Positions 1-64,000 of a stretch of 64,000 nt of DNA are shown here, in pieces. Numbering within the stretch: position 1 is the first letter of the stretch; the number at the start of each line of letters is the position of its first letter. Under the pieces are notes generated by a model that searched no databases, was not told where the DNA came from, and was given only the letters and a program-made list of their open reading frames with translations. The position numbers were made by a program, and so were the translations under genes. This DNA is from an uncultured Clostridia bacterium (GTDB taxonomy: Bacteria; Bacillota; Clostridia; Christensenellales; CAG-917). Where the stretch lies: positions 6,315 to 70,314 of the forward strand of contig CANQNC010000001.1 of NCBI GenBank assembly GCA_947625145.1. The letters are read 5' to 3'.

Positions 1-3000
1 TCCTCCTCAGTGCTCGAGGCGGTGAAGATGGCGCTCGACGACTATCACTCCCTTGACAAACTGTCCCTCAAAGTGCTTTACGAGCATTACGGCATCAACC
101 TGCTCAAAGGCGTAAGCGGGATAGATTTCACCCAAAAGGGCTTTTACGACAAGCCTCTGACAAGCATTGTCGGGGACATGTCCTTGTTGCTCAACGACCT
201 CTATCTGTCCGACATAAGCAAGATCACAAAGATGGACTTCACCACCTACGGCATCCCCATTTTGAACGAAAACCTGAACGTCGGCTTGACAAAGGCGCTT
301 GACAACATCATGGGCTCGCTCAATTCGGACATGACCTTGCGCTCGATCAAGGACAAGTTCGGGCTGGATCTCGGCGCCGCGGACAACGATATGCTTGCCG
401 CTTTGCAAGACATATCCCTCAAAAACTTCGGCAGCGTGATAGACGCGCTCAGGATAGACACTCTCTTGAACGCGGACGCGGACTCCTTCCTCGCGCTCGG
501 CAACAACGTCGTGTACGTGCAGGCGGACGACTACGAAGTCGTCTCTCCCGCCGACCTCGCCAACCCCGACTACAAACCCAAAGACGGCTATGAAACGTAC
601 ATTGCGGGCGCGGTGGACGGCAAGTTGGACGTCAAGGAGTTGAGATATTTCAGATATCTCGCGGACGGCCGCGTGGTTGTCAACAACACATGCTACAACG
701 AGGGCTTCTCCGTGCCCGAAGGCGTCGAGGTGGTAAGGCACCGCCTTTACAGGCAAAAGACGGACGCGGAGACCGCGGACAAATACTATGTCGTCACCTA
801 CGCAAACCGCGTCGCAACGCTGGACGGCGCCTCCTACACACTGCTTGAAAAGGGCTTCGAGGACGCGGACAACATTTACGTTTACAACGAGGAGACCCCC
901 GTCAAGCTGTCCTCCGTGATAGAGGGCGGCACAGTCAACGTCACGGGCGCGGCAGTCAAAGTCGATGACAAGTTTGAAAAATCTCCGCTTTACGCCATAG
1001 TGGACGAGGAAATCACAAAGGACAGCGTGCTTTCCGAAGTGCAAGAGCCTGCTTTGGCAAAATTCGTGCGCTCGCACGTCGGCACTTCCGCCACCCTCCT
1101 GCAAAAGATCAACTATCTCAGCATAGGCGAGCTCCGCGACGCGGACAGCCTGCTCAAAGGCATAAAGATAGGCGAGATCATAGACACGACCGCTCCCGGG
1201 ACGTCAAAGATCGTCATCGCGCTGAAAGACAGCACGCTGGACACGATAGGACAGGACATCAACAATTTGCACGTGGACGACATTTTCGACACGGATTCCC
1301 CGGACACCGCGCTGATCATGAAGTCCCTCGCAAACCGCCATTGCACGCTGAACGACCTCGGCTCCATTGCGGATCAACTGACAATTGGCGAGCTTATCGC
1401 GGTGGATTTCGACGAGTACGAGCCTTACAACTCCGAGCCCGCGGACGAGGATCTCGCGGACCCCGCGAAGAGCTTTTTCGTCAAGGTCCCCGTATATGTG
1501 AAGTACGACCCGTTTGCGGCGGATATGTACGGCGAGGGCGCCCGCAGAGGGGACTATGACGAGGAAAGCGGCGTGTTTTCGGAAAACGGAGACGGCGAGT
1601 TTGTGGAAACTTTCTACTACACCCTCTACGGCAAGACGGAACACAAGGGCATGCAGGTCTACACGCAGACCCGCCAATCCGACACCGCGATCGCGATACA
1701 ATCCCTTGCGAGAAGGGGTTGCAAAATGTCGGATATCGGCTCGGCGATGGATCAGCTGACCATATCCGAACTTCTGCGCATAGACAACTCCTCCGCGCAC
1801 CTGTTCAAGACTCTTGCGAGGAAGGGAAGCAAGATGTCCTCGCTTGCGGGAGAGATAGACGATCTGAAAATTGACGAACTTATTGAAATCGACTCCTCCT
1901 CCGCATACCTCATGCGCTCGCTCGCCGCGCGCGGTTGCACGATCAACGACCTCAGCACGATCACGGACGAGCTTACGCTCAGCGAGATGATAGAGCTGAA
2001 ATATGACGAATACACCCCCGACGACGCGGGCAAATACGTACTTGTCGAAGACGAAAACAGCTATATGCCCTATGTGGCGGACAGCGACATGGATTGGAGG
2101 CATAAGTACACCAAGCAGGAGGGCGGAGACTTTGTGCCCGCCGAACTCCCCACCGAGGAGCCCTTGTATGTGCACTCGGCGTACTACACACTCTACAACG
2201 CGGCGTTGCACACCACGGAAAATCAATACGTGCGCAAAACCGAAGCGGGCGCGGTCCAACGCTATGCAAAGAGCGCGGTCGATGACGCCTCTTCCCCCGT
2301 GCTTCAGCGCTTTGCCTCGTCCACGCTGGGCAGTTTCTCCTCCGCGTTCGGCACGCTGATGATCTCGGACGTCATGGACATTGACGCGGACGTCTACGGG
2401 GAGATAGACAAAGCGGACATCCACAAGACCACGGTGGAGGAGGGCGACGGCGGCAAATCCCACGACGTCTACTACTACAAGGAGCAGGAGAACAACCAAA
2501 CCCTGTTCTACTACGACGCGGACAACAAGGTGTATCGCGTGGCGGAGCAATCCGACCTCAAAGAGGCAATGGAAGGAAGCAAAACGCTTTACGTCGTGAC
2601 GGCTTTCGGCTCTTCCACATCCATGCTGAAAAAAATCGCGTTTGTCAACGTGCAAGAAATGCCGAACGCGCTCGACGCGGTGATCTCCGACCTTATGCTG
2701 GGCGAGATCATAGACATCAACTCGGACTACGCTGTCGGCGATCTGCAGGCTTACGACGCATATTCGCCCGACGAAGATAGCTTCTATTTCATCGAATGGG
2801 ACGGCAAGACCTACTCGGGCACGGGAGAGGCAAGGCGCGAGGCAGTGTACGTCTACGACAGTCAGCTCAGCGGCAAGTATTTTGCAAGCGACAAACAATA
2901 CGTCGCGCTCTCGGACGAGGATCTGCAAGGCGAGTTTTCAACGACAACTTATTATTACGAGTACAAAAAACTGTCCGAGCTGAAAACGCAATTCGAAGGT

Positions 3001-4089
3001 CAACCCTTGCTCTCAACCGACGCGTTGAAACTTGTCGCGCTCAAAGCGAAAGCCGTGGAAATGGCGACCAAGGACGCGAACATGTTCATCTACACCGCGG
3101 GCAAGGAGACGGAAAGCGAAACCTACAACCGCATCCTGCCGCTTGCCATATACGAGATAGGGCACCTCGCAAGCTATTCCGCGGTGGACAGCTGCGATCT
3201 GTATTACAGGGTCAAAGCGGAAGGGCCGACGCAATATTCCTACACTGCCTACACAAACACAAACAACAAGGTCTATGTGGAGATCCTAGGATCCAAGCAA
3301 TACACGGACGTGGCGTCCTCGGGCACAAAGACTCCGCTGTACTACGACCCCGAAAAGCCCTCGCATGCGGATCTTCCAAAATTCGAACTGCATACGTCCG
3401 AAACAAAGGAGTTTATCGTCCCCATTTCGGATTCGGACTACGGCTATGACAAAGAACACGACCTCACCCTTGCCCTGCAATATTGCTATCCCGTGTACTT
3501 CCTCAACTCGCCGTACTCCAAGCCCGATCGTGACACGGACTATGTGTATGTCAACGGCGCGTACGTGGTCTACGACGAGGGCAACCCCGCACACAACGCG
3601 GAAGACGTACAGCACTTCACAATGAAGATGGGATATATCGCGCAATTCGGCGAGGCGTTCTACTATGACGTTTCGAACGGCCGCGTCGCCACGACCGCGC
3701 TTTCCCCCGCAAAGGTCTCTGTGATAAGAGAGCGCAGTTCCGCCGTTCTCCGCTTGCTTGCGCAACAGACGGTCAAAAACATGAACGGCATAATCGCGGA
3801 GGCGAAGATAGGCGACTTCATGGACATCACCCCCGGCACCATCTTCGACAACGAGCAAATCCAAATGTCCACGCTGAACGACCTCGGCATAACGCTGTTT
3901 TCGGTGTTTACAAACATGACCGTGGGCGAACTGCTTGAATGGAGCAACATCACCACCATTCAACCCTCCGTCGCTTCGATTTTGCACGACGTGAAGATCC
4001 CCGACTTCTTTGCGGGACTTCAGCTTGACGCGAGCACGGGCAATATCGTCGTGGACGTGCGCGCGCTCTACGGCTTGAGCAAGGATTGA
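1..4089 (+). CDS. Large acidic repeat-containing protein, function unknown (5' end probably off-window)
   Basis: Track ORF 10..4089 (1359 aa, GTG start chosen by the ORF caller). Nt 1-9 are open in the same frame, so the gene probably starts upstream. A short motif L-x-[IL]-[GSD]-E-[LIM]-[IL] recurs (LSIGELRD, IKIGEIID, LTIGELIAVD, LTISELLRID, LKIDELIEID, LTLSEMIEL, LMLGEIIDIN, MTVGELLEW). No family recognised. Confidence 0.6.
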   Translation, partial: SSSVLEAVKMALDDYHSLDKLSLKVLYEHYGINLLKGVSGIDFTQKGFYDKPLTSIVGDMSLLLNDLYLSDISKITKMDFTTYGIPILNENLNVGLTKALDNIMGSLNSDMTLRSIKDKFGLDLGAADNDMLAALQDISLKNFGSVIDALRIDTLLNADADSFLALGNNVVYVQADDYEVVSPADLANPDYKPKDGYETYIAGAVDGKLDVKELRYFRYLADGRVVVNNTCYNEGFSVPEGVEVVRHRLYRQKTDAETADKYYVVTYANRVATLDGASYTLLEKGFEDADNIYVYNEETPVKLSSVIEGGTVNVTGAAVKVDDKFEKSPLYAIVDEEITKDSVLSEVQEPALAKFVRSHVGTSATLLQKINYLSIGELRDADSLLKGIKIGEIIDTTAPGTSKIVIALKDSTLDTIGQDINNLHVDDIFDTDSPDTALIMKSLANRHCTLNDLGSIADQLTIGELIAVDFDEYEPYNSEPADEDLADPAKSFFVKVPVYVKYDPFAADMYGEGARRGDYDEESGVFSENGDGEFVETFYYTLYGKTEHKGMQVYTQTRQSDTAIAIQSLARRGCKMSDIGSAMDQLTISELLRIDNSSAHLFKTLARKGSKMSSLAGEIDDLKIDELIEIDSSSAYLMRSLAARGCTINDLSTITDELTLSEMIELKYDEYTPDDAGKYVLVEDENSYMPYVADSDMDWRHKYTKQEGGDFVPAELPTEEPLYVHSAYYTLYNAALHTTENQYVRKTEAGAVQRYAKSAVDDASSPVLQRFASSTLGSFSSAFGTLMISDVMDIDADVYGEIDKADIHKTTVEEGDGGKSHDVYYYKEQENNQTLFYYDADNKVYRVAEQSDLKEAMEGSKTLYVVTAFGSSTSMLKKIAFVNVQEMPNALDAVISDLMLGEIIDINSDYAVGDLQAYDAYSPDEDSFYFIEWDGKTYSGTGEARREAVYVYDSQLSGKYFASDKQYVALSDEDLQGEFSTTTYYYEYKKLSELKTQFEGQPLLSTDALKLVALKAKAVEMATKDANMFIYTAGKETESETYNRILPLAIYEIGHLASYSAVDSCDLYYRVKAEGPTQYSYTAYTNTNNKVYVEILGSKQYTDVASSGTKTPLYYDPEKPSHADLPKFELHTSETKEFIVPISDSDYGYDKEHDLTLALQYCYPVYFLNSPYSKPDRDTDYVYVNGAYVVYDEGNPAHNAEDVQHFTMKMGYIAQFGEAFYYDVSNGRVATTALSPAKVSVIRERSSAVLRLLAQQTVKNMNGIIAEAKIGDFMDITPGTIFDNEQIQMSTLNDLGITLFSVFTNMTVGELLEWSNITTIQPSVASILHDVKIPDFFAGLQLDASTGNIVVDVRALYGLSKD

Positions 4090-4110
4090 TCGGATCAAAA
4101 CCACACGCTT

Positions 4111-4140
4111 CCCCGCGGAGATCCCGCGGGGTTTTCTTTT
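4111..4140 (+). terminator. Rho-independent terminator
   Basis: Hairpin CCCCGCGG-agat-CCCGCGGGG followed by TTTTCTTTT, about 20 nt after the stop at 4089. Confidence 0.8.
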
Positions 4141-4183
4141 GCCTTGAAGTATAAAATCCCTCGGCGTTGGCAACAATCCTAAA

Positions 4184-4735
4184 ATGAAAAAATCAAGATC
4201 CGACAACACCGAACTTGCCCTTCTCAAAGCGGCGCTCCGCTCGCCCGAAGCCCCCGTCTTGCCCGACCCTCCCGAGGCAAGCACGGAAGCGAAACGTCAG
4301 ATCGTGGTCGTCTGCTTCGGCACAACGGCCATTTCGGGGGACGCGCTCGGACCCATGGTGGGCAGTCAGCTTGTGGACAAATACAACGTGCCCGCCTTTG
4401 TGTACGGCACCGAAAACCATTGCGTAAACGGCAAAAACATGAAGGAGTGGTTGAACTTCATTCGAGCCGTGCACTCGGACGCGCTGTTTGTCGCGGTGGA
4501 CGCGGGGCTGGGCGCAAAGGACAAAGTGGGACGGCTTGTGATACGCGACGACGGCGTTTGTCCCGCCGCCATCAAGGGCAAAAAGGAACGCTTCGGCGAC
4601 ATAGGCATACTCGGCATCGTCGCGGAAAACAAAGGGGACGCGCTTATGCAACTTATGACCGTATCCCCGCTTTATGTTGCGGAAATGGCGGATAAAATCG
4701 CGAATATGTTGCAATCCGAACTTTTTTCGGCTTGA
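4184..4735 (+). CDS. yyaC: Sporulation protein YyaC family (putative spore protease-like, DUF1256)
   Basis: 183 aa. The core IVVVCFGTTAISGDALGPMVG...VYGT...FVAVDAGLG...GILGIV matches the YyaC pattern (CIGTDRSTGDxLGPLVG / IDACLG) as I remember it from Bacillus. yyaC is origin-proximal in B. subtilis. Confidence 0.65.
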   Translation: MKKSRSDNTELALLKAALRSPEAPVLPDPPEASTEAKRQIVVVCFGTTAISGDALGPMVGSQLVDKYNVPAFVYGTENHCVNGKNMKEWLNFIRAVHSDALFVAVDAGLGAKDKVGRLVIRDDGVCPAAIKGKKERFGDIGILGIVAENKGDALMQLMTVSPLYVAEMADKIANMLQSELFSA

Positions 4736-4751
4736 TCGGTTATTATGCAAT

Positions 4752-4786
4752 GGGTTTGCCTTTTGGGCAAGCCTGCTGTTTTTTGC
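4752..4786 (+). terminator. Rho-independent terminator after yyaC
   Basis: Hairpin GGGTTTGCC-tttt-GGGCAAGCC (one G.T pair) followed by a TGTTTTTTG run. Confidence 0.6.
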
Positions 4787-4951
4787 ACCCGAAAGCGGCG
4801 CGCCTCCGCGGCAGTTGCTCCGCCGAGATATGACAATCCCGTTTGGCTTTGCGCTCCCAAACATACGGGCGCGCGCGGAAAGAAACATTAAAACGTTTTG
4901 GAAACCGACCTAAAATCGCAGGCTTAAACAAAGCGTCGTGTTTTACGTCTT

Positions 4952-4981
4952 AAAAAGCGAGAGCGTTTGCCCTCGCTTTTT
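4952..4981 (-). terminator. Terminator downstream of gdhA copy 1 (symmetric, potentially bidirectional)
   Basis: AAAAA-GCGAGAGC-gttt-GCCCTCGC-TTTTT located 23 nt beyond the gdhA stop at 5004. It has an A-run on one side and a T-run on the other. Confidence 0.7.
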
Positions 4982-5003
4982 GTCATTGCTTTTGTTGCAA
5001 CTC

Positions 5004-6350
5004 TCAATACACTCCCTCGGCGAGCATCGCCTCCGCGACCTTTTTGAAGCCCGCAAGGTTTGCCCCCGCGACAAGGTTGTAGCCCATGTTGTACTCGGTG
5101 AGCGTGTCGCAGATCTTGTCGTGAATGTCGCGCATGATGTCTCTGAGGCGCATGTCCACTTCCTGCGCCGACCAATTGAGCCTCTCGCTGTTTTGGGACA
5201 TCTCAAGCCCCGACGTCGCCACTCCGCCCGCGTTGACCGCTTTGGACGGGGCGACAAGCACGCCGTGCTGTTGCAGATAGGCGCACGCCTCGTTTGTCGT
5301 GGGCATGTTGGACACCTCGTTGAGCACCGGGACTCCCATTGCCACCATGGCGACGGCGTCGTCTAGCGTGATCTCGTTTTGCGTGGCGCAAGGCATATAT
5401 ACGTCCGCCTTGACGTTGCCCCACGGCTTCTTGCCCGCGACGTACTCGCAAGGATAGCGGTCGGCATAGTCCTTGACAAGGTTGCGGTTGGACGCGCGCA
5501 TTTTCAGCATAAAATCCATCTTCTCCCCGCTTACGCCGTCGGGATCGTAGACATAGCCGTCCGGGCCCGAAAGCGTGACCACCTTTCCGCCAAGCTCGGT
5601 GATCTTTTTTGTCGCGCCCCACGCGACGTTGCCAAACCCGGACAGGCAAAACGTCTTGCCCTTTATGTTTTCCCCCTCGTGCCGCAAGACCTCGGTCAAA
5701 AAGTAGGTCGCGCCGTAGCCCGTCGCCTCGGGACGTATCAACGAGCCGCCGTAGCTCAGCCCCTTGCCCGTCAGCACGCCGTTTTCAAACGCGCCGACGA
5801 TGCGCTTGTACTGCCCGAAAAGATATCCTATCTCTCTGCCGCCCACGCCCATATCCCCCGCGGGGACGTCCATGTTCGGACCTATGTGGCGATACAGCTC
5901 GGTCATAAACGCTTGGCAAAAGCGCATGATCTCATTTTCCGACTTGCCCGTGGGATCGAAGTCGCTGCCGCCCTTCGCGCCGCCCATGGGAAGGGACGTC
6001 AAGGAGTTTTTGAATGTCTGCTCGAACGCAAGGAACTTCATCATGTCCAAATTGACGTTGCCCTGAAAGCGAAGCCCTCCCTTGTAGGGCCCTATGGCGT
6101 TGTTGAACTGCACGCGGTAGCCCCTGTTGACATGAAACTCGCCCTTGTCGTCCTCCCATGTCACCCTGAAGATCAGCTGACGATCGGGCTCCACCATTCT
6201 TTCAAGTATCCTGAACTTCTTCAACACGCCTTCGTTTTGCTCGACGGCGGGCTGTATGGAGCGTAGCACCTCGCCGACGGTCTGCAAAAATTGGACCTGT
6301 CCTCGGTTTTCGCGAGCGGTCATTTCAAAAACATCTTGCACATAGGACAT
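5004..6350 (-). CDS. gdhA: NAD(P)-specific glutamate dehydrogenase, copy 1
   Basis: 448 aa with canonical Glu/Leu/Phe/Val dehydrogenase motifs: GPYKGGLRF, LPMGGAKGGSDFDP, GDMGVG, GFGNVAWG (Rossmann fold). Confidence 0.95.
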   Translation of the reverse strand: MSYVQDVFEMTARENRGQVQFLQTVGEVLRSIQPAVEQNEGVLKKFRILERMVEPDRQLIFRVTWEDDKGEFHVNRGYRVQFNNAIGPYKGGLRFQGNVNLDMMKFLAFEQTFKNSLTSLPMGGAKGGSDFDPTGKSENEIMRFCQAFMTELYRHIGPNMDVPAGDMGVGGREIGYLFGQYKRIVGAFENGVLTGKGLSYGGSLIRPEATGYGATYFLTEVLRHEGENIKGKTFCLSGFGNVAWGATKKITELGGKVVTLSGPDGYVYDPDGVSGEKMDFMLKMRASNRNLVKDYADRYPCEYVAGKKPWGNVKADVYMPCATQNEITLDDAVAMVAMGVPVLNEVSNMPTTNEACAYLQQHGVLVAPSKAVNAGGVATSGLEMSQNSERLNWSAQEVDMRLRDIMRDIHDKICDTLTEYNMGYNLVAGANLAGFKKVAEAMLAEGVY

Positions 6351-6571
6351 ATTCGTACCCCCGAAGTTGATTTTTCGCCTATATCATACAACTTTGGCGT
6401 TGTGATTTCAATATTTTTTGCGGTTTTTCGACAAACTTCCGCTTGCCGTCCTCCTCGTTTAAGCATGCCCAAACTAACCAAAAAAAATTTCGCGTTTCGC
6501 TTGCAAGATCTCGCGTTTCGTTTGTCGTTGTACAGCTCTTAAAATGCGCGTTCCGTTTGCCGCGCCTCTTT

Positions 6572-6610
6572 CAAAAGGGCAAAAGAATATCCCGCCGTTT
6601 GGCGGGATAT
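6572..6610 (-). terminator. Rho-independent terminator after the 933-aa membrane protein
   Basis: On the minus strand, ATATCCCGCC-aaac-GGCGGGATAT is followed by TCTTTTGCCCTTTTG, starting 6 nt after the stop at 6616. Confidence 0.8.
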
Positions 6611-6615
6611 GTCTG

Positions 6616-9417
6616 TCATCTGGGTCTCGGCCCCCCTCCCGTGGGCCTTGTGCCCGAGGGGCGACTGCCCGAAGGTCTTGCGCCGCTTGACGGCCTTGTT
6701 CCGCCGCCCGACGGCCTTGCGGCAGGTCTGCCCGTCGCGGGTCTCGCTCCCCCGCTCGCAGGCCTAGGCGCCGCGGGTTTGCCCGTCTTTGCGCTTCCCG
6801 CGGGAGCCGTTGCGGACTTACCCTCCGTCGGCTTTACCTCCGTCGGCTTTTCGGTCGCGGGCTTTTCTGATTTGGATTTGTCGGACTTTGGCTTGTCGGC
6901 TTTGGTCTTTTCGGGCTTAGGCTCTTTGGCGGGCTTGGGTTCTTTTGCGGGCTTTTCCGCTTTTTCCTTCTTTTCCGCCTTCTTGGCTTTGGCTTCGGCT
7001 TTCGCGTCCGCCTTTGCCTTTTTCGCCGCCTTCTTGTCCTCTTTTTCCTGTTTTATTTCCTCATCTATCTGTTCCTTTTCCTGCTTCTTTTCCTCTTTTT
7101 CCTGCTGTTCGGCTTGTTTTTCCGCCTCTTGCGCGGCTTTGTCATCAGCCTTGACCTGTTCTTTCGCCGCATCGAGGAGCTCCTGCGAGCCTTCGGGAGT
7201 CGTCGTCGCGCGGATGATCCTGTCGCGTGCGACCGCCGTCCTCTCTCTCGTGCGCTTTCCGCACTCTCTGAGCACGCCCGCCGCAATGATCAGCACCACG
7301 CCAACGCCGCCGAAGATATACAGCCAATTGCGCAGGTTGAGCACGTTGATGACCGCCATAAGCAGGTTGTTGGATTGCACCCACGTCGCTTGCATGTAGC
7401 CGAGCATCGCATAGTGCACGTTCATGGGCAACACTTGAATTTTGAGCGCGTCGTTGTCGTCTATGCACAATCCAATGCCAAGCGCCGCGCCGCCCGTCAC
7501 ATCTTGTATGAGCGACACGAGGTCCTCTTGCAACACGCCGCCGAGGGAGTCGACAAGGTTGCCCGCCGCGCTGTTGACAAGCGCCAAGATCATCTTGAGA
7601 TCCACTTGCGCGCCGCTGATGTTGAAAGTCGTCGCGGAAAGGTCGATCGAGGTGATGTCCATGGGGCTGCCCAACATGTCAAGCACAAGCCACTTGACGG
7701 GGCGTTCGACCATGCCGTTTTCATACAGCTTCCACCCCTCGTCGTTGTAGGCGTATTGAACCTTGATCATCTTCCCGTCCGAGTTCATCATCTCGCCCTC
7801 TTCGGTGAACAGTCCGCCGCCGTCCCTGTATGCCTGAACGACGTCCGGCTCGTAGAGTTGATAGAGGAAGTTCTCCTCGCCGTTGTAGATGATCTTGCCC
7901 TCGTCGTTGACAACGGGTTGCGAATAGCTCCAGCCCTTGTTGAGGATGAGCCTCAGCACGACGGGTATGGTCATACGCGAATCCATCTGCGCGTACAAGA
8001 GCATTGCGTCGTCGAAGGTCTGATAGCCGTCCTGATTGAAGTTGTCGTAGTTTGCGTCGAACAGCGCCTTCAACTTCTTGTCTTTGAAGCCCACCTTGAT
8101 GAGGTGCTCGTAGTTGGAGTGATTGTAGATATAATCCACAATTGAGAGCGCAAGCCATCTGCGGTTGGCGCTGTTGTCAAGCGCGTACGTGAAGTCGTTC
8201 AAAACATAGTTGTTGTAGACAAACTGATACAGCTCATACCTGTACGGATCGTTTTTCCGCATCACCTCAAGCACGTTTTGATCGATGGACTGAATGTCGG
8301 GATATCTCGACTCATAGTCGCTTTTGCTGTTGTCTATCTCGGCGTTGAGATAGTTCAACACAACGTTTGCCGCCGACCCCGGTTCAAACGCGCTGAGCGT
8401 CTTGTAGGAGAAATCGCCGTGCTCCTCATCCGTGAAGTTGTTCAGGTTGCCCGCAAGCATGTTGTACATGATGAATTGGCGCTCCAGTTCGGCATTTTCT
8501 TCGACTTGCGATTCCGCATTGTAGAATATATCCTCCGCAAAGAGCGTGCTTGACGTCGCGTTTGCGATCACGTCGGGCACGGCGTACGTCAACAGCATGC
8601 CGAACACCGTCGTCAGGCAAACATACGTGATGGCGACTTTCGCCGTCTGCGAGAATATGTTGCTGCGCGTGCGCTTGCGCGTCACCGTAAGCGTGACCGC
8701 CATGAAGATGAGCGCAAACAGCACTATCACCACAAGACCCACAAACGGCCAGACCGTGTACGCGGGAAGCAAATTGTAGCTCTTGATGGCAAGCACAAGC
8801 GTGACCACGATCAGCGGTATGACCGCAAGCAGATGCAGAATGACCGCAAACGCCGTGTATCCGACAGAGGTCTTGCGATGATCCGCCTTCATGCGCTTGC
8901 TGACGGGATAGGAGACGGGAATGACGTTGCCGTCCTTGTCCCTGTTGTAGCGCTTTTCTTCCTTCTTTTTGGAGCCCTTTTCCGTCTTTTCGGGTTTTTC
9001 GGCCTTAGCGGGCTTCTCTGCTTTCGCGGGTTTTTCGGCCTTAGCAGGCTTCTCCGCTTTCGCGGGTTTTTCCGCCTTGGCGGGCTTTGCCGCCTTGGCG
9101 GGCTTTGCCGCCTTGGCCGGTTTCTCCGCCTTGGCGGGCTTTGCCGCCTTGGCCGGTTTCTCCGCCTTGGCGGGCTTTTCGGGTTTGCTCGGTTTTTCCG
9201 CTTTCTCGGGTTTGGCGGGCTTCTCCGGTTTTGCAGGTTTTTCCGGCTTTGCGGGCTTTTCAGGTTTCGCCGCCTTTTCGGGCTTTGCGGGTTTGTCCGC
9301 CTTGGGTTTTTTGTCCTTGACGAGCTTTTTGCTTGCTTCGACAGGCGTCGTTGCGGGCGTCTCGGGGGTGCCGCTCGGCGTCAAAGTGATATCATCTTTT
9401 TTGATTTCGTCGCTCAT
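6616..9417 (-). CDS. Large multi-pass membrane protein with low-complexity termini, function unknown
   Basis: 933 aa. The N-terminus has about 110 aa of K/P/E/A hexapeptide repeats. Hydrophobic helices include AVILHLLAVIPLIVVTLVLAI, VWPFVGLVVIVLFALIFMAV, VAITYVCLTTVFGMLLTYAV and WLYIFGGVGVVLIIAAGVL. A roughly 500-aa soluble domain lies between them. The C-terminus is a K/E-rich stretch followed by a P/G/R/S-rich tail. Its start is 1 nt from the upstream gene's stop, so the two form an operon. Confidence 0.75.
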   Translation of the reverse strand: MSDEIKKDDITLTPSGTPETPATTPVEASKKLVKDKKPKADKPAKPEKAAKPEKPAKPEKPAKPEKPAKPEKAEKPSKPEKPAKAEKPAKAAKPAKAEKPAKAAKPAKAAKPAKAEKPAKAEKPAKAEKPAKAEKPAKAEKPEKTEKGSKKKEEKRYNRDKDGNVIPVSYPVSKRMKADHRKTSVGYTAFAVILHLLAVIPLIVVTLVLAIKSYNLLPAYTVWPFVGLVVIVLFALIFMAVTLTVTRKRTRSNIFSQTAKVAITYVCLTTVFGMLLTYAVPDVIANATSSTLFAEDIFYNAESQVEENAELERQFIMYNMLAGNLNNFTDEEHGDFSYKTLSAFEPGSAANVVLNYLNAEIDNSKSDYESRYPDIQSIDQNVLEVMRKNDPYRYELYQFVYNNYVLNDFTYALDNSANRRWLALSIVDYIYNHSNYEHLIKVGFKDKKLKALFDANYDNFNQDGYQTFDDAMLLYAQMDSRMTIPVVLRLILNKGWSYSQPVVNDEGKIIYNGEENFLYQLYEPDVVQAYRDGGGLFTEEGEMMNSDGKMIKVQYAYNDEGWKLYENGMVERPVKWLVLDMLGSPMDITSIDLSATTFNISGAQVDLKMILALVNSAAGNLVDSLGGVLQEDLVSLIQDVTGGAALGIGLCIDDNDALKIQVLPMNVHYAMLGYMQATWVQSNNLLMAVINVLNLRNWLYIFGGVGVVLIIAAGVLRECGKRTRERTAVARDRIIRATTTPEGSQELLDAAKEQVKADDKAAQEAEKQAEQQEKEEKKQEKEQIDEEIKQEKEDKKAAKKAKADAKAEAKAKKAEKKEKAEKPAKEPKPAKEPKPEKTKADKPKSDKSKSEKPATEKPTEVKPTEGKSATAPAGSAKTGKPAAPRPASGGARPATGRPAARPSGGGTRPSSGARPSGSRPSGTRPTGGGPRPR
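8968..9312 (-). repeat. In-frame tandem 18-bp (hexapeptide AKPEKP/AKAEKP) repeat array inside the 933-aa gene
   Basis: About 18 imperfect units are visible in the DNA (GGCTTTGCCGCCTTGGCG / GGTTTCTCCGCCTTGGCG ...). They translate as PAKPEK/PAKAEK/PAKAAK. Confidence 0.85.
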
Positions 9418-9418
9418 C

Positions 9419-12061
9419 TCAATGCACCTCCTTTACGGGATTTGGGTCGGCAGGCACGGGGGCTTCCTCCCCTGCCGCAGGCACCTCTTCTGTCAACACC
9501 TCAAGTTCTTCGAGGTCGAATATCGGCTCCTCTTCCTCAAACGCGGGTGGCGCGGGAGGTTCGGAAGGCGTTTCGGGCGTTTCGGGCGCCGCGGCCTCTT
9601 CCGAGGGAGTCGGGAGAGTAAGCGCTTCCGCCTGTTCCTCCGTGATGGGTTCGGGCACGGACGCAAACGCTTCCGCCTTGTCCTCGGCCGTGATCTCGGC
9701 AAGCGCCCTGTGCGTTGCGTATTCCTCTTCCTTTTCCGCAGCGAGGAAGCTGAGGAAGTAGAACAACAAGACAAGCCCCATGAATGTGACGATCATGTCG
9801 CGGCAAGCGTACAGCGGGAAGTAGACGGGCATATACGACAGATCCGTCTTGACCTGTTGCACGCTCACAAGGTCTCCAAGCCCCAAAGAGGACGGATATG
9901 TGCCCGCGCCGAGGCTGTCGCCGATCAGCACGGAACCGACCAAACCGCCGTGCACTTTTGCCTCGTAAACCGCGCGCTCGTATCTTGCGTACGCGGCCCT
10001 CAGCGCTTGAGTGCCTTCATCCTCGCCCTCGTTGCCCCACTCGTAAAACTCCCACACGGGTTTGAACACGGAGGATTGATAGGAATACCAATTTGTCAAA
10101 AGCGTCGCCAAAATGTTGTTTATGTCAAGTTCGATCTTTCCGTCGGGATTGAGGATGGGGATGCTGATCCCGCTGATCACCAAGCCTTTGAAAGTCCTGC
10201 CGTCCACGTCTATATCTTTCAAAATAAGCCCTAGGACAGTGCCCAAAATGCCGTCGCTGAGGTTGAGGTCGGCGGGGAGCAGATTGTTGATGACGTTGTT
10301 CAACAGATCGCTAAGATGATCGAGGTCGAAGGCATAATCTCCGAGCTCTTGATCGAGCACCGCGTCGTCGAAGTCGATGTCGAGCAGGATATCGTCCTCG
10401 GTCGTGCCGGGACCCGCCGCTTCGCCCTCAAGCCCGTTGTCTCTGACAAGAGCGAGATAGAGGTGATCCTTCATCTGATCGCCGTGGAAAATCGCGTTGT
10501 CCGCTTTGTAGGAGAGGATGATATACAGGTCGTTGACAACATAGCTGTTGTCCTTGCCCCTTGCCTGTTTGAGGATGTCCGCAATCGTTTGGAGAGTGGT
10601 CTTTTGCTCGGGATCCGCGGGTTCCTCCTCGCCGATCAAGGATTTCAAACTCATGCCTTTTTGCAACTGTTGGAGAGCCGGCCCTATGATCGCGCCCAAA
10701 CTGCTGCCCAACAGTTCGCCCACGCCTTGAATGAGCCCATCAATGTCTTGATAGCCCGTAAACACATAGTCGAAAAGTTTGTTGTCGCCGAGCAGTGCGC
10801 CCACTTTGGCAAGCAATCCCTCAAGCTCTCCCCTTGTAAGAGAGAAGTCCTCGGTCAATTGCACGTTTTGTTGATACAGCGCGGTGATCCACGGGTCCAC
10901 CTCGTGGTCGGGATCTTCTCCCATATAGTACGCGTCTCTTTTTTGCTCCGCCTCCTCTCTTATATAGGCAAGCAGATCTTCGGCGCCCAGCTCTTTGACG
11001 AGCCTGTCTATGTCCGCGGACGCTTCGTAATAGTCCTCGAGGATCTCGAGCACGTTGTCCAAGCTGAACACCCAGCCGTCGGCGAGCAATCCGCTCTGAT
11101 TGTAGATGCCTCTGCCGTAGACGCCCTCTTCGCGCTTGACCTTTGCGGCAGAGCCGTCCCACTCGAAGCCCGTGGGCATCATGTCTTTTGCGTACCACAC
11201 ATAGACGGTTTCGCCCTTTTGAGAGGCGCGTTGCACGTAGAAGTAATGGCTGTATACCCTGCCGTTGATGACAAGTTCGCCGTTTTTGTTGGGAGCAAGA
11301 CGGATGACTTGCGAGCTTTCGCCGTCGTCCATGCCGTTTGGCTCTATCACGTTTCCGTTGGGGTTTATGTTGAGCGCATATTTGCCCTTGTCGTCCGCAG
11401 TGAAGCTGATGTCCACTCCCGTTTCGCAGACGCCGTTTTCGTCGGGATCCGAAATGACGTTGCCGTAGGTGACGGGCTTGTTGTTTATGTTGCCGGCAAC
11501 GCCCGACTTGTCAATGCCCTGCATCTCCACGTTGTAGACCTTTTCAAGCTCCTCTATCCTTGCCATAAGCAGTTTGGACAAGTTTTTTTTCTGATAATAC
11601 GTGGAGATCGTGCGATAGTAGGACAACTGCGTGCGATAGTCTTCCACCGTCACGCCCGCGGGCGCCTCTTCGATGATCTTGTTGATCTTTGCGTCGAAAA
11701 TGGCGTCCATTCCGAGCATGCACCCAAGCATCACCACAAGCGTAAACGCCACGACGGCAAACATCCTCGCCCTGCGGCTTTTGACGGTTTTTGCAATGAT
11801 AAGATGAAAAACCGAGATCAGCAACCAAATCCCGAGGGCAAGCCATATCCCGAACAGCGCGGGAGAGGTGATCAACCGCTGATAGCCCTCGAAAAAGCCC
11901 AAGGACGCGGTGAACTCGCTTGTCCCGACAAAGGGGTCGTGCCCAATGTACTTGATTGCGGTCAGCCCCACCGCAAAAACAAACAGCGGAAGTCCAAGAA
12001 AATAAAACGCAACTTTCAGCGCGCGGTATTTCTTGACCTTTTTTAACTGCTTTTGACTCAT
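9419..12061 (-). CDS. Large membrane protein, function unknown (first gene of a two-gene operon)
   Basis: Track ORF 9419..12097. I prefer the ATG at 12061 (MSQKQLKK), which is preceded by AAGGAGAA. Three N-terminal TM helices are followed by a roughly 600-aa soluble domain, a C-terminal TM helix (IVTFMGLVLLFYFLSFLAA) and an acidic P/E/A tail. Confidence 0.75.
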   Translation of the reverse strand: MSQKQLKKVKKYRALKVAFYFLGLPLFVFAVGLTAIKYIGHDPFVGTSEFTASLGFFEGYQRLITSPALFGIWLALGIWLLISVFHLIIAKTVKSRRARMFAVVAFTLVVMLGCMLGMDAIFDAKINKIIEEAPAGVTVEDYRTQLSYYRTISTYYQKKNLSKLLMARIEELEKVYNVEMQGIDKSGVAGNINNKPVTYGNVISDPDENGVCETGVDISFTADDKGKYALNINPNGNVIEPNGMDDGESSQVIRLAPNKNGELVINGRVYSHYFYVQRASQKGETVYVWYAKDMMPTGFEWDGSAAKVKREEGVYGRGIYNQSGLLADGWVFSLDNVLEILEDYYEASADIDRLVKELGAEDLLAYIREEAEQKRDAYYMGEDPDHEVDPWITALYQQNVQLTEDFSLTRGELEGLLAKVGALLGDNKLFDYVFTGYQDIDGLIQGVGELLGSSLGAIIGPALQQLQKGMSLKSLIGEEEPADPEQKTTLQTIADILKQARGKDNSYVVNDLYIILSYKADNAIFHGDQMKDHLYLALVRDNGLEGEAAGPGTTEDDILLDIDFDDAVLDQELGDYAFDLDHLSDLLNNVINNLLPADLNLSDGILGTVLGLILKDIDVDGRTFKGLVISGISIPILNPDGKIELDINNILATLLTNWYSYQSSVFKPVWEFYEWGNEGEDEGTQALRAAYARYERAVYEAKVHGGLVGSVLIGDSLGAGTYPSSLGLGDLVSVQQVKTDLSYMPVYFPLYACRDMIVTFMGLVLLFYFLSFLAAEKEEEYATHRALAEITAEDKAEAFASVPEPITEEQAEALTLPTPSEEAAAPETPETPSEPPAPPAFEEEEPIFDLEELEVLTEEVPAAGEEAPVPADPNPVKEVH

Positions 12062-12329
12062 AATTTTCTCCTTGATTTCAGCCTTACGCGCGCACATAAG
12101 CGCGCGCCCTCGGGCTTAGATTGTTACCAATATATGATATCATACGTCAAACGATATTTCAATATCAAAATTTGCATCTTTGTCTCGATTTTGAGATTTT
12201 GGAACTTCTCGGATTAAATTTTTCTGTTTTTTGACAAATACGCGATTTAACGCAACGAATTTTTCGCGAATATGATAAAATATCTACGAAACAAAATTTT
12301 GTCGGCGTTTACCGACCGCGGAGGTTTTT

Positions 12330-13682
12330 ATGGATTACATCAAAGAGGTCATCGCAATGACGGAACAAAAAAACTCCTCTCAGCCCGAATTTTTGCAGAC
12401 TGTCCGAGAGGTGTTGGGCTCGATCGGTCCTTTTGTTGACGAAAACGAGGCAGAGCTAAGGAAGTACAGCGTCCTCGAGCGCCTCGTGGAGCCCGACCGT
12501 CAGATCATCTTCAAAGTGCCATGGATGGACGACAACGGCGTCTATTGCGTCAATCGCGGCTATCGCGTGCAATTCAACAACGCGCTCGGACCCTACAAGG
12601 GCGGCTTGCGCTTCAGAAACAACGTGAACCTTTCCGTCATCAAGTTTTTGGGCTTTGAGCAGATCTTCAAAAACTCCCTCACATCTCTTCCCTTGGGTGG
12701 CGCGAAAGGCGGAAGCGATTTCGACCCCCGCGGCAAGTCGGATATGGAGATCATGCGCTTTTGCCAATCCTTCATGACCGAGCTTTATCGCCATATAGGC
12801 GCGGATCTGGACGTCCCCGCGGGAGATATCGGCGTCGGCAGTCGTGAGCTCGGCTTCCTTTACGGGCAATACAAGCGCATCACGGGCAACTTCATAAGCG
12901 GCGTGCTTACGGGCAAGGGCTTGAGCTACGGAGGCTCACTCATTCGCCCCGAGGCGACGGGATACGGCGCCGCGTATCTGCTCTGCGACGTGCTGGATCA
13001 CCTCGGCGATTCCATAGAAGGCAAGACGTTTTGCCTTTCGGGCTACGGCAACGCGGCATGGGGCGCGGCAAAGAAGATATCCGCGCTCGGAGGCAAAGTC
13101 CTCACATTGTCGGGCGGAGAGGGATATGTCTACGACAAAGACGGCGTAAGCGGCGAAAAGGTGGACTTCATGGAACATATGCTCACCCTTCGCGCGGAGG
13201 GCAAGAGCGCACTTTCCGCATATGCCGAAAAATATCACGCGGAATTCTTCCCGGGCGAAAAGCCGTGGGGCAACGTACCCGCGGATGTCTATATGCCCTG
13301 CGCTTGCCAAAACGAAATCGACGTCGCGGAAGCGGAAAAGATGGTGGATATGGGCGTAAAATATCTGTGCGAAGTGTCCAACATGCCCACGTCAAACGAG
13401 GCGATCGCCCTCCTGCAAAGCAAAAACGTGGTCATCTTGCCCGCAAAAGCGGCAAACGCGGGCGGCGTTGCTGTCAGCGGTTTGGAAATGGCGCAAAACT
13501 CCGCTCGCCTTGTGTGGAGCGCGGACAAAGTGGACGCCAAACTCAAAGAGATCATGCACGGCATCCACGAGCAAATGCTCGAGGTCATCAACCTCTACAA
13601 ACTGCCCTACGATCTCGTCGCGGGCGCAAATATCGCGGGCTTCAAAAAGGTCGCGGACGCAATGCTCGCGCAGGGCGTATAA
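12330..13682 (+). CDS. gdhA: NAD(P)-specific glutamate dehydrogenase, copy 2
   Basis: 450 aa with the same motif set (GPYKGGLRF, LPLGGAKGGSDFDP, GDIGVG, GYGNAAWG). RBS GGAGG lies 6 nt upstream. About two-thirds identical to copy 1 by eye. Confidence 0.95.
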   Translation: MDYIKEVIAMTEQKNSSQPEFLQTVREVLGSIGPFVDENEAELRKYSVLERLVEPDRQIIFKVPWMDDNGVYCVNRGYRVQFNNALGPYKGGLRFRNNVNLSVIKFLGFEQIFKNSLTSLPLGGAKGGSDFDPRGKSDMEIMRFCQSFMTELYRHIGADLDVPAGDIGVGSRELGFLYGQYKRITGNFISGVLTGKGLSYGGSLIRPEATGYGAAYLLCDVLDHLGDSIEGKTFCLSGYGNAAWGAAKKISALGGKVLTLSGGEGYVYDKDGVSGEKVDFMEHMLTLRAEGKSALSAYAEKYHAEFFPGEKPWGNVPADVYMPCACQNEIDVAEAEKMVDMGVKYLCEVSNMPTSNEAIALLQSKNVVILPAKAANAGGVAVSGLEMAQNSARLVWSADKVDAKLKEIMHGIHEQMLEVINLYKLPYDLVAGANIAGFKKVADAMLAQGV

Positions 13683-13712
13683 GCAAAAACGCACTACGTT
13701 TTGCGGTTTTTT
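13683..13712 (+). terminator. Rho-independent terminator after gdhA copy 2
   Basis: Hairpin GCAAAAACG-cacta-CGTTTTGC (one bulge) followed by GGTTTTTT, immediately after the stop codon. Confidence 0.7.
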
Positions 13713-13865
13713 GAAAAATTCGCAGTTTTCCGCGAACAAAATTCAAGCGGTTCGGCAGTCGGCCGAGCCGCTTTTGTTTTTCCTCTTTCATTCAAGCATT
13801 ATGCTTTGTTTGGAAAAATGTTTTGTTGGACGCGGGGCAAAAAAATCAAGCTCTTTCCGCATGTT

Positions 13866-14561
13866 TTACAGCGGCTTGTTCTTTATGACGCCGTATCGCC
13901 TCGGATACATGGGCGGAGTGTCCGCTATCTTTTCAAACACGAGTATCGCCCTTTCCGAATTGTCGGGAAGCACAAACTTTTTTGTCATGATATGCCGCAT
14001 GCCGAGCGCGCGTTGCGCGTTTTTCGACGTTTGAAGCTCGCTCTCGTCTGTTTTGTATGCAAAAAACACTCCGCCTTTTTTGAGAAGAGGCGCCGCAAGC
14101 TCCAAAAGCACAGGCAGCGACGCGACCGCGCGCGCCGTGACGTTTTCAAACTTGCAAAACAAATCCCTCGCCTCTTCCGCTCTTCCCGCGATCGCGTTCA
14201 GGTTTGCAAGCCCCAACTTCTCCGCCGCTTCCTTGATGAAGTTTATCTTTTTTGCGGTCGAATCCAATGCGGTCACGGCAATATCCTCTCTTGCAATCGC
14301 AAGCGGCACGGACGGGAACCCCGCTCCCGCGCCTATGTCGCACAATTGGCCCTTTTTGAGGAGGGGCGCCGCAAGCAGGGAATCCGCAAAATGCTTTATC
14401 GCAAAATCCCGCTCGTCGGTTATTGCCGTAAGATTGAACCTTTTGTTCGCCTCGTCGACAAGCAATTGGAAATCGGACAGTTTTTGCAGCCGTCCCTCGT
14501 CAAGCGCTATCCCCTGCTCCTCCAAATATCTTGCGATAAGTTTAAGGTTGTCGTCGGTCAT
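13866..14561 (-). CDS. rsmG: 16S rRNA (guanine527-N7)-methyltransferase RsmG/GidB
   Basis: 231 aa with the SAM motif DIGAGAGFPSVPLAI and overall GidB-like layout. This is a typical origin-proximal gene. Confidence 0.9.
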   Translation of the reverse strand: MTDDNLKLIARYLEEQGIALDEGRLQKLSDFQLLVDEANKRFNLTAITDERDFAIKHFADSLLAAPLLKKGQLCDIGAGAGFPSVPLAIAREDIAVTALDSTAKKINFIKEAAEKLGLANLNAIAGRAEEARDLFCKFENVTARAVASLPVLLELAAPLLKKGGVFFAYKTDESELQTSKNAQRALGMRHIMTKKFVLPDNSERAILVFEKIADTPPMYPRRYGVIKNKPL

Positions 14562-14670
14562 ATCGCAAGTTTAACACCTTGTCAAAAAGAAAGCAATACA
14601 AACGCATTATTTTGCCGCAGGGCGTTGCATTTTTTTTGTACTGTGCTAAAATTTTAGACGGAGGCGTTTT

Positions 14671-15393
14671 ATGAGAATCGCAATTATCACGGCAATGGCA
14701 AAAGAGAGCCTTCCCATCTACGAAAAACTTGGGGTAGCCGTCGCGCAAAACAGAATCGCAGGCGTGGATGTGTGCAAGCTCCAATTCGGAGAGCACTCGG
14801 TGTTTTTGGCAACGGGCGGGGTCGGCGAGATAAAAGCCGCGCTCACCGTCCAACTTTTGAAAGATCTGTTCGACGTCGACGTCGCGCTCAACTTCGGGTT
14901 TGTCGGCGCGCTTTCGGACAAACTGTCCGTCGGGGAACTTGTGCTTGTCAACAAAGTGTGTCACTATCAATTCGACACGTCTTTGATAGACAACACGCAA
15001 AAAGGACAATATCCCGAAAAAGAGGATATCTACTTCTATTTGGACGGATCCCTTATAGACAGAGTTGTCTCCGCGCTTCGTTTGCCCATCAAGACGGTCA
15101 CGGCTGTAAGCGGAGACGTTTTTGTCGGTTCGACCGAGCAAAAACAGCATCTAAAGGAGTGTTTTGGCGGCGAGATCTGCGAGATGGAGCTTGCGGGATT
15201 GGCAATCGCTTGCGAGCGGAACAGGCTTCCCTTGTTGTCTGTGAAGGTGGTTTCGGACAGAGCGGACGGCGGCGCCGCCGAAAGTTTCGAGACTGTTGTG
15301 GAAAAAGGGTTGGGCAAATATGAAAAGATCCTTCCCGACATTCTAAACGCCGTTGCGGGCGACATATCCCCGCTCCCGCCCGTAAGGAAATAA
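14671..15393 (+). CDS. mtnN: 5'-methylthioadenosine/S-adenosylhomocysteine nucleosidase family (PNP_UDP_1)
   Basis: 240 aa with MRIAIITAM...GGVGEIKAA...EMELAGLA...VKVVSDRAD, characteristic of Pfs/MtnN. RBS GGAGG upstream. Confidence 0.75.
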   Translation: MRIAIITAMAKESLPIYEKLGVAVAQNRIAGVDVCKLQFGEHSVFLATGGVGEIKAALTVQLLKDLFDVDVALNFGFVGALSDKLSVGELVLVNKVCHYQFDTSLIDNTQKGQYPEKEDIYFYLDGSLIDRVVSALRLPIKTVTAVSGDVFVGSTEQKQHLKECFGGEICEMELAGLAIACERNRLPLLSVKVVSDRADGGAAESFETVVEKGLGKYEKILPDILNAVAGDISPLPPVRK

Positions 15394-15489
15394 CTTCGGC
15401 TTTGGGGTATCTGTATTGTTTTTGCAACCTTTGCGGATATCTATATTACCCATGCGGTTTCGGCGAGCACATATTGATTTCACAACCAC

Positions 15490-15520
15490 GCGGTTTGACT
15501 GTTTGTCAAGCCGCTTTTTA
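15490..15520 (+). terminator. Rho-independent terminator after mtnN
   Basis: Hairpin GCGGTTTGAC-tgttt-GTCAAGCCGC followed by TTTTTA. Confidence 0.75.
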
Positions 15521-15996
15521 TAACACACAACAAACACCTATGCTGTAAGCCGAACCCCTTCCCCAAAGCGTCCGAGCACAATTGTAAACAACACGCAAAA
15601 CGCGTCAATCAACACAAACAACACATGCAAAACACACAAAAAAATCATGTAGAGCACACACAAACCGATGTAGAAACTCTCGGAAAAACATATAAACACA
15701 AACACCACACAAAAGAGGAAGCAAAACATTCACAAGAGCAACCACAAACAATATCCCAAGTCATAAACACCAACATCAGAAGCAAGCGTCAATTGCGTAA
15801 GATAGTAAAAACAAACACATTTCGGAAGGGGTGATGAAAAACGCGCTCCTGTTTCGATCTTTTGGCTTGGTTTGATTGTTTGCAACAAACCGAGCCGTTG
15901 GTCAATAACAGCCGAAAAATCAAAACATTGGCAAACCGCCAAACAATACGATTTGTTTGACGTTGCGCTCCGCCGTAAAAAAGCAAAAAGAGGCGA

Positions 15997-16323
15997 TCAA
16001 CCTCTTTTCTTTTTTCTGGTTTTTGGGGTCAAAATCCGCGATATTATCGATTTGAACAGCCCTTGCAAAAACTCCTTGTCGTTGACATTTTCAACCAAAA
16101 GGTATTCGAAAGTATTTTCCGTCGGGCTAACAAACGGCGCGTCTGGCATATAGTCCATCGCCGCAAGGAAGGGTTTCACAAACAACCTGTCCCCATAGAT
16201 GCCGCCGACATGAATTCCCCTGTAGTACAATACGAAATCACCGTCGAGAGGCAGGTATGCCACGTCCTCAAGATCATCAAGCTGCTCGAAAATAAAGTGT
16301 AAAAACGACCTGCTTGACGCCAT
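15997..16323 (-). CDS. TfoX N-terminal domain protein
   Basis: Track ORF 15997..16329. I prefer the ATG at 16323, which has AAGGAG 6 nt upstream. MASSRSFLHFIFEQL...LFVKP... fits the TfoX_N pattern (MASSKEFxEyvxEQL...LyvK). Confidence 0.65.
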   Translation of the reverse strand: MASSRSFLHFIFEQLDDLEDVAYLPLDGDFVLYYRGIHVGGIYGDRLFVKPFLAAMDYMPDAPFVSPTENTFEYLLVENVNDKEFLQGLFKSIISRILTPKTRKKKRG

Positions 16324-16355
16324 AAGCAACTCCTTTAGAACCTTACTTTATTACA

Positions 16356-16383
16356 ATTATAGCAAAACCTTCCGAGTTGGCAA
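16356..16383 (-). promoter_or_regulatory. Sigma-A type promoter for the tfoX-like gene
   Basis: On the minus strand: TTGCCA (16383..16378), 16-nt spacer, TATAAT (16361..16356), about 30 nt upstream of the start codon. Confidence 0.6.
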
Positions 16384-17268
16384 GCGATTTTTTGCACCAT
16401 GTTTTTATATTTGAAATTTTTATCCTTTTTCGCCACCCATTTGAGGGTAATTTGTCTAAAAATCATCATATTTTTTGCAAAAAATATAAAAACATACTCA
16501 TTTGTATGATTATATACCCACTTTCTTCATTTCATATTATTAAAGCTCGATTTTCTCGAAAATTGTGCTTTTTCTCCCTCTCTCGCCACCTCCGCGCCTC
16601 TCTCCGATTTTTCCTACCAAACCACCCATATCACAGCGCCCTTACGGACCTTCCACAATCTCTACCCATCACACTCTTCCGAATTTTCCTCGCCCTCTCC
16701 CTGCCATATTTTATTTTACAACCCAACCTATCCCCACATACACCACATGATCACCTTACAAACATTCTTCTCTTTCTACCCTTCACAACAATCCTTTTTT
16801 CTCACAAGTTCTCCTCATTCTCCCTGCAACACTCAACACCTCCCGATCGAACAAATATCCCCACCAACGCTCGCCTCACCTTTCAACCTCTCATACTTTT
16901 TCCAATACACCATCACATTTCCCACACTTTCTTCCCTCTCATCACCACACCGACACACACTCTTGTTTTTCCTTATCCCCCTTCTCGTTTTTTCTCACTC
17001 TCCACATACACCTTGCGCAAATTTTCCTCTCCTCACCCAAATCACCTAGCATTTTTCCAACCGCACTCACCTTCTTCCACTCTTCACTCCCATGTTTTCA
17101 TTTGTAACCAATCCCCTCTCGGTTTCTCATCATCAACCCCTCACAAACATCTTTCAAATTTCTCTTATATTCTCGCCACACCCCTTTTTTCAAAAATATT
17201 TCCCTCTGTCCCCTAGCCTAGCAACTCCACGGTTCGCTTCTAAATCCACAGGCTTCGCGTTTTTGATT

Positions 17269-17277
17269 TTATCCACG
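17269..17277 (+). promoter_or_regulatory. DnaA-box-like 9-mer (TTATCCACG, 1 mismatch)
   Basis: Compared with the consensus TTATCCACA. Confidence 0.35.
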
Positions 17278-17418
17278 ATTGTTTATACCACGCCCCTAAA
17301 CCACAAAACAGCCTTGATTTTACAAATTTTCCTTTCTACATTTCTTTATCAATTTTTCTATTGTTGATTCAAATATTTCCACACACTTCTTGAAGTATAT
17401 GTAGAGCTACAAAACAAG

Positions 17419-17443
17419 CCGCAAACCTTCTTTGGGTTTGCGG
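17419..17443. terminator. Strong hairpin inside the island (possible bidirectional terminator)
   Basis: CCGCAAACC-ttctttg-GGTTTGCGG (9-bp stem). It is followed by TATTT on the + strand and CTTGTTTTG on the - strand. Confidence 0.4.
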
Positions 17444-18474
17444 TATTTCCAAATTTTGGTTTTATAATTTTTTTTTCTCACTTAAAACAAAAAAAAACAT
17501 ACCATCCATCATCCCAGCTCTAAAAAATTGTGTTTCACACAATCCCAGCTCAGTAATTTTGAAAAATACAAAATTTTCCAAATAACCAATTTACCATCTT
17601 GTTCAACCAAGACATCACAATTAAATTTTTTATTTTCAATCTATGTTCATAAAAAAAAACAATCTGTTAATGCAAATCTAAAACAACATATTTGTCTTGG
17701 TTTTTTACAAATTTTTCCAAATATCTATTTCCATATTTACCCCACTATATTACTCGCTCACTTTTGAACATTCTTTATTTTACTCTTAAAACAACAATCT
17801 TTGTTGATTGAGCTTGATTATTAAACATAAGTAGCTGTTGTGTTTTAACTTTCTATCTCTCCACTCATAAAAAATTGTAAACATACCCTCATAAAACAGC
17901 AGCGATCATATAAATCCTTTTTCAAAACCGATTATAATTACATTTTATTTCATCTCAGAACTATCTATACTAAATTTTTATTTATTCTCTTAATCAAAAT
18001 CTTTGTTGTATATCTCCCCTTAAAGCGACACTTGATTTATAAATTCTCTCAATACATCACTTTATTTGTATACACTCTATCAAACCCTGCAATCATACAA
18101 CACTTCTCAAACACTCTTCCAATCAAACATGTCTCCGACTTACGTTTGTATATCTAATATATTATTTGACCACCGGTTTACACACCACCACACCTACACA
18201 ATTTCGTTTTTAATACAAAACACAACCGTGGCGTTTAATTATCAACACACTCACCACCAAAACCAAACAACTTTAATTACAACTTAAAACAACACGGTAA
18301 CTCGCGCATTACTCTTCTTACTTTTAACTCAAACACACACTTATCAACAACAAAACAAACAGTTATTACTTCTGAATATTTTTTTTATTTTGCTTAAATC
18401 TTTATACATTTTACTCTCATCTTTTATAAAAATTCTGTTTTTTTTAGCAAAAAAATTTTTCTATAATCCAAAAT

Positions 18475-18490
18475 TGTTTCACGTAAAACA
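18475..18490. promoter_or_regulatory. parS: parS site (ParB/Spo0J binding), 1 mismatch
   Basis: TGTTTCACGTAAAACA versus the consensus TGTTNCACGTGAAACA. Confidence 0.7.
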
Positions 18491-18780
18491 TTTTATAAAA
18501 AAAACCTGTGCTTATATATAAAAATTTTTATCCGATTTTATAAAAAAATCTTTTTCTTTGTCCATTTTTTTTTTCAAACAATTATATTTTTTAGATTCAC
18601 ACAGCAAAATTAACTCAATAAAACCCACACACTTTTCATTTTTGAGTACAAATAAAAATAAATCTAATATTAATCAAAATCATCAATAAATTTTCTTTGT
18701 TGATTTTTCTTTATAAAACACCCCGCTTAAACATATATTTTATAAATTTTTATATTTCCTGTAAAACACAAATCTAAAAA

Positions 18781-18796
18781 TGTTTCATGTGAAACA
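18781..18796. promoter_or_regulatory. parS: parS site, 1 mismatch
   Basis: TGTTTCATGTGAAACA. Confidence 0.75.
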
Positions 18797-19100
18797 ATCA
18801 AAATTTCACATCATGTTTTGTGTAATATTGTTTGTTTTTTTTGGGATAAATTTTCCAATAAAAAAACAAACTCTAACCATTTACTTGTTATTTGCATATT
18901 TACATATCGTTTTTTATATTAAATTTGTTTATTTGTATAATTTTGTTGTTTTGTATTAAAAACTATTTTTTATATTGTTTCTCCCATTATCTTGCCGGAA
19001 ATATACTTAAATGCTTTTATTTGATTTTATCCGATCATTGGTTTATTTTCTTCTTCTTCTTCATTCAATTCAAAACAATGTTTGATTTAAAATAAAATTT

Positions 19101-19121
19101 TTATCCCCAATTTTATCCCCA
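19101..19121 (+). promoter_or_regulatory. Pair of direct DnaA-box-like 9-mers (TTATCCCCA x2, 1 mismatch each, 12-bp period)
   Basis: TTATCCCCA at 19101..19109 and at 19113..19121. They lie exactly where the strand-composition polarity starts to flip. Confidence 0.45.
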
Positions 19122-19352
19122 CCTTGAAATTTATTTTTTTTATTCTATATACTCAGATTAAGCTATATCAAGCTTCCAAAGCGCTTTTGATACTGTTTGC
19201 GTTTTATTATTCCTTACACATCAACATTCACTCAAAGGCCGCCAATATCAATTTATATCAAATTAAAAGGGTATATAAAACGTATTAATAACAATCTTGC
19301 ACAAAGTTGAAAAATCAAATCTTATCAAATAACCGGTTTGTTTTATTATAGA

Positions 19353-19382
19353 TTGTAATACATTTTTAAGTTATGATACAAT
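19353..19382 (+). promoter_or_regulatory. Candidate extended -10 promoter firing rightwards into the parS pair and the C-depleted arm
   Basis: TTGTAA (19353..19358), 18-nt spacer ending in TGa, then TACAAT (19377..19382). There is no ORF downstream. Confidence 0.3.
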
Positions 19383-19446
19383 TTCCAACAAACCAATAAA
19401 TACAGCAAGATCACTTAAAACACACATGTATTTGTGTAAAACTATA

Positions 19447-19462
19447 TGTTTCACGTGAAACA
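19447..19462. promoter_or_regulatory. parS: parS site, perfect palindrome
   Basis: TGTTTCACGTGAAACA, identical to the pan-bacterial parS consensus. Confidence 0.9.
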
Positions 19463-19478
19463 GTTTGATTTTAGCTTG

Positions 19479-19494
19479 TGTTTCATGTGAAACA
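19479..19494. promoter_or_regulatory. parS: parS site, 1 mismatch, 16 bp from the perfect site
   Basis: TGTTTCATGTGAAACA. Confidence 0.8.
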
Positions 19495-20325
19495 AAATTT
19501 TGATTTTTGCCACTGTTTAGTGGTGTTTTTGCAGTGTGATGGATAAATATTTATTCTTTCACCATGAAAAATTTAAGTTTTGTTTGACCATGAAAATGCA
19601 TGTGGATTTTTTTTATCTGTGTTTTGGTGTGTAAAGCGGTGTTTTTTGCTCATGTGTTTTTTCTTATATATGGTTTGTTGTATTTTATTTTGGGTTGGTA
19701 TATCTTTGTTTTGTGATATTATAATTTACTGTATATATTAAATAAAATTGGCTGTATAGAGATAAAAATTGCTGTATAGTTGTATTGTTTGAAGCAAAAA
19801 ATGATGTAGAGATCATTGAAACATAGTGTGTTGACATTTGCCACTATCACGTTTTGATACACGATAGAATAGATTGTTGCAAATTTTTCATCTTGGCAAA
19901 AGAAAACAGTCCGCTTTTTGAAGATCAAAATTATAGTTTGTTGTGTTTGATAAAGGAATTGTGTTATGGCGTTATGTTGTTTGGGTATATTGATTGTGTT
20001 GTTATTTGGTTGAGCTTCTGTCGCATGGTTGCGGTTGAGAGTTGAGTGTTGCTTTTTTTTGTTTCAAAGCGACAACGCTTGCCTCATGGTTAAATTTGAG
20101 CGTTGATGGTTGTATTGTTGCGTTATTTCAGCCTCGCTTCGGTGTGATTTTCAGTGTTGTTTTATCACGTTATTACAGCATTACTTAGGTATCATATTTG
20201 GTGTTTCTTATTGCTGTTTTCGTTATTGCAATTGTGTAAAATTTGAAACCGCATTGTTGAATTTATCATGATAAAACGGCATCAGATGATTTGATTTTAT
20301 GCCGAGAATTTTTGTAAAAAATTGA

Positions 20326-20341
20326 GGTTTCACGTCAAACA
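20326..20341. promoter_or_regulatory. parS: Degenerate parS-like site (2 mismatches)
   Basis: GGTTTCACGTCAAACA. Confidence 0.45.
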
Positions 20342-20351
20342 AAATATCCAC

Positions 20352-20360
20352 TTGTCCACA
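20352..20360 (+). promoter_or_regulatory. DnaA-box-like 9-mer (TTGTCCACA, 1 mismatch)
   Basis: Preceded by ATATCCACT (20343..20351). Weaker TGTGGATTT elements follow at 20463 and 20486. A very AT-rich stretch lies at 20361-20430. Confidence 0.45.
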
Positions 20361-20721
20361 TTTTATGAAAAATTTATAGAAAATTTGTTAAATTTTCTAT
20401 GTTTTGATTAATTTGTAAACATTTATTTATGAGTTATACACATTTATTTTTTTTGTTTGCCATGTGGATTTTTTTTGTTTATATTGTGGATTTGAAGATG
20501 ATTCAAAACGGTGATGTTGTGTTGGCATTTTTAGATTGTTTTTTTTGTGTGATGCAAATTTATAAGATCGTAAAAACAGTTGTTTGTTACAGGGTTACAA
20601 CAATCAAGCAAAGGGATAGGATATATCTAACTATGCCGCAAGTGTAAAATAGTTGTTTTGTAAACAGTTTGTTTTCTCGCTTCTACTCTCAAACTTCGCT
20701 TTATTACGTGAAGCATGAGAT

Positions 20722-20761
20722 AAACATAAAAACACAACACACCAAACAATTGTTTGGTGTG
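20722..20761 (-). terminator. Rho-independent terminator of dnaN
   Basis: Perfect 24-bp palindrome CACACCAAACAATTGTTTGGTGTG (20738..20761). On the minus strand it is followed by TTGTGTTTTTATGTTT. It lies about 150 nt after the dnaN stop. Confidence 0.7.
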
Positions 20762-20908
20762 CCGATCGCTTGTATGTGTGTGTTATTTTGATGTGTACTG
20801 CAAGTATAAGCCGAATATCTCTTCATACGCTTACAAATTGGCTTACATTTGCAAAGCTCCACAGATCACACAATTGTGGTTTGAAGTGCGGCGCGGTGCA
20901 AGGTGCCG

Positions 20909-22009
20909 TCATCCGATAACGCGAAGGGGCAGTATGAGATACAGCCACTTGTCGCTTTCGCCCTTGATGATGCCGGGGGCGGTGGATGTGGTGAAGTTAA
21001 GTGTGATCACAGGCTCGTCTATCGCATGCAGGCAGTCGATAAGGTATTTTGTGTTGTAGCCTATAATAAGATCTTTGCCTTGCAAACCAATCGTTACTCT
21101 TTCATTGACCTCGCCGTCCTCGCCCTGAGCGTTCAGGAGCAGTGTGTCCTCTTTGATGTCCATCTTGACGATCGCTTTCTTTTCCGTTCTGTTGATGAGC
21201 GCGGCTCTTTCGACAGCGTTTTCAACAAGTTTCTTGTCCGCGGTGACGACAGTGGTGAAGGATACGGGAATGATATGCTCGTAGTTGATATACTCCTCAC
21301 TTATAAGCCTCGTCACGATCTTTGTGTGGAACAAATCCACCATAATGTAGGATTTTTCAACGTACACCGTGATTGTTTCCTCGCCGTCCTCAATGAGTCG
21401 GCTGAGCTCGGTCATACTCTTTGACGGAACAAGGATCTTTTTCAGCACGCCGTTGTTTTTTATCATAGTGCGCGTAAGGGCAAGTCTGAAGCCATCCGAG
21501 GCGACGATTTCGATCTCATCGTCCTTTATATTGAGGCAAACGCCTTTCAAAGAGGGGCGCGCTTCATCCTGAGACACGTTGAAGATGACCTTTGCGATCG
21601 CTTCCTTGAAATCTTTTTTGAGTATGACAAAGGATTGCTCGGTGTCCACCTCTTTGAATATGGGATATTCATCCACAGGCAAGCACTTGATCTGCAATTC
21701 GCTGTCCAGATACTTGATGACGAGGCGATTTGGATTTGTGCCGTCAAGCTCGACTTCCTCTTCCTCGATCTTTTTCGCATAATCCGCAAAAAGCCTGCCC
21801 GGAACGACCATTTCCCCTTCGATAAGCACTTGCGCGTTGATCTTCTTTTCAATTGCAAGCTCGAGGTCGGTCGCAAACAAAGTGACCGTGTCGCCCACAG
21901 CGGTCAGTTTTACGCCTTCCAAGATGAGATTGTTCCTCCTGATGGGGAGGGCTTTCACAACCTTTGACAGAGCATCGCTCAATTCATTTCCTTGACAAAT
22001 AACCTTCAT
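20909..22009 (-). CDS. dnaN: DNA polymerase III beta sliding clamp
   Basis: 366 aa with three-domain clamp length and typical N-terminus (MKVICQGNELSDALSKVVKALP), comparable to Firmicute DnaN. Confidence 0.93.
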   Translation of the reverse strand: MKVICQGNELSDALSKVVKALPIRRNNLILEGVKLTAVGDTVTLFATDLELAIEKKINAQVLIEGEMVVPGRLFADYAKKIEEEEVELDGTNPNRLVIKYLDSELQIKCLPVDEYPIFKEVDTEQSFVILKKDFKEAIAKVIFNVSQDEARPSLKGVCLNIKDDEIEIVASDGFRLALTRTMIKNNGVLKKILVPSKSMTELSRLIEDGEETITVYVEKSYIMVDLFHTKIVTRLISEEYINYEHIIPVSFTTVVTADKKLVENAVERAALINRTEKKAIVKMDIKEDTLLLNAQGEDGEVNERVTIGLQGKDLIIGYNTKYLIDCLHAIDEPVITLNFTTSTAPGIIKGESDKWLYLILPLRVIG

Positions 22010-22159
22010 ATTTACGCCTGTTTATATTTTATTTTTATCTTTAATAATGATATCATAAATAAAGCCTGTTGACAAGTGGAATTTGTTTTCAAACAACAAT
22101 ATTGTGTATTTGGCAAAACAAAGCCGTCTTATATGTTGTGATTTTTCGCGATTTAGAAG

Positions 22160-22168
22160 TGTGGATAA
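22160..22168 (-). promoter_or_regulatory. Perfect DnaA box (TTATCCACA on the minus strand)
   Basis: The + strand reads TGTGGATAA. It lies in the 209-bp AT-rich spacer upstream of dnaN. Confidence 0.7.
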
Positions 22169-22208
22169 GTTTTGGGAGATATAAACAAAACGCGAACATA
22201 TTTTCGGA

Positions 22209-22217
22209 TTGTCCACA
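22209..22217 (+). promoter_or_regulatory. DnaA-box-like 9-mer (TTGTCCACA, 1 mismatch)
   Basis: It is in inverted orientation relative to the perfect box 41 bp away. Confidence 0.5.
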
Positions 22218-22218
22218 A

Positions 22219-23355
22219 TCAGATGTCAAGCGCGCCGAAAGAGAAGATCAAGGACGCAAAATACGACACCGCGACGCTTATGAAAAACATAAGCAAAAAC
22301 ACCGCTATGTTTGACTTTGTGTGCTTGACGTCTTTGAAGAGGTAGACAAACGCGACTCCCGCGTTCATACACAGCCCTCCGAGGGCGGCGCCGAAGCCAA
22401 GCCCGCCGAAGATATACAGCTTGCTTATGACGATAGAGGACGCGCAGTTGGGCACCGCGCCCACGATCACCGAAAGGAGCGGCGCGATATACTTGTTTGC
22501 GGCAAGGAAGGAATATATCTTTTCCTCGCCCACAAAATATATCAACAGCCCAAACAAAACGTTTACGACAAGCACATACAAAAATATCTCGATAGTGTGC
22601 GAGACGCTGTGTTTTACAACGTCCAGCGTCCTGTCTCTTTTTGCGCGTTTTACAGCGTATTCTGCCAATATACCCATGCGCTCGACGTTGTGATCTTCGG
22701 CATGAATTGAAACGTTTTCGTCGGTTTTGTGTTCAAAATGCGGGCATTCGCTGTTTTGGCAATCCGAACAGTCGCAAGCGTCGGAGTTTTCATCTACGGA
22801 AATAAGCTCCGCGCCCTCGCATTCGGTGAGTGTGATGGCGTATTTGTCTTTACAGTGGCTCAAATGATGCTCCACAGCCTTCCTACGCTTGAAAAACACA
22901 AGATCAATGAGATACGCGAAGAATATTCCAAGCAACAGTTTTGCGGCGAGTAATGGCAGCACATGAAAGGCTTTTTCGGGATAGCTCAAAAACACAGGCA
23001 AAGCCTCGTCGGACGTCGCGAGATACACGCCGATGAGAGTGCCAAGCGTGATATGCCGCTTGTGATAGAGGTCTGTCGCGACGACGGAAAATCCGCATTG
23101 AGGCAAAAGGGATATCCCGACGCCCACAAGGGGCGCCCAAAAACCTTTCAACGACAGTTTGTTTGACAACTTCAACTCGAATATTGCGATGATCAAGGAA
23201 AAAACCGCAACCACGCCGAGCAGTTTCAAACTGTCCAAGATGGCGTCAACAAACACATTTGCCATATTCGATATTATTATACAAAAAGCAAAAAAAATCA
23301 ACAGGATAGAGAGAATACGCCAAGAAAAAAGCCCGCGCATTGCGGGCATTTTCAT
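22219..23355 (-). CDS. Multi-pass permease, ArsP_2/DUF2899-like putative metal-ion transporter with a Cys/His-rich loop
   Basis: 378 aa with about 10 hydrophobic segments. Contains LLPQCGFSVVATDLY and ATSDEALPVFL motifs that I associate with the 'putative 10TM heavy-metal exporter' family. The central loop is HHLSHCKDK...ECEG...DACDCSDCQNSECPHFEH. Confidence 0.55.
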   Translation of the reverse strand: MKMPAMRGLFSWRILSILLIFFAFCIIISNMANVFVDAILDSLKLLGVVAVFSLIIAIFELKLSNKLSLKGFWAPLVGVGISLLPQCGFSVVATDLYHKRHITLGTLIGVYLATSDEALPVFLSYPEKAFHVLPLLAAKLLLGIFFAYLIDLVFFKRRKAVEHHLSHCKDKYAITLTECEGAELISVDENSDACDCSDCQNSECPHFEHKTDENVSIHAEDHNVERMGILAEYAVKRAKRDRTLDVVKHSVSHTIEIFLYVLVVNVLFGLLIYFVGEEKIYSFLAANKYIAPLLSVIVGAVPNCASSIVISKLYIFGGLGFGAALGGLCMNAGVAFVYLFKDVKHTKSNIAVFLLMFFISVAVSYFASLIFSFGALDI

Positions 23356-25910
23356 TATTTTTTACGCGCTCGTTTTGCAAGGAGCAGGGGAACGGTCACG
23401 CAGAGCGCTATCACGATCGCCGCGGCGACCGCGAGCAGAACATAATGCCAAACCGCAGATTTGTAGCCGCCATACAGAGTGATATCGCCGTTTATGTCCA
23501 CAGATTTGAGTTTGACGTCAAGATCGTCGGATAAACTCCAACCGACAAAACTCTTCCCGAGTTTTACGGACGGAGAGGATAGGACAAGTTTGTCGCCGTA
23601 ATGCGCGGTCTTTTGGCTGTACACCTTGCCGTCTATGACAAACGTGATCTTGTATTCTCTCGGCTTTGCGTTGAACATGGCAACGACGTCCATGTCCTCA
23701 TGCACCTCGGACGTGTCCGCGTTCCAGCCCAAAAAGATATAATCGTACTTTTCGTCGGACGGTTTTTGAGGATTGTTGAAAGTCGCTGCTCCCAAGCCGT
23801 CTTGCACGCGCAGAGACGCAAACACCTCGCCGTCCACCAAAAAGCGCACGGTGTGGCAGAGAATGGCGTTGTAAACCGCGATCACGTCCGTGTCTTGACG
23901 TATCAATGTGTAATCGCCTTCCCACCTGTCAAACACATAGTCGTAATCCCCGTTTTCGATATAAACGGGATCAGAGGGCGGTGTGGCGGAGCCTTCGTAC
24001 AAAACCTTTTCCTCTTTAAGCACGGAGTTGTTTTTGTTTAGGAAGCGGACGGTGTAATATCTGTCTTTTTGCGTGAACACGGGGCGCACGTCAATATCTT
24101 CCGTCACCTCTTTTTTATCCGCTTGCCACTCGGAAAATTCGTATTCATAGCGTTCGGTGGGAGCTTTTTTCGGCGTGGTTTTCGGAATGTAATCCGACCA
24201 ATAATATTTGTCTTCCACATACTTCGCTTCAAACACCGAGCCGTCGTCGTTCAAAAAGCGGACGAGATGATGGTTGTCGTAATTCATGGTTATGCCGACT
24301 TCCGCAAAAGACGACGCAATAACGTTTTGCACTTCCTCACTATAGCCCAAATTTTTTGCCGCCTGCAAAAAGTTGATGGCAAACTCGTCGAAAGTCGAAT
24401 TGTATTTGAGCGAGCACAGCGTGGAATACCACAGGTTTCCTATCACCTTTTCAGTGAAGAAACTCGGCATCTTTTCATACATGAGATATTGCGCGTGCGT
24501 GAGGATCGTGCTGTTGAGGTGTACGCCGCCGTTGTCGCAGTCTGATGTGTGATTGCCGCTTGCGTGCGCGCAAGTTTTTTTGTCGCTTACATTGTATTTT
24601 TGTTGATCGTAAATCGAAAGGCTTCCTTTCATAGAGCGAAGGGCAAGATCTCCGTATCTCAAACTTTCATCCGTCATGCAATCCTCGCCGATATACCAAA
24701 ACTCGTTCGAGGTCATAGGTTTCCCCTCTATGATAGCACCGAAAATATCCGACGCCGCCTCGTCTATCGCGCCCGAATCGAATTCGTAAGCAAGCCCGTA
24801 GACAACGCGTCCAAACGTGGAGCTTATCGCAAATGTCGTGACGCCGTGCTGATATTCGTGCGAGATCACGTCTTTTGCGTATGCAAGATCATACACAATG
24901 CCGCTTTGATTGCCGTTGCCTATGCAGATATATCCGAATTGATCCCCCGAATATTGATAATAGGCGTTTTCATATTTGTCTCCGAAGTTGACAAAAACTT
25001 TGATATAATACTCGTTTTTTGCAAGATGGTTGCCGGGGGTGTTGTCGTTGTCCCCGCGCATGCCGTAAAGCGCGACGCCCAAGTTTTCGGGATCCGTGTA
25101 AAAATCGTAGACCTCTTGAAGATTTTTGTACACCGTGACCGCTTTGGGATCGTTTATGTTCGGAGTGGAACTTGAAATGCGCGTGCCCAAATATTGCAAC
25201 TCTGACGAGTCCGCCGACCTGCCGTTTGCGTCGTACACGACAAAATTGCGCATCTCATCCTCAAGCACGTATGTCCCGTTTTGCAAGCTGACGTCCATTT
25301 CAACGCTGTTGCCGTCCCTGTCCTGCTGAGTTGTCGGAGTCATGACGCCCGCCGTAAATTTGGACATTGAGAGCGTCTCGCCGTTTTGAGCGGAGACGAC
25401 GATATTGCTGCCGCCGTCAACCGAGCTTGTAAATATGTACGCATGCTCGCCCAAGCGCGCGTTGTGCGCGAAAATCACGGACGCGCAATCGAAAAATTCC
25501 GCGTCGGGATATTTTTGTTGCAATTTCGAAAGCGCTTGCGCCTGAGTGAGTTTTGCGGGGGAGATGTTGTCAAGAGGGGAGTATTCACCGCTGAAGGAAA
25601 GCACATTGCCGTCCTCGTCCACGCTGACCGCGACGTCCGCGCCAAGCACGTCCATACCGTCCACAGTGCGCACAAAGCGATACACAAAGCCGTAGCCGAC
25701 TTCGAGTTTTTTGTCCAATCTGTAATCATCTTTGTTTGCAAACCCGACAAGCTCGCTTAAACTTACGACGGGATCGTCCTCGTCGATGACGTCAAGGGCG
25801 TATGCGGATCCGCTTGCTCCCGCGCAGAGCGACGCCGTAAGCGCACAAACGGCGAGGAAAAGCGCGACGGCAAGCACAACGCAAAGTTTATATACATATT
25901 TTTTCATCAT
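23355..25910 (-). CDS. Secreted, membrane-anchored thermolysin-like (M4) zinc metalloprotease with Listeria-Bacteroides repeats
   Basis: 851 aa. It has a signal peptide (MMKKYVYKLCVVLAVALFLAVCALTASLCAG), the HExxH motif in VISHEYQHGV, and the third zinc ligand motif GAIDEAASDIFG. Four C-terminal repeats of about 70 aa (Y.V.F...DG....F.GW) are followed by a terminal TM anchor and KRARKK. Confidence 0.85.
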   Translation of the reverse strand: MMKKYVYKLCVVLAVALFLAVCALTASLCAGASGSAYALDVIDEDDPVVSLSELVGFANKDDYRLDKKLEVGYGFVYRFVRTVDGMDVLGADVAVSVDEDGNVLSFSGEYSPLDNISPAKLTQAQALSKLQQKYPDAEFFDCASVIFAHNARLGEHAYIFTSSVDGGSNIVVSAQNGETLSMSKFTAGVMTPTTQQDRDGNSVEMDVSLQNGTYVLEDEMRNFVVYDANGRSADSSELQYLGTRISSSTPNINDPKAVTVYKNLQEVYDFYTDPENLGVALYGMRGDNDNTPGNHLAKNEYYIKVFVNFGDKYENAYYQYSGDQFGYICIGNGNQSGIVYDLAYAKDVISHEYQHGVTTFAISSTFGRVVYGLAYEFDSGAIDEAASDIFGAIIEGKPMTSNEFWYIGEDCMTDESLRYGDLALRSMKGSLSIYDQQKYNVSDKKTCAHASGNHTSDCDNGGVHLNSTILTHAQYLMYEKMPSFFTEKVIGNLWYSTLCSLKYNSTFDEFAINFLQAAKNLGYSEEVQNVIASSFAEVGITMNYDNHHLVRFLNDDGSVFEAKYVEDKYYWSDYIPKTTPKKAPTERYEYEFSEWQADKKEVTEDIDVRPVFTQKDRYYTVRFLNKNNSVLKEEKVLYEGSATPPSDPVYIENGDYDYVFDRWEGDYTLIRQDTDVIAVYNAILCHTVRFLVDGEVFASLRVQDGLGAATFNNPQKPSDEKYDYIFLGWNADTSEVHEDMDVVAMFNAKPREYKITFVIDGKVYSQKTAHYGDKLVLSSPSVKLGKSFVGWSLSDDLDVKLKSVDINGDITLYGGYKSAVWHYVLLAVAAAIVIALCVTVPLLLAKRARKK

Positions 25911-26047
25911 AAAACCTCGTTTTGCGCATCAAAGGCGGTTTCAAACCCAAGCCCGTTGCGCGAACTTCTACAATATTATAACATAAAAAAAAGCGGCGTT
26001 ACATTAAATTTTGAAATTTAATGCACGCCTCTGTTTGCTTGAGATTT

Positions 26048-27409
26048 TCATCTGTTCAACAGCATGTTTTTAAGGTCCGCCACAACAATTCTGATGCGTG
26101 GATTTGTTTTGATCTCGTTTGCGATTTTGTCCCGCGCGTGAATGATTGTCGTATGATCCCTGCCGCCGAACAGATCGCCGATTTGCGAGAGGGGGAGGGA
26201 CAAAAGCTCTGTGATGAGATAGATCGCGATCATCCTCGGCTCGACAATGCTCTTTGTTTTCGATTTGGACATGAGCTCGCTTGGAGTCAGCTTGAAGTAT
26301 TTGCACACGGCGTCAATGACGTCGCCCGCGTCAAGCGTCTCTTTTTTGTCGTCGATGAAGTCGCTGAGCGCTTCCTTTGCAAGCTCGCGCGTGTTTATCA
26401 CATGGTTTGTCAGCGAGCTGTAAAACACGATTTTGTTCAGCAAGCCCTCGAGCTCGCGTATGTTGCTGGTCGCGTTTTCCGCGATAAACTCCGCCACTTC
26501 GTCGCTGAGGTCAAACTTCATCTGCGCCGCTTTGTTTTTGAGTATGGCGACGCGCGTTTCCATGTCGGGCGTCTGAATGTCCACGGTCAAACCCCAACCG
26601 AAGCGGGTGCGAAGCCTCTCCTCTATCGTCACAAGGTCTTTGGGCGAGCGGTCGGATGTGAGCACGATCTGCTTGTTTCTGTGATAGAGGTCGTTGAACA
26701 CGTTGAAGAAGGACTCCTGTGTGGCCTCTTTGCCTATCAAAAACTGTATGTCGTCCACCATCAGCACGTCGCAGGAGTTGTACTTTTCCCTGAGGCGCAC
26801 GGTCTCGTCGACAGAGCGGCTTCTCATCATGGATATCAGCTCGTTGATGAGTGTGTCCGCGCTCACATACAGCACGTTTGTGCGAGGGGAGTTTTTCAAA
26901 AGAAAGTTTCCTATCGCGTGCAGAAGATGGGTCTTACCAAGCCCGACTCCCGAGTAGATGAACAGGGGATTGTAGCCTCCGCTCGGATTTTCCGCAACGG
27001 ACTTGCAGGCGGCAAGCGCGTAGGCGTTTGAACCGCCCTCGACAAAAGTCTCGAATGTGTATTTTGCAAGGAATGGATTTGGCTTTTTCTCCTCCGCGAC
27101 TGTCCTAGGCGTGGAGACGAGCTCCTCGGGGGAGGATTGCTTGCTCAAAAACTCTTCTTTTTTGTCGGGAGTGATGATCACGACGTCCGAAACCGCGGGA
27201 TTGAGCGCGGACACGACGTCCTTGATTTTGTCAAGATATCTTGTGTCGATCGTGCGCTTTGCGTTTGCGGAGATCGCCATAAGCACAAGCGCCCCCTCCG
27301 CAAAACAAACGGGTTCGAGCTTTTCTATCCACACTTCGTAGCTTATCGCCTGTATGGAAATGGACAGTTCGTTTTTGACGTCCGACCAAAAAAGTTGCAA
27401 ATCTACCAT
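26048..27409 (-). CDS. dnaA: Chromosomal replication initiator DnaA
   Basis: 453 aa with Walker A GVGLGKTHLLHAIG, Walker B VLMVDDIQF, and the C-terminal DNA-binding helix (GGRDHTTIIHARDKI). Confidence 0.97.
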   Translation of the reverse strand: MVDLQLFWSDVKNELSISIQAISYEVWIEKLEPVCFAEGALVLMAISANAKRTIDTRYLDKIKDVVSALNPAVSDVVIITPDKKEEFLSKQSSPEELVSTPRTVAEEKKPNPFLAKYTFETFVEGGSNAYALAACKSVAENPSGGYNPLFIYSGVGLGKTHLLHAIGNFLLKNSPRTNVLYVSADTLINELISMMRSRSVDETVRLREKYNSCDVLMVDDIQFLIGKEATQESFFNVFNDLYHRNKQIVLTSDRSPKDLVTIEERLRTRFGWGLTVDIQTPDMETRVAILKNKAAQMKFDLSDEVAEFIAENATSNIRELEGLLNKIVFYSSLTNHVINTRELAKEALSDFIDDKKETLDAGDVIDAVCKYFKLTPSELMSKSKTKSIVEPRMIAIYLITELLSLPLSQIGDLFGGRDHTTIIHARDKIANEIKTNPRIRIVVADLKNMLLNR

Positions 27410-27416
27410 ACAAATG

Positions 27417-27444
27417 ATTATAGCAAAAATAAAAAATTAAGCAA
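27417..27444 (-). promoter_or_regulatory. Candidate dnaA promoter placed for a leaderless transcript
   Basis: On the minus strand: TTGCTT (27444..27439), 16-nt spacer, TATAAT (27422..27417), then 7 nt to the ATG at 27409. No Shine-Dalgarno sequence. Confidence 0.5.
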
Positions 27445-27527
27445 GTGAAATCCCGAAAATATTGCTTCCCGCAAATTGGCGGCGACAATGGGTTGAAAAA
27501 ATTTGGATTTTGAACTATACTTGACAT

Positions 27528-28622
27528 ATGAAGATCTTGTCCTTGCAGCTCAACAACTTCCGCAATTACGCAAACGCTTTCGTCGAGTTTGACGACGGGC
27601 TGAACGTGCTTTGCGGAAAAAACGCGAGCGGCAAGACCAACATGCTTGAAAGCGTATATCTTTGCTCCATCTTCTCAAGCCCGCGCACATCTAGGGACAG
27701 GGAACTTGTTCGGCTCGGGCAGGAGACCGCGCAGGTCAGGCTTGTCGTGCAAAAGCTGTATCGCAAGCACACGATATCCTTGCAAATAGATTCGCAGGGC
27801 AAAAAGAAGGTCGCGGTGGACGGAATCCCCGTCAACAGGGCGGGGGAGCTACTCGGCGTTTTGGGCGTGGTTTTCTTCTCTCCCGACGAACTTAAACTTG
27901 TCAAAGACGCTCCGCAGGAGAGGCGGCATTTTTTGGACGTCGGGCTAAGTCAACAGCAAAAAAGCTATTTTATCGCCCTACAACGCTACAATAAAACCCT
28001 GAAACAGAAAAATAACCTGCTCAGAGAATATCGCAGGAGCGCGCACATAGACGACATGTTGGACGTGTGGGACGACGGGCTTGCAAGAGAGGGCGCAATC
28101 CTCGTCAAAAAGCGCACGGAGTATATCGCCACTCTGAACAAGGCGGCGGGACGTTTCCATGGCATAATGAGCGCGGAGGCGGAAGAGCTCGCTTTGTCCT
28201 ATGAAACGAGCGTCCCTCTTGACGGGGACATAGAGAGCGCGCTCAGAGAGGCGCTCTGCGCCGCGCGGGAAAAGGACAAGGAGCTGGGATACAGCACGGT
28301 TGGCCCGCACAGGGACGACATAAAGATAGAGATCAACGGCAAGGATAGTCGCAAATTCGCCTCGCAGGGGCAACAGCGCACAGTCGCGCTTGCAATGAAG
28401 CTCGGGGAAGTGGTCATCTACAAAAACGAGCTTGGCGAGCCGCCCGTCCTCCTGTTGGACGACGTGCTCAGCGAGTTGGACCTCGAAAGGCAACGCCTGC
28501 TTTTGAAGTTGACGGACGGCTTTCAAACAGTGTTGACCTGCACGGAGTACGGCTTGGACGTCCCCGCAAAGGTGTTTGAGGTGCAAGACGGCAGCGTGGG
28601 CGAGGGGAAGCGGAAGAAGTAG
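27528..28622 (+). CDS. recF: DNA replication and repair protein RecF
   Basis: 364 aa with Walker A GKNASGKTNMLES, an SMC-like signature, and Walker B LLLDDVLSELD. Confidence 0.93.
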   Translation: MKILSLQLNNFRNYANAFVEFDDGLNVLCGKNASGKTNMLESVYLCSIFSSPRTSRDRELVRLGQETAQVRLVVQKLYRKHTISLQIDSQGKKKVAVDGIPVNRAGELLGVLGVVFFSPDELKLVKDAPQERRHFLDVGLSQQQKSYFIALQRYNKTLKQKNNLLREYRRSAHIDDMLDVWDDGLAREGAILVKKRTEYIATLNKAAGRFHGIMSAEAEELALSYETSVPLDGDIESALREALCAAREKDKELGYSTVGPHRDDIKIEINGKDSRKFASQGQQRTVALAMKLGEVVIYKNELGEPPVLLLDDVLSELDLERQRLLLKLTDGFQTVLTCTEYGLDVPAKVFEVQDGSVGEGKRKK

Positions 28623-28760
28623 GCTTTGAGGAAAGGTCGAAAAAAAGAGAACACGGGCGAAACATATCGCAAAAAAACAAGATAAACAAACAAAAGATAA
28701 GCTCGGCGCAAAGGATATTCGCGGCTGTGAAACAATGCGGAATTTTGTTGTGAAACATTG

Positions 28761-28789
28761 TTGTGTTTTTCAAGGGATTGTGTTAATAT
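28761..28789 (+). promoter_or_regulatory. Candidate extended -10 promoter of parA, 7 nt upstream of the ATG
   Basis: TTGTGT (28761..28766), 17-nt spacer ending in TGt, TAATAT (28784..28789), then 7 nt to the ATG at 28797. TGTGAAACA half-parS motifs lie at 28726 and 28749. Confidence 0.4.
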
Positions 28790-28796
28790 TTTCTAT

Positions 28797-29564
28797 ATGG
28801 GAAAGATAGTGGCTTTTTCAAATCAGAAGGGCGGCGTGGGCAAAACGACGTCCTGCGTCAATCTTGCGGCGTCTATCGCGGCGGTGGGGCGCAAGGTGCT
28901 TGTTGTGGATTTCGACCCGCAAAGCAACGCGTCAAGCGCGCTCGGAGTGTTTGACAAGCGGGCAAAGGGCAGCATATACGACGTCCTTTGCGACGGGCTT
29001 GAAGCAAGCGCGGCGGTCATAGACGTCGAGCCGAAGGGGCTCAGCCTCATACCCTCGTCAAGCGATCTTGCGGGCGCGGAGCTTGAACTCAGCCAAATCG
29101 TGATAGGCAGAGAGCGCGTGCTCGAGGAAAAACTTGCCGACGTCAAGGATATGTACGACTTTGTGTTTATAGACTGTCCGCCCTCGCTCGGGCTGTTGAC
29201 GGTCAACGCGTTGACCGCGGCAAACGGCGTGATCGTGCCCATTCAGTGTGAATATTTTGCGCTGGAGGGGCTAAGCCAGATGATGAACACCATCAAACTT
29301 GTCAAAAAACATCTCAATCACGACCTCGAGTTTTACGGCGTGATACTCACCATGTACGACAGCCGCGCAAAGCTCACAAAAGGCGTTGTGGAGGAGATAG
29401 GCAAGCTGTTTGCGGACAAGATCTTCGATGTCAAGATCCCGCGCAACATTCGGTTGGCGGAGGCTCCGAGCTACGGCAAGCCCGCGTTGCTTTACGACAG
29501 CCGCTGTTCGGGTGCTATAGCGTACGACAATTTGGCAAAGGAAATCATACAAAAAATCAAATAA
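28797..29564 (+). CDS. parA: Chromosome partitioning ATPase ParA/Soj
   Basis: Track ORF 28758..29564. I prefer the ATG at 28797 (MGKIVAFSNQKGGVGKTT, deviant Walker A at the N-terminus as in Soj). Confidence 0.93.
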   Translation: MGKIVAFSNQKGGVGKTTSCVNLAASIAAVGRKVLVVDFDPQSNASSALGVFDKRAKGSIYDVLCDGLEASAAVIDVEPKGLSLIPSSSDLAGAELELSQIVIGRERVLEEKLADVKDMYDFVFIDCPPSLGLLTVNALTAANGVIVPIQCEYFALEGLSQMMNTIKLVKKHLNHDLEFYGVILTMYDSRAKLTKGVVEEIGKLFADKIFDVKIPRNIRLAEAPSYGKPALLYDSRCSGAIAYDNLAKEIIQKIK

Positions 29565-29574
29565 GGAGTGTATT

Positions 29575-30468
29575 ATGGCAAATGCAAGAGGCGGTCTCGG
29601 CGCCCGCGGACTGAACGCGCTGTTCACAGACAATCAGGAAAACGTGCACGTTGATATCAACGAGGACTTCCCCACGCAGGATATCGACATCATGCTTATC
29701 GATCGCAATCCCGCGCAACCCCGCAAGACCTTCAACGAGGACAGCCTGAAAGAGATGGCAAACTCCATTGCCGCCTACGGCGTGTTGCAACCCCTGCTGT
29801 TGGTCAAGACGGAGGGCGGAAGATACCTCATCATTGCGGGCGAGCGGCGCTATCGCGCAAGCCTTATGGCAGGGCTGAAAAAAGTCCCCGCGATCGTGCG
29901 CGAGTTTACGCCTCAGCAGATACAAGAGATATCCTTGATCGAAAACCTGCACCGCGAGGACCTCAACGCGATAGAGGCGGCGGAAGGTATGCGCGAGTTG
30001 ATGGAAAATCACGGGCTGACCCAAGAGGAAGTCGCTCAGCGCATAGGCAAATCCCGCCCCTACGTCACAAACACGTTGAGGCTCCTTCAACTTCCCGTCG
30101 AGGTCACCGAGCTTGTCCGCAACGGCGAGCTGTCTCCGGGGCATGCGCGCGCTCTCATCTCCATAGACGATAAGGACCAGCTTATCGCCCTCGCCAAAAA
30201 GTGCGTGGAAAAGAAGCTGTCCGTCAGAGAGCTCGAGCAGGAAGTGCGCCTCTACTTCTCCCGCAAGGCAATTCCGCACGGCCCGAGAGAAAGGTCCGTG
30301 TCTCTCGAGATGAGAGAGCTTGTCAACGACATGAAGCGCGTGTTCTCCACCAAAGTCGTGCTGAAAGGCACGGAAAACAAGGGCAGGATCACAATAGACT
30401 ACTTCACGCCCGACGACCTCAACCACATCCACAGCCTCATCCAGATGCTCAAAAAATACAGCGACTGA
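29575..30468 (+). CDS. parB: Chromosome partitioning protein ParB/Spo0J
   Basis: 297 aa with the ParB boxes IAGERRYRA and LIENLHREDLN plus an HTH (QEEVAQRIGKSRPYVTN). RBS AAGGAG upstream. Confidence 0.95.
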   Translation: MANARGGLGARGLNALFTDNQENVHVDINEDFPTQDIDIMLIDRNPAQPRKTFNEDSLKEMANSIAAYGVLQPLLLVKTEGGRYLIIAGERRYRASLMAGLKKVPAIVREFTPQQIQEISLIENLHREDLNAIEAAEGMRELMENHGLTQEEVAQRIGKSRPYVTNTLRLLQLPVEVTELVRNGELSPGHARALISIDDKDQLIALAKKCVEKKLSVRELEQEVRLYFSRKAIPHGPRERSVSLEMRELVNDMKRVFSTKVVLKGTENKGRITIDYFTPDDLNHIHSLIQMLKKYSD

Positions 30469-30743
30469 CAAACAATTGCAAACGTATCGAAAAAGGCGGC
30501 AAAAACATAGGCAATCAAGAAAAAACATAATTTTATACCGAATACGCCGTTGGGCGAGTTGGGAAAGCAGCGAGCGATCATAGCGCCGCTGTTTTCTGTA
30601 TGAGGATTTACCTAAACTTAATTGCATACAACATCCGGCCGTCCGTCAGCAAATCGTGCGGCCGTTTTCATGCAATGATCAAGAGAAAAATGTATTATAT
30701 TCAAAGCGCTCCGGCGCAAAAATCGCATCAAAAGGAGAGAGAA

Positions 30744-31655
30744 ATGGTTTACAAAGAGTGGTTGAACGAATGGTTGGAGTTTTATGTCAAGCCTTCGACT
30801 AAAGAAAGGACATATCGGAAATATCGGCAACAAGCGGAGAAATACATTCTCCCTGTGCTCGGCGAACGCGAAACGGACGAGTTGTCAGCGGTCGAATTGC
30901 AAAAATTTTCCGTTTCGCTCACCGAACGGGATTTGGCGACAAGCACCATGAACGGCGTTTTGTTTGTGTTGAAATCGTCATTAAAGAGAGCGGTCGCGCT
31001 TGGGATCGCGCGTCGGCAATATGCGGACGCGATCGTCCGTCCGAAGGCGCGAGAGAAGAAGGTCGACTGTTTCAACAAGGAAGAGCAGAAGAAAATCGAG
31101 CGGTACGTTTCGGAACATAAAAGGTCGTATCTGTTCGGAATTGCGCTGTCTCTTTACACGGGACTTCGGATCGGAGAACTCCTAGCTCTCACATGGGAAG
31201 ACATCGATTTTCAAAAAGGCACTGTGACGATCACAAAATCCTGCTTTGACAGTTGGGAAAACGGACGCTACAAAAAAATATTCGACACAACAAAAACACA
31301 GAGTTCGGAAAGAGAGATCCCTTTGCCCAAACAGATCGTCGAAGTGCTTAAGTCGTTGCGGAGACAAACGGGGGCTCGTTTTGTTGTGGCGGCAAAAAGC
31401 GAATACGGGGCGCAAATCCGCGCATATCAACGTTCTTTTGAGCTTGTGCTTCGCAAATTGAATATAAAAAGAAAAGGCTTTCATGCTCTGCGGCACACGT
31501 TTGCGACAAGGGCACTTGAGGTCGGCATGGACGTAAAGACGCTTTCGGAGATATTGGGACATAAAAATCCGACAATAACATTGAACCGTTATGCCCATTC
31601 TCTATTTGAACATAAAACGGAAATGATGAATAGGGTCGGACGTCTTTACGGCTGA
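30744..31655 (+). mobile_element. Tyrosine recombinase / phage-type integrase
   Basis: Track ORF 30600..31655. I prefer the ATG at 30744 after AAAGGAGAG. It has a SAM-like N-domain and a catalytic C-domain: ...TGLRIGELLAL..., HALRHTFATRALEVGMDVKTLSEILGHKNPTITLNRYAH (R..HxxR..Y). Confidence 0.9.
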
Positions 31656-31764
31656 CGATCGTGGCTTATAAAAAAAGATATTCTTTGTCGCGTAAAGTAC
31701 ATAGAATAAGAGTTTTACGGCAAGATACATACAATCGAGCGACGAAGTAAAGATTTGGTACACA

Positions 31765-32430
31765 ATGCTGAAAAACGAGCTTCTTTCCTACAAAAAAGTC
31801 AAGAGCCGCATGAGTTGGAAGCGTGAGACGTTCCGCATGGGCAAAGAAGTAGTCGCTCGCCTCGGTTATCGCGGGAATACGCTGTGCATTTATCTTCCTC
31901 TCAACCCTGCGGATTACGCAGAGAGCAAATACAAGGTCGAGGACGTTTCCGACCTCGCCATGTACGCGGACACACCGTGCATGTATCGTTTGAAGAACGA
32001 AAGGAGGATCCGCTATGCGATCAAACTGTTTGCAGACGTAATGGAGAAAACGGGAGGGGTCCGTATCGAACGCGTTGCGGAAGATTATTATCTCCCCTAC
32101 GAGGGTATTGTCGAACTGATCGGGGAAGGACTGGCAAAGCGTGTCATCAAAAAGAAATCGGACGAGCCGATATTCTTGCAGGGCACTGCCTCCGAAGCCG
32201 CCGCAACGATTATAATTCCCGGCGGCGAATCCGCGGAAGGACAAGAGCCGATCGATGAAGCACAACCCGCTGTCGCGGATGAAGCGACGGACGAAGTTGC
32301 CGTTGCAGAAGAACAGCCCGACGACATGGCGCCTGTCGAAGAACGGGCAGACGATATTGCTCCGGTCAAAGATTCAGGCTTGACAATAGCGGACGAGGGC
32401 AACGCCGTGGAAGAACAGGCGGAAGTTTGA
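31765..32430 (+). CDS. Hypothetical protein with an acidic C-terminal tail, possibly a 5'-truncated gene remnant
   Basis: 221 aa. The frame stays open upstream to a TAG at 31702 with no better start. I recall the ...NELLSYKKVKSR... segment as an internal region of longer Firmicute hypothetical proteins (memory only). The tail is D/E/A-rich. Confidence 0.4.
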   Translation: MLKNELLSYKKVKSRMSWKRETFRMGKEVVARLGYRGNTLCIYLPLNPADYAESKYKVEDVSDLAMYADTPCMYRLKNERRIRYAIKLFADVMEKTGGVRIERVAEDYYLPYEGIVELIGEGLAKRVIKKKSDEPIFLQGTASEAAATIIIPGGESAEGQEPIDEAQPAVADEATDEVAVAEEQPDDMAPVEERADDIAPVKDSGLTIADEGNAVEEQAEV

Positions 32431-32531
32431 TCACGGCAATAGTGTGCAAAAAACCGAAATCATCAACAACTGCGCTGGGATCGACTCGGCGTTGCGGAAT
32501 ATGAAACCGTGGCAAAACAACAACAAATCAA

Positions 32532-32562
32532 GCGGTTTGACAGACGGTCAAACCGCCTTTTC
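32532..32562 (+). terminator. Rho-independent terminator
   Basis: Hairpin GCGGTTTGAC-agacg-GTCAAACCGC followed by CTTTTCC. Confidence 0.6.
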
Positions 32563-32626
32563 CTTGTTCGGACGCTTCGGCTTTAGGGAATAAAACGCAA
32601 ACGCGTAAAAAAACACGGCAAAACAA

Positions 32627-32657
32627 ACGGCTTGTCAAACAAGGCAAGCCGTTTTTA
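32627..32657 (+). terminator. Rho-independent terminator
   Basis: Hairpin ACGGCTTG-tcaaacaagg-CAAGCCGT followed by TTTTTAT. Confidence 0.6.
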
Positions 32658-32883
32658 TATCCTGTGATAGGTTGGGTTTTGTTTTGTGCGGAGTTGTTGA
32701 GGTTTGCGTGTTTTTGTCGTCGGATTTTAGCGATCGGGTTGGAGTGCGTGATTTGCCTCAGCTATGGTTCGGCGTTTGGGTTGGGATTTACGTTGTTTCA
32801 ACAACAAGCGCTCTTTGTTTGGTGCGTGTGATTTGCCTCTGTCGGGCGGAAGCGAGCAGGTTTGGCTTTGCGCGGGTCTGCGC

Positions 32884-34563
32884 CTAGGCTTCGGCGTCGA
32901 GGTTGGAGTAGACTTTTTTCAGTCCCACAAAGAAGTAGGTCGCCGCAATGCCGAGCAACAAGAGGGGGATGACCAACGCGTACACGAAGCTGAGCGCTCT
33001 GTCCGTGGTCTGCACCGTGCCGCTTATGAGGCTCCGCACTGTGTTGAACAGCAGAAGCGCGCCTATGGCAAGCACCGCGACAAGCCCTATGACGATGATC
33101 GCCGACACGGTGGAATTTGCCTCTTTGATCTCGCCGTCGTCCGTTTTGGAGAAGTGCGGATGGTTCAGATCCATCCTTGTTGCAAGCGCGATCTGCGCGA
33201 GCGCGAGCATGGTTGCGGAAAGGAATGTGACCGCGCCGTCTCCCGCCTGTTCGAAGCCCGTCGCGACAAGCGTCACACACGCCGCTATTATGCTTAGCTC
33301 CGCGACAATGCCGCTGAACAGCATCTTCACGGACAATATCTGCGCGGGGGAGTAGGGCAAAGTCTTTTGCATCATGCTCATATATCCGTCCCTGCTTATG
33401 TTTGTGGAGCAGAACGTGTTTGTCAACGTGCCGTACAACAGCACAAGGAAGGTGCAAACCTCAAAGTCCGCGTTGAGGCCGCCCAGCAGGTTGCCAAGCA
33501 ACGAGGACGCAAGGCTTGCCGAATAGTACACCATGACGGGCATTATGATCGCCGTCGTGAAGTACATAAAGGCGTAACCGGGGGTGCGCAGAACGATCAA
33601 AAACTCCTTGCCGAGCAAGCTGAGCGCGCGGCTCTTCTTTGCAAAGCGGAAGGTTTTGTGCGCGACGTGGGGCACGTGCAGGGCAAATCCCGATTGCGTC
33701 AACCGAATGAAGATCGCGTGTATGACAAGCGTCCCTATCCCCGCCGCGGCGACCGCGATACCGAGCAAAATGCCCACGCTCTCCCCTATCTTCCTCTTCA
33801 ACATTATGTTGGCAAAGAGGTTGGCGGGGTAGTTGTAGGCGGTGAAGTTGACGATCTTCCCCATGACCCGCTCGTTGAAAAGAGAGGCGAGTTTGCCCGC
33901 GTTGAGCAGGTTTTCCGCAAAGCGGAACACGTAGGAATACAGCACGCAAAACGCGACCATCGCGAGGGTGAGCGCGGCGAAAGATATCAGATAGTGCGAG
34001 CCTATCAACTTTTTCAGATAATAGTAGGGCAGCGCGAGCACGGAGGCTATGCCCAGCGGAATGATGGGCAAAACCACCGCCACCGCAAAGGACATAAGCA
34101 CGTTGTAGGCGTCCACCGTGTGCGTCGTGATGAAAAACGTCAGGTTGACGGGCAACACAAACACAAGGGACAGCGCAAGTTGTCTGATGTACACGCCCGT
34201 CAGTTTTGAAAGGAAGATCTCCATTGCCGAAAACGGCATGGAAATCAGCACGTACAGGTCGGTGTTTTCGAAGATTGCGTACACAAGGCGGTTTACGCCG
34301 CTCAGCACGCAGATGACAAACAGCACAAAATACGCAATGGACATAAGCTCGTATTGCCGAGCCGCCATGTCGGGCACGCGGTTGATCTTGATCGCCGTGT
34401 AAGTGGACGTAAATTTTGAAAAGATAAGTGCGAACGCCGCAATGATGCCCGCGATCAAAACGAGCATCAGCGCCGTGCTCATCAGCCCGCCTATCTTCCC
34501 GCGCTTGACGGACGGCAAGGAGTCCTGCAATTGCTTTTTCAACAAAAGTGTGTAGTGCGTCAT
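32884..34563 (-). CDS. ABC exporter permease (multi-pass, ABC-2-like), substrate unknown
   Basis: Track ORF 32884..34746. I prefer the ATG at 34563 (MTHYTLLLKK), which overlaps the upstream ATPase stop as ATGA. There are at least 12 hydrophobic segments. Confidence 0.7.
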   Translation of the reverse strand: MTHYTLLLKKQLQDSLPSVKRGKIGGLMSTALMLVLIAGIIAAFALIFSKFTSTYTAIKINRVPDMAARQYELMSIAYFVLFVICVLSGVNRLVYAIFENTDLYVLISMPFSAMEIFLSKLTGVYIRQLALSLVFVLPVNLTFFITTHTVDAYNVLMSFAVAVVLPIIPLGIASVLALPYYYLKKLIGSHYLISFAALTLAMVAFCVLYSYVFRFAENLLNAGKLASLFNERVMGKIVNFTAYNYPANLFANIMLKRKIGESVGILLGIAVAAAGIGTLVIHAIFIRLTQSGFALHVPHVAHKTFRFAKKSRALSLLGKEFLIVLRTPGYAFMYFTTAIIMPVMVYYSASLASSLLGNLLGGLNADFEVCTFLVLLYGTLTNTFCSTNISRDGYMSMMQKTLPYSPAQILSVKMLFSGIVAELSIIAACVTLVATGFEQAGDGAVTFLSATMLALAQIALATRMDLNHPHFSKTDDGEIKEANSTVSAIIVIGLVAVLAIGALLLFNTVRSLISGTVQTTDRALSFVYALVIPLLLLGIAATYFFVGLKKVYSNLDAEA

Positions 34564-35405
34564 TGGTCCTGATATGGATTGGAATCCGTATGGGAGAGGA
34601 AGTATGCCTCGAGGTCTGTCTCGGGATGCTCCTTGATGAAGTCGGCAAACACAAAATCGTCCGTCTTTGTGCCGTGGTTGATGATGATCGCGCGCTTGCA
34701 TATCTTTTGCACGGAGGCTATGTTGTGCGAGGAGAACAGCACGCAATTGCCCCTCGCGGCGTATTCCTGCATGAAGTCGCTGACCCTCGCGCTTGTCAGC
34801 GGGTCAAGCCCTATCATGGGCTCGTCGAGGATCCAAAGTTTCGGATAGTGGATCAAACTGCCCATCATGCACACTTTCTGCCGCATGCCGTGCGAGTAGT
34901 TGCTGATGGGGTCGTGCAATCTGTCCCCAAGGCAAAACACCGCGTCAAGCTCGGCAAGCCTGTCCTTGCGATCTTTTGGGTCCACGCCGTACGCGTCCGC
35001 CATGAAGTTGACAAACTGTATGCCCGTCATCTTCACAAACACGTCGTGCTTGTCGGACACAAAGCCGAAAGTGTATTTCGCTTTTACGGGGCTTGTTTTG
35101 ATGTCAAAGCCGTTGATCTCTATCTTCCCTTCCGAAAAAGGAAGCATGCCCGTGATGCACTTCAGCGTCGTGGATTTGCCCGCGCCGTTGTGTCCGAGCA
35201 GACCCACGATCTCCCCGGGATAGCACACAAGGGAAAGGTCTTTGACCGCAGGCTCTGTCGCTTGCGGATAAAGTTTTGTCAAATTTTCGATCTTCAGCGC
35301 CGCCTCGACCACGCCGACCTCTTCGGGTTCGGCTGTCGGATTTACGGCTCGATCTTCCGTTGTCTCTTGGATCTCGGCTGTGGTTTGAGCGGTTTCGTTT
35401 TCCAA
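34560..35405 (-). CDS. ABC transporter ATP-binding protein
   Basis: 281 aa with Walker A GHNGAGKST, signature-like YSHGMRQKV, and Walker B LWILDEP. TTG start preceded by AGGAGA. Confidence 0.9.
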   Translation of the reverse strand: MENETAQTTAEIQETTEDRAVNPTAEPEEVGVVEAALKIENLTKLYPQATEPAVKDLSLVCYPGEIVGLLGHNGAGKSTTLKCITGMLPFSEGKIEINGFDIKTSPVKAKYTFGFVSDKHDVFVKMTGIQFVNFMADAYGVDPKDRKDRLAELDAVFCLGDRLHDPISNYSHGMRQKVCMMGSLIHYPKLWILDEPMIGLDPLTSARVSDFMQEYAARGNCVLFSSHNIASVQKICKRAIIINHGTKTDDFVFADFIKEHPETDLEAYFLSHTDSNPYQDQ

Positions 35406-35621
35406 TTGAAATCTCCTCTCGCGCAGGCGCGCAGTCTATTAAGCAAAGCTCATACTGCTATATTATAACAGATTATTCCGCATTTCAACCTATTTTCAAC
35501 CTTAATATTTCCTTAGAATCCGCATTTTTTGACAAAAATATCAAAAATACGCCGCGAATTTTTTGCCAAACCATACAGATATCTTTATTTGTTTAGAATT
35601 TTTGTTCGTCGCGAGTTTTGA

Positions 35622-35650
35622 TTGCAAAATCTTTCCGCTTGATTTATTAT
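35622..35650 (+). promoter_or_regulatory. Candidate promoter of pdxK placed for a leaderless transcript
   Basis: TTGCAA (35622..35627), 17-nt spacer, TATTAT (35645..35650), then 6 nt to the ATG at 35657. Confidence 0.45.
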
Positions 35651-35656
35651 AGACTC

Positions 35657-36478
35657 ATGAGCTATTTGAAAATTTTGACGGCGCAGGATCTCTCCTGCCT
35701 CGGGCAATGCTCGCTGACCGCGGCGCTCCCCATCCTTTCGGCGTGCGGACACGAGGTCTGCGTGTTGCCCTCCGAGTTGTTGTCCACGCACACCGTGGGC
35801 TTCGGAGCCCCATATTGCCGCGATTTTGCGGAGTGTATGCGGGGCGTGCTTGAGCATTGGCTGTCCCTAGGCGTCAAGTTCGACGGCGTTTTGATCGGAT
35901 ATCTTGGCAAAAAGGAGCACGCGGACATACTCTGCGAAGCGTTGCCCAAGCTGTTGCGCGAGGGCGCGCCCATCATCCTAGACCCCTGTTTGGCGGATGA
36001 GGGAACGCTCTATCCCGAAGCGGACGAGGGGACGATAGAGGGCGTGGAAGAACTTGCGGATATGGCGCAATACATTCTCCCCAACCTCTTCGAGGCGCGT
36101 ATCCTTATCGGCGACGCTCCGTCCGCAAAAACGTCGGGCTTGCCCGCAAAACTCGCTCGCCGTTTCCCGAACGCCTCAATTGTGCTTAAAGGCGTAAGAG
36201 AGGGGGACCAAATCGGCGAACTCGCGTTTTCGGCAGGGGAGAGCATGGGTTTTTTCTCGGAATATCGTCCTCGCGTTTGCCACGGCGCGGGAGACGTGTT
36301 TGCGGCGGCGTTTGCGGGCAAATTGCTCAAAGGTAAGGACTTTTTGCGTTCGGCGGCGGAAGCGCACGCGTTTGTCAACGCGTGCATAGACCGCACGATA
36401 CGGCTTGAAAAGGACGTCCCGCACGGCTACGGGCTTGCGTTCGAGCCTATGCTGGGAATGTTGTGCGAAAAGAAGTGA
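35657..36478 (+). CDS. pdxK: Pyridoxal/pyridoxamine kinase (ribokinase-like PdxK/PdxY family)
   Basis: Track ORF 35618..36478. I prefer the ATG at 35657. The N-terminus KILTAQDLSCLGQCSLTAALPILSACG... and the C-terminal GAGDVFAAAF anion hole are typical of Firmicute pyridoxamine kinases. Confidence 0.7.
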   Translation: MSYLKILTAQDLSCLGQCSLTAALPILSACGHEVCVLPSELLSTHTVGFGAPYCRDFAECMRGVLEHWLSLGVKFDGVLIGYLGKKEHADILCEALPKLLREGAPIILDPCLADEGTLYPEADEGTIEGVEELADMAQYILPNLFEARILIGDAPSAKTSGLPAKLARRFPNASIVLKGVREGDQIGELAFSAGESMGFFSEYRPRVCHGAGDVFAAAFAGKLLKGKDFLRSAAEAHAFVNACIDRTIRLEKDVPHGYGLAFEPMLGMLCEKK

Positions 36479-36491
36479 AGGAGACGATTTT

Positions 36492-36938
36492 ATGGAAAGG
36501 ATAAATGTGAGGATAAAGAAGCTCAGAGAGGGCGCGATTCTGCCCGAATACGGGACGGAGTTTGCCGCCGGCGCGGATCTGTACGCCTGCCTGCCCGAGG
36601 ACGGCGTGACCATTGACGCGGGGGAGACTGCGTTTATCCCCACGGGGCTTGCCATGGAGATCCCCGTCGGGCTTGTGGGGCTTGTGTATGCAAGAAGCGG
36701 TCTCGCCTCAAAGCAGGGGCTTGCGCCCGCAAACAAGGTGGGAGTCGTGGACAGCGACTATCGCGGGGAGATCACTGTGTCCTTGCACAACCACTCAAAC
36801 AGCCCTAAAAAGGTGGAAAACGGACAGCGCGTCGCGCAAATGGTGTTCACGCCCTATTTTGCCGCGGACTTCGAGGTCGTCGAAGAGCTCAGCGGCACAG
36901 AGCGCGGCGTGGGCGGCTTCGGCTCCACGGGGAAATAA
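36492..36938 (+). CDS. dut: dUTP diphosphatase
   Basis: Track ORF 36405..36938. I prefer the ATG at 36492 after GAAGGAGA. Motifs are AAGADL, GVVDSDYRGEI and RGVGGFGSTG. Confidence 0.93.
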   Translation: MERINVRIKKLREGAILPEYGTEFAAGADLYACLPEDGVTIDAGETAFIPTGLAMEIPVGLVGLVYARSGLASKQGLAPANKVGVVDSDYRGEITVSLHNHSNSPKKVENGQRVAQMVFTPYFAADFEVVEELSGTERGVGGFGSTGK

Positions 36939-36956
36939 CAAAACCTTTGTTACGGC

Positions 36957-36993
36957 AAAAAAAAAGACGGCTTGGCGGACCAAGTCGTTTTTT
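36957..36993. terminator. Bidirectional Rho-independent terminator (dut / chrA)
   Basis: AAAAAAAAA-GACGGCTTGG-cgga-CCAAGTCGT-TTTTTG. Confidence 0.8.
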
Positions 36994-37061
36994 GTTTAGC
37001 ATAATAGGGCTGTTTCCGCGCTTCTAAACGAACATAATTCAAACGCCGTATGTTTCAGCCG

Positions 37062-37655
37062 TCAGATCGCTATCCCGAAGTGATCCAAAAGGCCGTATAT
37101 CAAGACGCCGAGCGCGGCGGAGATCGCGATCAAGAGGATGGGGGACATCTTTTTGCCCTTTATCTTGATGAAGGACGCGGGGAAGAGAACGCAAAACATG
37201 GTTATCCCAACATAGTCGGGGGAGAAGGACGTCGCGGGCAAGGAGTTTACTCCAAACAGCACGGACAGCAAAAGCGTGACAAACACAGAAGTCAGCAATC
37301 CCGTGACTGTGCTCCGCACTCCCACAAACACCTCATTCACCGCGCGCTTTTTCATAAACGAGGACAACAACTTCGCCACAATGACTATGATGACGACGGA
37401 GGGCAACACCACTCCGAGCGTCGAGCACACCGCGCCCGCAACGCCCGCGACTTCCATTCCCGCATAGGTCGCGATGTTCACCGCAAACGGCCCCGGCGTG
37501 CTTTCCGCGATCGCGATGAAGTCCATGACCTGCGCGGAGGAGAGCCAGCCCTTTGCAACGACGTCGTTTGTGATCATGGGCAGCATGGCTTGTCCGCCGC
37601 CTATGGTGAACAGCCCGATCTTGAAGAATGTCCAAAACAGCGAGAGGTAGATCAT
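37062..37655 (-). CDS. chrA: Chromate transporter family protein (second half-size subunit)
   Basis: Starts at MIYLSLFWTFFKIGLFTIGGGQAMLP, and its ATG overlaps the upstream stop (ATGA). The IAESTPGPFAVN motif of the CHR family is present. Confidence 0.85.
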   Translation of the reverse strand: MIYLSLFWTFFKIGLFTIGGGQAMLPMITNDVVAKGWLSSAQVMDFIAIAESTPGPFAVNIATYAGMEVAGVAGAVCSTLGVVLPSVVIIVIVAKLLSSFMKKRAVNEVFVGVRSTVTGLLTSVFVTLLLSVLFGVNSLPATSFSPDYVGITMFCVLFPASFIKIKGKKMSPILLIAISAALGVLIYGLLDHFGIAI

Positions 37656-38380
37656 TTTTCGTCCTCCTCGTCGCTTTTTTTGATTTTCGGCAGGAGTATG
37701 CCGCGCGCCTCCGCGCTTTCGCAAACATATTCGTCCTTTTCAAGCGGCCTGCCCACGCGCTCGCAATAGTATTCGGGAGTCCCCGCCGTGTGATAGACTT
37801 TCCGCCGATAAAAAGTCGTGAACGCCACGACCGCCGAGCATATCGCGATCGTGCCCAAAATCACATACACGACGTCCGCTTTCAAAAGGAAAACCAGCAA
37901 AAACGAGGCGATCATAAGCGCGAAGGAAAACAGAGTCTTTTTCATGCTCTTGAAAAAGGACAGCGCCGCTTTTGCGATCAACACAAGCACGCCCACGCGT
38001 ATGCCGCGGAAGAAGAATCCTACCCATTTGTTGTCCTTTACAAGGTCCAAGATCACAGACAAGACGGCGATGATCGCAAACGAGGGCACTACCACGCCCA
38101 GCGTTGCGACAATGCCGCCCACGACCCCAAGCCGTATGGTGCCGATGTAAGTCGCGGTGTTTATGGCGATTGGCCCCGGAGTGCTCTCCGCGATCGCGAA
38201 AATGTCTCCAAGCTCGGCTTTTGATATCCAATGTCGCTTGTTGACTATCTCCGCCTCGAGCAGGGAGAGCATGGCATAGCCGCCGCCAAACATAAACAGC
38301 CCTATTTTGAAGAACACAAAAAACAGGGTGAACAGCTGTTTGAAATATTGAGACGGCGGTTTGGAACTAGCCTTTTTCAT
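37652..38380 (-). CDS. chrA: Chromate transporter family protein (first half-size subunit)
   Basis: FFKIGLFMFGGGYAMLSLL...IAESTPGPIAIN. The start was chosen at MKKASSKPPSQYF (38380), and the track ORF extends to 38416. Confidence 0.85.
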   Translation of the reverse strand: MKKASSKPPSQYFKQLFTLFFVFFKIGLFMFGGGYAMLSLLEAEIVNKRHWISKAELGDIFAIAESTPGPIAINTATYIGTIRLGVVGGIVATLGVVVPSFAIIAVLSVILDLVKDNKWVGFFFRGIRVGVLVLIAKAALSFFKSMKKTLFSFALMIASFLLVFLLKADVVYVILGTIAICSAVVAFTTFYRRKVYHTAGTPEYYCERVGRPLEKDEYVCESAEARGILLPKIKKSDEEDEK

Positions 38381-39350
38381 TGCCTTTGAAGTAGGGGGAG
38401 CGGATAAGCTCCTCAAAAGAGGGATAGGACGGGATCGCGCCCGCGCGCCCGACCGAGATCGCGGAAGCGGCGACCGCCGCGCGTATTGCGTCTTTCACGT
38501 CCACGGGCGAATACGGCGTTTTTCTCGTTGCAAGCGAGGCGAGCAGAGCGCCTACAAAGCAGTCCCCCGCGCCATCCGTGTCCTTCGGGGCTTTGTTGGG
38601 CGCCGCAAAACGCTCGATATGCATTGAGTTTTGCCCGCAAAACAGCACTCCCGTCGGCAACAAAGCGTACATGCCGCCCTTTTCGCCCATGGTTATAACG
38701 ACAAGCTCCGCGCGCGTTGAAAGCGCGAACAGGGCTTTGAAAATTTCCTCGTCCGAACTTCCCGCGTTTGGGCAGAAGAGGCGCGCCTCTTCCTCGGACA
38801 GTTTGACTATGTTCGCCTCCGCGAGCATGCGGGAGGAGAGGGTCAACATTTCCTCTTCGCTTGTCCAAAGGGCGGGGCGAAGATTTGGGTCGTAGCTTAT
38901 CGCCGCGCCCGCGCTCCTTGCCCGTGTGACGGCGGCTATATGAGCCGCGCGCATGCCTTCGTCCATCAGACAGTTTGAGCAAAAATGCAAAATATCTCCG
39001 CTTTTGAAGGGAATATCGGCGACGTCCTCTTCGCAAAAGCACAGATCCGCGGTGTTTTCTCGCTCGAAAGCAAAGGAGCGGTTGCCGTCCGAGGATACGC
39101 TCACTCGCGCGATCGCGGTTGGGCGGTCCGTACGCTTTGCAAAGCGTAGGTCTACGCCGCGTTTGTCAAGCTCCCGAAAGATCAGCTCGCCATAGGCGTC
39201 TTTGGATATCCCGCCCAAAAAAGCGCTTTTGCAACGCAACAAAGACGCGCACGCGGCAACGTTGGCGGGGGCTCCGCCCGCAAGCGCGGCGGTCCCGTAC
39301 ACGTCCGCAAGCGCCTCGCCTAGGCAAAATACCGTGCAACTTTCCGTCAT
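38367..39350 (-). CDS. PfkB-family carbohydrate kinase (fructokinase/ketodeoxygluconokinase-like)
   Basis: 327 aa with the N-terminal GEALAD...GGAPANVA motif and the C-terminal DTDGAGDCFVGALL motif. Confidence 0.8.
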   Translation of the reverse strand: MTESCTVFCLGEALADVYGTAALAGGAPANVAACASLLRCKSAFLGGISKDAYGELIFRELDKRGVDLRFAKRTDRPTAIARVSVSSDGNRSFAFERENTADLCFCEEDVADIPFKSGDILHFCSNCLMDEGMRAAHIAAVTRARSAGAAISYDPNLRPALWTSEEEMLTLSSRMLAEANIVKLSEEEARLFCPNAGSSDEEIFKALFALSTRAELVVITMGEKGGMYALLPTGVLFCGQNSMHIERFAAPNKAPKDTDGAGDCFVGALLASLATRKTPYSPVDVKDAIRAAVAASAISVGRAGAIPSYPSFEELIRSPYFKGNEKG

Positions 39351-39351
39351 A

Positions 39352-40047
39352 TCAGTTGAAACCGCGAAGTCCTACAAACTCCGCCTTGCCGTCAAACAGC
39401 TTGAGCAACTCTTCCGCCTCGTTCTTTTCGATCGGCGTGAAGCCGTGGCTTATACAGCCCTCGCTGTCCTTGTAGTGTTGGAAGAAAAACCTCTTCGCGC
39501 CCTTGATGAGGTTTGCGATCTCCTCGATGTCCTTCGGCGTGTGAAATTCCTTGATGAGAGTGGTGCGGAACTCATAGTCTTTCGCCTTTGACATGATTAT
39601 GGATATACTGCGGCGGACGGCTTGCATATCCACGCGTTCGAGCCCGCAGGTGAGCGCGTATTTTTCCGGGCTGTTTTTGATGTCCATCGCCATATAGTCC
39701 ACAAGCCCCTCGTCAAGCAGAGCCTCTATCACGTTGGGGCGCAAGCCGTTGCTGTCCACTTTGGTGATATATCCAAGCGCGCGAACCTTTCTCAAAAACT
39801 CCGCCAGATCGGGTTGCAGGGTTGACTCGCCTCCCGTCACGCACACGGCGTCCACAAGCCCGCGGCGCTTTTCGAGATACTCGAACACCTCGCCCTCGTC
39901 AATGCGCTGAGCGCCTATATCCCCAACGACAAGCCCGCCGTTGTGGCAGAAGGGACAACGCAGATTGCAGCCGCCCGTAAAAACCGTACAGCTGATCTTG
40001 TCCCCGAAATCGACCATTGAAAACTTTTCCATTCCGCATATTATCAT
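39352..40047 (-). CDS. nrdG: Anaerobic ribonucleoside-triphosphate reductase activating protein (radical SAM, NrdG2-type)
   Basis: The track ORF extends to 40293, but the homologous core begins near MIICGMEKFSMVDFGDKISCTVFTGGCNLRCPFCHN. It also has GGESTLQ and DSNG motifs. The start is uncertain (40047 or 40032). Confidence 0.8.
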   Translation of the reverse strand: MIICGMEKFSMVDFGDKISCTVFTGGCNLRCPFCHNGGLVVGDIGAQRIDEGEVFEYLEKRRGLVDAVCVTGGESTLQPDLAEFLRKVRALGYITKVDSNGLRPNVIEALLDEGLVDYMAMDIKNSPEKYALTCGLERVDMQAVRRSISIIMSKAKDYEFRTTLIKEFHTPKDIEEIANLIKGAKRFFFQHYKDSEGCISHGFTPIEKNEAEELLKLFDGKAEFVGLRGFN

Positions 40048-40350
40048 AGTAAAAACAGTATACCACACCTTCGCGAAAAAGCAAGCGCAAGCGACGGAGA
40101 GAAAAAAGATATGCAAAGAAAAACGGCGGGAGCTTCTCGCCGTTTTGTCGCTTTTCAAATTGTGAGGATTTTTTGGATTTTGTTTTCCGCAACGAGCCGT
40201 CCGTTCAAGTTGAGCGGTTTGCCAAAAGCGTGTTGCCGCGGGGCGTTTTGTCGGAGCGCTCTTTCGTATGGGCAAACGAATTTGCAAAGGCAAAGGCGCA
40301 AGAAGTCGCGCAAAAGCGTGTTTACTGCCCGTTTTTGCGGGCTTAAACCG

Positions 40351-43300
40351 TTAATTCCGTATTTTTTGCAAATTCCAACCGCCCGACTCTTTTGTGAGGG
40401 AATAGTTCCCTTGGTCGTTTACGGGGATATCGTCGCGCACGGGGATAGTGATTGTATAGCCGCCGCCGTCCGCGGCTTTGAAGTCGGTGTCGTACACTCT
40501 GTAGAGCACGTCGCCCTGTCTGTTTGTGATCTCGAGGGAAATGTACATGACGGTGGACGTCTCGGATTGCGCCGCGCGATAGATGACGACCTCGCCCGAA
40601 AGCGAGCTGGAAAAGCCGAGGTTTTCGCGCGAGCCGTAGTAGACGGATCGGGTCTGCGCGGAGTAAGTGCGCGCGGATTCGTCTATGGTGATGTCCACAA
40701 TGTTGAGATTGTCGAATGCGTAGATATAGAACGTGAACGTGTTGCCTTCTCGGCTTTGGAACACCGAACTTACGCTCGGATCCGTCAGATCGAATCTGTC
40801 TCCGCCCACGCCTCTTGAGTTTTGTATCCAATTGCCCGAAAGCGCAAACTCGGTGCCGTCCTCGTTGGTGTAGTCAAGCGTCACGTTGCTGCCCTCGCTG
40901 CCTCTGTCCGAGAATGTGCCGAACGTGTTGGAATATTCCGTGCGATAGGTGAAGGTCTCGTTTGCGGACAGGGTGACGAAGTAGGTGTGGTTGCCAACAG
41001 AAAAGCGCTTGCCCTCGCGCTCGAAGGTTACGGGTGAGGCGTCGAAGGTCGCGGACAGGGTCTCGTCAAGCCCAAGCGTGAGGGAAAGGGTGTGCTCGTC
41101 CGAGGAGTAGGTCACGGTCTGTCCGATCGCGGCGTAGGCGTGCGGGGACGCGTTGTCCTGCATTGTGATCTTGACAATGTTGCCGTCCTCTCTCGTCACG
41201 ATGCCCTGCCTTTCGAGATATCCGTTCGCGTTGTCGTACAGCGCGCGATAGGTCGCCTTCTCGTCGCTGATAAAATATGTCCAATACAGATTGTCCTCGT
41301 GGAAGTTCCGGCCGAAGTTGACCCTTTCAAGCTCCGCGATGTCCACCATTTCCCCTATGGGAGAGGTGCTCGCAAGCGCGAGATATTTGATATAGGGCTT
41401 CCAGACGTTGCCCACGTTGAACAGTTTGAGCACGTCTATCCCTTCAAGCAGAATGGCAAAGTTGTCTTCGCCCTCTCCGTCAAACGCGAAGGGATCCCCG
41501 CTGACAGAGGGCAGGGTGAAGTTCCTTCCCGTCCAGCGCAGGACGAGTGCGGAGCCGTCCGCGTGCGCAAACGCGCGGTTGCCGATCTCCTTGATCTCGG
41601 AAGTCGTTATCGTGGCGTTCAAGCCCTCAAACGCGCTCTCCCCTATGATTTGCAGGCGGGTGAACGCAAGCTCGCTTATGGCGTCGCAGCCGTAAAACGC
41701 TTTGCTGCGAATTTCGCTGACCGAGGAGAGAGTCGCGGACGCAAGTTGCGCACAGCCGTAAAACGCCTCTTCTTCTATGGTCGAGACTGCGTCCGCGCGT
41801 ACGGATAGCAGAGTATCCTTGCCCTTGAATGCGGCGCGCTTTATGATCGAGACCGAGCTTGGGATCTCCACATGCCCGCCCTCGCCGACATACAGCAGAA
41901 GCTCGTTGCCGTCAATGACAAACTCCGTCGCAAGCGTATACGCCTCGCCGTCTACATTGAAGTAGTAATGCTCGCCGTCGTCCGAGAGGAACACGAGTAT
42001 GTTTTGCCAATTGTAGTAGAAGCCCTTGAGCGCGGGCTCTTCCTCTTCCAAAGAGGGGACAAACTCCGCGCGGCCGTAGCCGTTCAGCGTCAAAGTCCCC
42101 GCGCCGTCCGAGTAGGTGAGGACGCGGCTTTGATCGAATTCGCCGAAAGCGGGGACAGACTCCTGCTCGGAGGGGAACTCGAAGCATTGATAGGAAAACT
42201 CGCCGTCCGCGGTTTCCGCGCGGAAGATCAACGTCTCGGGATTGTAGCTTATTATCGTCCCGACGAGTTCGCGCGAGCTTATGCTCACGCCGTCGAAGCC
42301 GTCCATGACGAGGACTTCCTCGGTCAGAGTGCCGTCCGAGGGGTCGTATTTCAAGAAGTTGCCATTTCTTAAGTTGTCAAAAAGGACAAACACGCCGTCG
42401 TACAGCTTGCAACGCACGGAGGACAAGCCAAGCGAAAGCACATAGACGTCCTCTTCGTCAAATTCGAGGCTCCCCGATGTGCGAATGTTGCCTTCCTCGA
42501 GCGCCGCGCCGCCGTAGCCGTCCAGCATGAGCACGCTGTTTTCGGCAAACTTATTTTCGAAAGTTCCGCTTATTTTGGGGTCGTGTTTTGCAAACGAGTC
42601 CGCCGACGCTCTGAAACGGAAGGGCTCGTCTCCGTTGTCGGGGGAGAAGGTATAGTCCTCGGTGTCTGCGTTGAAGGAGTATGTTCCTTCCAAAATCCCG
42701 TCCGACGAGGAGTATTCCGCGCCGCCCAATCCGTCCAGTGTAAGCCTTTCCGCGCCGTGTGAGTACACGCCCGCCTCGTTGCCTATCTTCAGCGCTTTGT
42801 CGTCAAGCAACATGAATGTGTATTCCTCTCCGTTCAGCGTGAAGCGCACAAGATCGCGCTCTTGCTCCCGTTCCTCGGAGTAGGTCACGACGTGCTCTAC
42901 GCCGCGCCTGTCTATATACAGCGCGGTGAAGTACGCGTCTATCGTCAGCTGAGTGTAGTCGTTGCAAGCGTACGTCTTGCCTATCTTTGTTTCGGCAAGC
43001 GTCGCCGAGCCCTCGGACAAGACGTATCTGTTGCCGCCGCTCGGGAAGTGCGCGATCACGCCGTCCTCGGTCGGGACGTAGTTGCCCACGGTCTGCTCGC
43101 TGTTTTGCGAAAGGGTGGCGTTTGAAAATCCGTCGAGGGTAAGTTCGCCCCCGTCGTCCAAGGAGTAGACGCCCTGTTTGCCGTCAATCGTCCTGAAACT
43201 TCCCCCCTCGAGGACAAAGCGCATGTCTCGCAAAACGAGATCGAGCGAGGGGTCTTGAAGCGAGGTGACGTTCAAAACATAATGATTGCCCTCGGAAGAG

Positions 43301-44871
43301 AGCGTGCCTTGCGCCGCGACCGAGACGTCCCGCCAGCCGCTGCCCGCCATCACGGTGACGGAAGCGCCGTCCGAGGCCTCGTCAATGCGGAGCTCCAAGT
43401 ATTTGCCACCCAAAACGGCGAAATAAACGTTGTCCCGCTCGCCTTTGAGATAGAAAACGTCTCTTCCCTCTTCCATGCCGAGCTCGAAGTGCTCCTGCAC
43501 GATCACAGGATCCCCGCTTTCATACGCCTCGTAGCGGAACACGTAGTCCCCATGTGCGTTGTCGAAGAAGTAGACGCCGTAGTAGACCTGATTGCCGCCC
43601 ACCGAGATGCGCCTTGTGAAGCCGAAGTAGGGGTCCAACGCGATCGTATCTCCCTCCGCAATGCCGCTTGAGGCGTCATAGCGCACAAAGGACAGCGCGC
43701 CCCCTCTTTGCCAAGAAAACAGCCCTTCGTCCTCGTTTATCTTGCCGATATATTCGGCGCCGCTTTCCGCAACGAGGGTGAAAATGCCGTCTGAATTTAT
43801 GTCGCCTTTGAGAGGTTCGAGTACGCCGCGGTCCAGCTCGACCCTTCCCGTTTCGAGCGCAAGTACAAACAGGACGTCCGCGCCGCCGCTTCTGTCAAGA
43901 TATTGCGCGTCCCACGCCGCGACGAACTCTCTGTCTCCGAGCACCGTGTAGCTCGAGCCCGCAAAGCAGACGTCCGAGCCCGATCTCCAACCCGCAAAAC
44001 GCTTTCCGTCAAGCTCGAACTCACTTTCGGGGACGGATATTTCCTTTCCGTAAGGATAGCGCATGGTTTGCGAATGTCCCTCTTGCTCGCCCGTCCCGTC
44101 CTTGAAGGTGAGGGTGTATTCGTTGCGCGTGAAGTAGACGGAAACCGAGTTGTCCGCCAACGCCGCGGACACAACGAGCCGCACCGACGAGCCGCTTACG
44201 CTCCCGCCCCTTTCGTACGTGAAGCCCTCGACCTCGGCAAAAGACAGAGATATCACTGTCCCAAGCTCGGCTTTGCCTGATTTGGACAGCTCTTGCGAGG
44301 GGGAGTAGGTCTCGCTTTCAAGGTCCTGAAGCATGACAGTCAGACTGTACGTCGCGTTGTAGTGCGCCTTAAGCACCACCGCGTCCCCGGGCATCACCGC
44401 GTCCTCGGAAAGAGGCTCGCCGTCCAAATACCAGCCCGCAAACTCCAATCCGTTGCGCAAGGGGATCATATCCTTCAAAAAGGCGGTCAGATTTCTGCCT
44501 TGAGCCACCATAAACTCGGTCTGCTCGAGGTAGCCGCCGTCCGTGTCCAATGTGAGTGGGGAGCCTTGCGTCCATTTGGCAAAAAACGCCATATCGTGAT
44601 CGGGCATGACAGTGGGGATATCAACCTCTTCGCCCATGCGGTCCGCGTCGAGGAACCAGCCCGCAAAAAAGGAGCCGTTTTTGACGGGATCCGCGGGGGG
44701 CGTGATCGGCGTGCCCGTTTCCGCCGTGATCGCGGGAATGAAACTGCCGCCGTCCGTCATAAACGTCAGCGTGTGCAAATTTTCGTTCTGCGGAGTGCGA
44801 TCGCATCCCGCAAACACAACAAGCAGAAGCAAGGCCATCAAAATTGCCAAAACCAAACGTCTGCCTCTCAT
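40351..44871 (-). CDS. Giant surface lipoprotein with Listeria-Bacteroides repeats and BspA-type leucine-rich repeats
   Basis: 1506 aa with a lipoprotein signal (MRGRRLVLAILMALLLLVVFAGC). N-terminal Flg_new-type repeats are present (HTLTFMTDGG...FAGWFLD; LTLDTDGG...FAGWYLDG; YTLTFKDG...FAGWRSG). An LRR_5-like block spans about aa 960-1080 (IPSSVSIIKRAAFKGK...IEEEAFYGC...IRSKAFYGC...IGESAFEG...IGNRAFAH). Confidence 0.8.
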   Translation of the reverse strand: MRGRRLVLAILMALLLLVVFAGCDRTPQNENLHTLTFMTDGGSFIPAITAETGTPITPPADPVKNGSFFAGWFLDADRMGEEVDIPTVMPDHDMAFFAKWTQGSPLTLDTDGGYLEQTEFMVAQGRNLTAFLKDMIPLRNGLEFAGWYLDGEPLSEDAVMPGDAVVLKAHYNATYSLTVMLQDLESETYSPSQELSKSGKAELGTVISLSFAEVEGFTYERGGSVSGSSVRLVVSAALADNSVSVYFTRNEYTLTFKDGTGEQEGHSQTMRYPYGKEISVPESEFELDGKRFAGWRSGSDVCFAGSSYTVLGDREFVAAWDAQYLDRSGGADVLFVLALETGRVELDRGVLEPLKGDINSDGIFTLVAESGAEYIGKINEDEGLFSWQRGGALSFVRYDASSGIAEGDTIALDPYFGFTRRISVGGNQVYYGVYFFDNAHGDYVFRYEAYESGDPVIVQEHFELGMEEGRDVFYLKGERDNVYFAVLGGKYLELRIDEASDGASVTVMAGSGWRDVSVAAQGTLSSEGNHYVLNVTSLQDPSLDLVLRDMRFVLEGGSFRTIDGKQGVYSLDDGGELTLDGFSNATLSQNSEQTVGNYVPTEDGVIAHFPSGGNRYVLSEGSATLAETKIGKTYACNDYTQLTIDAYFTALYIDRRGVEHVVTYSEEREQERDLVRFTLNGEEYTFMLLDDKALKIGNEAGVYSHGAERLTLDGLGGAEYSSSDGILEGTYSFNADTEDYTFSPDNGDEPFRFRASADSFAKHDPKISGTFENKFAENSVLMLDGYGGAALEEGNIRTSGSLEFDEEDVYVLSLGLSSVRCKLYDGVFVLFDNLRNGNFLKYDPSDGTLTEEVLVMDGFDGVSISSRELVGTIISYNPETLIFRAETADGEFSYQCFEFPSEQESVPAFGEFDQSRVLTYSDGAGTLTLNGYGRAEFVPSLEEEEPALKGFYYNWQNILVFLSDDGEHYYFNVDGEAYTLATEFVIDGNELLLYVGEGGHVEIPSSVSIIKRAAFKGKDTLLSVRADAVSTIEEEAFYGCAQLASATLSSVSEIRSKAFYGCDAISELAFTRLQIIGESAFEGLNATITTSEIKEIGNRAFAHADGSALVLRWTGRNFTLPSVSGDPFAFDGEGEDNFAILLEGIDVLKLFNVGNVWKPYIKYLALASTSPIGEMVDIAELERVNFGRNFHEDNLYWTYFISDEKATYRALYDNANGYLERQGIVTREDGNIVKITMQDNASPHAYAAIGQTVTYSSDEHTLSLTLGLDETLSATFDASPVTFEREGKRFSVGNHTYFVTLSANETFTYRTEYSNTFGTFSDRGSEGSNVTLDYTNEDGTEFALSGNWIQNSRGVGGDRFDLTDPSVSSVFQSREGNTFTFYIYAFDNLNIVDITIDESARTYSAQTRSVYYGSRENLGFSSSLSGEVVIYRAAQSETSTVMYISLEITNRQGDVLYRVYDTDFKAADGGGYTITIPVRDDIPVNDQGNYSLTKESGGWNLQKIRN

Positions 44872-45054
44872 ATATTCCTCCCCACGGCGCGTCGCAAAAT
44901 GCGCCTTAATATGCCTTATTACAATATATTATTCTACATTTTGTCAACTGTCAATATTCAAAATAAGCATAAATCGCGGACGGCAATATCTTGTGCAACG
45001 CAAGGGTAGGGCATACACAATTTCGGCGGTGGGATATTTTTTTGAAGGGTTATA

Positions 45055-45135
45055 TTCCGCCCGTTCGAGTCCCAAACACATAACAAAAGCGGACACACGT
45101 TGTATGTCCGCCATTGGCGCCTGTTGAGGGACTCG
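45055..45135. repeat. 81-bp direct repeat, copy A (pseudo tRNA-Asn 3' end + terminator + flank)
   Basis: 78 of 81 nt are identical to 45255..45335, exactly 200 bp away. It includes the last 21 nt of tRNA-Asn (CGAGTCCCTCAACAGGCGCCA on the minus strand). Confidence 0.9.
45082..45111 (-). terminator. Duplicated copy of the tRNA-Asn terminator
   Basis: On the minus strand, GCGGACA-tacaacgtg-TGTCCGC is followed by TTTTGTT. Confidence 0.6.
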
Positions 45136-45254
45136 CTCCGCTTGGCTTAAACGCTCACGCCCGTACAGCACAGGATAACCCTCTACTCGCACGACTTTCC
45201 TTTGCCTGCGCTATCACGCCGGGGCGGGGTGACAATTCACAGGATTGTCACCTG
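45136..45254 (-). other. 119-bp unassigned insert between the repeat copies (possible small RNA or integration scar)
   Basis: The minus strand begins with the hairpin GGTGACAAT-cctgtga-ATTGTCACC and runs into the pseudo tRNA 3' end. ATCCTGTG occurs twice. No family recognised. Confidence 0.3.
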
Positions 45255-45335
45255 TTCCGCCCGTTCGAGTCCCAAACGCATAACAAAAGCGGACACACGT
45301 TGTATGTCCGCCTCTGGCGCCTGTTGAGGGACTCG
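45255..45335. repeat. 81-bp direct repeat, copy B (authentic tRNA-Asn 3' end + terminator + flank)
   Basis: See copy A. Mismatches are at offsets 24, 59 and 60 only. Confidence 0.9.
45282..45311 (-). terminator. Rho-independent terminator of tRNA-Asn
   Basis: GCGGACA-tacaacgtg-TGTCCGC-TTTTGTT, 3 nt after the CCA end. Confidence 0.75.
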
Positions 45336-45390
45336 AACCCCCGACACTTCGGTTAACAGCCGAATGCTCTACCGACTGAGCTAAACAGGC
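45315..45390 (-). tRNA. tRNA-Asn (anticodon GTT), CCA encoded
   Basis: The minus strand reads GCCTGTTTAGCTCAGTCGGTAGAGCATTCGGCTGTTAACCGAAGTGTCGGGGGTTCGAGTCCCTCAACAGGCGCCA. It has a 7-bp acceptor stem (GCCTGTT/AACAGGC), D-arm GCTC/GAGC, anticodon loop CTGTTAA and T-loop TTCGAGT. Length is 76 nt. Confidence 0.95.
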
Positions 45391-45688
45391 ATTGATTTAT
45401 GCTTGATAATCATAATCTTTTATGCGGCGGTTTGTCAAGAGTTTTTTTCAAGATGAAAGGATTTCTCTTTTGAAGGCGTTGGTTTTTGCCGCAAACCTCG
45501 GTTGTTTCCATTTCAAATTCACAAAAAGAGGGATCATTTTATGCGCGGGATGGGGAAAATGTGAACAAAATTTTAATTTTTTTAGGAAAAGGGGATTTTG
45601 TTTACGTATATATAAATGTAATATGTTTTTATACGCGGCTTGCGGGGGTCGGGACATGCTCGGCTCGCGGAGGTCGGAAGGAGGGAGT

Positions 45689-47440
45689 ATGAGTCAAGGG
45701 TTCACGCCCGAGTTTTTGGAAGAGCTGAAATACAAAAGCGATATCGTGCAGGTCATATCCTCATATGTCCCTCTTGTCAGAAAAGGGGGGAAATATTTCG
45801 GCAACTGCCCCTTTCATCATGAAAAGACGGGCTCGTTTTGCGTAAATCAGCAAGAGGGCTATTATCACTGTTTCGGTTGCGGCGCGAGCGGGGATCTGAT
45901 CAGATTTGTCATGGAGATAGAATCCATCAGCTTTTACGACGCGGTGAAATATCTCGCCGACAAGGCGGGGCTTCCCCTGCCCGAGGTCAAGATGGATCCC
46001 GACTTCGCCAAAAAGAAGGAGAGGCGGGAGGTCTTGAAACAGCTGATGCGAGACGCCGCCGCGTATTATCACGCAAACCTCATGCATCCCGAAAGGGGAA
46101 GCGCCGCGCGCGAATATCTTTTGTCGCGCGGGCTTGGCGAGGACGTGTGGAAGAGATACGGGCTTGGATTGTCCTTGGATTTTGACTCTCTCCCCGCGTA
46201 TCTGCGGCGCAAGGGCTATTCGCTGAAAGACCTCGTTGAGTGCGGCATGATCCCCGCCGAAAACCATCCGTCCGACAGCTTCGGCGGCAGGGTCATCGTC
46301 CCCATCATCAACTCCATGGGCGAGGTCGTGGCGTTCGGCGGCAGGATATACAGAGGGGAAAAGGACGTTGCCAAATACAAAAACTCCACAAACACCTTGC
46401 TTTTTGACAAAAGCAGGACGCTGTATGGCTTGAACTACGTCAAGCGGGACAGAAAAGAGGGGCGGGGTTCGGACTTCCTCATCCTTGTGGAGGGCTATAT
46501 GGACGTCATCGCGCTTGGCGCCACGGGCGTGACAAACGCGGTCGCGGGCATGGGCACCGCGCTCACCGAGGGGCAGGCGCGGGAGCTTGGCAGAATGACG
46601 TCAAGGCTGTATGTCTGCTATGACGGGGACGGCGCAGGGCAAAAGGCGACGGTCAAAAACCTAGACGTTTTGCTTGCGGCGGGATTGGACGTGAAGGTGG
46701 TCACGCTTGACGAGGGCATGGATCCCGACGAGACGGTGCGCGCCGTTGGCAAGGAAGGCTTTTTGAAAAAGTTGGACGAGGCGCTCCCCGCGATAGAGTA
46801 CAAGTTGAAACTTTGCGAGGACGCGTGCGATCTGCGCTCGCTTACGGGGCGCGCCAAATACGCGCAACTTGCGATGCGAGTGATCGCGCCCATCTCGGAT
46901 CCCGCGCAACGAGCGGTGTACAGGGATATGGTGGCAAGCAAAAGCAAGCTCTCGCCCGAACAGCTCGAACTCCCCGAGACAGTGCGCCCCGAGGAGAGGC
47001 AGATGGAGCCCGAGCGGGCAAGCAAAGTGACGCGGGCGGCAAGGATAGTGCTGAACAGGTTGCTTGCGGGCGCGGAATATTGCGACGCGGGGCAGATAAG
47101 GCGGGAGTGGTTTGCGTACTCTCAGCACGCGAAGATCTTCGACGTCGCGCTTGAAAAAGGGAAGGCATTCAACGCGGGGACGGCGTACAGCTATGTGGAC
47201 GACGACAAGGAGCTGGGACGGATACTCGGCGTAAGCATAGAGGGGGACGCCGCCACCGAAAAGAGGATATATACGGATTGCCTGTTCACGCTTGCCAACG
47301 ACTATATTTCAAGGCGGCTTGACGAATTGAAACTGCGCTACGCGTCCCTCACCGACCCCGAGGAAAAGAAGATGGTGGTGCAGGAGATATTGGAAATGCA
47401 AAAAAAGCTGAAATCAAAAATTCTATCCGATAAATACTGA
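45689..47440 (+). CDS. dnaG: DNA primase
   Basis: Track ORF 45422..47440. I prefer the ATG at 45689 after GGAAGGAGGGAG. It has the zinc finger [13 protein letters not shown]...[11 protein letters not shown] and a Toprim domain ([21 protein letters not shown]). Confidence 0.93.
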
Positions 47441-47457
47441 AACCAAGGAGGAATAAA

Positions 47458-48504
47458 ATGGACAAGGATCAATTGTTGAAGCAGGAGATCGACAAGATCA
47501 TTCTCGCGTGCAAGGACAAGGGCTTTGTGACCGAGGACGAGATCATGGCGAAGTTGGAGCATCTCAACGCCACCGCCGAGGACATGGAGGTCGTTTTCAA
47601 AGCGCTCGGCGACGCGGGCATAAAGTTGGAAGAGGCCCCGGACAGCTCGGTCGAGGAGTTGGACAAGATGATAGACAGCACCGTGGACGACTCCGTGAAG
47701 ATATACCTCAAAGACATAGGCAGAGTGCCTCTGTTGACTGCGGATCAGGAGATAGAGCTTGCAAAGCGCATCGAACAGGGCGACGAGGAAGCGAAAAAGA
47801 TCTTGAGTCAGGCAAACCTTCGCCTCGTCGTGTCCATCGCAAAGAGGTATGTGGGCAGAGGCATGCAGTTTTTGGACCTCATTCAAGAGGGCAACCTCGG
47901 CTTGATGAAGGCGGTGGATAAGTTCGACTACACAAAGGGCTTCAAGTTTTCCACGTACGCGACGTGGTGGATAAGGCAATCCATCACAAGGGCGATCGCG
48001 GATCAGGCGAGGACGATACGCATCCCCGTCCACATGGTGGAAACCATCAACAAGCAGGTGCGCGCGACAAGGCATCTTCTTCAGCTGTACGGCAGAGAGC
48101 CCACCCCCGAGGAAATCGCCAAATATCTCGGCTGTCCCGAGGAGAGAGTGCGCGAGATACAGAAGATCGCGCAGGACCCCGTCTCCCTCGAAACGCCCAT
48201 CGGCGAGGAAGAGGACAGCCATTTGGGGGATTTCATAGAGGACAACACCGCGTTGTCTCCAAGCGACGTTGCGGAAAGCAATATGCTCAAAGAACAGCTC
48301 ATACAGGTGCTCAACACGCTCACTCCGCGCGAGGAAAAGGTGCTGAGGCTCAGATACGGGCTTGACGACAGCCATCCGCGCACCCTCGAGGAAGTCGGAC
48401 GGGAGTTCAACGTCACGCGAGAGCGTATCCGCCAAATCGAGGCGAAAGCGCTCAGAAAACTTCGCCATCCCAACAGAATCAAAAAACTGCGGGACTTCGA
48501 CTGA
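47458..48504 (+). CDS. sigA: RNA polymerase primary sigma factor
   Basis: 348 aa with region 2 ([30 protein letters not shown]) and region 4.2 ([30 protein letters not shown]). RBS AAGGAGG upstream. Confidence 0.96.
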
Positions 48505-49193
48505 TGCCCATACGGCTTGACGCGCGGCTTGCCCTCATCGCCTCTCTCGTCGAGGGGAGAGCGGCGGCGGACATAGGCTGCGATCACGGGAAGTTGGGAT
48601 ATTATCTCGTGGGGACGGAAAGGGTTGAGCGCGCCATTTGCACGGATATCAGCGCAAAAAGCCTGCAAAAAGCAAGCGAGCTCGCTTTTGCAAACGGAGT
48701 GAGCGACCTCATGCCCACAAGGCTTGGGGACGGGCTGGAACCCATTGCCGACCGCGAGGTGGACACCGTGGTCATCGCGGGGCTGGGCGGCGACGTGATA
48801 GCCTCCGTGTTGGAGGGCGCAAGGCGGGACGGCAAACGCTTCGCGCACTATGTGCTCTCCCCAAACACGCACCCCGAAAAGGTGAGAAGAGAGATTTTGC
48901 GGCACGGGCACAGGATAGTGTTCGACAGATTGATCGAAGTCGGCGGCAAACGCTATTCGGTGATCAAGACGGAGGAGGGGGATATGTCCCTCGACCCTTG
49001 CCGCGAGTGCTTCGGCGCGTTCTTTTGGGACGACCCGTTGGCGATAGAGGGCATAAGAGAGGAGTTGGAGTTCAAGCGCAAACTGCTTGTCCTTCGTCCC
49101 TCGGACGGGGAGCTTGTCGCTCGCGTAGGCTTGCTGTCCGCCGCGCTCGACGAGGTCGAGGCAAGATCCGAAACCGCAAAAGGGGAAGAATGA
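48504..49193 (+). CDS. trmK: tRNA (adenine22-N1)-methyltransferase TrmK family
   Basis: 229 aa with ADIGCDHGKLGYYL and IAGLGGDVI motifs. It occupies the conserved position after sigA, and its start overlaps the sigA stop (TGATG). Confidence 0.8.
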   Translation: MPIRLDARLALIASLVEGRAAADIGCDHGKLGYYLVGTERVERAICTDISAKSLQKASELAFANGVSDLMPTRLGDGLEPIADREVDTVVIAGLGGDVIASVLEGARRDGKRFAHYVLSPNTHPEKVRREILRHGHRIVFDRLIEVGGKRYSVIKTEEGDMSLDPCRECFGAFFWDDPLAIEGIREELEFKRKLLVLRPSDGELVARVGLLSAALDEVEARSETAKGEE

Positions 49194-49194
49194 T

Positions 49195-49938
49195 ATGAAA
49201 ATAGCGCAAATCACAGAGCTTTTGGAGGAGTTCGCCCCCGTCGAACTCGCCATGGAAGGAGACAGGATAGGAATGATGGTCGGGGACCGCGACGCGGAAT
49301 GCGATACTGTCTGCGTTGCGCTCGATCTCACGCCGTCAGTTTTGAAAGACGCGATAGACGGCGGCGCACAGCTGATCGTCACGCATCATCCCTTCATATG
49401 GGACCCTCTCGCGCGCGTGCTGACGGGCGAAAAGGACGGCAAAGGGAACGTCATCGCCACGCTCATCAAGCGCGGGATAGCGGTGTACTCTATGCATACA
49501 AACCTCGACATGGCGCCAAAGGGATTGAATATGACCCTCGCCGCTCGGCTGGGCGGGACGCCCGAAAGGGATGAATTCGGGGTCGTTTTCCGCGCGGATC
49601 GCACTCTGAAGAAGCTGGCTGAGGACGTCGCGGAGGAGATCGGCGACCGCTCGGTGCGCTTTGTGGGGGACCCCGAGGCGACGGTGCGCAAGGCGTACCT
49701 TGTGACGGGCAGCGGCGGTTGCGCCTTCGACAGGGCGGCGGAAGTCGCGGATTGCCTCATCACGGGGGAGCTGAAGCATCATCAATATCTGGACGCGCTC
49801 GAAAGAGGGCTGATGCTTGTGGAATTTTCCCACTACCACAGCGAAATCATCATGCAGGATATCCTGCCCGACGCGTTGGCGGGGACGGGGTTGAAAATAA
49901 TCAAGGCGGCGCAGAGCTGCCCGTTTTGGAGGATCTGA
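49195..49938 (+). CDS. Nif3-like dinuclear metal centre protein (YqfO family)
   Basis: 247 aa with THHPFIW, YSMHTNLD and EFSHYHSE motifs. Confidence 0.85.
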   Translation: MKIAQITELLEEFAPVELAMEGDRIGMMVGDRDAECDTVCVALDLTPSVLKDAIDGGAQLIVTHHPFIWDPLARVLTGEKDGKGNVIATLIKRGIAVYSMHTNLDMAPKGLNMTLAARLGGTPERDEFGVVFRADRTLKKLAEDVAEEIGDRSVRFVGDPEATVRKAYLVTGSGGCAFDRAAEVADCLITGELKHHQYLDALERGLMLVEFSHYHSEIIMQDILPDALAGTGLKIIKAAQSCPFWRI

Positions 49939-49940
49939 CA

Positions 49941-50654
49941 ATGGCTATCAAGGAAATTTTGGAATACCAAAGGATAGACCAAGAGCTTTTGGCTCTTGAA
50001 AATCAGCTTGCAAAAAGCCCGGAAAGGCAACGCTTTTTGCAGGCGACGGCGCAGGTCAAGGCGGCGGAAGAGACCATAAGCAAGCTCAACCGCGAGGCGA
50101 ACGAGCTGTTTGGCGAGTACAACGCGATCAAGAGCAAGTTGGACGAGTTGAAAGAGGAGCTGGACGGCTTCGACGGCATACTCGACGAGGTGCAGGACCC
50201 CGCCGAGGCGGAGCACTATCTGAAACTTGTCGGCGCGATATCCGAACAGATGAACGCGCTTGAAAAGGCGCTGCAAGCGTTGGGCGGAAAGTTGGATAGG
50301 CTGAAAGACAGCTATTCAAAGACGTTCAACCAAGGCAAGAGCGCGGTCGCCGCACAGCGCAGCGCGAAGGCGGCGTACGACGCAAAGAGGGAGGAGCTTG
50401 CCCCGCGCGCTGAGGAGATACAAAGACAGCTCAAGGAGCTTGCGACAAAGATCCCCGAAAAATTGCTTGCCGCGTACGAGGCGCTTAGGGCGGCGAGGAA
50501 GATGCCCGCGGTCGTGCCCTACGACGTCAAGCAGAGCAACTGCGGAGGATGCAGAATGGAAGTGGCAAACAACATTCGCGCAAGGTTGAAAAACCCGGGA
50601 GACATGGCGGAGTGCCCCAACTGCCGCCGGATCATGTACGTGCCCGAGGAATGA
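49941..50654 (+). CDS. Coiled-coil protein with C-terminal C4 zinc ribbon (COG1579-like)
   Basis: Track ORF 49719..50654. I prefer the ATG at 49941 (MAIKEILEYQ). A long heptad-rich region is followed by CGGCRMEV...CPNCRRIMY. This is the conserved neighbour of nif3. Confidence 0.75.
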   Translation: MAIKEILEYQRIDQELLALENQLAKSPERQRFLQATAQVKAAEETISKLNREANELFGEYNAIKSKLDELKEELDGFDGILDEVQDPAEAEHYLKLVGAISEQMNALEKALQALGGKLDRLKDSYSKTFNQGKSAVAAQRSAKAAYDAKREELAPRAEEIQRQLKELATKIPEKLLAAYEALRAARKMPAVVPYDVKQSNCGGCRMEVANNIRARLKNPGDMAECPNCRRIMYVPEE

Positions 50655-50711
50655 TGTTTTTGCAAAAACAATGGTTTGAACAGACAAAACCGCGGTTTAA
50701 ACCCGCGATAG

Positions 50712-53816
<3,105 letters not shown>

Positions 53817-53825
53817 GGGGGAGAT

Positions 53826-54746
53826 ATGAGGACAAATTTGCTTGTCAAGGCGTTTTGGAAAAACGTGGAGAAAAAGGACGCCAAACGCAAAGCGGCGCAA
53901 TCCGCGCCCGACTTCGACGACGCCCTGCTTGACATTGACTATGCGGGGGACGGGCGTCCCATGCACACCCTCAACATTTACCGCCCCAAGGGACAAAAGG
54001 GGCTTTTGCCCGTCATACTCGACGTCCACGGCGGCGGCTGGTATTACGGCGACAAGGAGCTCAACGAGTATTTTTGCCGCTCTCTTGTGGGTTACGGCTT
54101 CGCGGTCGCGGACATGAGCTATATCCTCGCCCCCGAGGCGGACGTGTTTGCGCAGGTCAAGGACGTGTTCCGCGCCATGAGCTTTTTGAAGAGCCACGCG
54201 GAGGAGTTCGGGCTGGACATGGACAAGTTTTTCCTCGTCGGGGACAGTGCGGGCGGACATCTTGTCGGGCTTGCGATCAACATCGCAAAGTCAGAGGATT
54301 TGCGCCGTCGCTTCGACGTACAGCCCGAGGCGGACGTCAAAGCCGCGGGCTTGATATGCCCCGCGGCGGATCCTCTGGACATGTTTTCGTTGCCGAAGTG
54401 GATGATGAAGTTCTACTTCAATCCCATTTTGGGCAAAGGCTATCTCAAAAACGGCGTCGCGGAGCTGTGCTCGTTCACAAAGATCCTGCAAAAGGACGTC
54501 TGCCCCTGCTTTGTCGTATCCTCGTACGCGGACATGCTCAAAAAGTCGAGCGTCGCGGCGTACGAAGCGCTGATCGCGCAGGGGACAAAGGCGGAGCTGT
54601 TCCTGCTCGAACAGCCCATGGTCGAAGGGCACGAGCTAGAGCACGTTTTCAACGTGTTGTATTGGGATTGGGAAGAGTCAATGGCGGCAAACTCCGCCAT
54701 GTGCGATTTTTTCAAGGGAGTCCTGACGGACAGTCCCGAAAGTTGA
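53826..54746 (+). CDS. Alpha/beta hydrolase, HSL-like esterase/lipase (Abhydrolase_3)
   Basis: 306 aa with the oxyanion motif HGGGW and the nucleophile elbow GDSAGG. Confidence 0.8.
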   Translation: MRTNLLVKAFWKNVEKKDAKRKAAQSAPDFDDALLDIDYAGDGRPMHTLNIYRPKGQKGLLPVILDVHGGGWYYGDKELNEYFCRSLVGYGFAVADMSYILAPEADVFAQVKDVFRAMSFLKSHAEEFGLDMDKFFLVGDSAGGHLVGLAINIAKSEDLRRRFDVQPEADVKAAGLICPAADPLDMFSLPKWMMKFYFNPILGKGYLKNGVAELCSFTKILQKDVCPCFVVSSYADMLKKSSVAAYEALIAQGTKAELFLLEQPMVEGHELEHVFNVLYWDWEESMAANSAMCDFFKGVLTDSPES

Positions 54747-54759
54747 GTTTTTCGGAAAA

Positions 54760-56199
54760 ATGAAGAAGAGGGAAGAGGACAGAGATCGCAACGGCTCGGT
54801 CGAGCAAACGCTCAGGAGACATTCGGAGGAGGGATATCTCCCTTTTCATATGCCGGGGCACAAGCGCGACCCGAGATTTACCCACCTCATGGGGCTTCAA
54901 ACCGTGGACTTTACGGATATGGGGGAGTTTGACGACCCCTATTGCCCAAGCGGGATCTTGAAGGATGCGGAGGAGCGCGCGCAGGCGCTGTTCAAAGTCA
55001 AGTGTTCCCGTCTTTTGGTCGGGGGAAGCACTATGGGCAACCTCGTCGCCATCCGCACTCTCGCAAGAGAGGGAGACGCCGTGCTTGTGGCAAGAAACAA
55101 CCACAAGAGCGTCTACAACGCGCTTGAGATCAATCGCTTGCGCCCGACCTACGTCTATCCCGAATTTTTACGGCAGGGCTTTTACGGCTCGCTGTCCCCG
55201 AAGCAGGTGGAAGAGGCGCTCGACCGCGACAAAAGCATAAGGCTCGTCGTCCTCGTCAGCCCAACTTACGAGGGCGTGATCAGCGACATAGCTTCTATCG
55301 CGGAAGTTTGCAGAAAAAAAGACGTCCTGTTGCTTGTGGACGAGGCGCACGGCTCTCATCTTGGGCTGGACCCCCGCTTCCCGCAGAGCGCGCGCGCGTT
55401 GGGCGCGGACATAGTGGTCAACAGCTTGCACAAGACCCTTGCAAGCCTTACGCAGACCGCGATCATGCACGTATGCTCGGATCGCGTGGACGTGGGTAGG
55501 CTGGACGAAAGCCTCGCCATGTTTCAAACGACGTCGCCGTCCTACATTCTGTTTTCCTCTATTGACGGATGCATACGCCAAACAAGCTCGGAGGGGCTGT
55601 CTGAGTGGGCGCAAGCCGCGCTCGAGGCAAGGCGACGGCTCGCAAACCTGAAACACATACGGCTGTTTGACGGCGAAGGCGTTTTTGCAACGGACCCCAC
55701 TCGCTTCGTCTTTGATCTGACAAGCACAGACCTCAGCGGCGAGGCGTTTGCGGATATGATGAAATCGAAGCGCGTCGAGCTTGAAATGACAAGCGCGAAG
55801 TACGCCATCGCGCTCTCCGCCGCGGGGGACGACAGGCACAGCCTCACAAGGCTTGCGGAAGTTGCGGAGGAGATAGACGGCGGGTTGAAAGACCGTCAAG
55901 CGATGGTTCCGCCTCGCCCGCCCGTCCCGCAACGCGCGTATTTTGCGTACGAAGCGGACGGAATGGACGGAGAGGAAATCCCTCTTGCCGAGGCCGAGGG
56001 GCGAGTGTGCGCGGAAAACGTTTGGGCGTATCCCCCGGGGTGCCCGATCGTCGCGAAGGGAGAGATATTTTCAAAAGAGGCGGTGGACTACGCGCTGACT
56101 TTGAAGGCGGCGGGCTGCCATGTCGGCGGAACAAGGCGGTCCGAGAACATAAGAGTGCTGTCGCAAACGCCCAATACGCTTGACAAGGGCGATATGTGA
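54760..56199 (+). CDS. PLP-dependent Orn/Lys/Arg decarboxylase family protein
   Basis: 479 aa with HMPGHK, DEAHGSH, and the PLP-lysine context NSLHKTLASLTQ. Confidence 0.8.
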   Translation: MKKREEDRDRNGSVEQTLRRHSEEGYLPFHMPGHKRDPRFTHLMGLQTVDFTDMGEFDDPYCPSGILKDAEERAQALFKVKCSRLLVGGSTMGNLVAIRTLAREGDAVLVARNNHKSVYNALEINRLRPTYVYPEFLRQGFYGSLSPKQVEEALDRDKSIRLVVLVSPTYEGVISDIASIAEVCRKKDVLLLVDEAHGSHLGLDPRFPQSARALGADIVVNSLHKTLASLTQTAIMHVCSDRVDVGRLDESLAMFQTTSPSYILFSSIDGCIRQTSSEGLSEWAQAALEARRRLANLKHIRLFDGEGVFATDPTRFVFDLTSTDLSGEAFADMMKSKRVELEMTSAKYAIALSAAGDDRHSLTRLAEVAEEIDGGLKDRQAMVPPRPPVPQRAYFAYEADGMDGEEIPLAEAEGRVCAENVWAYPPGCPIVAKGEIFSKEAVDYALTLKAAGCHVGGTRRSENIRVLSQTPNTLDKGDM

Positions 56200-56236
56200 G
56201 TATATAATGTTGTCATCAACATAGAGGAGCGTAATT

Positions 56237-56383
56237 ATGAAAAGGATTGTCACATTGAAAACACGCGATCTTAACGCCGACAAGAGCACAAGCGGTTGCG
56301 GCGAATGTCAAACTTCCTGCCAATCCGCATGCAAGACTTCCTGCGGCGTCGCCAATCAGAAGTGCGAAAAAGCGGCAAAGTGA
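56237..56383 (+). CDS. scfA: SCIFF (six-cysteines-in-forty-five) ribosomal peptide precursor
   Basis: Not in the supplied ORF track (48 aa). Translation is MKRIVTLKTRDLNADKSTSGCGECQTSCQSACKTSCGVANQKCEKAAK, which contains the invariant GCGECQTSCQSACKTSC core. RBS GAGGAG lies 8 nt upstream. It sits directly upstream of the maturase. Confidence 0.9.
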   Translation: MKRIVTLKTRDLNADKSTSGCGECQTSCQSACKTSCGVANQKCEKAAK

Positions 56384-56410
56384 TCCGCACGTACGATTGA
56401 CGGGACACAT

Positions 56411-56434
56411 CGCCTAGCGCGGCTAGGCGTTTTT
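56411..56434 (+). terminator. Intrinsic terminator/attenuator 1 between scfA and scfB
   Basis: Hairpin CGCCTAGC-gcg-GCTAGGCG followed by TTTTT. Confidence 0.7.
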
Positions 56435-56437
56435 CGT

Positions 56438-56464
56438 AAGCGGCGTTTTTCCGCTTGATTTTTT
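56438..56464 (+). terminator. Intrinsic terminator/attenuator 2 between scfA and scfB
   Basis: Hairpin AAGCGG-cgttttt-CCGCTT followed by GATTTTTT. Confidence 0.55.
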
Positions 56465-56469
56465 GAGCT

Positions 56470-57852
56470 ATGGTCCATTGTTATACACTCGGGGGATACA
56501 ACATCGCGCTTGATCGCGCGTCAAACAGCGTCCATTGCGTTGACAAAGTTGCGTTTGAACTTATCAAAAACTACGAAAACATGGGCAGAGAGGAGCTGGT
56601 CGGCAGCGTTCTCGCCAAGTTTTCGGGGCTGACAAGGCAGGACGCGTACGACTGCCTCGACGACATCGAGGAGTTGAAAAGGCAGGGCAAACTGTTTGCC
56701 GAGGACAAATTCAAACCCGATATTCAGGCGCTTGCAAAACGCAAACCAAGCATAAAAGCGCTGTGTTTGCACGTGGCGCACACCTGCAATCTGAATTGCG
56801 AATATTGCTTTGCGGCGCAGGGGAAGTATCACGGCGAAAGAGCGCTCATGTCCTTTGAAACGGGCAAGCGCGCGCTCGATTTTTTGATCGAGCAAAGCGC
56901 GGGCAGACACAACCTCGAAGTAGACTTCTTCGGCGGCGAGCCTCTGATGAATTTCGAAGTCGTAAAACGCCTTGTGGCGTACGCGCGCGAGAGGGAAAAG
57001 GAGTGCGGGAAACGCTTCCGCTTCACTCTCACCACAAACGGAATGTTGATAGACGACGAGGTGATCGACTTCGCAAACCGCGAGATGGACAACGTTGTGC
57101 TCTCTCTTGACGGCAGAAAAGAGGTCAACGACAGGTTCAGAAAGACCGTGGGCGGCGTGGGCAGCTTCGACGTCATCGTACCCAAATTCAAAAAGCTGGT
57201 CGAGGCGAGAGGGGGGGAGCATTACTATATCCGCGGCACGTTCACGCACTTCAATCCCGACTTCACAAACGACATTCAAACGATGCTGGATCTTGGCTTT
57301 TCCGAGTTGAGCATGGAGCCTGTCGTGTGTCCTCCCTCCGACCCCTACGCGCTGACCGAGCGGGACAAGCAGATCGTCCTCGAACAGTACGAAAAGCTTG
57401 CCTTCATGATGCTTGAAGCGGAAAAGGAGGGGAAGCCTTTCACGTTTTATCACTATATGCTCGACCTCGAGCACGGCCCGTGCGTCTACAAACGCGTTTC
57501 GGGGTGCGGAAGCGGGACGGAGTATCTTGCGGTGACCCCAACGGGCGAGCTGTACCCCTGCCACCAATTTGTGGGCAACAAGGACTTCCTGATGGGAGAC
57601 TTGGAGCACGGCGTCACGCGCGAGGACATCCGCGAGGGCTTCAAAAAGCTCAACGCCTATTCCCGCAAGGAGTGCGAGGATTGTTGGGCGCGCCTCTATT
57701 GTTCGGGGGGGTGCGCGGCAAATTCCTATCACGCTACAGGGGACATAAACGGCACGTGCGCCTCTCAATGCGAGCTGTTCAAAAAGCGCATAGAGTGCGC
57801 GATCATGCTCAACGTCGCAAGACAGCTCGGCGCTCCGCTCGACAACGATTGA
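56470..57852 (+). CDS. scfB: SCIFF radical SAM/SPASM maturase (thioether cross-link forming)
   Basis: 460 aa with the radical SAM CNLNCEYCFA motif and C-terminal SPASM cysteines (CGSG...C, CxxCxxxxxC...C). Confidence 0.92.
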   Translation: MVHCYTLGGYNIALDRASNSVHCVDKVAFELIKNYENMGREELVGSVLAKFSGLTRQDAYDCLDDIEELKRQGKLFAEDKFKPDIQALAKRKPSIKALCLHVAHTCNLNCEYCFAAQGKYHGERALMSFETGKRALDFLIEQSAGRHNLEVDFFGGEPLMNFEVVKRLVAYAREREKECGKRFRFTLTTNGMLIDDEVIDFANREMDNVVLSLDGRKEVNDRFRKTVGGVGSFDVIVPKFKKLVEARGGEHYYIRGTFTHFNPDFTNDIQTMLDLGFSELSMEPVVCPPSDPYALTERDKQIVLEQYEKLAFMMLEAEKEGKPFTFYHYMLDLEHGPCVYKRVSGCGSGTEYLAVTPTGELYPCHQFVGNKDFLMGDLEHGVTREDIREGFKKLNAYSRKECEDCWARLYCSGGCAANSYHATGDINGTCASQCELFKKRIECAIMLNVARQLGAPLDND

Positions 57853-57954
57853 CCCGCGTCGTTTGCAAAATCGCGGGTTTATCATCGCAAAACAGCGCAA
57901 TAAACCTTTCTTTTGCGCAGATATGCGATTTTACACAAACGTTTACAACATAAA

Positions 57955-57994
57955 ACAAAAAAGCCCCTTTCGGGAACGCAGGGGGCTTTCTTTA
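57955..57994. terminator. Bidirectional Rho-independent terminator (scfB / proS)
   Basis: AAAAAA-GCCCCT-ttcgggaacgc-AGGGGGC-TTTCTTT. On the minus strand the stem is followed by TTTTTTGTTTTAT. Confidence 0.8.
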
Positions 57995-58017
57995 TGCAAA
58001 GTTTTGCGCCGCAAAAA

Positions 58018-59463
58018 TCAATAGCTCTTTGCGAAGTAGATGACCTTGTTCGCCTCTTTGCCACAGCACACGCAAGCGTCTCCCACGGGGGTTTGGTCAA
58101 ATGGCATGACGCGGGACGTCGCGGCGAGAGAGGCCTTTATCTTGTCCTCACATTCGCGGCAACCGCACCACATCGCCTTGACGAAGCAGTGGTCGTCAAG
58201 CGCTTCCTTCATTTCGTCCATGTCCTTGCAGACCTTGATATGCGAGTGCAAAAACTCATGCGACATTGCAAACATGTTGTCGTGGATGGCGTCAAGCAGA
58301 GCGGGGATCTCCTTTTCGAGGGCTTCGAAGGAGACGAACAGCTTTTCGTGCGTGTCGCGGCGGACTGCGGCGACGTGGCCGTTTTCGATGTCACGAGGCC
58401 CGATCTCGAGGCGGAGAGGCACGCCCTTCATCTCCCACTCGTTGTACTTCCAACCCACGGACTGATCGCGGACGTCGAGTTCCACGCGCACTCCCGCGGC
58501 TTTCAGCATATCCGAGACCTCTTGCGCCTTTTCAAGCACGCCTTCCTTGTGCACGGCGACGGGGACGATCACCACTTGGATGGGCGCGACCCTCGGCGGC
58601 AGTTTCAGCCCGCGCTGATCGCCGTGCGCCATAATGAGCGCGCCTATCAGCCTTGTGGACACTCCCCAGCTCGTCTGATAGGGGTTTTTGAGTTGTCCGT
58701 CGCTGTCGAGATATTTGATCTCAAACGCCGAGGCGAAGTTTTTGCCCAGATAGTGCGAAGTGCCCGCTTGCAGGGATTTGCCGTCCAGCATCATGGCTTC
58801 CATGGCGTAGGTTTCAACGGCGCCCGCAAACTTTTCCTTTTCGGATTTCACTCCCGTCAGCACGTCGATCGCGAGGACGTTTTGCATAAACTCGCGATAC
58901 ACTTCCAACATGCGCAGGGTCTCCTCTTTCGCCTCTTCCTCTGTCGCGTGCAGGGTATGTCCCTCTTGCCACAAAAACTCGCTTGTGCGCAAAAACGGAC
59001 GCGTGGTCTTTTCCCAGCGGACGACGTTTGCCCACTGATTGATCAGCACGGGCAGATCGCGATAGCTCTGCACCCACTTCGCGTACATGGAGCAGATGAT
59101 GGTTTCGGACGTGGGGCGGACGACCAACTTCTCTTCAAGCGGTGTGTCCCCGACGTGAGTGACCAGCGCGACCTCGGGCGCAAAGCCCTCCACGTGCTCG
59201 GACTCTTTGACCAAAAAGCTGTAGGGTATCAGCATGGGGAAATAGGCGTTGCGGTGTCCCGTCGCCTTAAAGCGCTTGTCCAGCTCGTCCTGTATCCTCT
59301 CCCATATCTCATAGCCGTAGGGGCGGATCACCATGGTGCCCTTCACGGGGCCGTAATCCACAAGCTGAGTTTTCAGCACCACGTCTGTGTACCACTGCGG
59401 AAAATCCGCGTTCATGTCCGCGATTTCCTTGACAAATTGCTTATCGCTGCCGTGCTTTGCCAT
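58018..59463 (-). CDS. proS: Proline--tRNA ligase (archaeal/eukaryote-like short form)
   Basis: Track ORF 58018..59478. I prefer the ATG at 59463 after TGGAGTGA. It has class II motifs, FPQWYTDVV..., and a C-terminal zinc-binding CxxC...CxxC (AMWCGCRECE...CVCCGKEA). Confidence 0.92.
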   Translation of the reverse strand: MAKHGSDKQFVKEIADMNADFPQWYTDVVLKTQLVDYGPVKGTMVIRPYGYEIWERIQDELDKRFKATGHRNAYFPMLIPYSFLVKESEHVEGFAPEVALVTHVGDTPLEEKLVVRPTSETIICSMYAKWVQSYRDLPVLINQWANVVRWEKTTRPFLRTSEFLWQEGHTLHATEEEAKEETLRMLEVYREFMQNVLAIDVLTGVKSEKEKFAGAVETYAMEAMMLDGKSLQAGTSHYLGKNFASAFEIKYLDSDGQLKNPYQTSWGVSTRLIGALIMAHGDQRGLKLPPRVAPIQVVIVPVAVHKEGVLEKAQEVSDMLKAAGVRVELDVRDQSVGWKYNEWEMKGVPLRLEIGPRDIENGHVAAVRRDTHEKLFVSFEALEKEIPALLDAIHDNMFAMSHEFLHSHIKVCKDMDEMKEALDDHCFVKAMWCGCRECEDKIKASLAATSRVMPFDQTPVGDACVCCGKEANKVIYFAKSY

Positions 59464-59774
59464 ATTCACTCCAATCAAAGCGTAAATTTTGAATACATTA
59501 TAAACCCGCGCGTGGATTTTGGCAACCGCTCAAACGCATAATGGCGCTAAATATCCTCGGGACCCGCGGACGAAAACGCCGATTTGCTCAACACTGTGGA
59601 AAGCAAAAAAGGCGCGTGGTCGGATTTGCTTCGATCAACCTAAATAAGAGTTGCGCGTTTTTGGTAAAATTTGCAAAAAGTTTTTTCATAAGATACAAAA
59701 GACACAAATGATATTGAAATCCGTTAAAATAATATGATATAATAAACAAAATCTTTGTTTTGCCGGAGGAAATA

Positions 59775-61646
59775 ATGAACAGGTACGATATAATAAACAA
59801 AATAGGAGATAAATACCATGTGGGCAATATTGAAACGGGGGAATTCAGTTATGTTAAAGCATTAAAATCCGTTGGCAAAGATATTAGAGATTATCAAAAA
59901 GCAACCTCCGGTGGGCAACATCAATATCTCGATATACGGTTTGAAAACGACCGTCTGGTTATTCTCGTAGAATGTAAAAACAAATTTAGCAGATGGGACA
60001 AAATTAAAATTCAAGGACAGCTTCAAGACTATGTGAGGTTTGAAAAAGCGTATTCCGACAAAAAAATCGTTGCAATTCTAGCTGAAACAGAGGGCGACGA
60101 TATCTGGGTTTGGTATGGTCAGTCTGTGATAATTGATGACGAACACAAAATAACCACAGAAACCACCTTGCGCACCTTTGAAGAATACGAATATATGTAT
60201 TTTGGAAGAGTTAATGATAAAATAAAAATTGTTGACTCAATTAAACAATTAAATGAAAAGCTCCATTCAGACGGTATAAACGAGAAACTGCGCAGTCAGT
60301 TTGTCGGCACCTGTTTGCTCGCGCTCAAAAATGGGCTTGTATATAAAAATGTGAACGCGACATTAGATCCGACTACGGGGCAAGAAATTTCGCCCGCAAA
60401 AGTTGTTTTGAACAGCATAAAAAGCATTCTCGAGGCATTGTTGACTCAAAGTGGGGACGTCAATTCAAACAAGGCGAGCAAATTGACGATTTTGAATAAG
60501 AAAGTGCTTGGAGATCAAGATATCGAAAATCTTACATATGCAGAGCTAAAGGATATTTTGAGTTATATTGACTGCAATGTTGTTCCATACATCAACGACA
60601 AAAGCACTGCGGGACAAGATCTGTTGAATCTGTTTTTCACAACCTTCAACAAATATGTCGGAAAGTCGGACAGGAATCAGGCCTTTACGCCCGATCATAT
60701 CTGTGATTTTATGAGCAAAGCGGTTGGGGTAAACAAAAACTCGCGTGTGCTCGATCCGTGTTGTGGGAGCGGCTCTTTTCTTGTGCGAGCTATGACAGAT
60801 GCCATGGACGATTGTGAAACAGAAGAGGAACGAGACACTGTAAAAAAGGAACAGATATTCGGAATCGAATATGAGGATGGAGCCTTTGGCCTTGCTTCGA
60901 CCAACATGCTGATACACGGCGACGGCAATTCCAATGTGATACATGCCTCGATGTTCGACAAAGGGCAGTGGATCACAGACAATGGTATAAACATTGTTTT
61001 GATGAATCCTCCGTACAACGCCACAAAAAAGTGTTGCGACCCTCAGTTTACAAAGACATGGAGTCCCAACCAAAAAGAAGATCCCTCCAAAGGGCTACAC
61101 TTTGTCGAGTTTATTGCCCGTCATGTTTCAAAGCCTTGCAAAATGGCGGTTTTGCTTCCGATGCAAGCAGCTATAGGAAACAGCTCTGAAATAAAAGAAT
61201 ATAAGAAAAAAATGCTGGACAGCTACACTCTTGATGCAGTATTTTCGTTGCCAAACGAAATGTTTTATCCCGGCGCGTCGGCTGTAGCTTGTTGTATGAT
61301 TTTTGATTTGTCTCAAAAACATGAAAGAGCAAATAGAGAAACTTTCTTCGGTTATTTCAAAGATGACAAATTCGTCAAACGTAAAGGACTTGGACGTGTC
61401 GAAAGAACGGATACCGACGGCAATAGTCTTTGGTTGAAAACAGAAGAATTGTGGTTGGATTTGTATCGCAACAGAAGGGTTGTTCCCGGGTTGTCTGTTA
61501 TGCATAAGGTGACATGGCAAGACGAGTGGCTTGCCGAAGCATACATGGAAACTGATTACAGCACCTTGTCGGCAGATGACTTCCAAAAGACTATCAATGA
61601 TTATCTTTCATTTTTGGTAAGGGAAGGGACTATTTATGAATCTTGA
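59775..61646 (+). CDS. Restriction-modification fusion subunit: N-terminal PD-(D/E)xK-like domain + gamma-class N6-adenine DNA methyltransferase (BcgI-A-like)
   Basis: 624 aa from the ATG at 59775 (RBS GGAGGAAATA). Methyltransferase motif I is VLDPCCGSGSFLV and motif IV is LMNPPYN. The first roughly 300 aa are not HsdM-like and contain YLDIRF-x9-LVECK (D...ExK). The locus is about 35-40% GC versus about 55% for the flanks. Confidence 0.65.
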   Translation: MNRYDIINKIGDKYHVGNIETGEFSYVKALKSVGKDIRDYQKATSGGQHQYLDIRFENDRLVILVECKNKFSRWDKIKIQGQLQDYVRFEKAYSDKKIVAILAETEGDDIWVWYGQSVIIDDEHKITTETTLRTFEEYEYMYFGRVNDKIKIVDSIKQLNEKLHSDGINEKLRSQFVGTCLLALKNGLVYKNVNATLDPTTGQEISPAKVVLNSIKSILEALLTQSGDVNSNKASKLTILNKKVLGDQDIENLTYAELKDILSYIDCNVVPYINDKSTAGQDLLNLFFTTFNKYVGKSDRNQAFTPDHICDFMSKAVGVNKNSRVLDPCCGSGSFLVRAMTDAMDDCETEEERDTVKKEQIFGIEYEDGAFGLASTNMLIHGDGNSNVIHASMFDKGQWITDNGINIVLMNPPYNATKKCCDPQFTKTWSPNQKEDPSKGLHFVEFIARHVSKPCKMAVLLPMQAAIGNSSEIKEYKKKMLDSYTLDAVFSLPNEMFYPGASAVACCMIFDLSQKHERANRETFFGYFKDDKFVKRKGLGRVERTDTDGNSLWLKTEELWLDLYRNRRVVPGLSVMHKVTWQDEWLAEAYMETDYSTLSADDFQKTINDYLSFLVREGTIYES

Positions 61647-62790
61647 TATACTGCAATGGAAATATTTTGATTTTGTCAAATTGTTTGACATAAGGAAGGG
61701 TTTTTATAACAAAAAACCCGAACCTTCCGGTATGGGAGATATCAATTTTATAGGCGCTACCGATCACAACAACGGAGTTACGGAGAAATATTTGGTCGAA
61801 GAGATAGAAAACGCTTCCAAAACAGGCGATCTCCCCAACGATCCGTTGGACAAAAAAATATTTCCCGGGCATGCCGTATGCGTAACAAACGACGGCTCGG
61901 TAGGGTATGCCTATTATCAAGAGGATCCTTTCACCTGCAGTCATAGCGTCAATCCTTTATACTTAAAAAATGGCGAATTCAACCGATATACGGGCTTGTT
62001 TGTCGCCACTGTGATCATGCACGATAGATATCGTTGGGGATATGGCCGCAAATGGAGACCGGAAAGAATGGTCAGATCCAAAATCAAACTCCCGATAAAA
62101 CATGATGAAACAGGCGCTCCGCTCATAGATGAGACAAAAACTTATTCCGAAGACGGACACGTCCCCGATTGGGAGTTTATGGAACAATACATAAGATCCT
62201 TGCATCACAAACCTATCGCCACCAAAATTGCCGAGGTTGAGCCAAGACCTTTTGAAACCGACAAATGGAAGGAGTTTTTCCTTCATCGTATATTTAAGGT
62301 AAGCATGGGCAACGGCATCGACGCAATTTCAACGACCAACAATGATCCAAAATACAATTATATTGGGCGAGAAGGCAGCAACAACGGGGTCGCCGGGTTT
62401 GTGGATGAAATAGATGGAAGAGAGCCTTTCCCTTCAGGCGCAATAACGCTGGCTCTCGGCGGAAGTTTAGGGTCATGTTTTTTGCAAAAATATCCGTTTT
62501 ATACAGCCCAAAACGTAGGTGTGTTGCAAGAAAAAGTGCAATTGTCGGATCATACCAAACTGTTCTTGATCACGCTTATACAAAAAGAGTGCAAGATAAA
62601 ATATCAAGCCTTTGGTCGAGAGCTCAATGCGCATTTCAGAAAAGATTTCACAATCAAATTGCCTGTTAAACGTCGCGACGATGAGGCGATTATAGATGAG
62701 ACGTGTGAATTTTCCGACGAAGGATATGTCCCCGATTGGGAATGGATGGAAAATTACATGAAATCATTGCCGTATAGCGACAGAATATGA
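61636..62790 (+). CDS. Restriction-modification specificity subunit (two target-recognition domains)
   Basis: 384 aa, overlapping the upstream gene by 11 nt. There is an internal duplication, with each half ending in a conserved helix: KIKLPIKHDETGAPLIDETKTYSEDGHVPDWEFMEQYIRSL and TIKLPVKRRDDEAIIDETCEFSDEGYVPDWEWMENYMKSL. Confidence 0.7.
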   Translation: MNLDILQWKYFDFVKLFDIRKGFYNKKPEPSGMGDINFIGATDHNNGVTEKYLVEEIENASKTGDLPNDPLDKKIFPGHAVCVTNDGSVGYAYYQEDPFTCSHSVNPLYLKNGEFNRYTGLFVATVIMHDRYRWGYGRKWRPERMVRSKIKLPIKHDETGAPLIDETKTYSEDGHVPDWEFMEQYIRSLHHKPIATKIAEVEPRPFETDKWKEFFLHRIFKVSMGNGIDAISTTNNDPKYNYIGREGSNNGVAGFVDEIDGREPFPSGAITLALGGSLGSCFLQKYPFYTAQNVGVLQEKVQLSDHTKLFLITLIQKECKIKYQAFGRELNAHFRKDFTIKLPVKRRDDEAIIDETCEFSDEGYVPDWEWMENYMKSLPYSDRI

Positions 62791-62811
62791 AAACAATGTT
62801 TCTACAAAGAA

Positions 62812-62834
62812 GTCGGAGTGCCCCGACTTTTTTT
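62812..62834 (+). terminator. Rho-independent terminator after the R-M module
   Basis: Hairpin GTCGG-agtgcc-CCGAC followed by TTTTTTT. Confidence 0.7.
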
Positions 62835-63147
62835 GTTTTACTATACCCAAACCACTGTTGTCGAACGATGAAGAGATGAAGCACGGTTTGGTGGTTGAAT
62901 GAAGAGGGTTATGACATTTGCCGATGATGGCGCGGTGCGCGAGGGGTGAAGTAGGGCGGGCGGTAGGAGCGGTGGGCGAGGTCGCATGTGAAGTCGAAAG
63001 AGTGCGGGAGCGATTATTGCGCGAAGTAGATGAAGTATGTGAGGTCGAGGTATCGCGCGAAGAAGAGGAGTACAAAGATGAGATTGCGTGAGAAGATGAA
63101 GAGTCGTGCAAAGCCGAAGAGGTATGCAGAGTTGAAGAGGGTGGTTT

Positions 63148-64000
63148 TCAGGTAGAGCGAGAATTGGAGGGCGCGTGCGGGGCTGAATGGTCGTTGTGCG
63201 CTGTGGAGGGCGAGGGATAAAGCTCGAAATAACAGCGGGAGAGGCGGACGCGGCGCACGGCATACGTCCTCCCTTGTCTGCTTAGGGTAAGCCCCGCCTT
63301 GTAGGAGCAATTTGAACATTCGTTGTCAAAGAGGGTCTTGTAGGGGCAGTGGGCGAGGGTCATAAGCGGGATCTCGGGCGCGCAGGACAGCACGGGCAAT
63401 CCGCTTGTTTCGGGGGCGGAACTCTCCGCCGAAAGGAGAGAGGAAGGCCCGTCAAGCCGAGCGGACAGTCCGTTCGGATATTCCAAGGACGGAAGGACCG
63501 CTTTTGCCCCGAGCGAGGATATCGCAAGCGCGGCGAAATCGTTTGAAACGTTGTGCCCCGCACCCGCGATCACGGCGTAACCTTTTTCGGCAAAGCACAA
63601 GCCGTACAGGTTTTCGCTGACAAGGGTCTTTATGTTTGGAAGCGCCTCAAGCAATTTGTTGAGATCGCGCATATCTTTGCCGTTGCAGATGACGGGCAGG
63701 CGCAACGCGAAATCGTCCGATCCCGAAGCGGGCAACAGCTTTTTCACACCGATTGGCGTATAGCCCTCGGGGCAGAGGACGTTCAGCGCGCCATGCTTGA
63801 AGTCCGCCGCTTCGCGCACAACGTTCAGCCTCGCGACGGGCGGGGCGGACGGAGGGAAGTTTGCGTTGCAAACGCGGGATATCATGTCCTCGTCCACGCT
63901 GACGGGGGCGGGAGAGTTTGCCTCGACAACGAGTTCGGAGAGCTTTTCAAACAAGGAGCGGCGCAAGGCGTTTATCTCGGATTTGGGGGCGAAAGCCCTG
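63148..64000 (-). CDS. Hypothetical protein, 5' end off-window
   Basis: Track ORF 63148..63966 uses a TTG start, but the frame stays open to nt 64000, so the gene continues beyond the window. Cys-rich C-terminal part (HCPYK...CSNCSY). The last roughly 25 codons run into a pyrimidine-rich tract. No family assigned with confidence. Confidence 0.55.
   Translation of the reverse strand, partial: RAFAPKSEINALRRSLFEKLSELVVEANSPAPVSVDEDMISRVCNANFPPSAPPVARLNVVREAADFKHGALNVLCPEGYTPIGVKKLLPASGSDDFALRLPVICNGKDMRDLNKLLEALPNIKTLVSENLYGLCFAEKGYAVIAGAGHNVSNDFAALAISSLGAKAVLPSLEYPNGLSARLDGPSSLLSAESSAPETSGLPVLSCAPEIPLMTLAHCPYKTLFDNECSNCSYKAGLTLSRQGRTYAVRRVRLSRCYFELYPSPSTAHNDHSAPHAPSNSRST

Follow-up and report, generated by a model that had tools for sequence, protein, structure and literature searches.

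A gene-free, strand-polar island with clustered parS sites and DnaA-box-like motifs, a probable origin-proximal partition region in an uncultured gut Clostridia lineage

The stretch of DNA that we analysed (the window, 64 kb in length) belongs to an uncultured gut Clostridia lineage and contains an island of ~4.5 kb of non-coding DNA without genes (Table 1). The island is flanked by genes that converge on it, each with a terminal intrinsic terminator, and synteny identifies the PNP_UDP_1-family phosphorylase (PNP) gene as the conserved left neighbor of the parS island throughout the lineage. The genes dnaA, dnaN, recF, parA, parB, and rsmG all lie within ~17 kb, and the 118-nt spacer from which dnaA and recF diverge contains no DnaA box. 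An earlier, sequence-only reading of this DNA had stated that spacers elsewhere in the window are shorter than 250 bp, which the ORF map contradicts (spacers of 446-652 nt), and had named the small gene at the left edge of the island tfoX. The latter ORF looks like a real gene (codon periodicity p=0.0075) and is preceded by a promoter-like site at 16383..16356 (11/12 match with TG), but the tfoX label finds no support in Pfam or NCBIfam; among the loci examined, the gene was seen in this species only. Skewed non-coding DNA extends leftward past this gene into the spacer beyond it, where positions 15520-15820 (A48 C28 G12 T12, in percent) share the outward polarity of the island.

Table 1. Coordinates of the island, its sequence features, and the neighboring genes (positions in the window)
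Feature	Position	Strand	Remarks
rsmG/gidB, classic origin-proximal gene	13866..14561	-	Pfam GidB 5e-46; called in L113 too
PNP_UDP_1-family phosphorylase gene	14671..15393	+	Pfam 9e-32
A/C-rich, G/T-poor spacer	15394..15996		terminator-like hairpins of its two convergent genes
Small 110-aa gene within non-coding region	15997..16329	-	no Pfam/NCBIfam match
Zone i, C-rich (40%), G-poor (5%) non-coding block	16560..17220		A22 C40 G5 T32
GC-rich strong hairpin, zone i inner edge	17419..17443		terminator-like, both strands
AT-rich centre	17450..19430		17-35% GC; G-poor (6-7%)
parS site 1, TGTTTCACGTAAAACA	18475..18490		1 mismatch; kept in L049
parS site 2, TGTTTCATGTGAAACA	18781..18796		1 mismatch; kept in L049
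Tandem parS pair	19447..19494		perfect site and 1-mismatch site, starts 32 nt apart
Right arm, + strand G/T-rich, C-poor	19495..20720		better conserved between strains (6% mismatches)
A-run / CCACT-N4-AGTGG / T-run palindrome	19503..19530		conserved; core 19511-19522 (12 bp)
parS site 5 with two DnaA-box-like motifs fused to it, ATATCCACT and TTGTCCACA	20326..20360		block kept in relatives
AT-rich stretch, candidate unwinding element	20361..20493		three further DnaA-box-like motifs: 20434 +, 20463 -, 20485 -
dnaN intrinsic terminator	20735..20764	-	13-bp stem
dnaN	20909..22009	-	abuts island
arsP-dnaN spacer, AT-rich	22010..22218		perfect DnaA box 22160-22168; TTGTCCACA at 22209
dnaA	26048..27409	-	divergent from recF
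parA	28758..29564	+	ParA-type AAA_31 6.7e-64
parB	29575..30468	+	full-length; ParB_N 1.6e-31, HTH_ParB 5.6e-38, ParB_C 1.3e-3

The + strand contains only ~5-7% G across 16.4-19.4 kb and then becomes C-poor and G/T-rich until 20.7 kb (A26 C10.5 G20 T43 over 19450-20720). Four spot counts given in the sequence-only reading were all exact on recount: 71 C versus 7 G in the 180 nt of 16741-16920, a G+C of 10 in 18541-18600, 4 C versus 16 G in 19621-19680, and 5 C versus 20 G in 19981-20040. Measured in 300-nt windows, the absolute GC skew of the island has a median of 0.44 and a maximum of 0.83, compared with a 99th percentile of 0.34 outside it and values of no more than 0.22 in the other spacers of the window, which bears out the claim that the skew is stronger than in other intergenic DNA. 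Within the 64-kb window, the cumulative G-C minimum falls at 19425, 22 nt off the tandem parS pair, and the spacers change from C>G, without exception to the left of the island, to mostly G>C on its right. Outward-reading strands are thus C-poor and G-rich in both arms; the description of the arms as mirror images holds for G and C but not for A and T, because the + strand has T>A in both. Similarly, the term AT-rich fits the centre but not zone i, which has a GC content of 45%. At the G frequency of the window, the probability of finding 34 or fewer G in the 661 nt of zone i is ~1e-45, and from 16499 onward C/G>2 is unbroken over 782 nt. We note that C in zone i is raised above its genomic frequency, beyond mere G depletion, with T>A on the + strand, and that the right arm has the composition expected if average genomic DNA had undergone partial C>T conversion. 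The residual G/C bases of the island show no clear deaminase signature in their dinucleotide context; no large repeats or tandem architecture were found in it beyond the parS copies and small duplications, nor any convincing k-mer motif common to the outward strands.

The island holds every one of the five parS-like sites found in the 64-kb window (0-2 mismatches to TGTTNCACGTGAAACA; 0.44 expected). They span 1.9 kb (18475-20341) within 7 kb of dnaA, and all five are retained in strain L049. The tandem pair is both the point at which the GC skew switches and a block conserved in all clades. The palindrome beside it lies within 60 nt of a parS site in 82 of its 102 occurrences (1.8 expected) and may serve as a binding site for a protein or as a weak terminator in both directions. 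The locus thus has the sequence attributes of a ParB centromere, namely TGTTNCACGTGAAACA-type palindromes, genes for ParB and ParA, an origin-proximal site, and conservation. In knowing of no described element with such an architecture, the sequence-only reading overlooked the conserved content of this DNA, a parS cluster with DnaA boxes.

The island contains seven DnaA-box-like motifs compared with 2.3 expected (P=0.007), mostly degenerate with 1-2 mismatches; in 20300-20520 the count is two compared with 0.1 expected. Between oppositely oriented boxes, positions 20361-20460 have ~15% GC, in a block partly conserved in relatives, and the box at 20485-20493 is followed by GAAGATGAT, a possible DnaA-trio array. 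The sole perfect DnaA box of the window lies upstream of dnaN, in a second small cluster. The best DnaA-box cluster is ~0.9 kb from the skew flip at the parS pair. The placement agrees with that of an oriC, as dnaN adjoins the island, the skew minimum of the window lies in it, and the skew of the spacers changes sign across it. The earlier suggestion of an origin is supported, in place and polarity, by the gene neighborhood, the polarity, the position of the minimum, and the enrichment of DnaA-box-like motifs.

The island occurs in three assembly records. One of the others (L113) is 99.96% identical to ours over 13098-20772, and the third (L049) represents a different strain, in which the genes are 96.5% identical, the island is 83-92% identical, and the skew is the same. 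The two strains differ by indels of 386 and 548 nt, and the centre, with 14-15% mismatches plus indels, evolves fast, with a divergence at least as high as the top 4-fold-site divergence (12.3%). More distant relatives (PNP 49-64% and DnaN 63-79% identity) have, at the homologous position, parS islands of 3-4.5 kb that are likewise without genes; 3-5 parS sites, two of them ~33 nt apart, come after the PNP gene. The matching interval is non-coding in these relatives as well, with no ordinary genes. Their islands have the same polarity but unalignable sequence; across clades, only the parS pair and the parS/DnaA-box block can be aligned. Downstream of the pair, G>C and T>A prevail in most clades tested, and upstream of it A>T is seen in roughly half; the left arm is strongly G-depleted in a patchy subset of the clades and lacks C-richness in most. 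One relative (L104) has an island that is not AT-rich but GC-neutral, with C46-47/G9-18 (percent) before the pair and 33-55% G after it. Because the nearest relative beyond L049 has a DnaN identity of 79% and the islands are unalignable, substitutions cannot be polarised. dnaA synteny is scrambled in the MAGs of this clade.

In all likelihood, the island is an origin-proximal chromosome partition region, very probably containing oriC. What the sequence itself shows is the parS and DnaA motifs with their conservation, the genes around them, and the polarity; from these we infer binding of ParB and DnaA. ParB, encoded 9 kb away, would load at the five parS sites, with the tandem pair as the central one, and the DnaA-box-like motifs flanking the AT-rich stretch at 20.33-20.5 kb, by the last parS site, are the best candidate for an initiation core. 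The other ~4 kb would be non-coding spacer that has persisted for long with little constraint on its sequence. In such DNA, with strand identity constant, strand-asymmetric mutation of the origin type, which removes C from the outward (leading-sense) strand, may have accumulated together with AT drift. A constraint on composition, and not on sequence, may have strengthened the skew in this species. The leading candidate for such a constraint is that any inward transcript, for example one arising by read-through from PNP or dnaN, would be C-rich, G-poor, and unstructured and hence a substrate for Rho. Together, an origin-proximal partition region with oriC and a skew of mutational origin reinforced by a composition constraint form our preferred explanation, to which we assign a probability of roughly 0.55; the cause of the skew, taken by itself, we put forward tentatively, at somewhat less than an even chance. 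The suggestion that unconstrained DNA simply records replication bias stands in part, as mutation alone would leave unexplained the levels of C or G of 40-55% (40% C in zone i and 33-55% G in the right arm of L104) and the T>A of zone i, an AT skew of the wrong sign. The 4-fold sites of the flanking genes reveal no regional mutation bias (-0.05/0.00), a weak test given that their GC4 of 60-83% is not neutral.

The strongest rival, which we consider possible yet doubtful, holds that the island is a selected polar insulator. Selection on composition would maintain the arms, inward C-rich, G-poor, unstructured RNA of kilobase length would load Rho, RNA polymerase would be kept off the ParB/SMC loading sites and the origin, and mutation bias would be secondary. 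A rut site is sought as a 78-nt window with C/G>1, with C/G>2 defining the top class (PMC6407284). Inward transcripts reach C/G>2 in 73% (left arm) and 36% (right arm) of 78-nt windows, compared with 2-3% elsewhere, and stretches of at least 78 nt with C>G and no predicted structure occur in the inward reading; zone i as + strand RNA would be ~650 nt of C/U-rich sequence predicted to be unpaired. An insulator would further account for the convergence in composition between islands of distant relatives that cannot be aligned, that of the GC-neutral L104 among them, for the enrichment of C and G over genomic frequency, for the 782 contiguous nt noted above, for the convergent flanking genes with their terminators, and for the conserved terminator-like palindrome at the switch point. 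Against it, most clades lack a C-rich left arm, the inward C/G of the right arm has a median of only 1.7, which is moderate, no rho gene lies within the 64-kb window, and the fast sequence turnover is equally compatible with neutrality. Further, because left-arm G-depletion is patchy among clades, a two-sided Rho sink is not universal. A wider version, less likely still, is a lineage-wide "regional" centromere/origin, a gene-free platform of 3-4.5 kb with arms selected for polar composition, in which inward Rho-loading RNA of kilobase length and/or ssDNA exposed on the G-rich outward strands would protect or aid ParB/SMC loading and initiation and a dedicated factor would bind the 12-bp palindrome.

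We regard it as improbable that the island is an element of outward transcription, in which central promoters would yield divergent non-coding transcripts with G-rich non-template strands, leading either to transcription-coupled C>T decay or to R-loops that aid origin opening or condensin loading. The outward strands are C-poor on both sides, those of both arms of L104 contain predicted R-loop-forming sequences, and ssDNA-dependent condensin loading has been reported (PMC9682359). However, promoter-like sites number 23 where 24.4 are expected by chance, and neither G4 motifs nor R-loop-forming sequences are predicted in the island of the window itself. The outward strand of zone i, moreover, has A>T and is not T-rich as deamination predicts. 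Rfam gives no match at the gathering threshold over the 64 kb or at E<=1 over the island, and the folding of either strand of the island does not differ significantly from shuffled sequences (z = +0.3, -1.0, -1.2), which gives no evidence for a structured RNA. The two divergent non-coding transcription units proposed in the sequence-only reading likewise find no backing in promoter-like sites, Rfam, or folding.

It is very improbable that the island represents former genes lost to strand-specific cytosine deamination, or a foreign or mobile insertion. The right arm does resemble C>T-converted DNA, and the indels between strains would suit an insertion. Yet blastn searches in three reduced alphabets (C>T, G>A, and G>T), with the window and 1.7 Mb of related DNA as database, did not rise above reversed controls, the positional homologs are non-coding, the A22/T32 of zone i misfits G>A conversion, and no similarity to plasmid or phage records was found; both the erased-gene idea of the sequence-only reading and a mobile insertion were rejected. 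Least credible of all are an assembly artefact, which would suit the many contigs of relatives that break near the region but is rejected because three assembly records agree, and a real low-complexity protein encoded by the 279-aa ORF in zone i, which is longer than 98.6% of ORFs in Markov simulations but lacks codon periodicity (chi2 2.4, p=0.88, compared with 61-156, p<1e-10, in real genes), has an L/F/S/P/H-rich product with 2% acidic residues and no family match, matches only the identical sequence in the database, and corresponds in L104 to a block in which all three frames are open and the predicted proteins unrelated. We used periodicity as the coding test because ORF-free length misleads and stop-poor skewed DNA gives spurious ORFs; no credible small ORFs were found in the right arm.

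Bacterial centromeres and origins are usually viewed as short clusters of motifs among genes. This lineage keeps several kb gene-free around parS sites and DnaA boxes and holds a strand-polar composition, although the sequence turns over at about the neutral rate. What is new is the unusually long, nearly unconstrained spacer with a polar skew far above the bacterial norm; parS/oriC regions as such are known. Should the skew be mutational, the raw strand-asymmetric mutation spectrum of an origin would be naturally recorded here with unusual clarity; a selected skew would instead make the island an insulator encoded in composition around a partition and initiation site, with a bearing on how cells protect ParB/SMC loading and replication initiation from transcription. 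In practical terms, the tandem parS pair with its palindrome provides an origin marker for MAGs of this clade.

We found no equivalent description in the literature. The mitochondrial control region (D-loop) and ColE1 RNA II are GC-skewed, R-loop-prone origins, and the D-loop is long and non-coding. They offer an analogy only, in being long non-coding origin regions of strand-asymmetric composition, as the replication machinery is unrelated and no R-loop-forming sequence is predicted in the island. With rut regions, the island would share, if transcribed inward, RNA that is C-rich, G-poor, and unstructured and above both C/G thresholds (PMC6407284), a predicted likeness that extends over hundreds to thousands of nt compared with ~80 nt for rut. 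As in a bacterial oriC, DnaA-box-like motifs in both orientations surround an AT-rich stretch, dnaN is a neighbor, and the skew of the window switches. Bacterial origins typically span 0.2-1 kb and are found either upstream of dnaA or in the interval from dnaA to dnaN; here, in contrast, the short spacer upstream of dnaA has no box, most boxes of the island are degenerate, and the non-coding DNA around them exceeds that length several-fold. With the chromosomal ParABS clusters of Bacillus subtilis, Caulobacter, and Streptococcus pneumoniae, whose parS sites lie near oriC, the island has in common several 16-bp TGTTNCACGTGAAACA palindromes, closeness to dnaA and parAB, conservation in relatives, and a canonical ParB encoded nearby. 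In those clusters the sites are scattered in and between genes, whereas here all lie within 1.9 kb of a 4.5-kb gene-free island, which is set apart further by the fixed ~32-nt spacing of its pair, its 12-bp palindrome, and a strand composition that is polar about the pair.

From its sequence, we conclude that the island, a gene-free and strongly skewed stretch at about 16.4-20.7 kb between a small 110-aa gene on its left and dnaN on its right, is the origin-proximal ParB/parS partition region of this chromosome, and it is probably also oriC. When the 64 kb were searched for the ParB-binding site parS (consensus TGTTTCACGTGAAACA, two mismatches or fewer), five matches were detected against 0.44 expected, every one of them in the island, and the two central sites (19447 and 19479) form a tandem pair 32 nt apart. 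Further, the island holds seven DnaA-box-like motifs (at most one mismatch), compared with 2.3 in shuffles of local composition (P=0.007). Just past the last parS site, at 20344-20493, five box-like motifs in both orientations surround a stretch of ~15% GC. The sole perfect DnaA box of the window lies in the spacer between arsP and dnaN, and none is present in the 118-nt dnaA-recF spacer. The arsP-dnaN spacer (22010-22218) is AT-rich and carries this perfect box at 22160-22168 plus TTGTCCACA at 22209; it may belong to a bipartite origin as its second half, or serve to regulate dnaN.

Features of the island and its surroundings (window positions; base composition in per cent of the + strand)
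Feature	Position	Strand	Remarks
rsmG	13866-14561	-	
PNP-family gene	14671-15393	+	
110-aa gene	15997-16329	-	codon periodicity present
Zone i	16560-17220		A22 C40 G5 T32
Centre, first part	17450-18400		A35 C22 G6 T36
Centre, second part	18400-19450		A35 C15 G7.5 T42
Right arm	19450-20720		A26 C10.5 G20 T43
Remainder of window			A24 C26 G27 T23
parS-like sites	starts 18475, 18781, 19447, 19479, 20326		consensus match
Palindrome core	19511-19522		12 bp, [C/T]ACT-[A/G]AA[C/T]-AGT[G/A]
dnaN, arsP, M4 peptidase, dnaA	right of island	all -	
recF, parA, full-length parB, Xer-like recombinase	right side	all +	

The window is the origin neighborhood of an uncultured Christensenellales-type Clostridia genome, and the PNP gene and dnaN, which flank the island, both point into it. 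The 110-aa gene has a near-consensus extended -10 promoter at 16383..16356 and a terminator; it had been labeled tfoX, but no TfoX signal was found, it matches no Pfam or NCBIfam family, and it has no homologue in the relatives' loci. Across the lineage (window 20909-27527 and loci L001-L106), the gene order of the origin region is scrambled: dnaN never follows dnaA, which is always divergent from recF, with ~110 nt and no DnaA box between them, arsP and dnaN form one unit, and the M4 peptidase gene lies between arsP and dnaA in the window's species. We note that the relatives' contigs L001, L004, L010, L011, L014, L016, L017, L019, and L038 stop 30-500 nt past dnaN, which suggests a strain-variable or hard-to-assemble junction, though the parS island of those relatives lies elsewhere. 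Elsewhere in the window, paralogous glutamate/leucine-type dehydrogenase genes (5004-6350, -, and 12330-13682, +) lie 6 kb apart on opposite strands, and a type I restriction-modification hsdM/hsdS pair, possibly acquired horizontally, occupies a lower-GC (41%) stretch at 59760-62790. A 318-aa ORF antisense to rsmG (13701-14657, +) has spurious 30-40% tblastn "homologues" in relatives, an example of how reading frames opposite conserved genes can look conserved themselves.

In a 200-nt composition profile, the GC skew of the + strand is about -0.8 over 16.6-17.2 kb and lies at -0.3 to -0.6 from there up to 19.3 kb; it switches sign within 19.3-19.5 kb and is then positive, up to +0.61, as far as ~20.6 kb. 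With 300-nt windows, the median |skew| of the island is 0.44 and the maximum 0.83, compared with a 99th percentile of 0.34 outside it; in every other spacer of the window |skew| is 0.22 or less. The cumulative G-C minimum for the whole window falls at 19425, 22 nt before the tandem pair. Every spacer left of the island has C>G (-0.01 to -0.17); on its right most spacers have G>C, a pattern expected were replication to diverge from here. An A/C-rich spacer (15520-15820; A48 C28 G12 T12) extends the outward polarity, that of strands read 5'->3' away from the centre, left past the small gene. The 603-nt spacer between the convergent PNP and 110-aa genes (15394-15996) contains several hairpins that resemble terminators, along with short repeats of the CAAACAACA type. 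The four spot base counts of the sequence-only reading were all exact on recount. Its description of the arms as mirror images holds for G and C but not for A and T, as the + strand of either arm has more T than A, and its term AT-rich fits the centre (GC down to 17-25% in the 200-nt profile) but not zone i.

The island is not an assembly artefact, a possibility raised beforehand, because two further records between them cover both of its junctions. The Logan contig L049, from another run, encodes an identical DnaN; its flanking genes are 96.5% identical to those of the window and its island 83-92% identical with many indels, and it keeps 5/5 parS sites and has its change of skew sign at the tandem pair as well. 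The ENA SPAdes contig L113 is 99.96% identical to the window across 13098-20772. L049 also has two strain-specific insertions relative to the window (3915-4462, 548 nt, and 5320-5705, 386 nt), the second of which is skewed like its surroundings and holds a further ACT-N4-AGT palindrome copy.

The view that the island contains no credible ORF was borne out. A 279-aa ORF spans zone i because G-depletion leaves TAA as the sole possible stop codon; coding is ruled out by its lack of codon periodicity (chi2 2.4, p=0.88, compared with 61-156 for real genes here, which have GC3 ~0.63 and GC2 ~0.3), by the odd composition of its product (rich in L/F/S/P/H, 2% acidic residues), by the lack of a family match, and by the sole match among 5.8 billion proteins being the same sequence. 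No right-arm ORF was credible. Rfam gave no family at the gathering threshold or at E<=1, three test segments folded no better than shuffles, and nothing similar to the island was found among plasmids and phages.

The species is rare, and in its nearest relatives, at only 79% DnaN identity, ordinary genes come after dnaN. Synteny revealed that the rsmG-PNP pair is the conserved neighbor of the parS region, whereas the arrangement of the arsP-dnaN, dnaA/recF, and parAB blocks varies from clade to clade; the window's island thus occupies the position homologous to that of the parS regions in the relatives. In 63 further PNP-anchored loci, 3-5 parS sites lie 0.7-5.9 kb after PNP, and most loci have a tandem pair ~33 nt apart; the sites lie in low-GC DNA of 2.6-4.8 kb. 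As judged by codon periodicity, the gene-free stretch measures ~4.5 kb in L104, ~4.2 kb in L067, and ~3 kb in L101, so that these three relatives do not carry ordinary genes at the homologous position. Only two blocks of the island can be aligned to any relative, namely the tandem pair (19437-19497) and a parS site with DnaA box (20327-20363). The polarity nevertheless returns in the relatives: in most of the tested clades, G>C (skew up to +0.34) and T>A hold over the first 1 kb beyond the pair, and in roughly half A>T holds over the 1 kb before it. L104 (52% PNP identity) repeats the full architecture at ~50% GC: its pair is preceded by a C-rich block (per 100 nt, C46-47 and G9-18) and followed by 2 kb in which G makes up 33-55%. 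This indicates that the architecture does not depend on AT-richness. The parS island of L067 has a long (CCAA)n tetranucleotide microsatellite (~14120-14240) at a position corresponding to the C-rich block of the window. When the window is compared with strain L049, divergence at 4-fold sites is 0% in the peptidase gene, 4.5% in dnaN, and 12.3% in arsP, which indicates a mosaic history, and the island differs by 14-15% plus indels in its G-poor centre and by 6% in the right arm; set against the 4-fold sites, this implies that most of the island is near unconstrained at the sequence level. The island sits in an unusually long, fast-evolving spacer free of genes, which is a lineage-wide trait.

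Beside the tandem pair, all clades carry a palindrome, made up of an A-run, CCACT-N4-AGTGG (CACTAAACAGTG), and a T-run (19503-19530 in the window), at a distance of 15-25 nt from parS sites; it is present in L104 (~16430-16450) and in most of the loci anchored on PNP. Its core has 102 copies in the 1.7 Mb of DNA retrieved, with 82/102 copies within 60 nt of a parS site (1.8 expected) and a copy near 39/40 tandem pairs, many of these loci coming from near-identical genomes and hence not being independent. The palindrome could be a weak bidirectional terminator (hairpin -5.5 to -9.3 kcal/mol); conservation of the centre, with no co-variation of the outer positions, makes a protein-binding site more likely.

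Replication-strand bias at an origin, proposed in the sequence-only reading as a cause of the skew, may account for part of what we see. The right arm and the A/C-rich spacer have the look of DNA whose outward strand was partly converted from C to T; the polarity agrees with the leading-strand pattern (G>C outward), and the spacer skew changes sign at the island. Several points are hard to reconcile with mutation alone, however: the skew is 3-5 times as strong as in the other spacers, its boundaries are abrupt, C in zone i and G in L104 are raised to 40-55%, above genomic frequency, and the AT-skew sign is wrong in zone i. No skew is seen at 4-fold sites in the flanking genes, a weak test since their GC of 60-83% shows that they are not neutral. 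For these reasons a function at the level of composition is plausible, and predicted inward transcripts may serve as rut-like Rho substrates. By the definition of rut as 78 nt with C/G>1 (top class >2; PMC6407284), C/G>2 is reached by 73% (left) and 36% (right) of 78-nt windows of such transcripts, compared with 2-3% elsewhere and 0-1% for outward transcripts; one run extends over 782 nt, RNA of zone i is unpaired by folding prediction, and PNP and dnaN are directed into the island, but the C-richness of the left arm is patchy among clades. Support is mixed for R-loops on the outward strands, since R-loop-forming sequences are predicted on those of L104 but not in the window, G4 motifs are absent, and promoter-like sites are at chance level. 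Former coding DNA erased by cytosine deamination fails a reduced-alphabet test.

Overall, the polar composition persists in unalignable sequence and is centred on the tandem parS pair, as part of a combination (island size, strand-polar composition, and associated palindrome) that we could not find described in the literature. The earlier view that no described element fits applies to this combination only, as the component parts of the island, such as parS sites and DnaA boxes, are all of known kinds.
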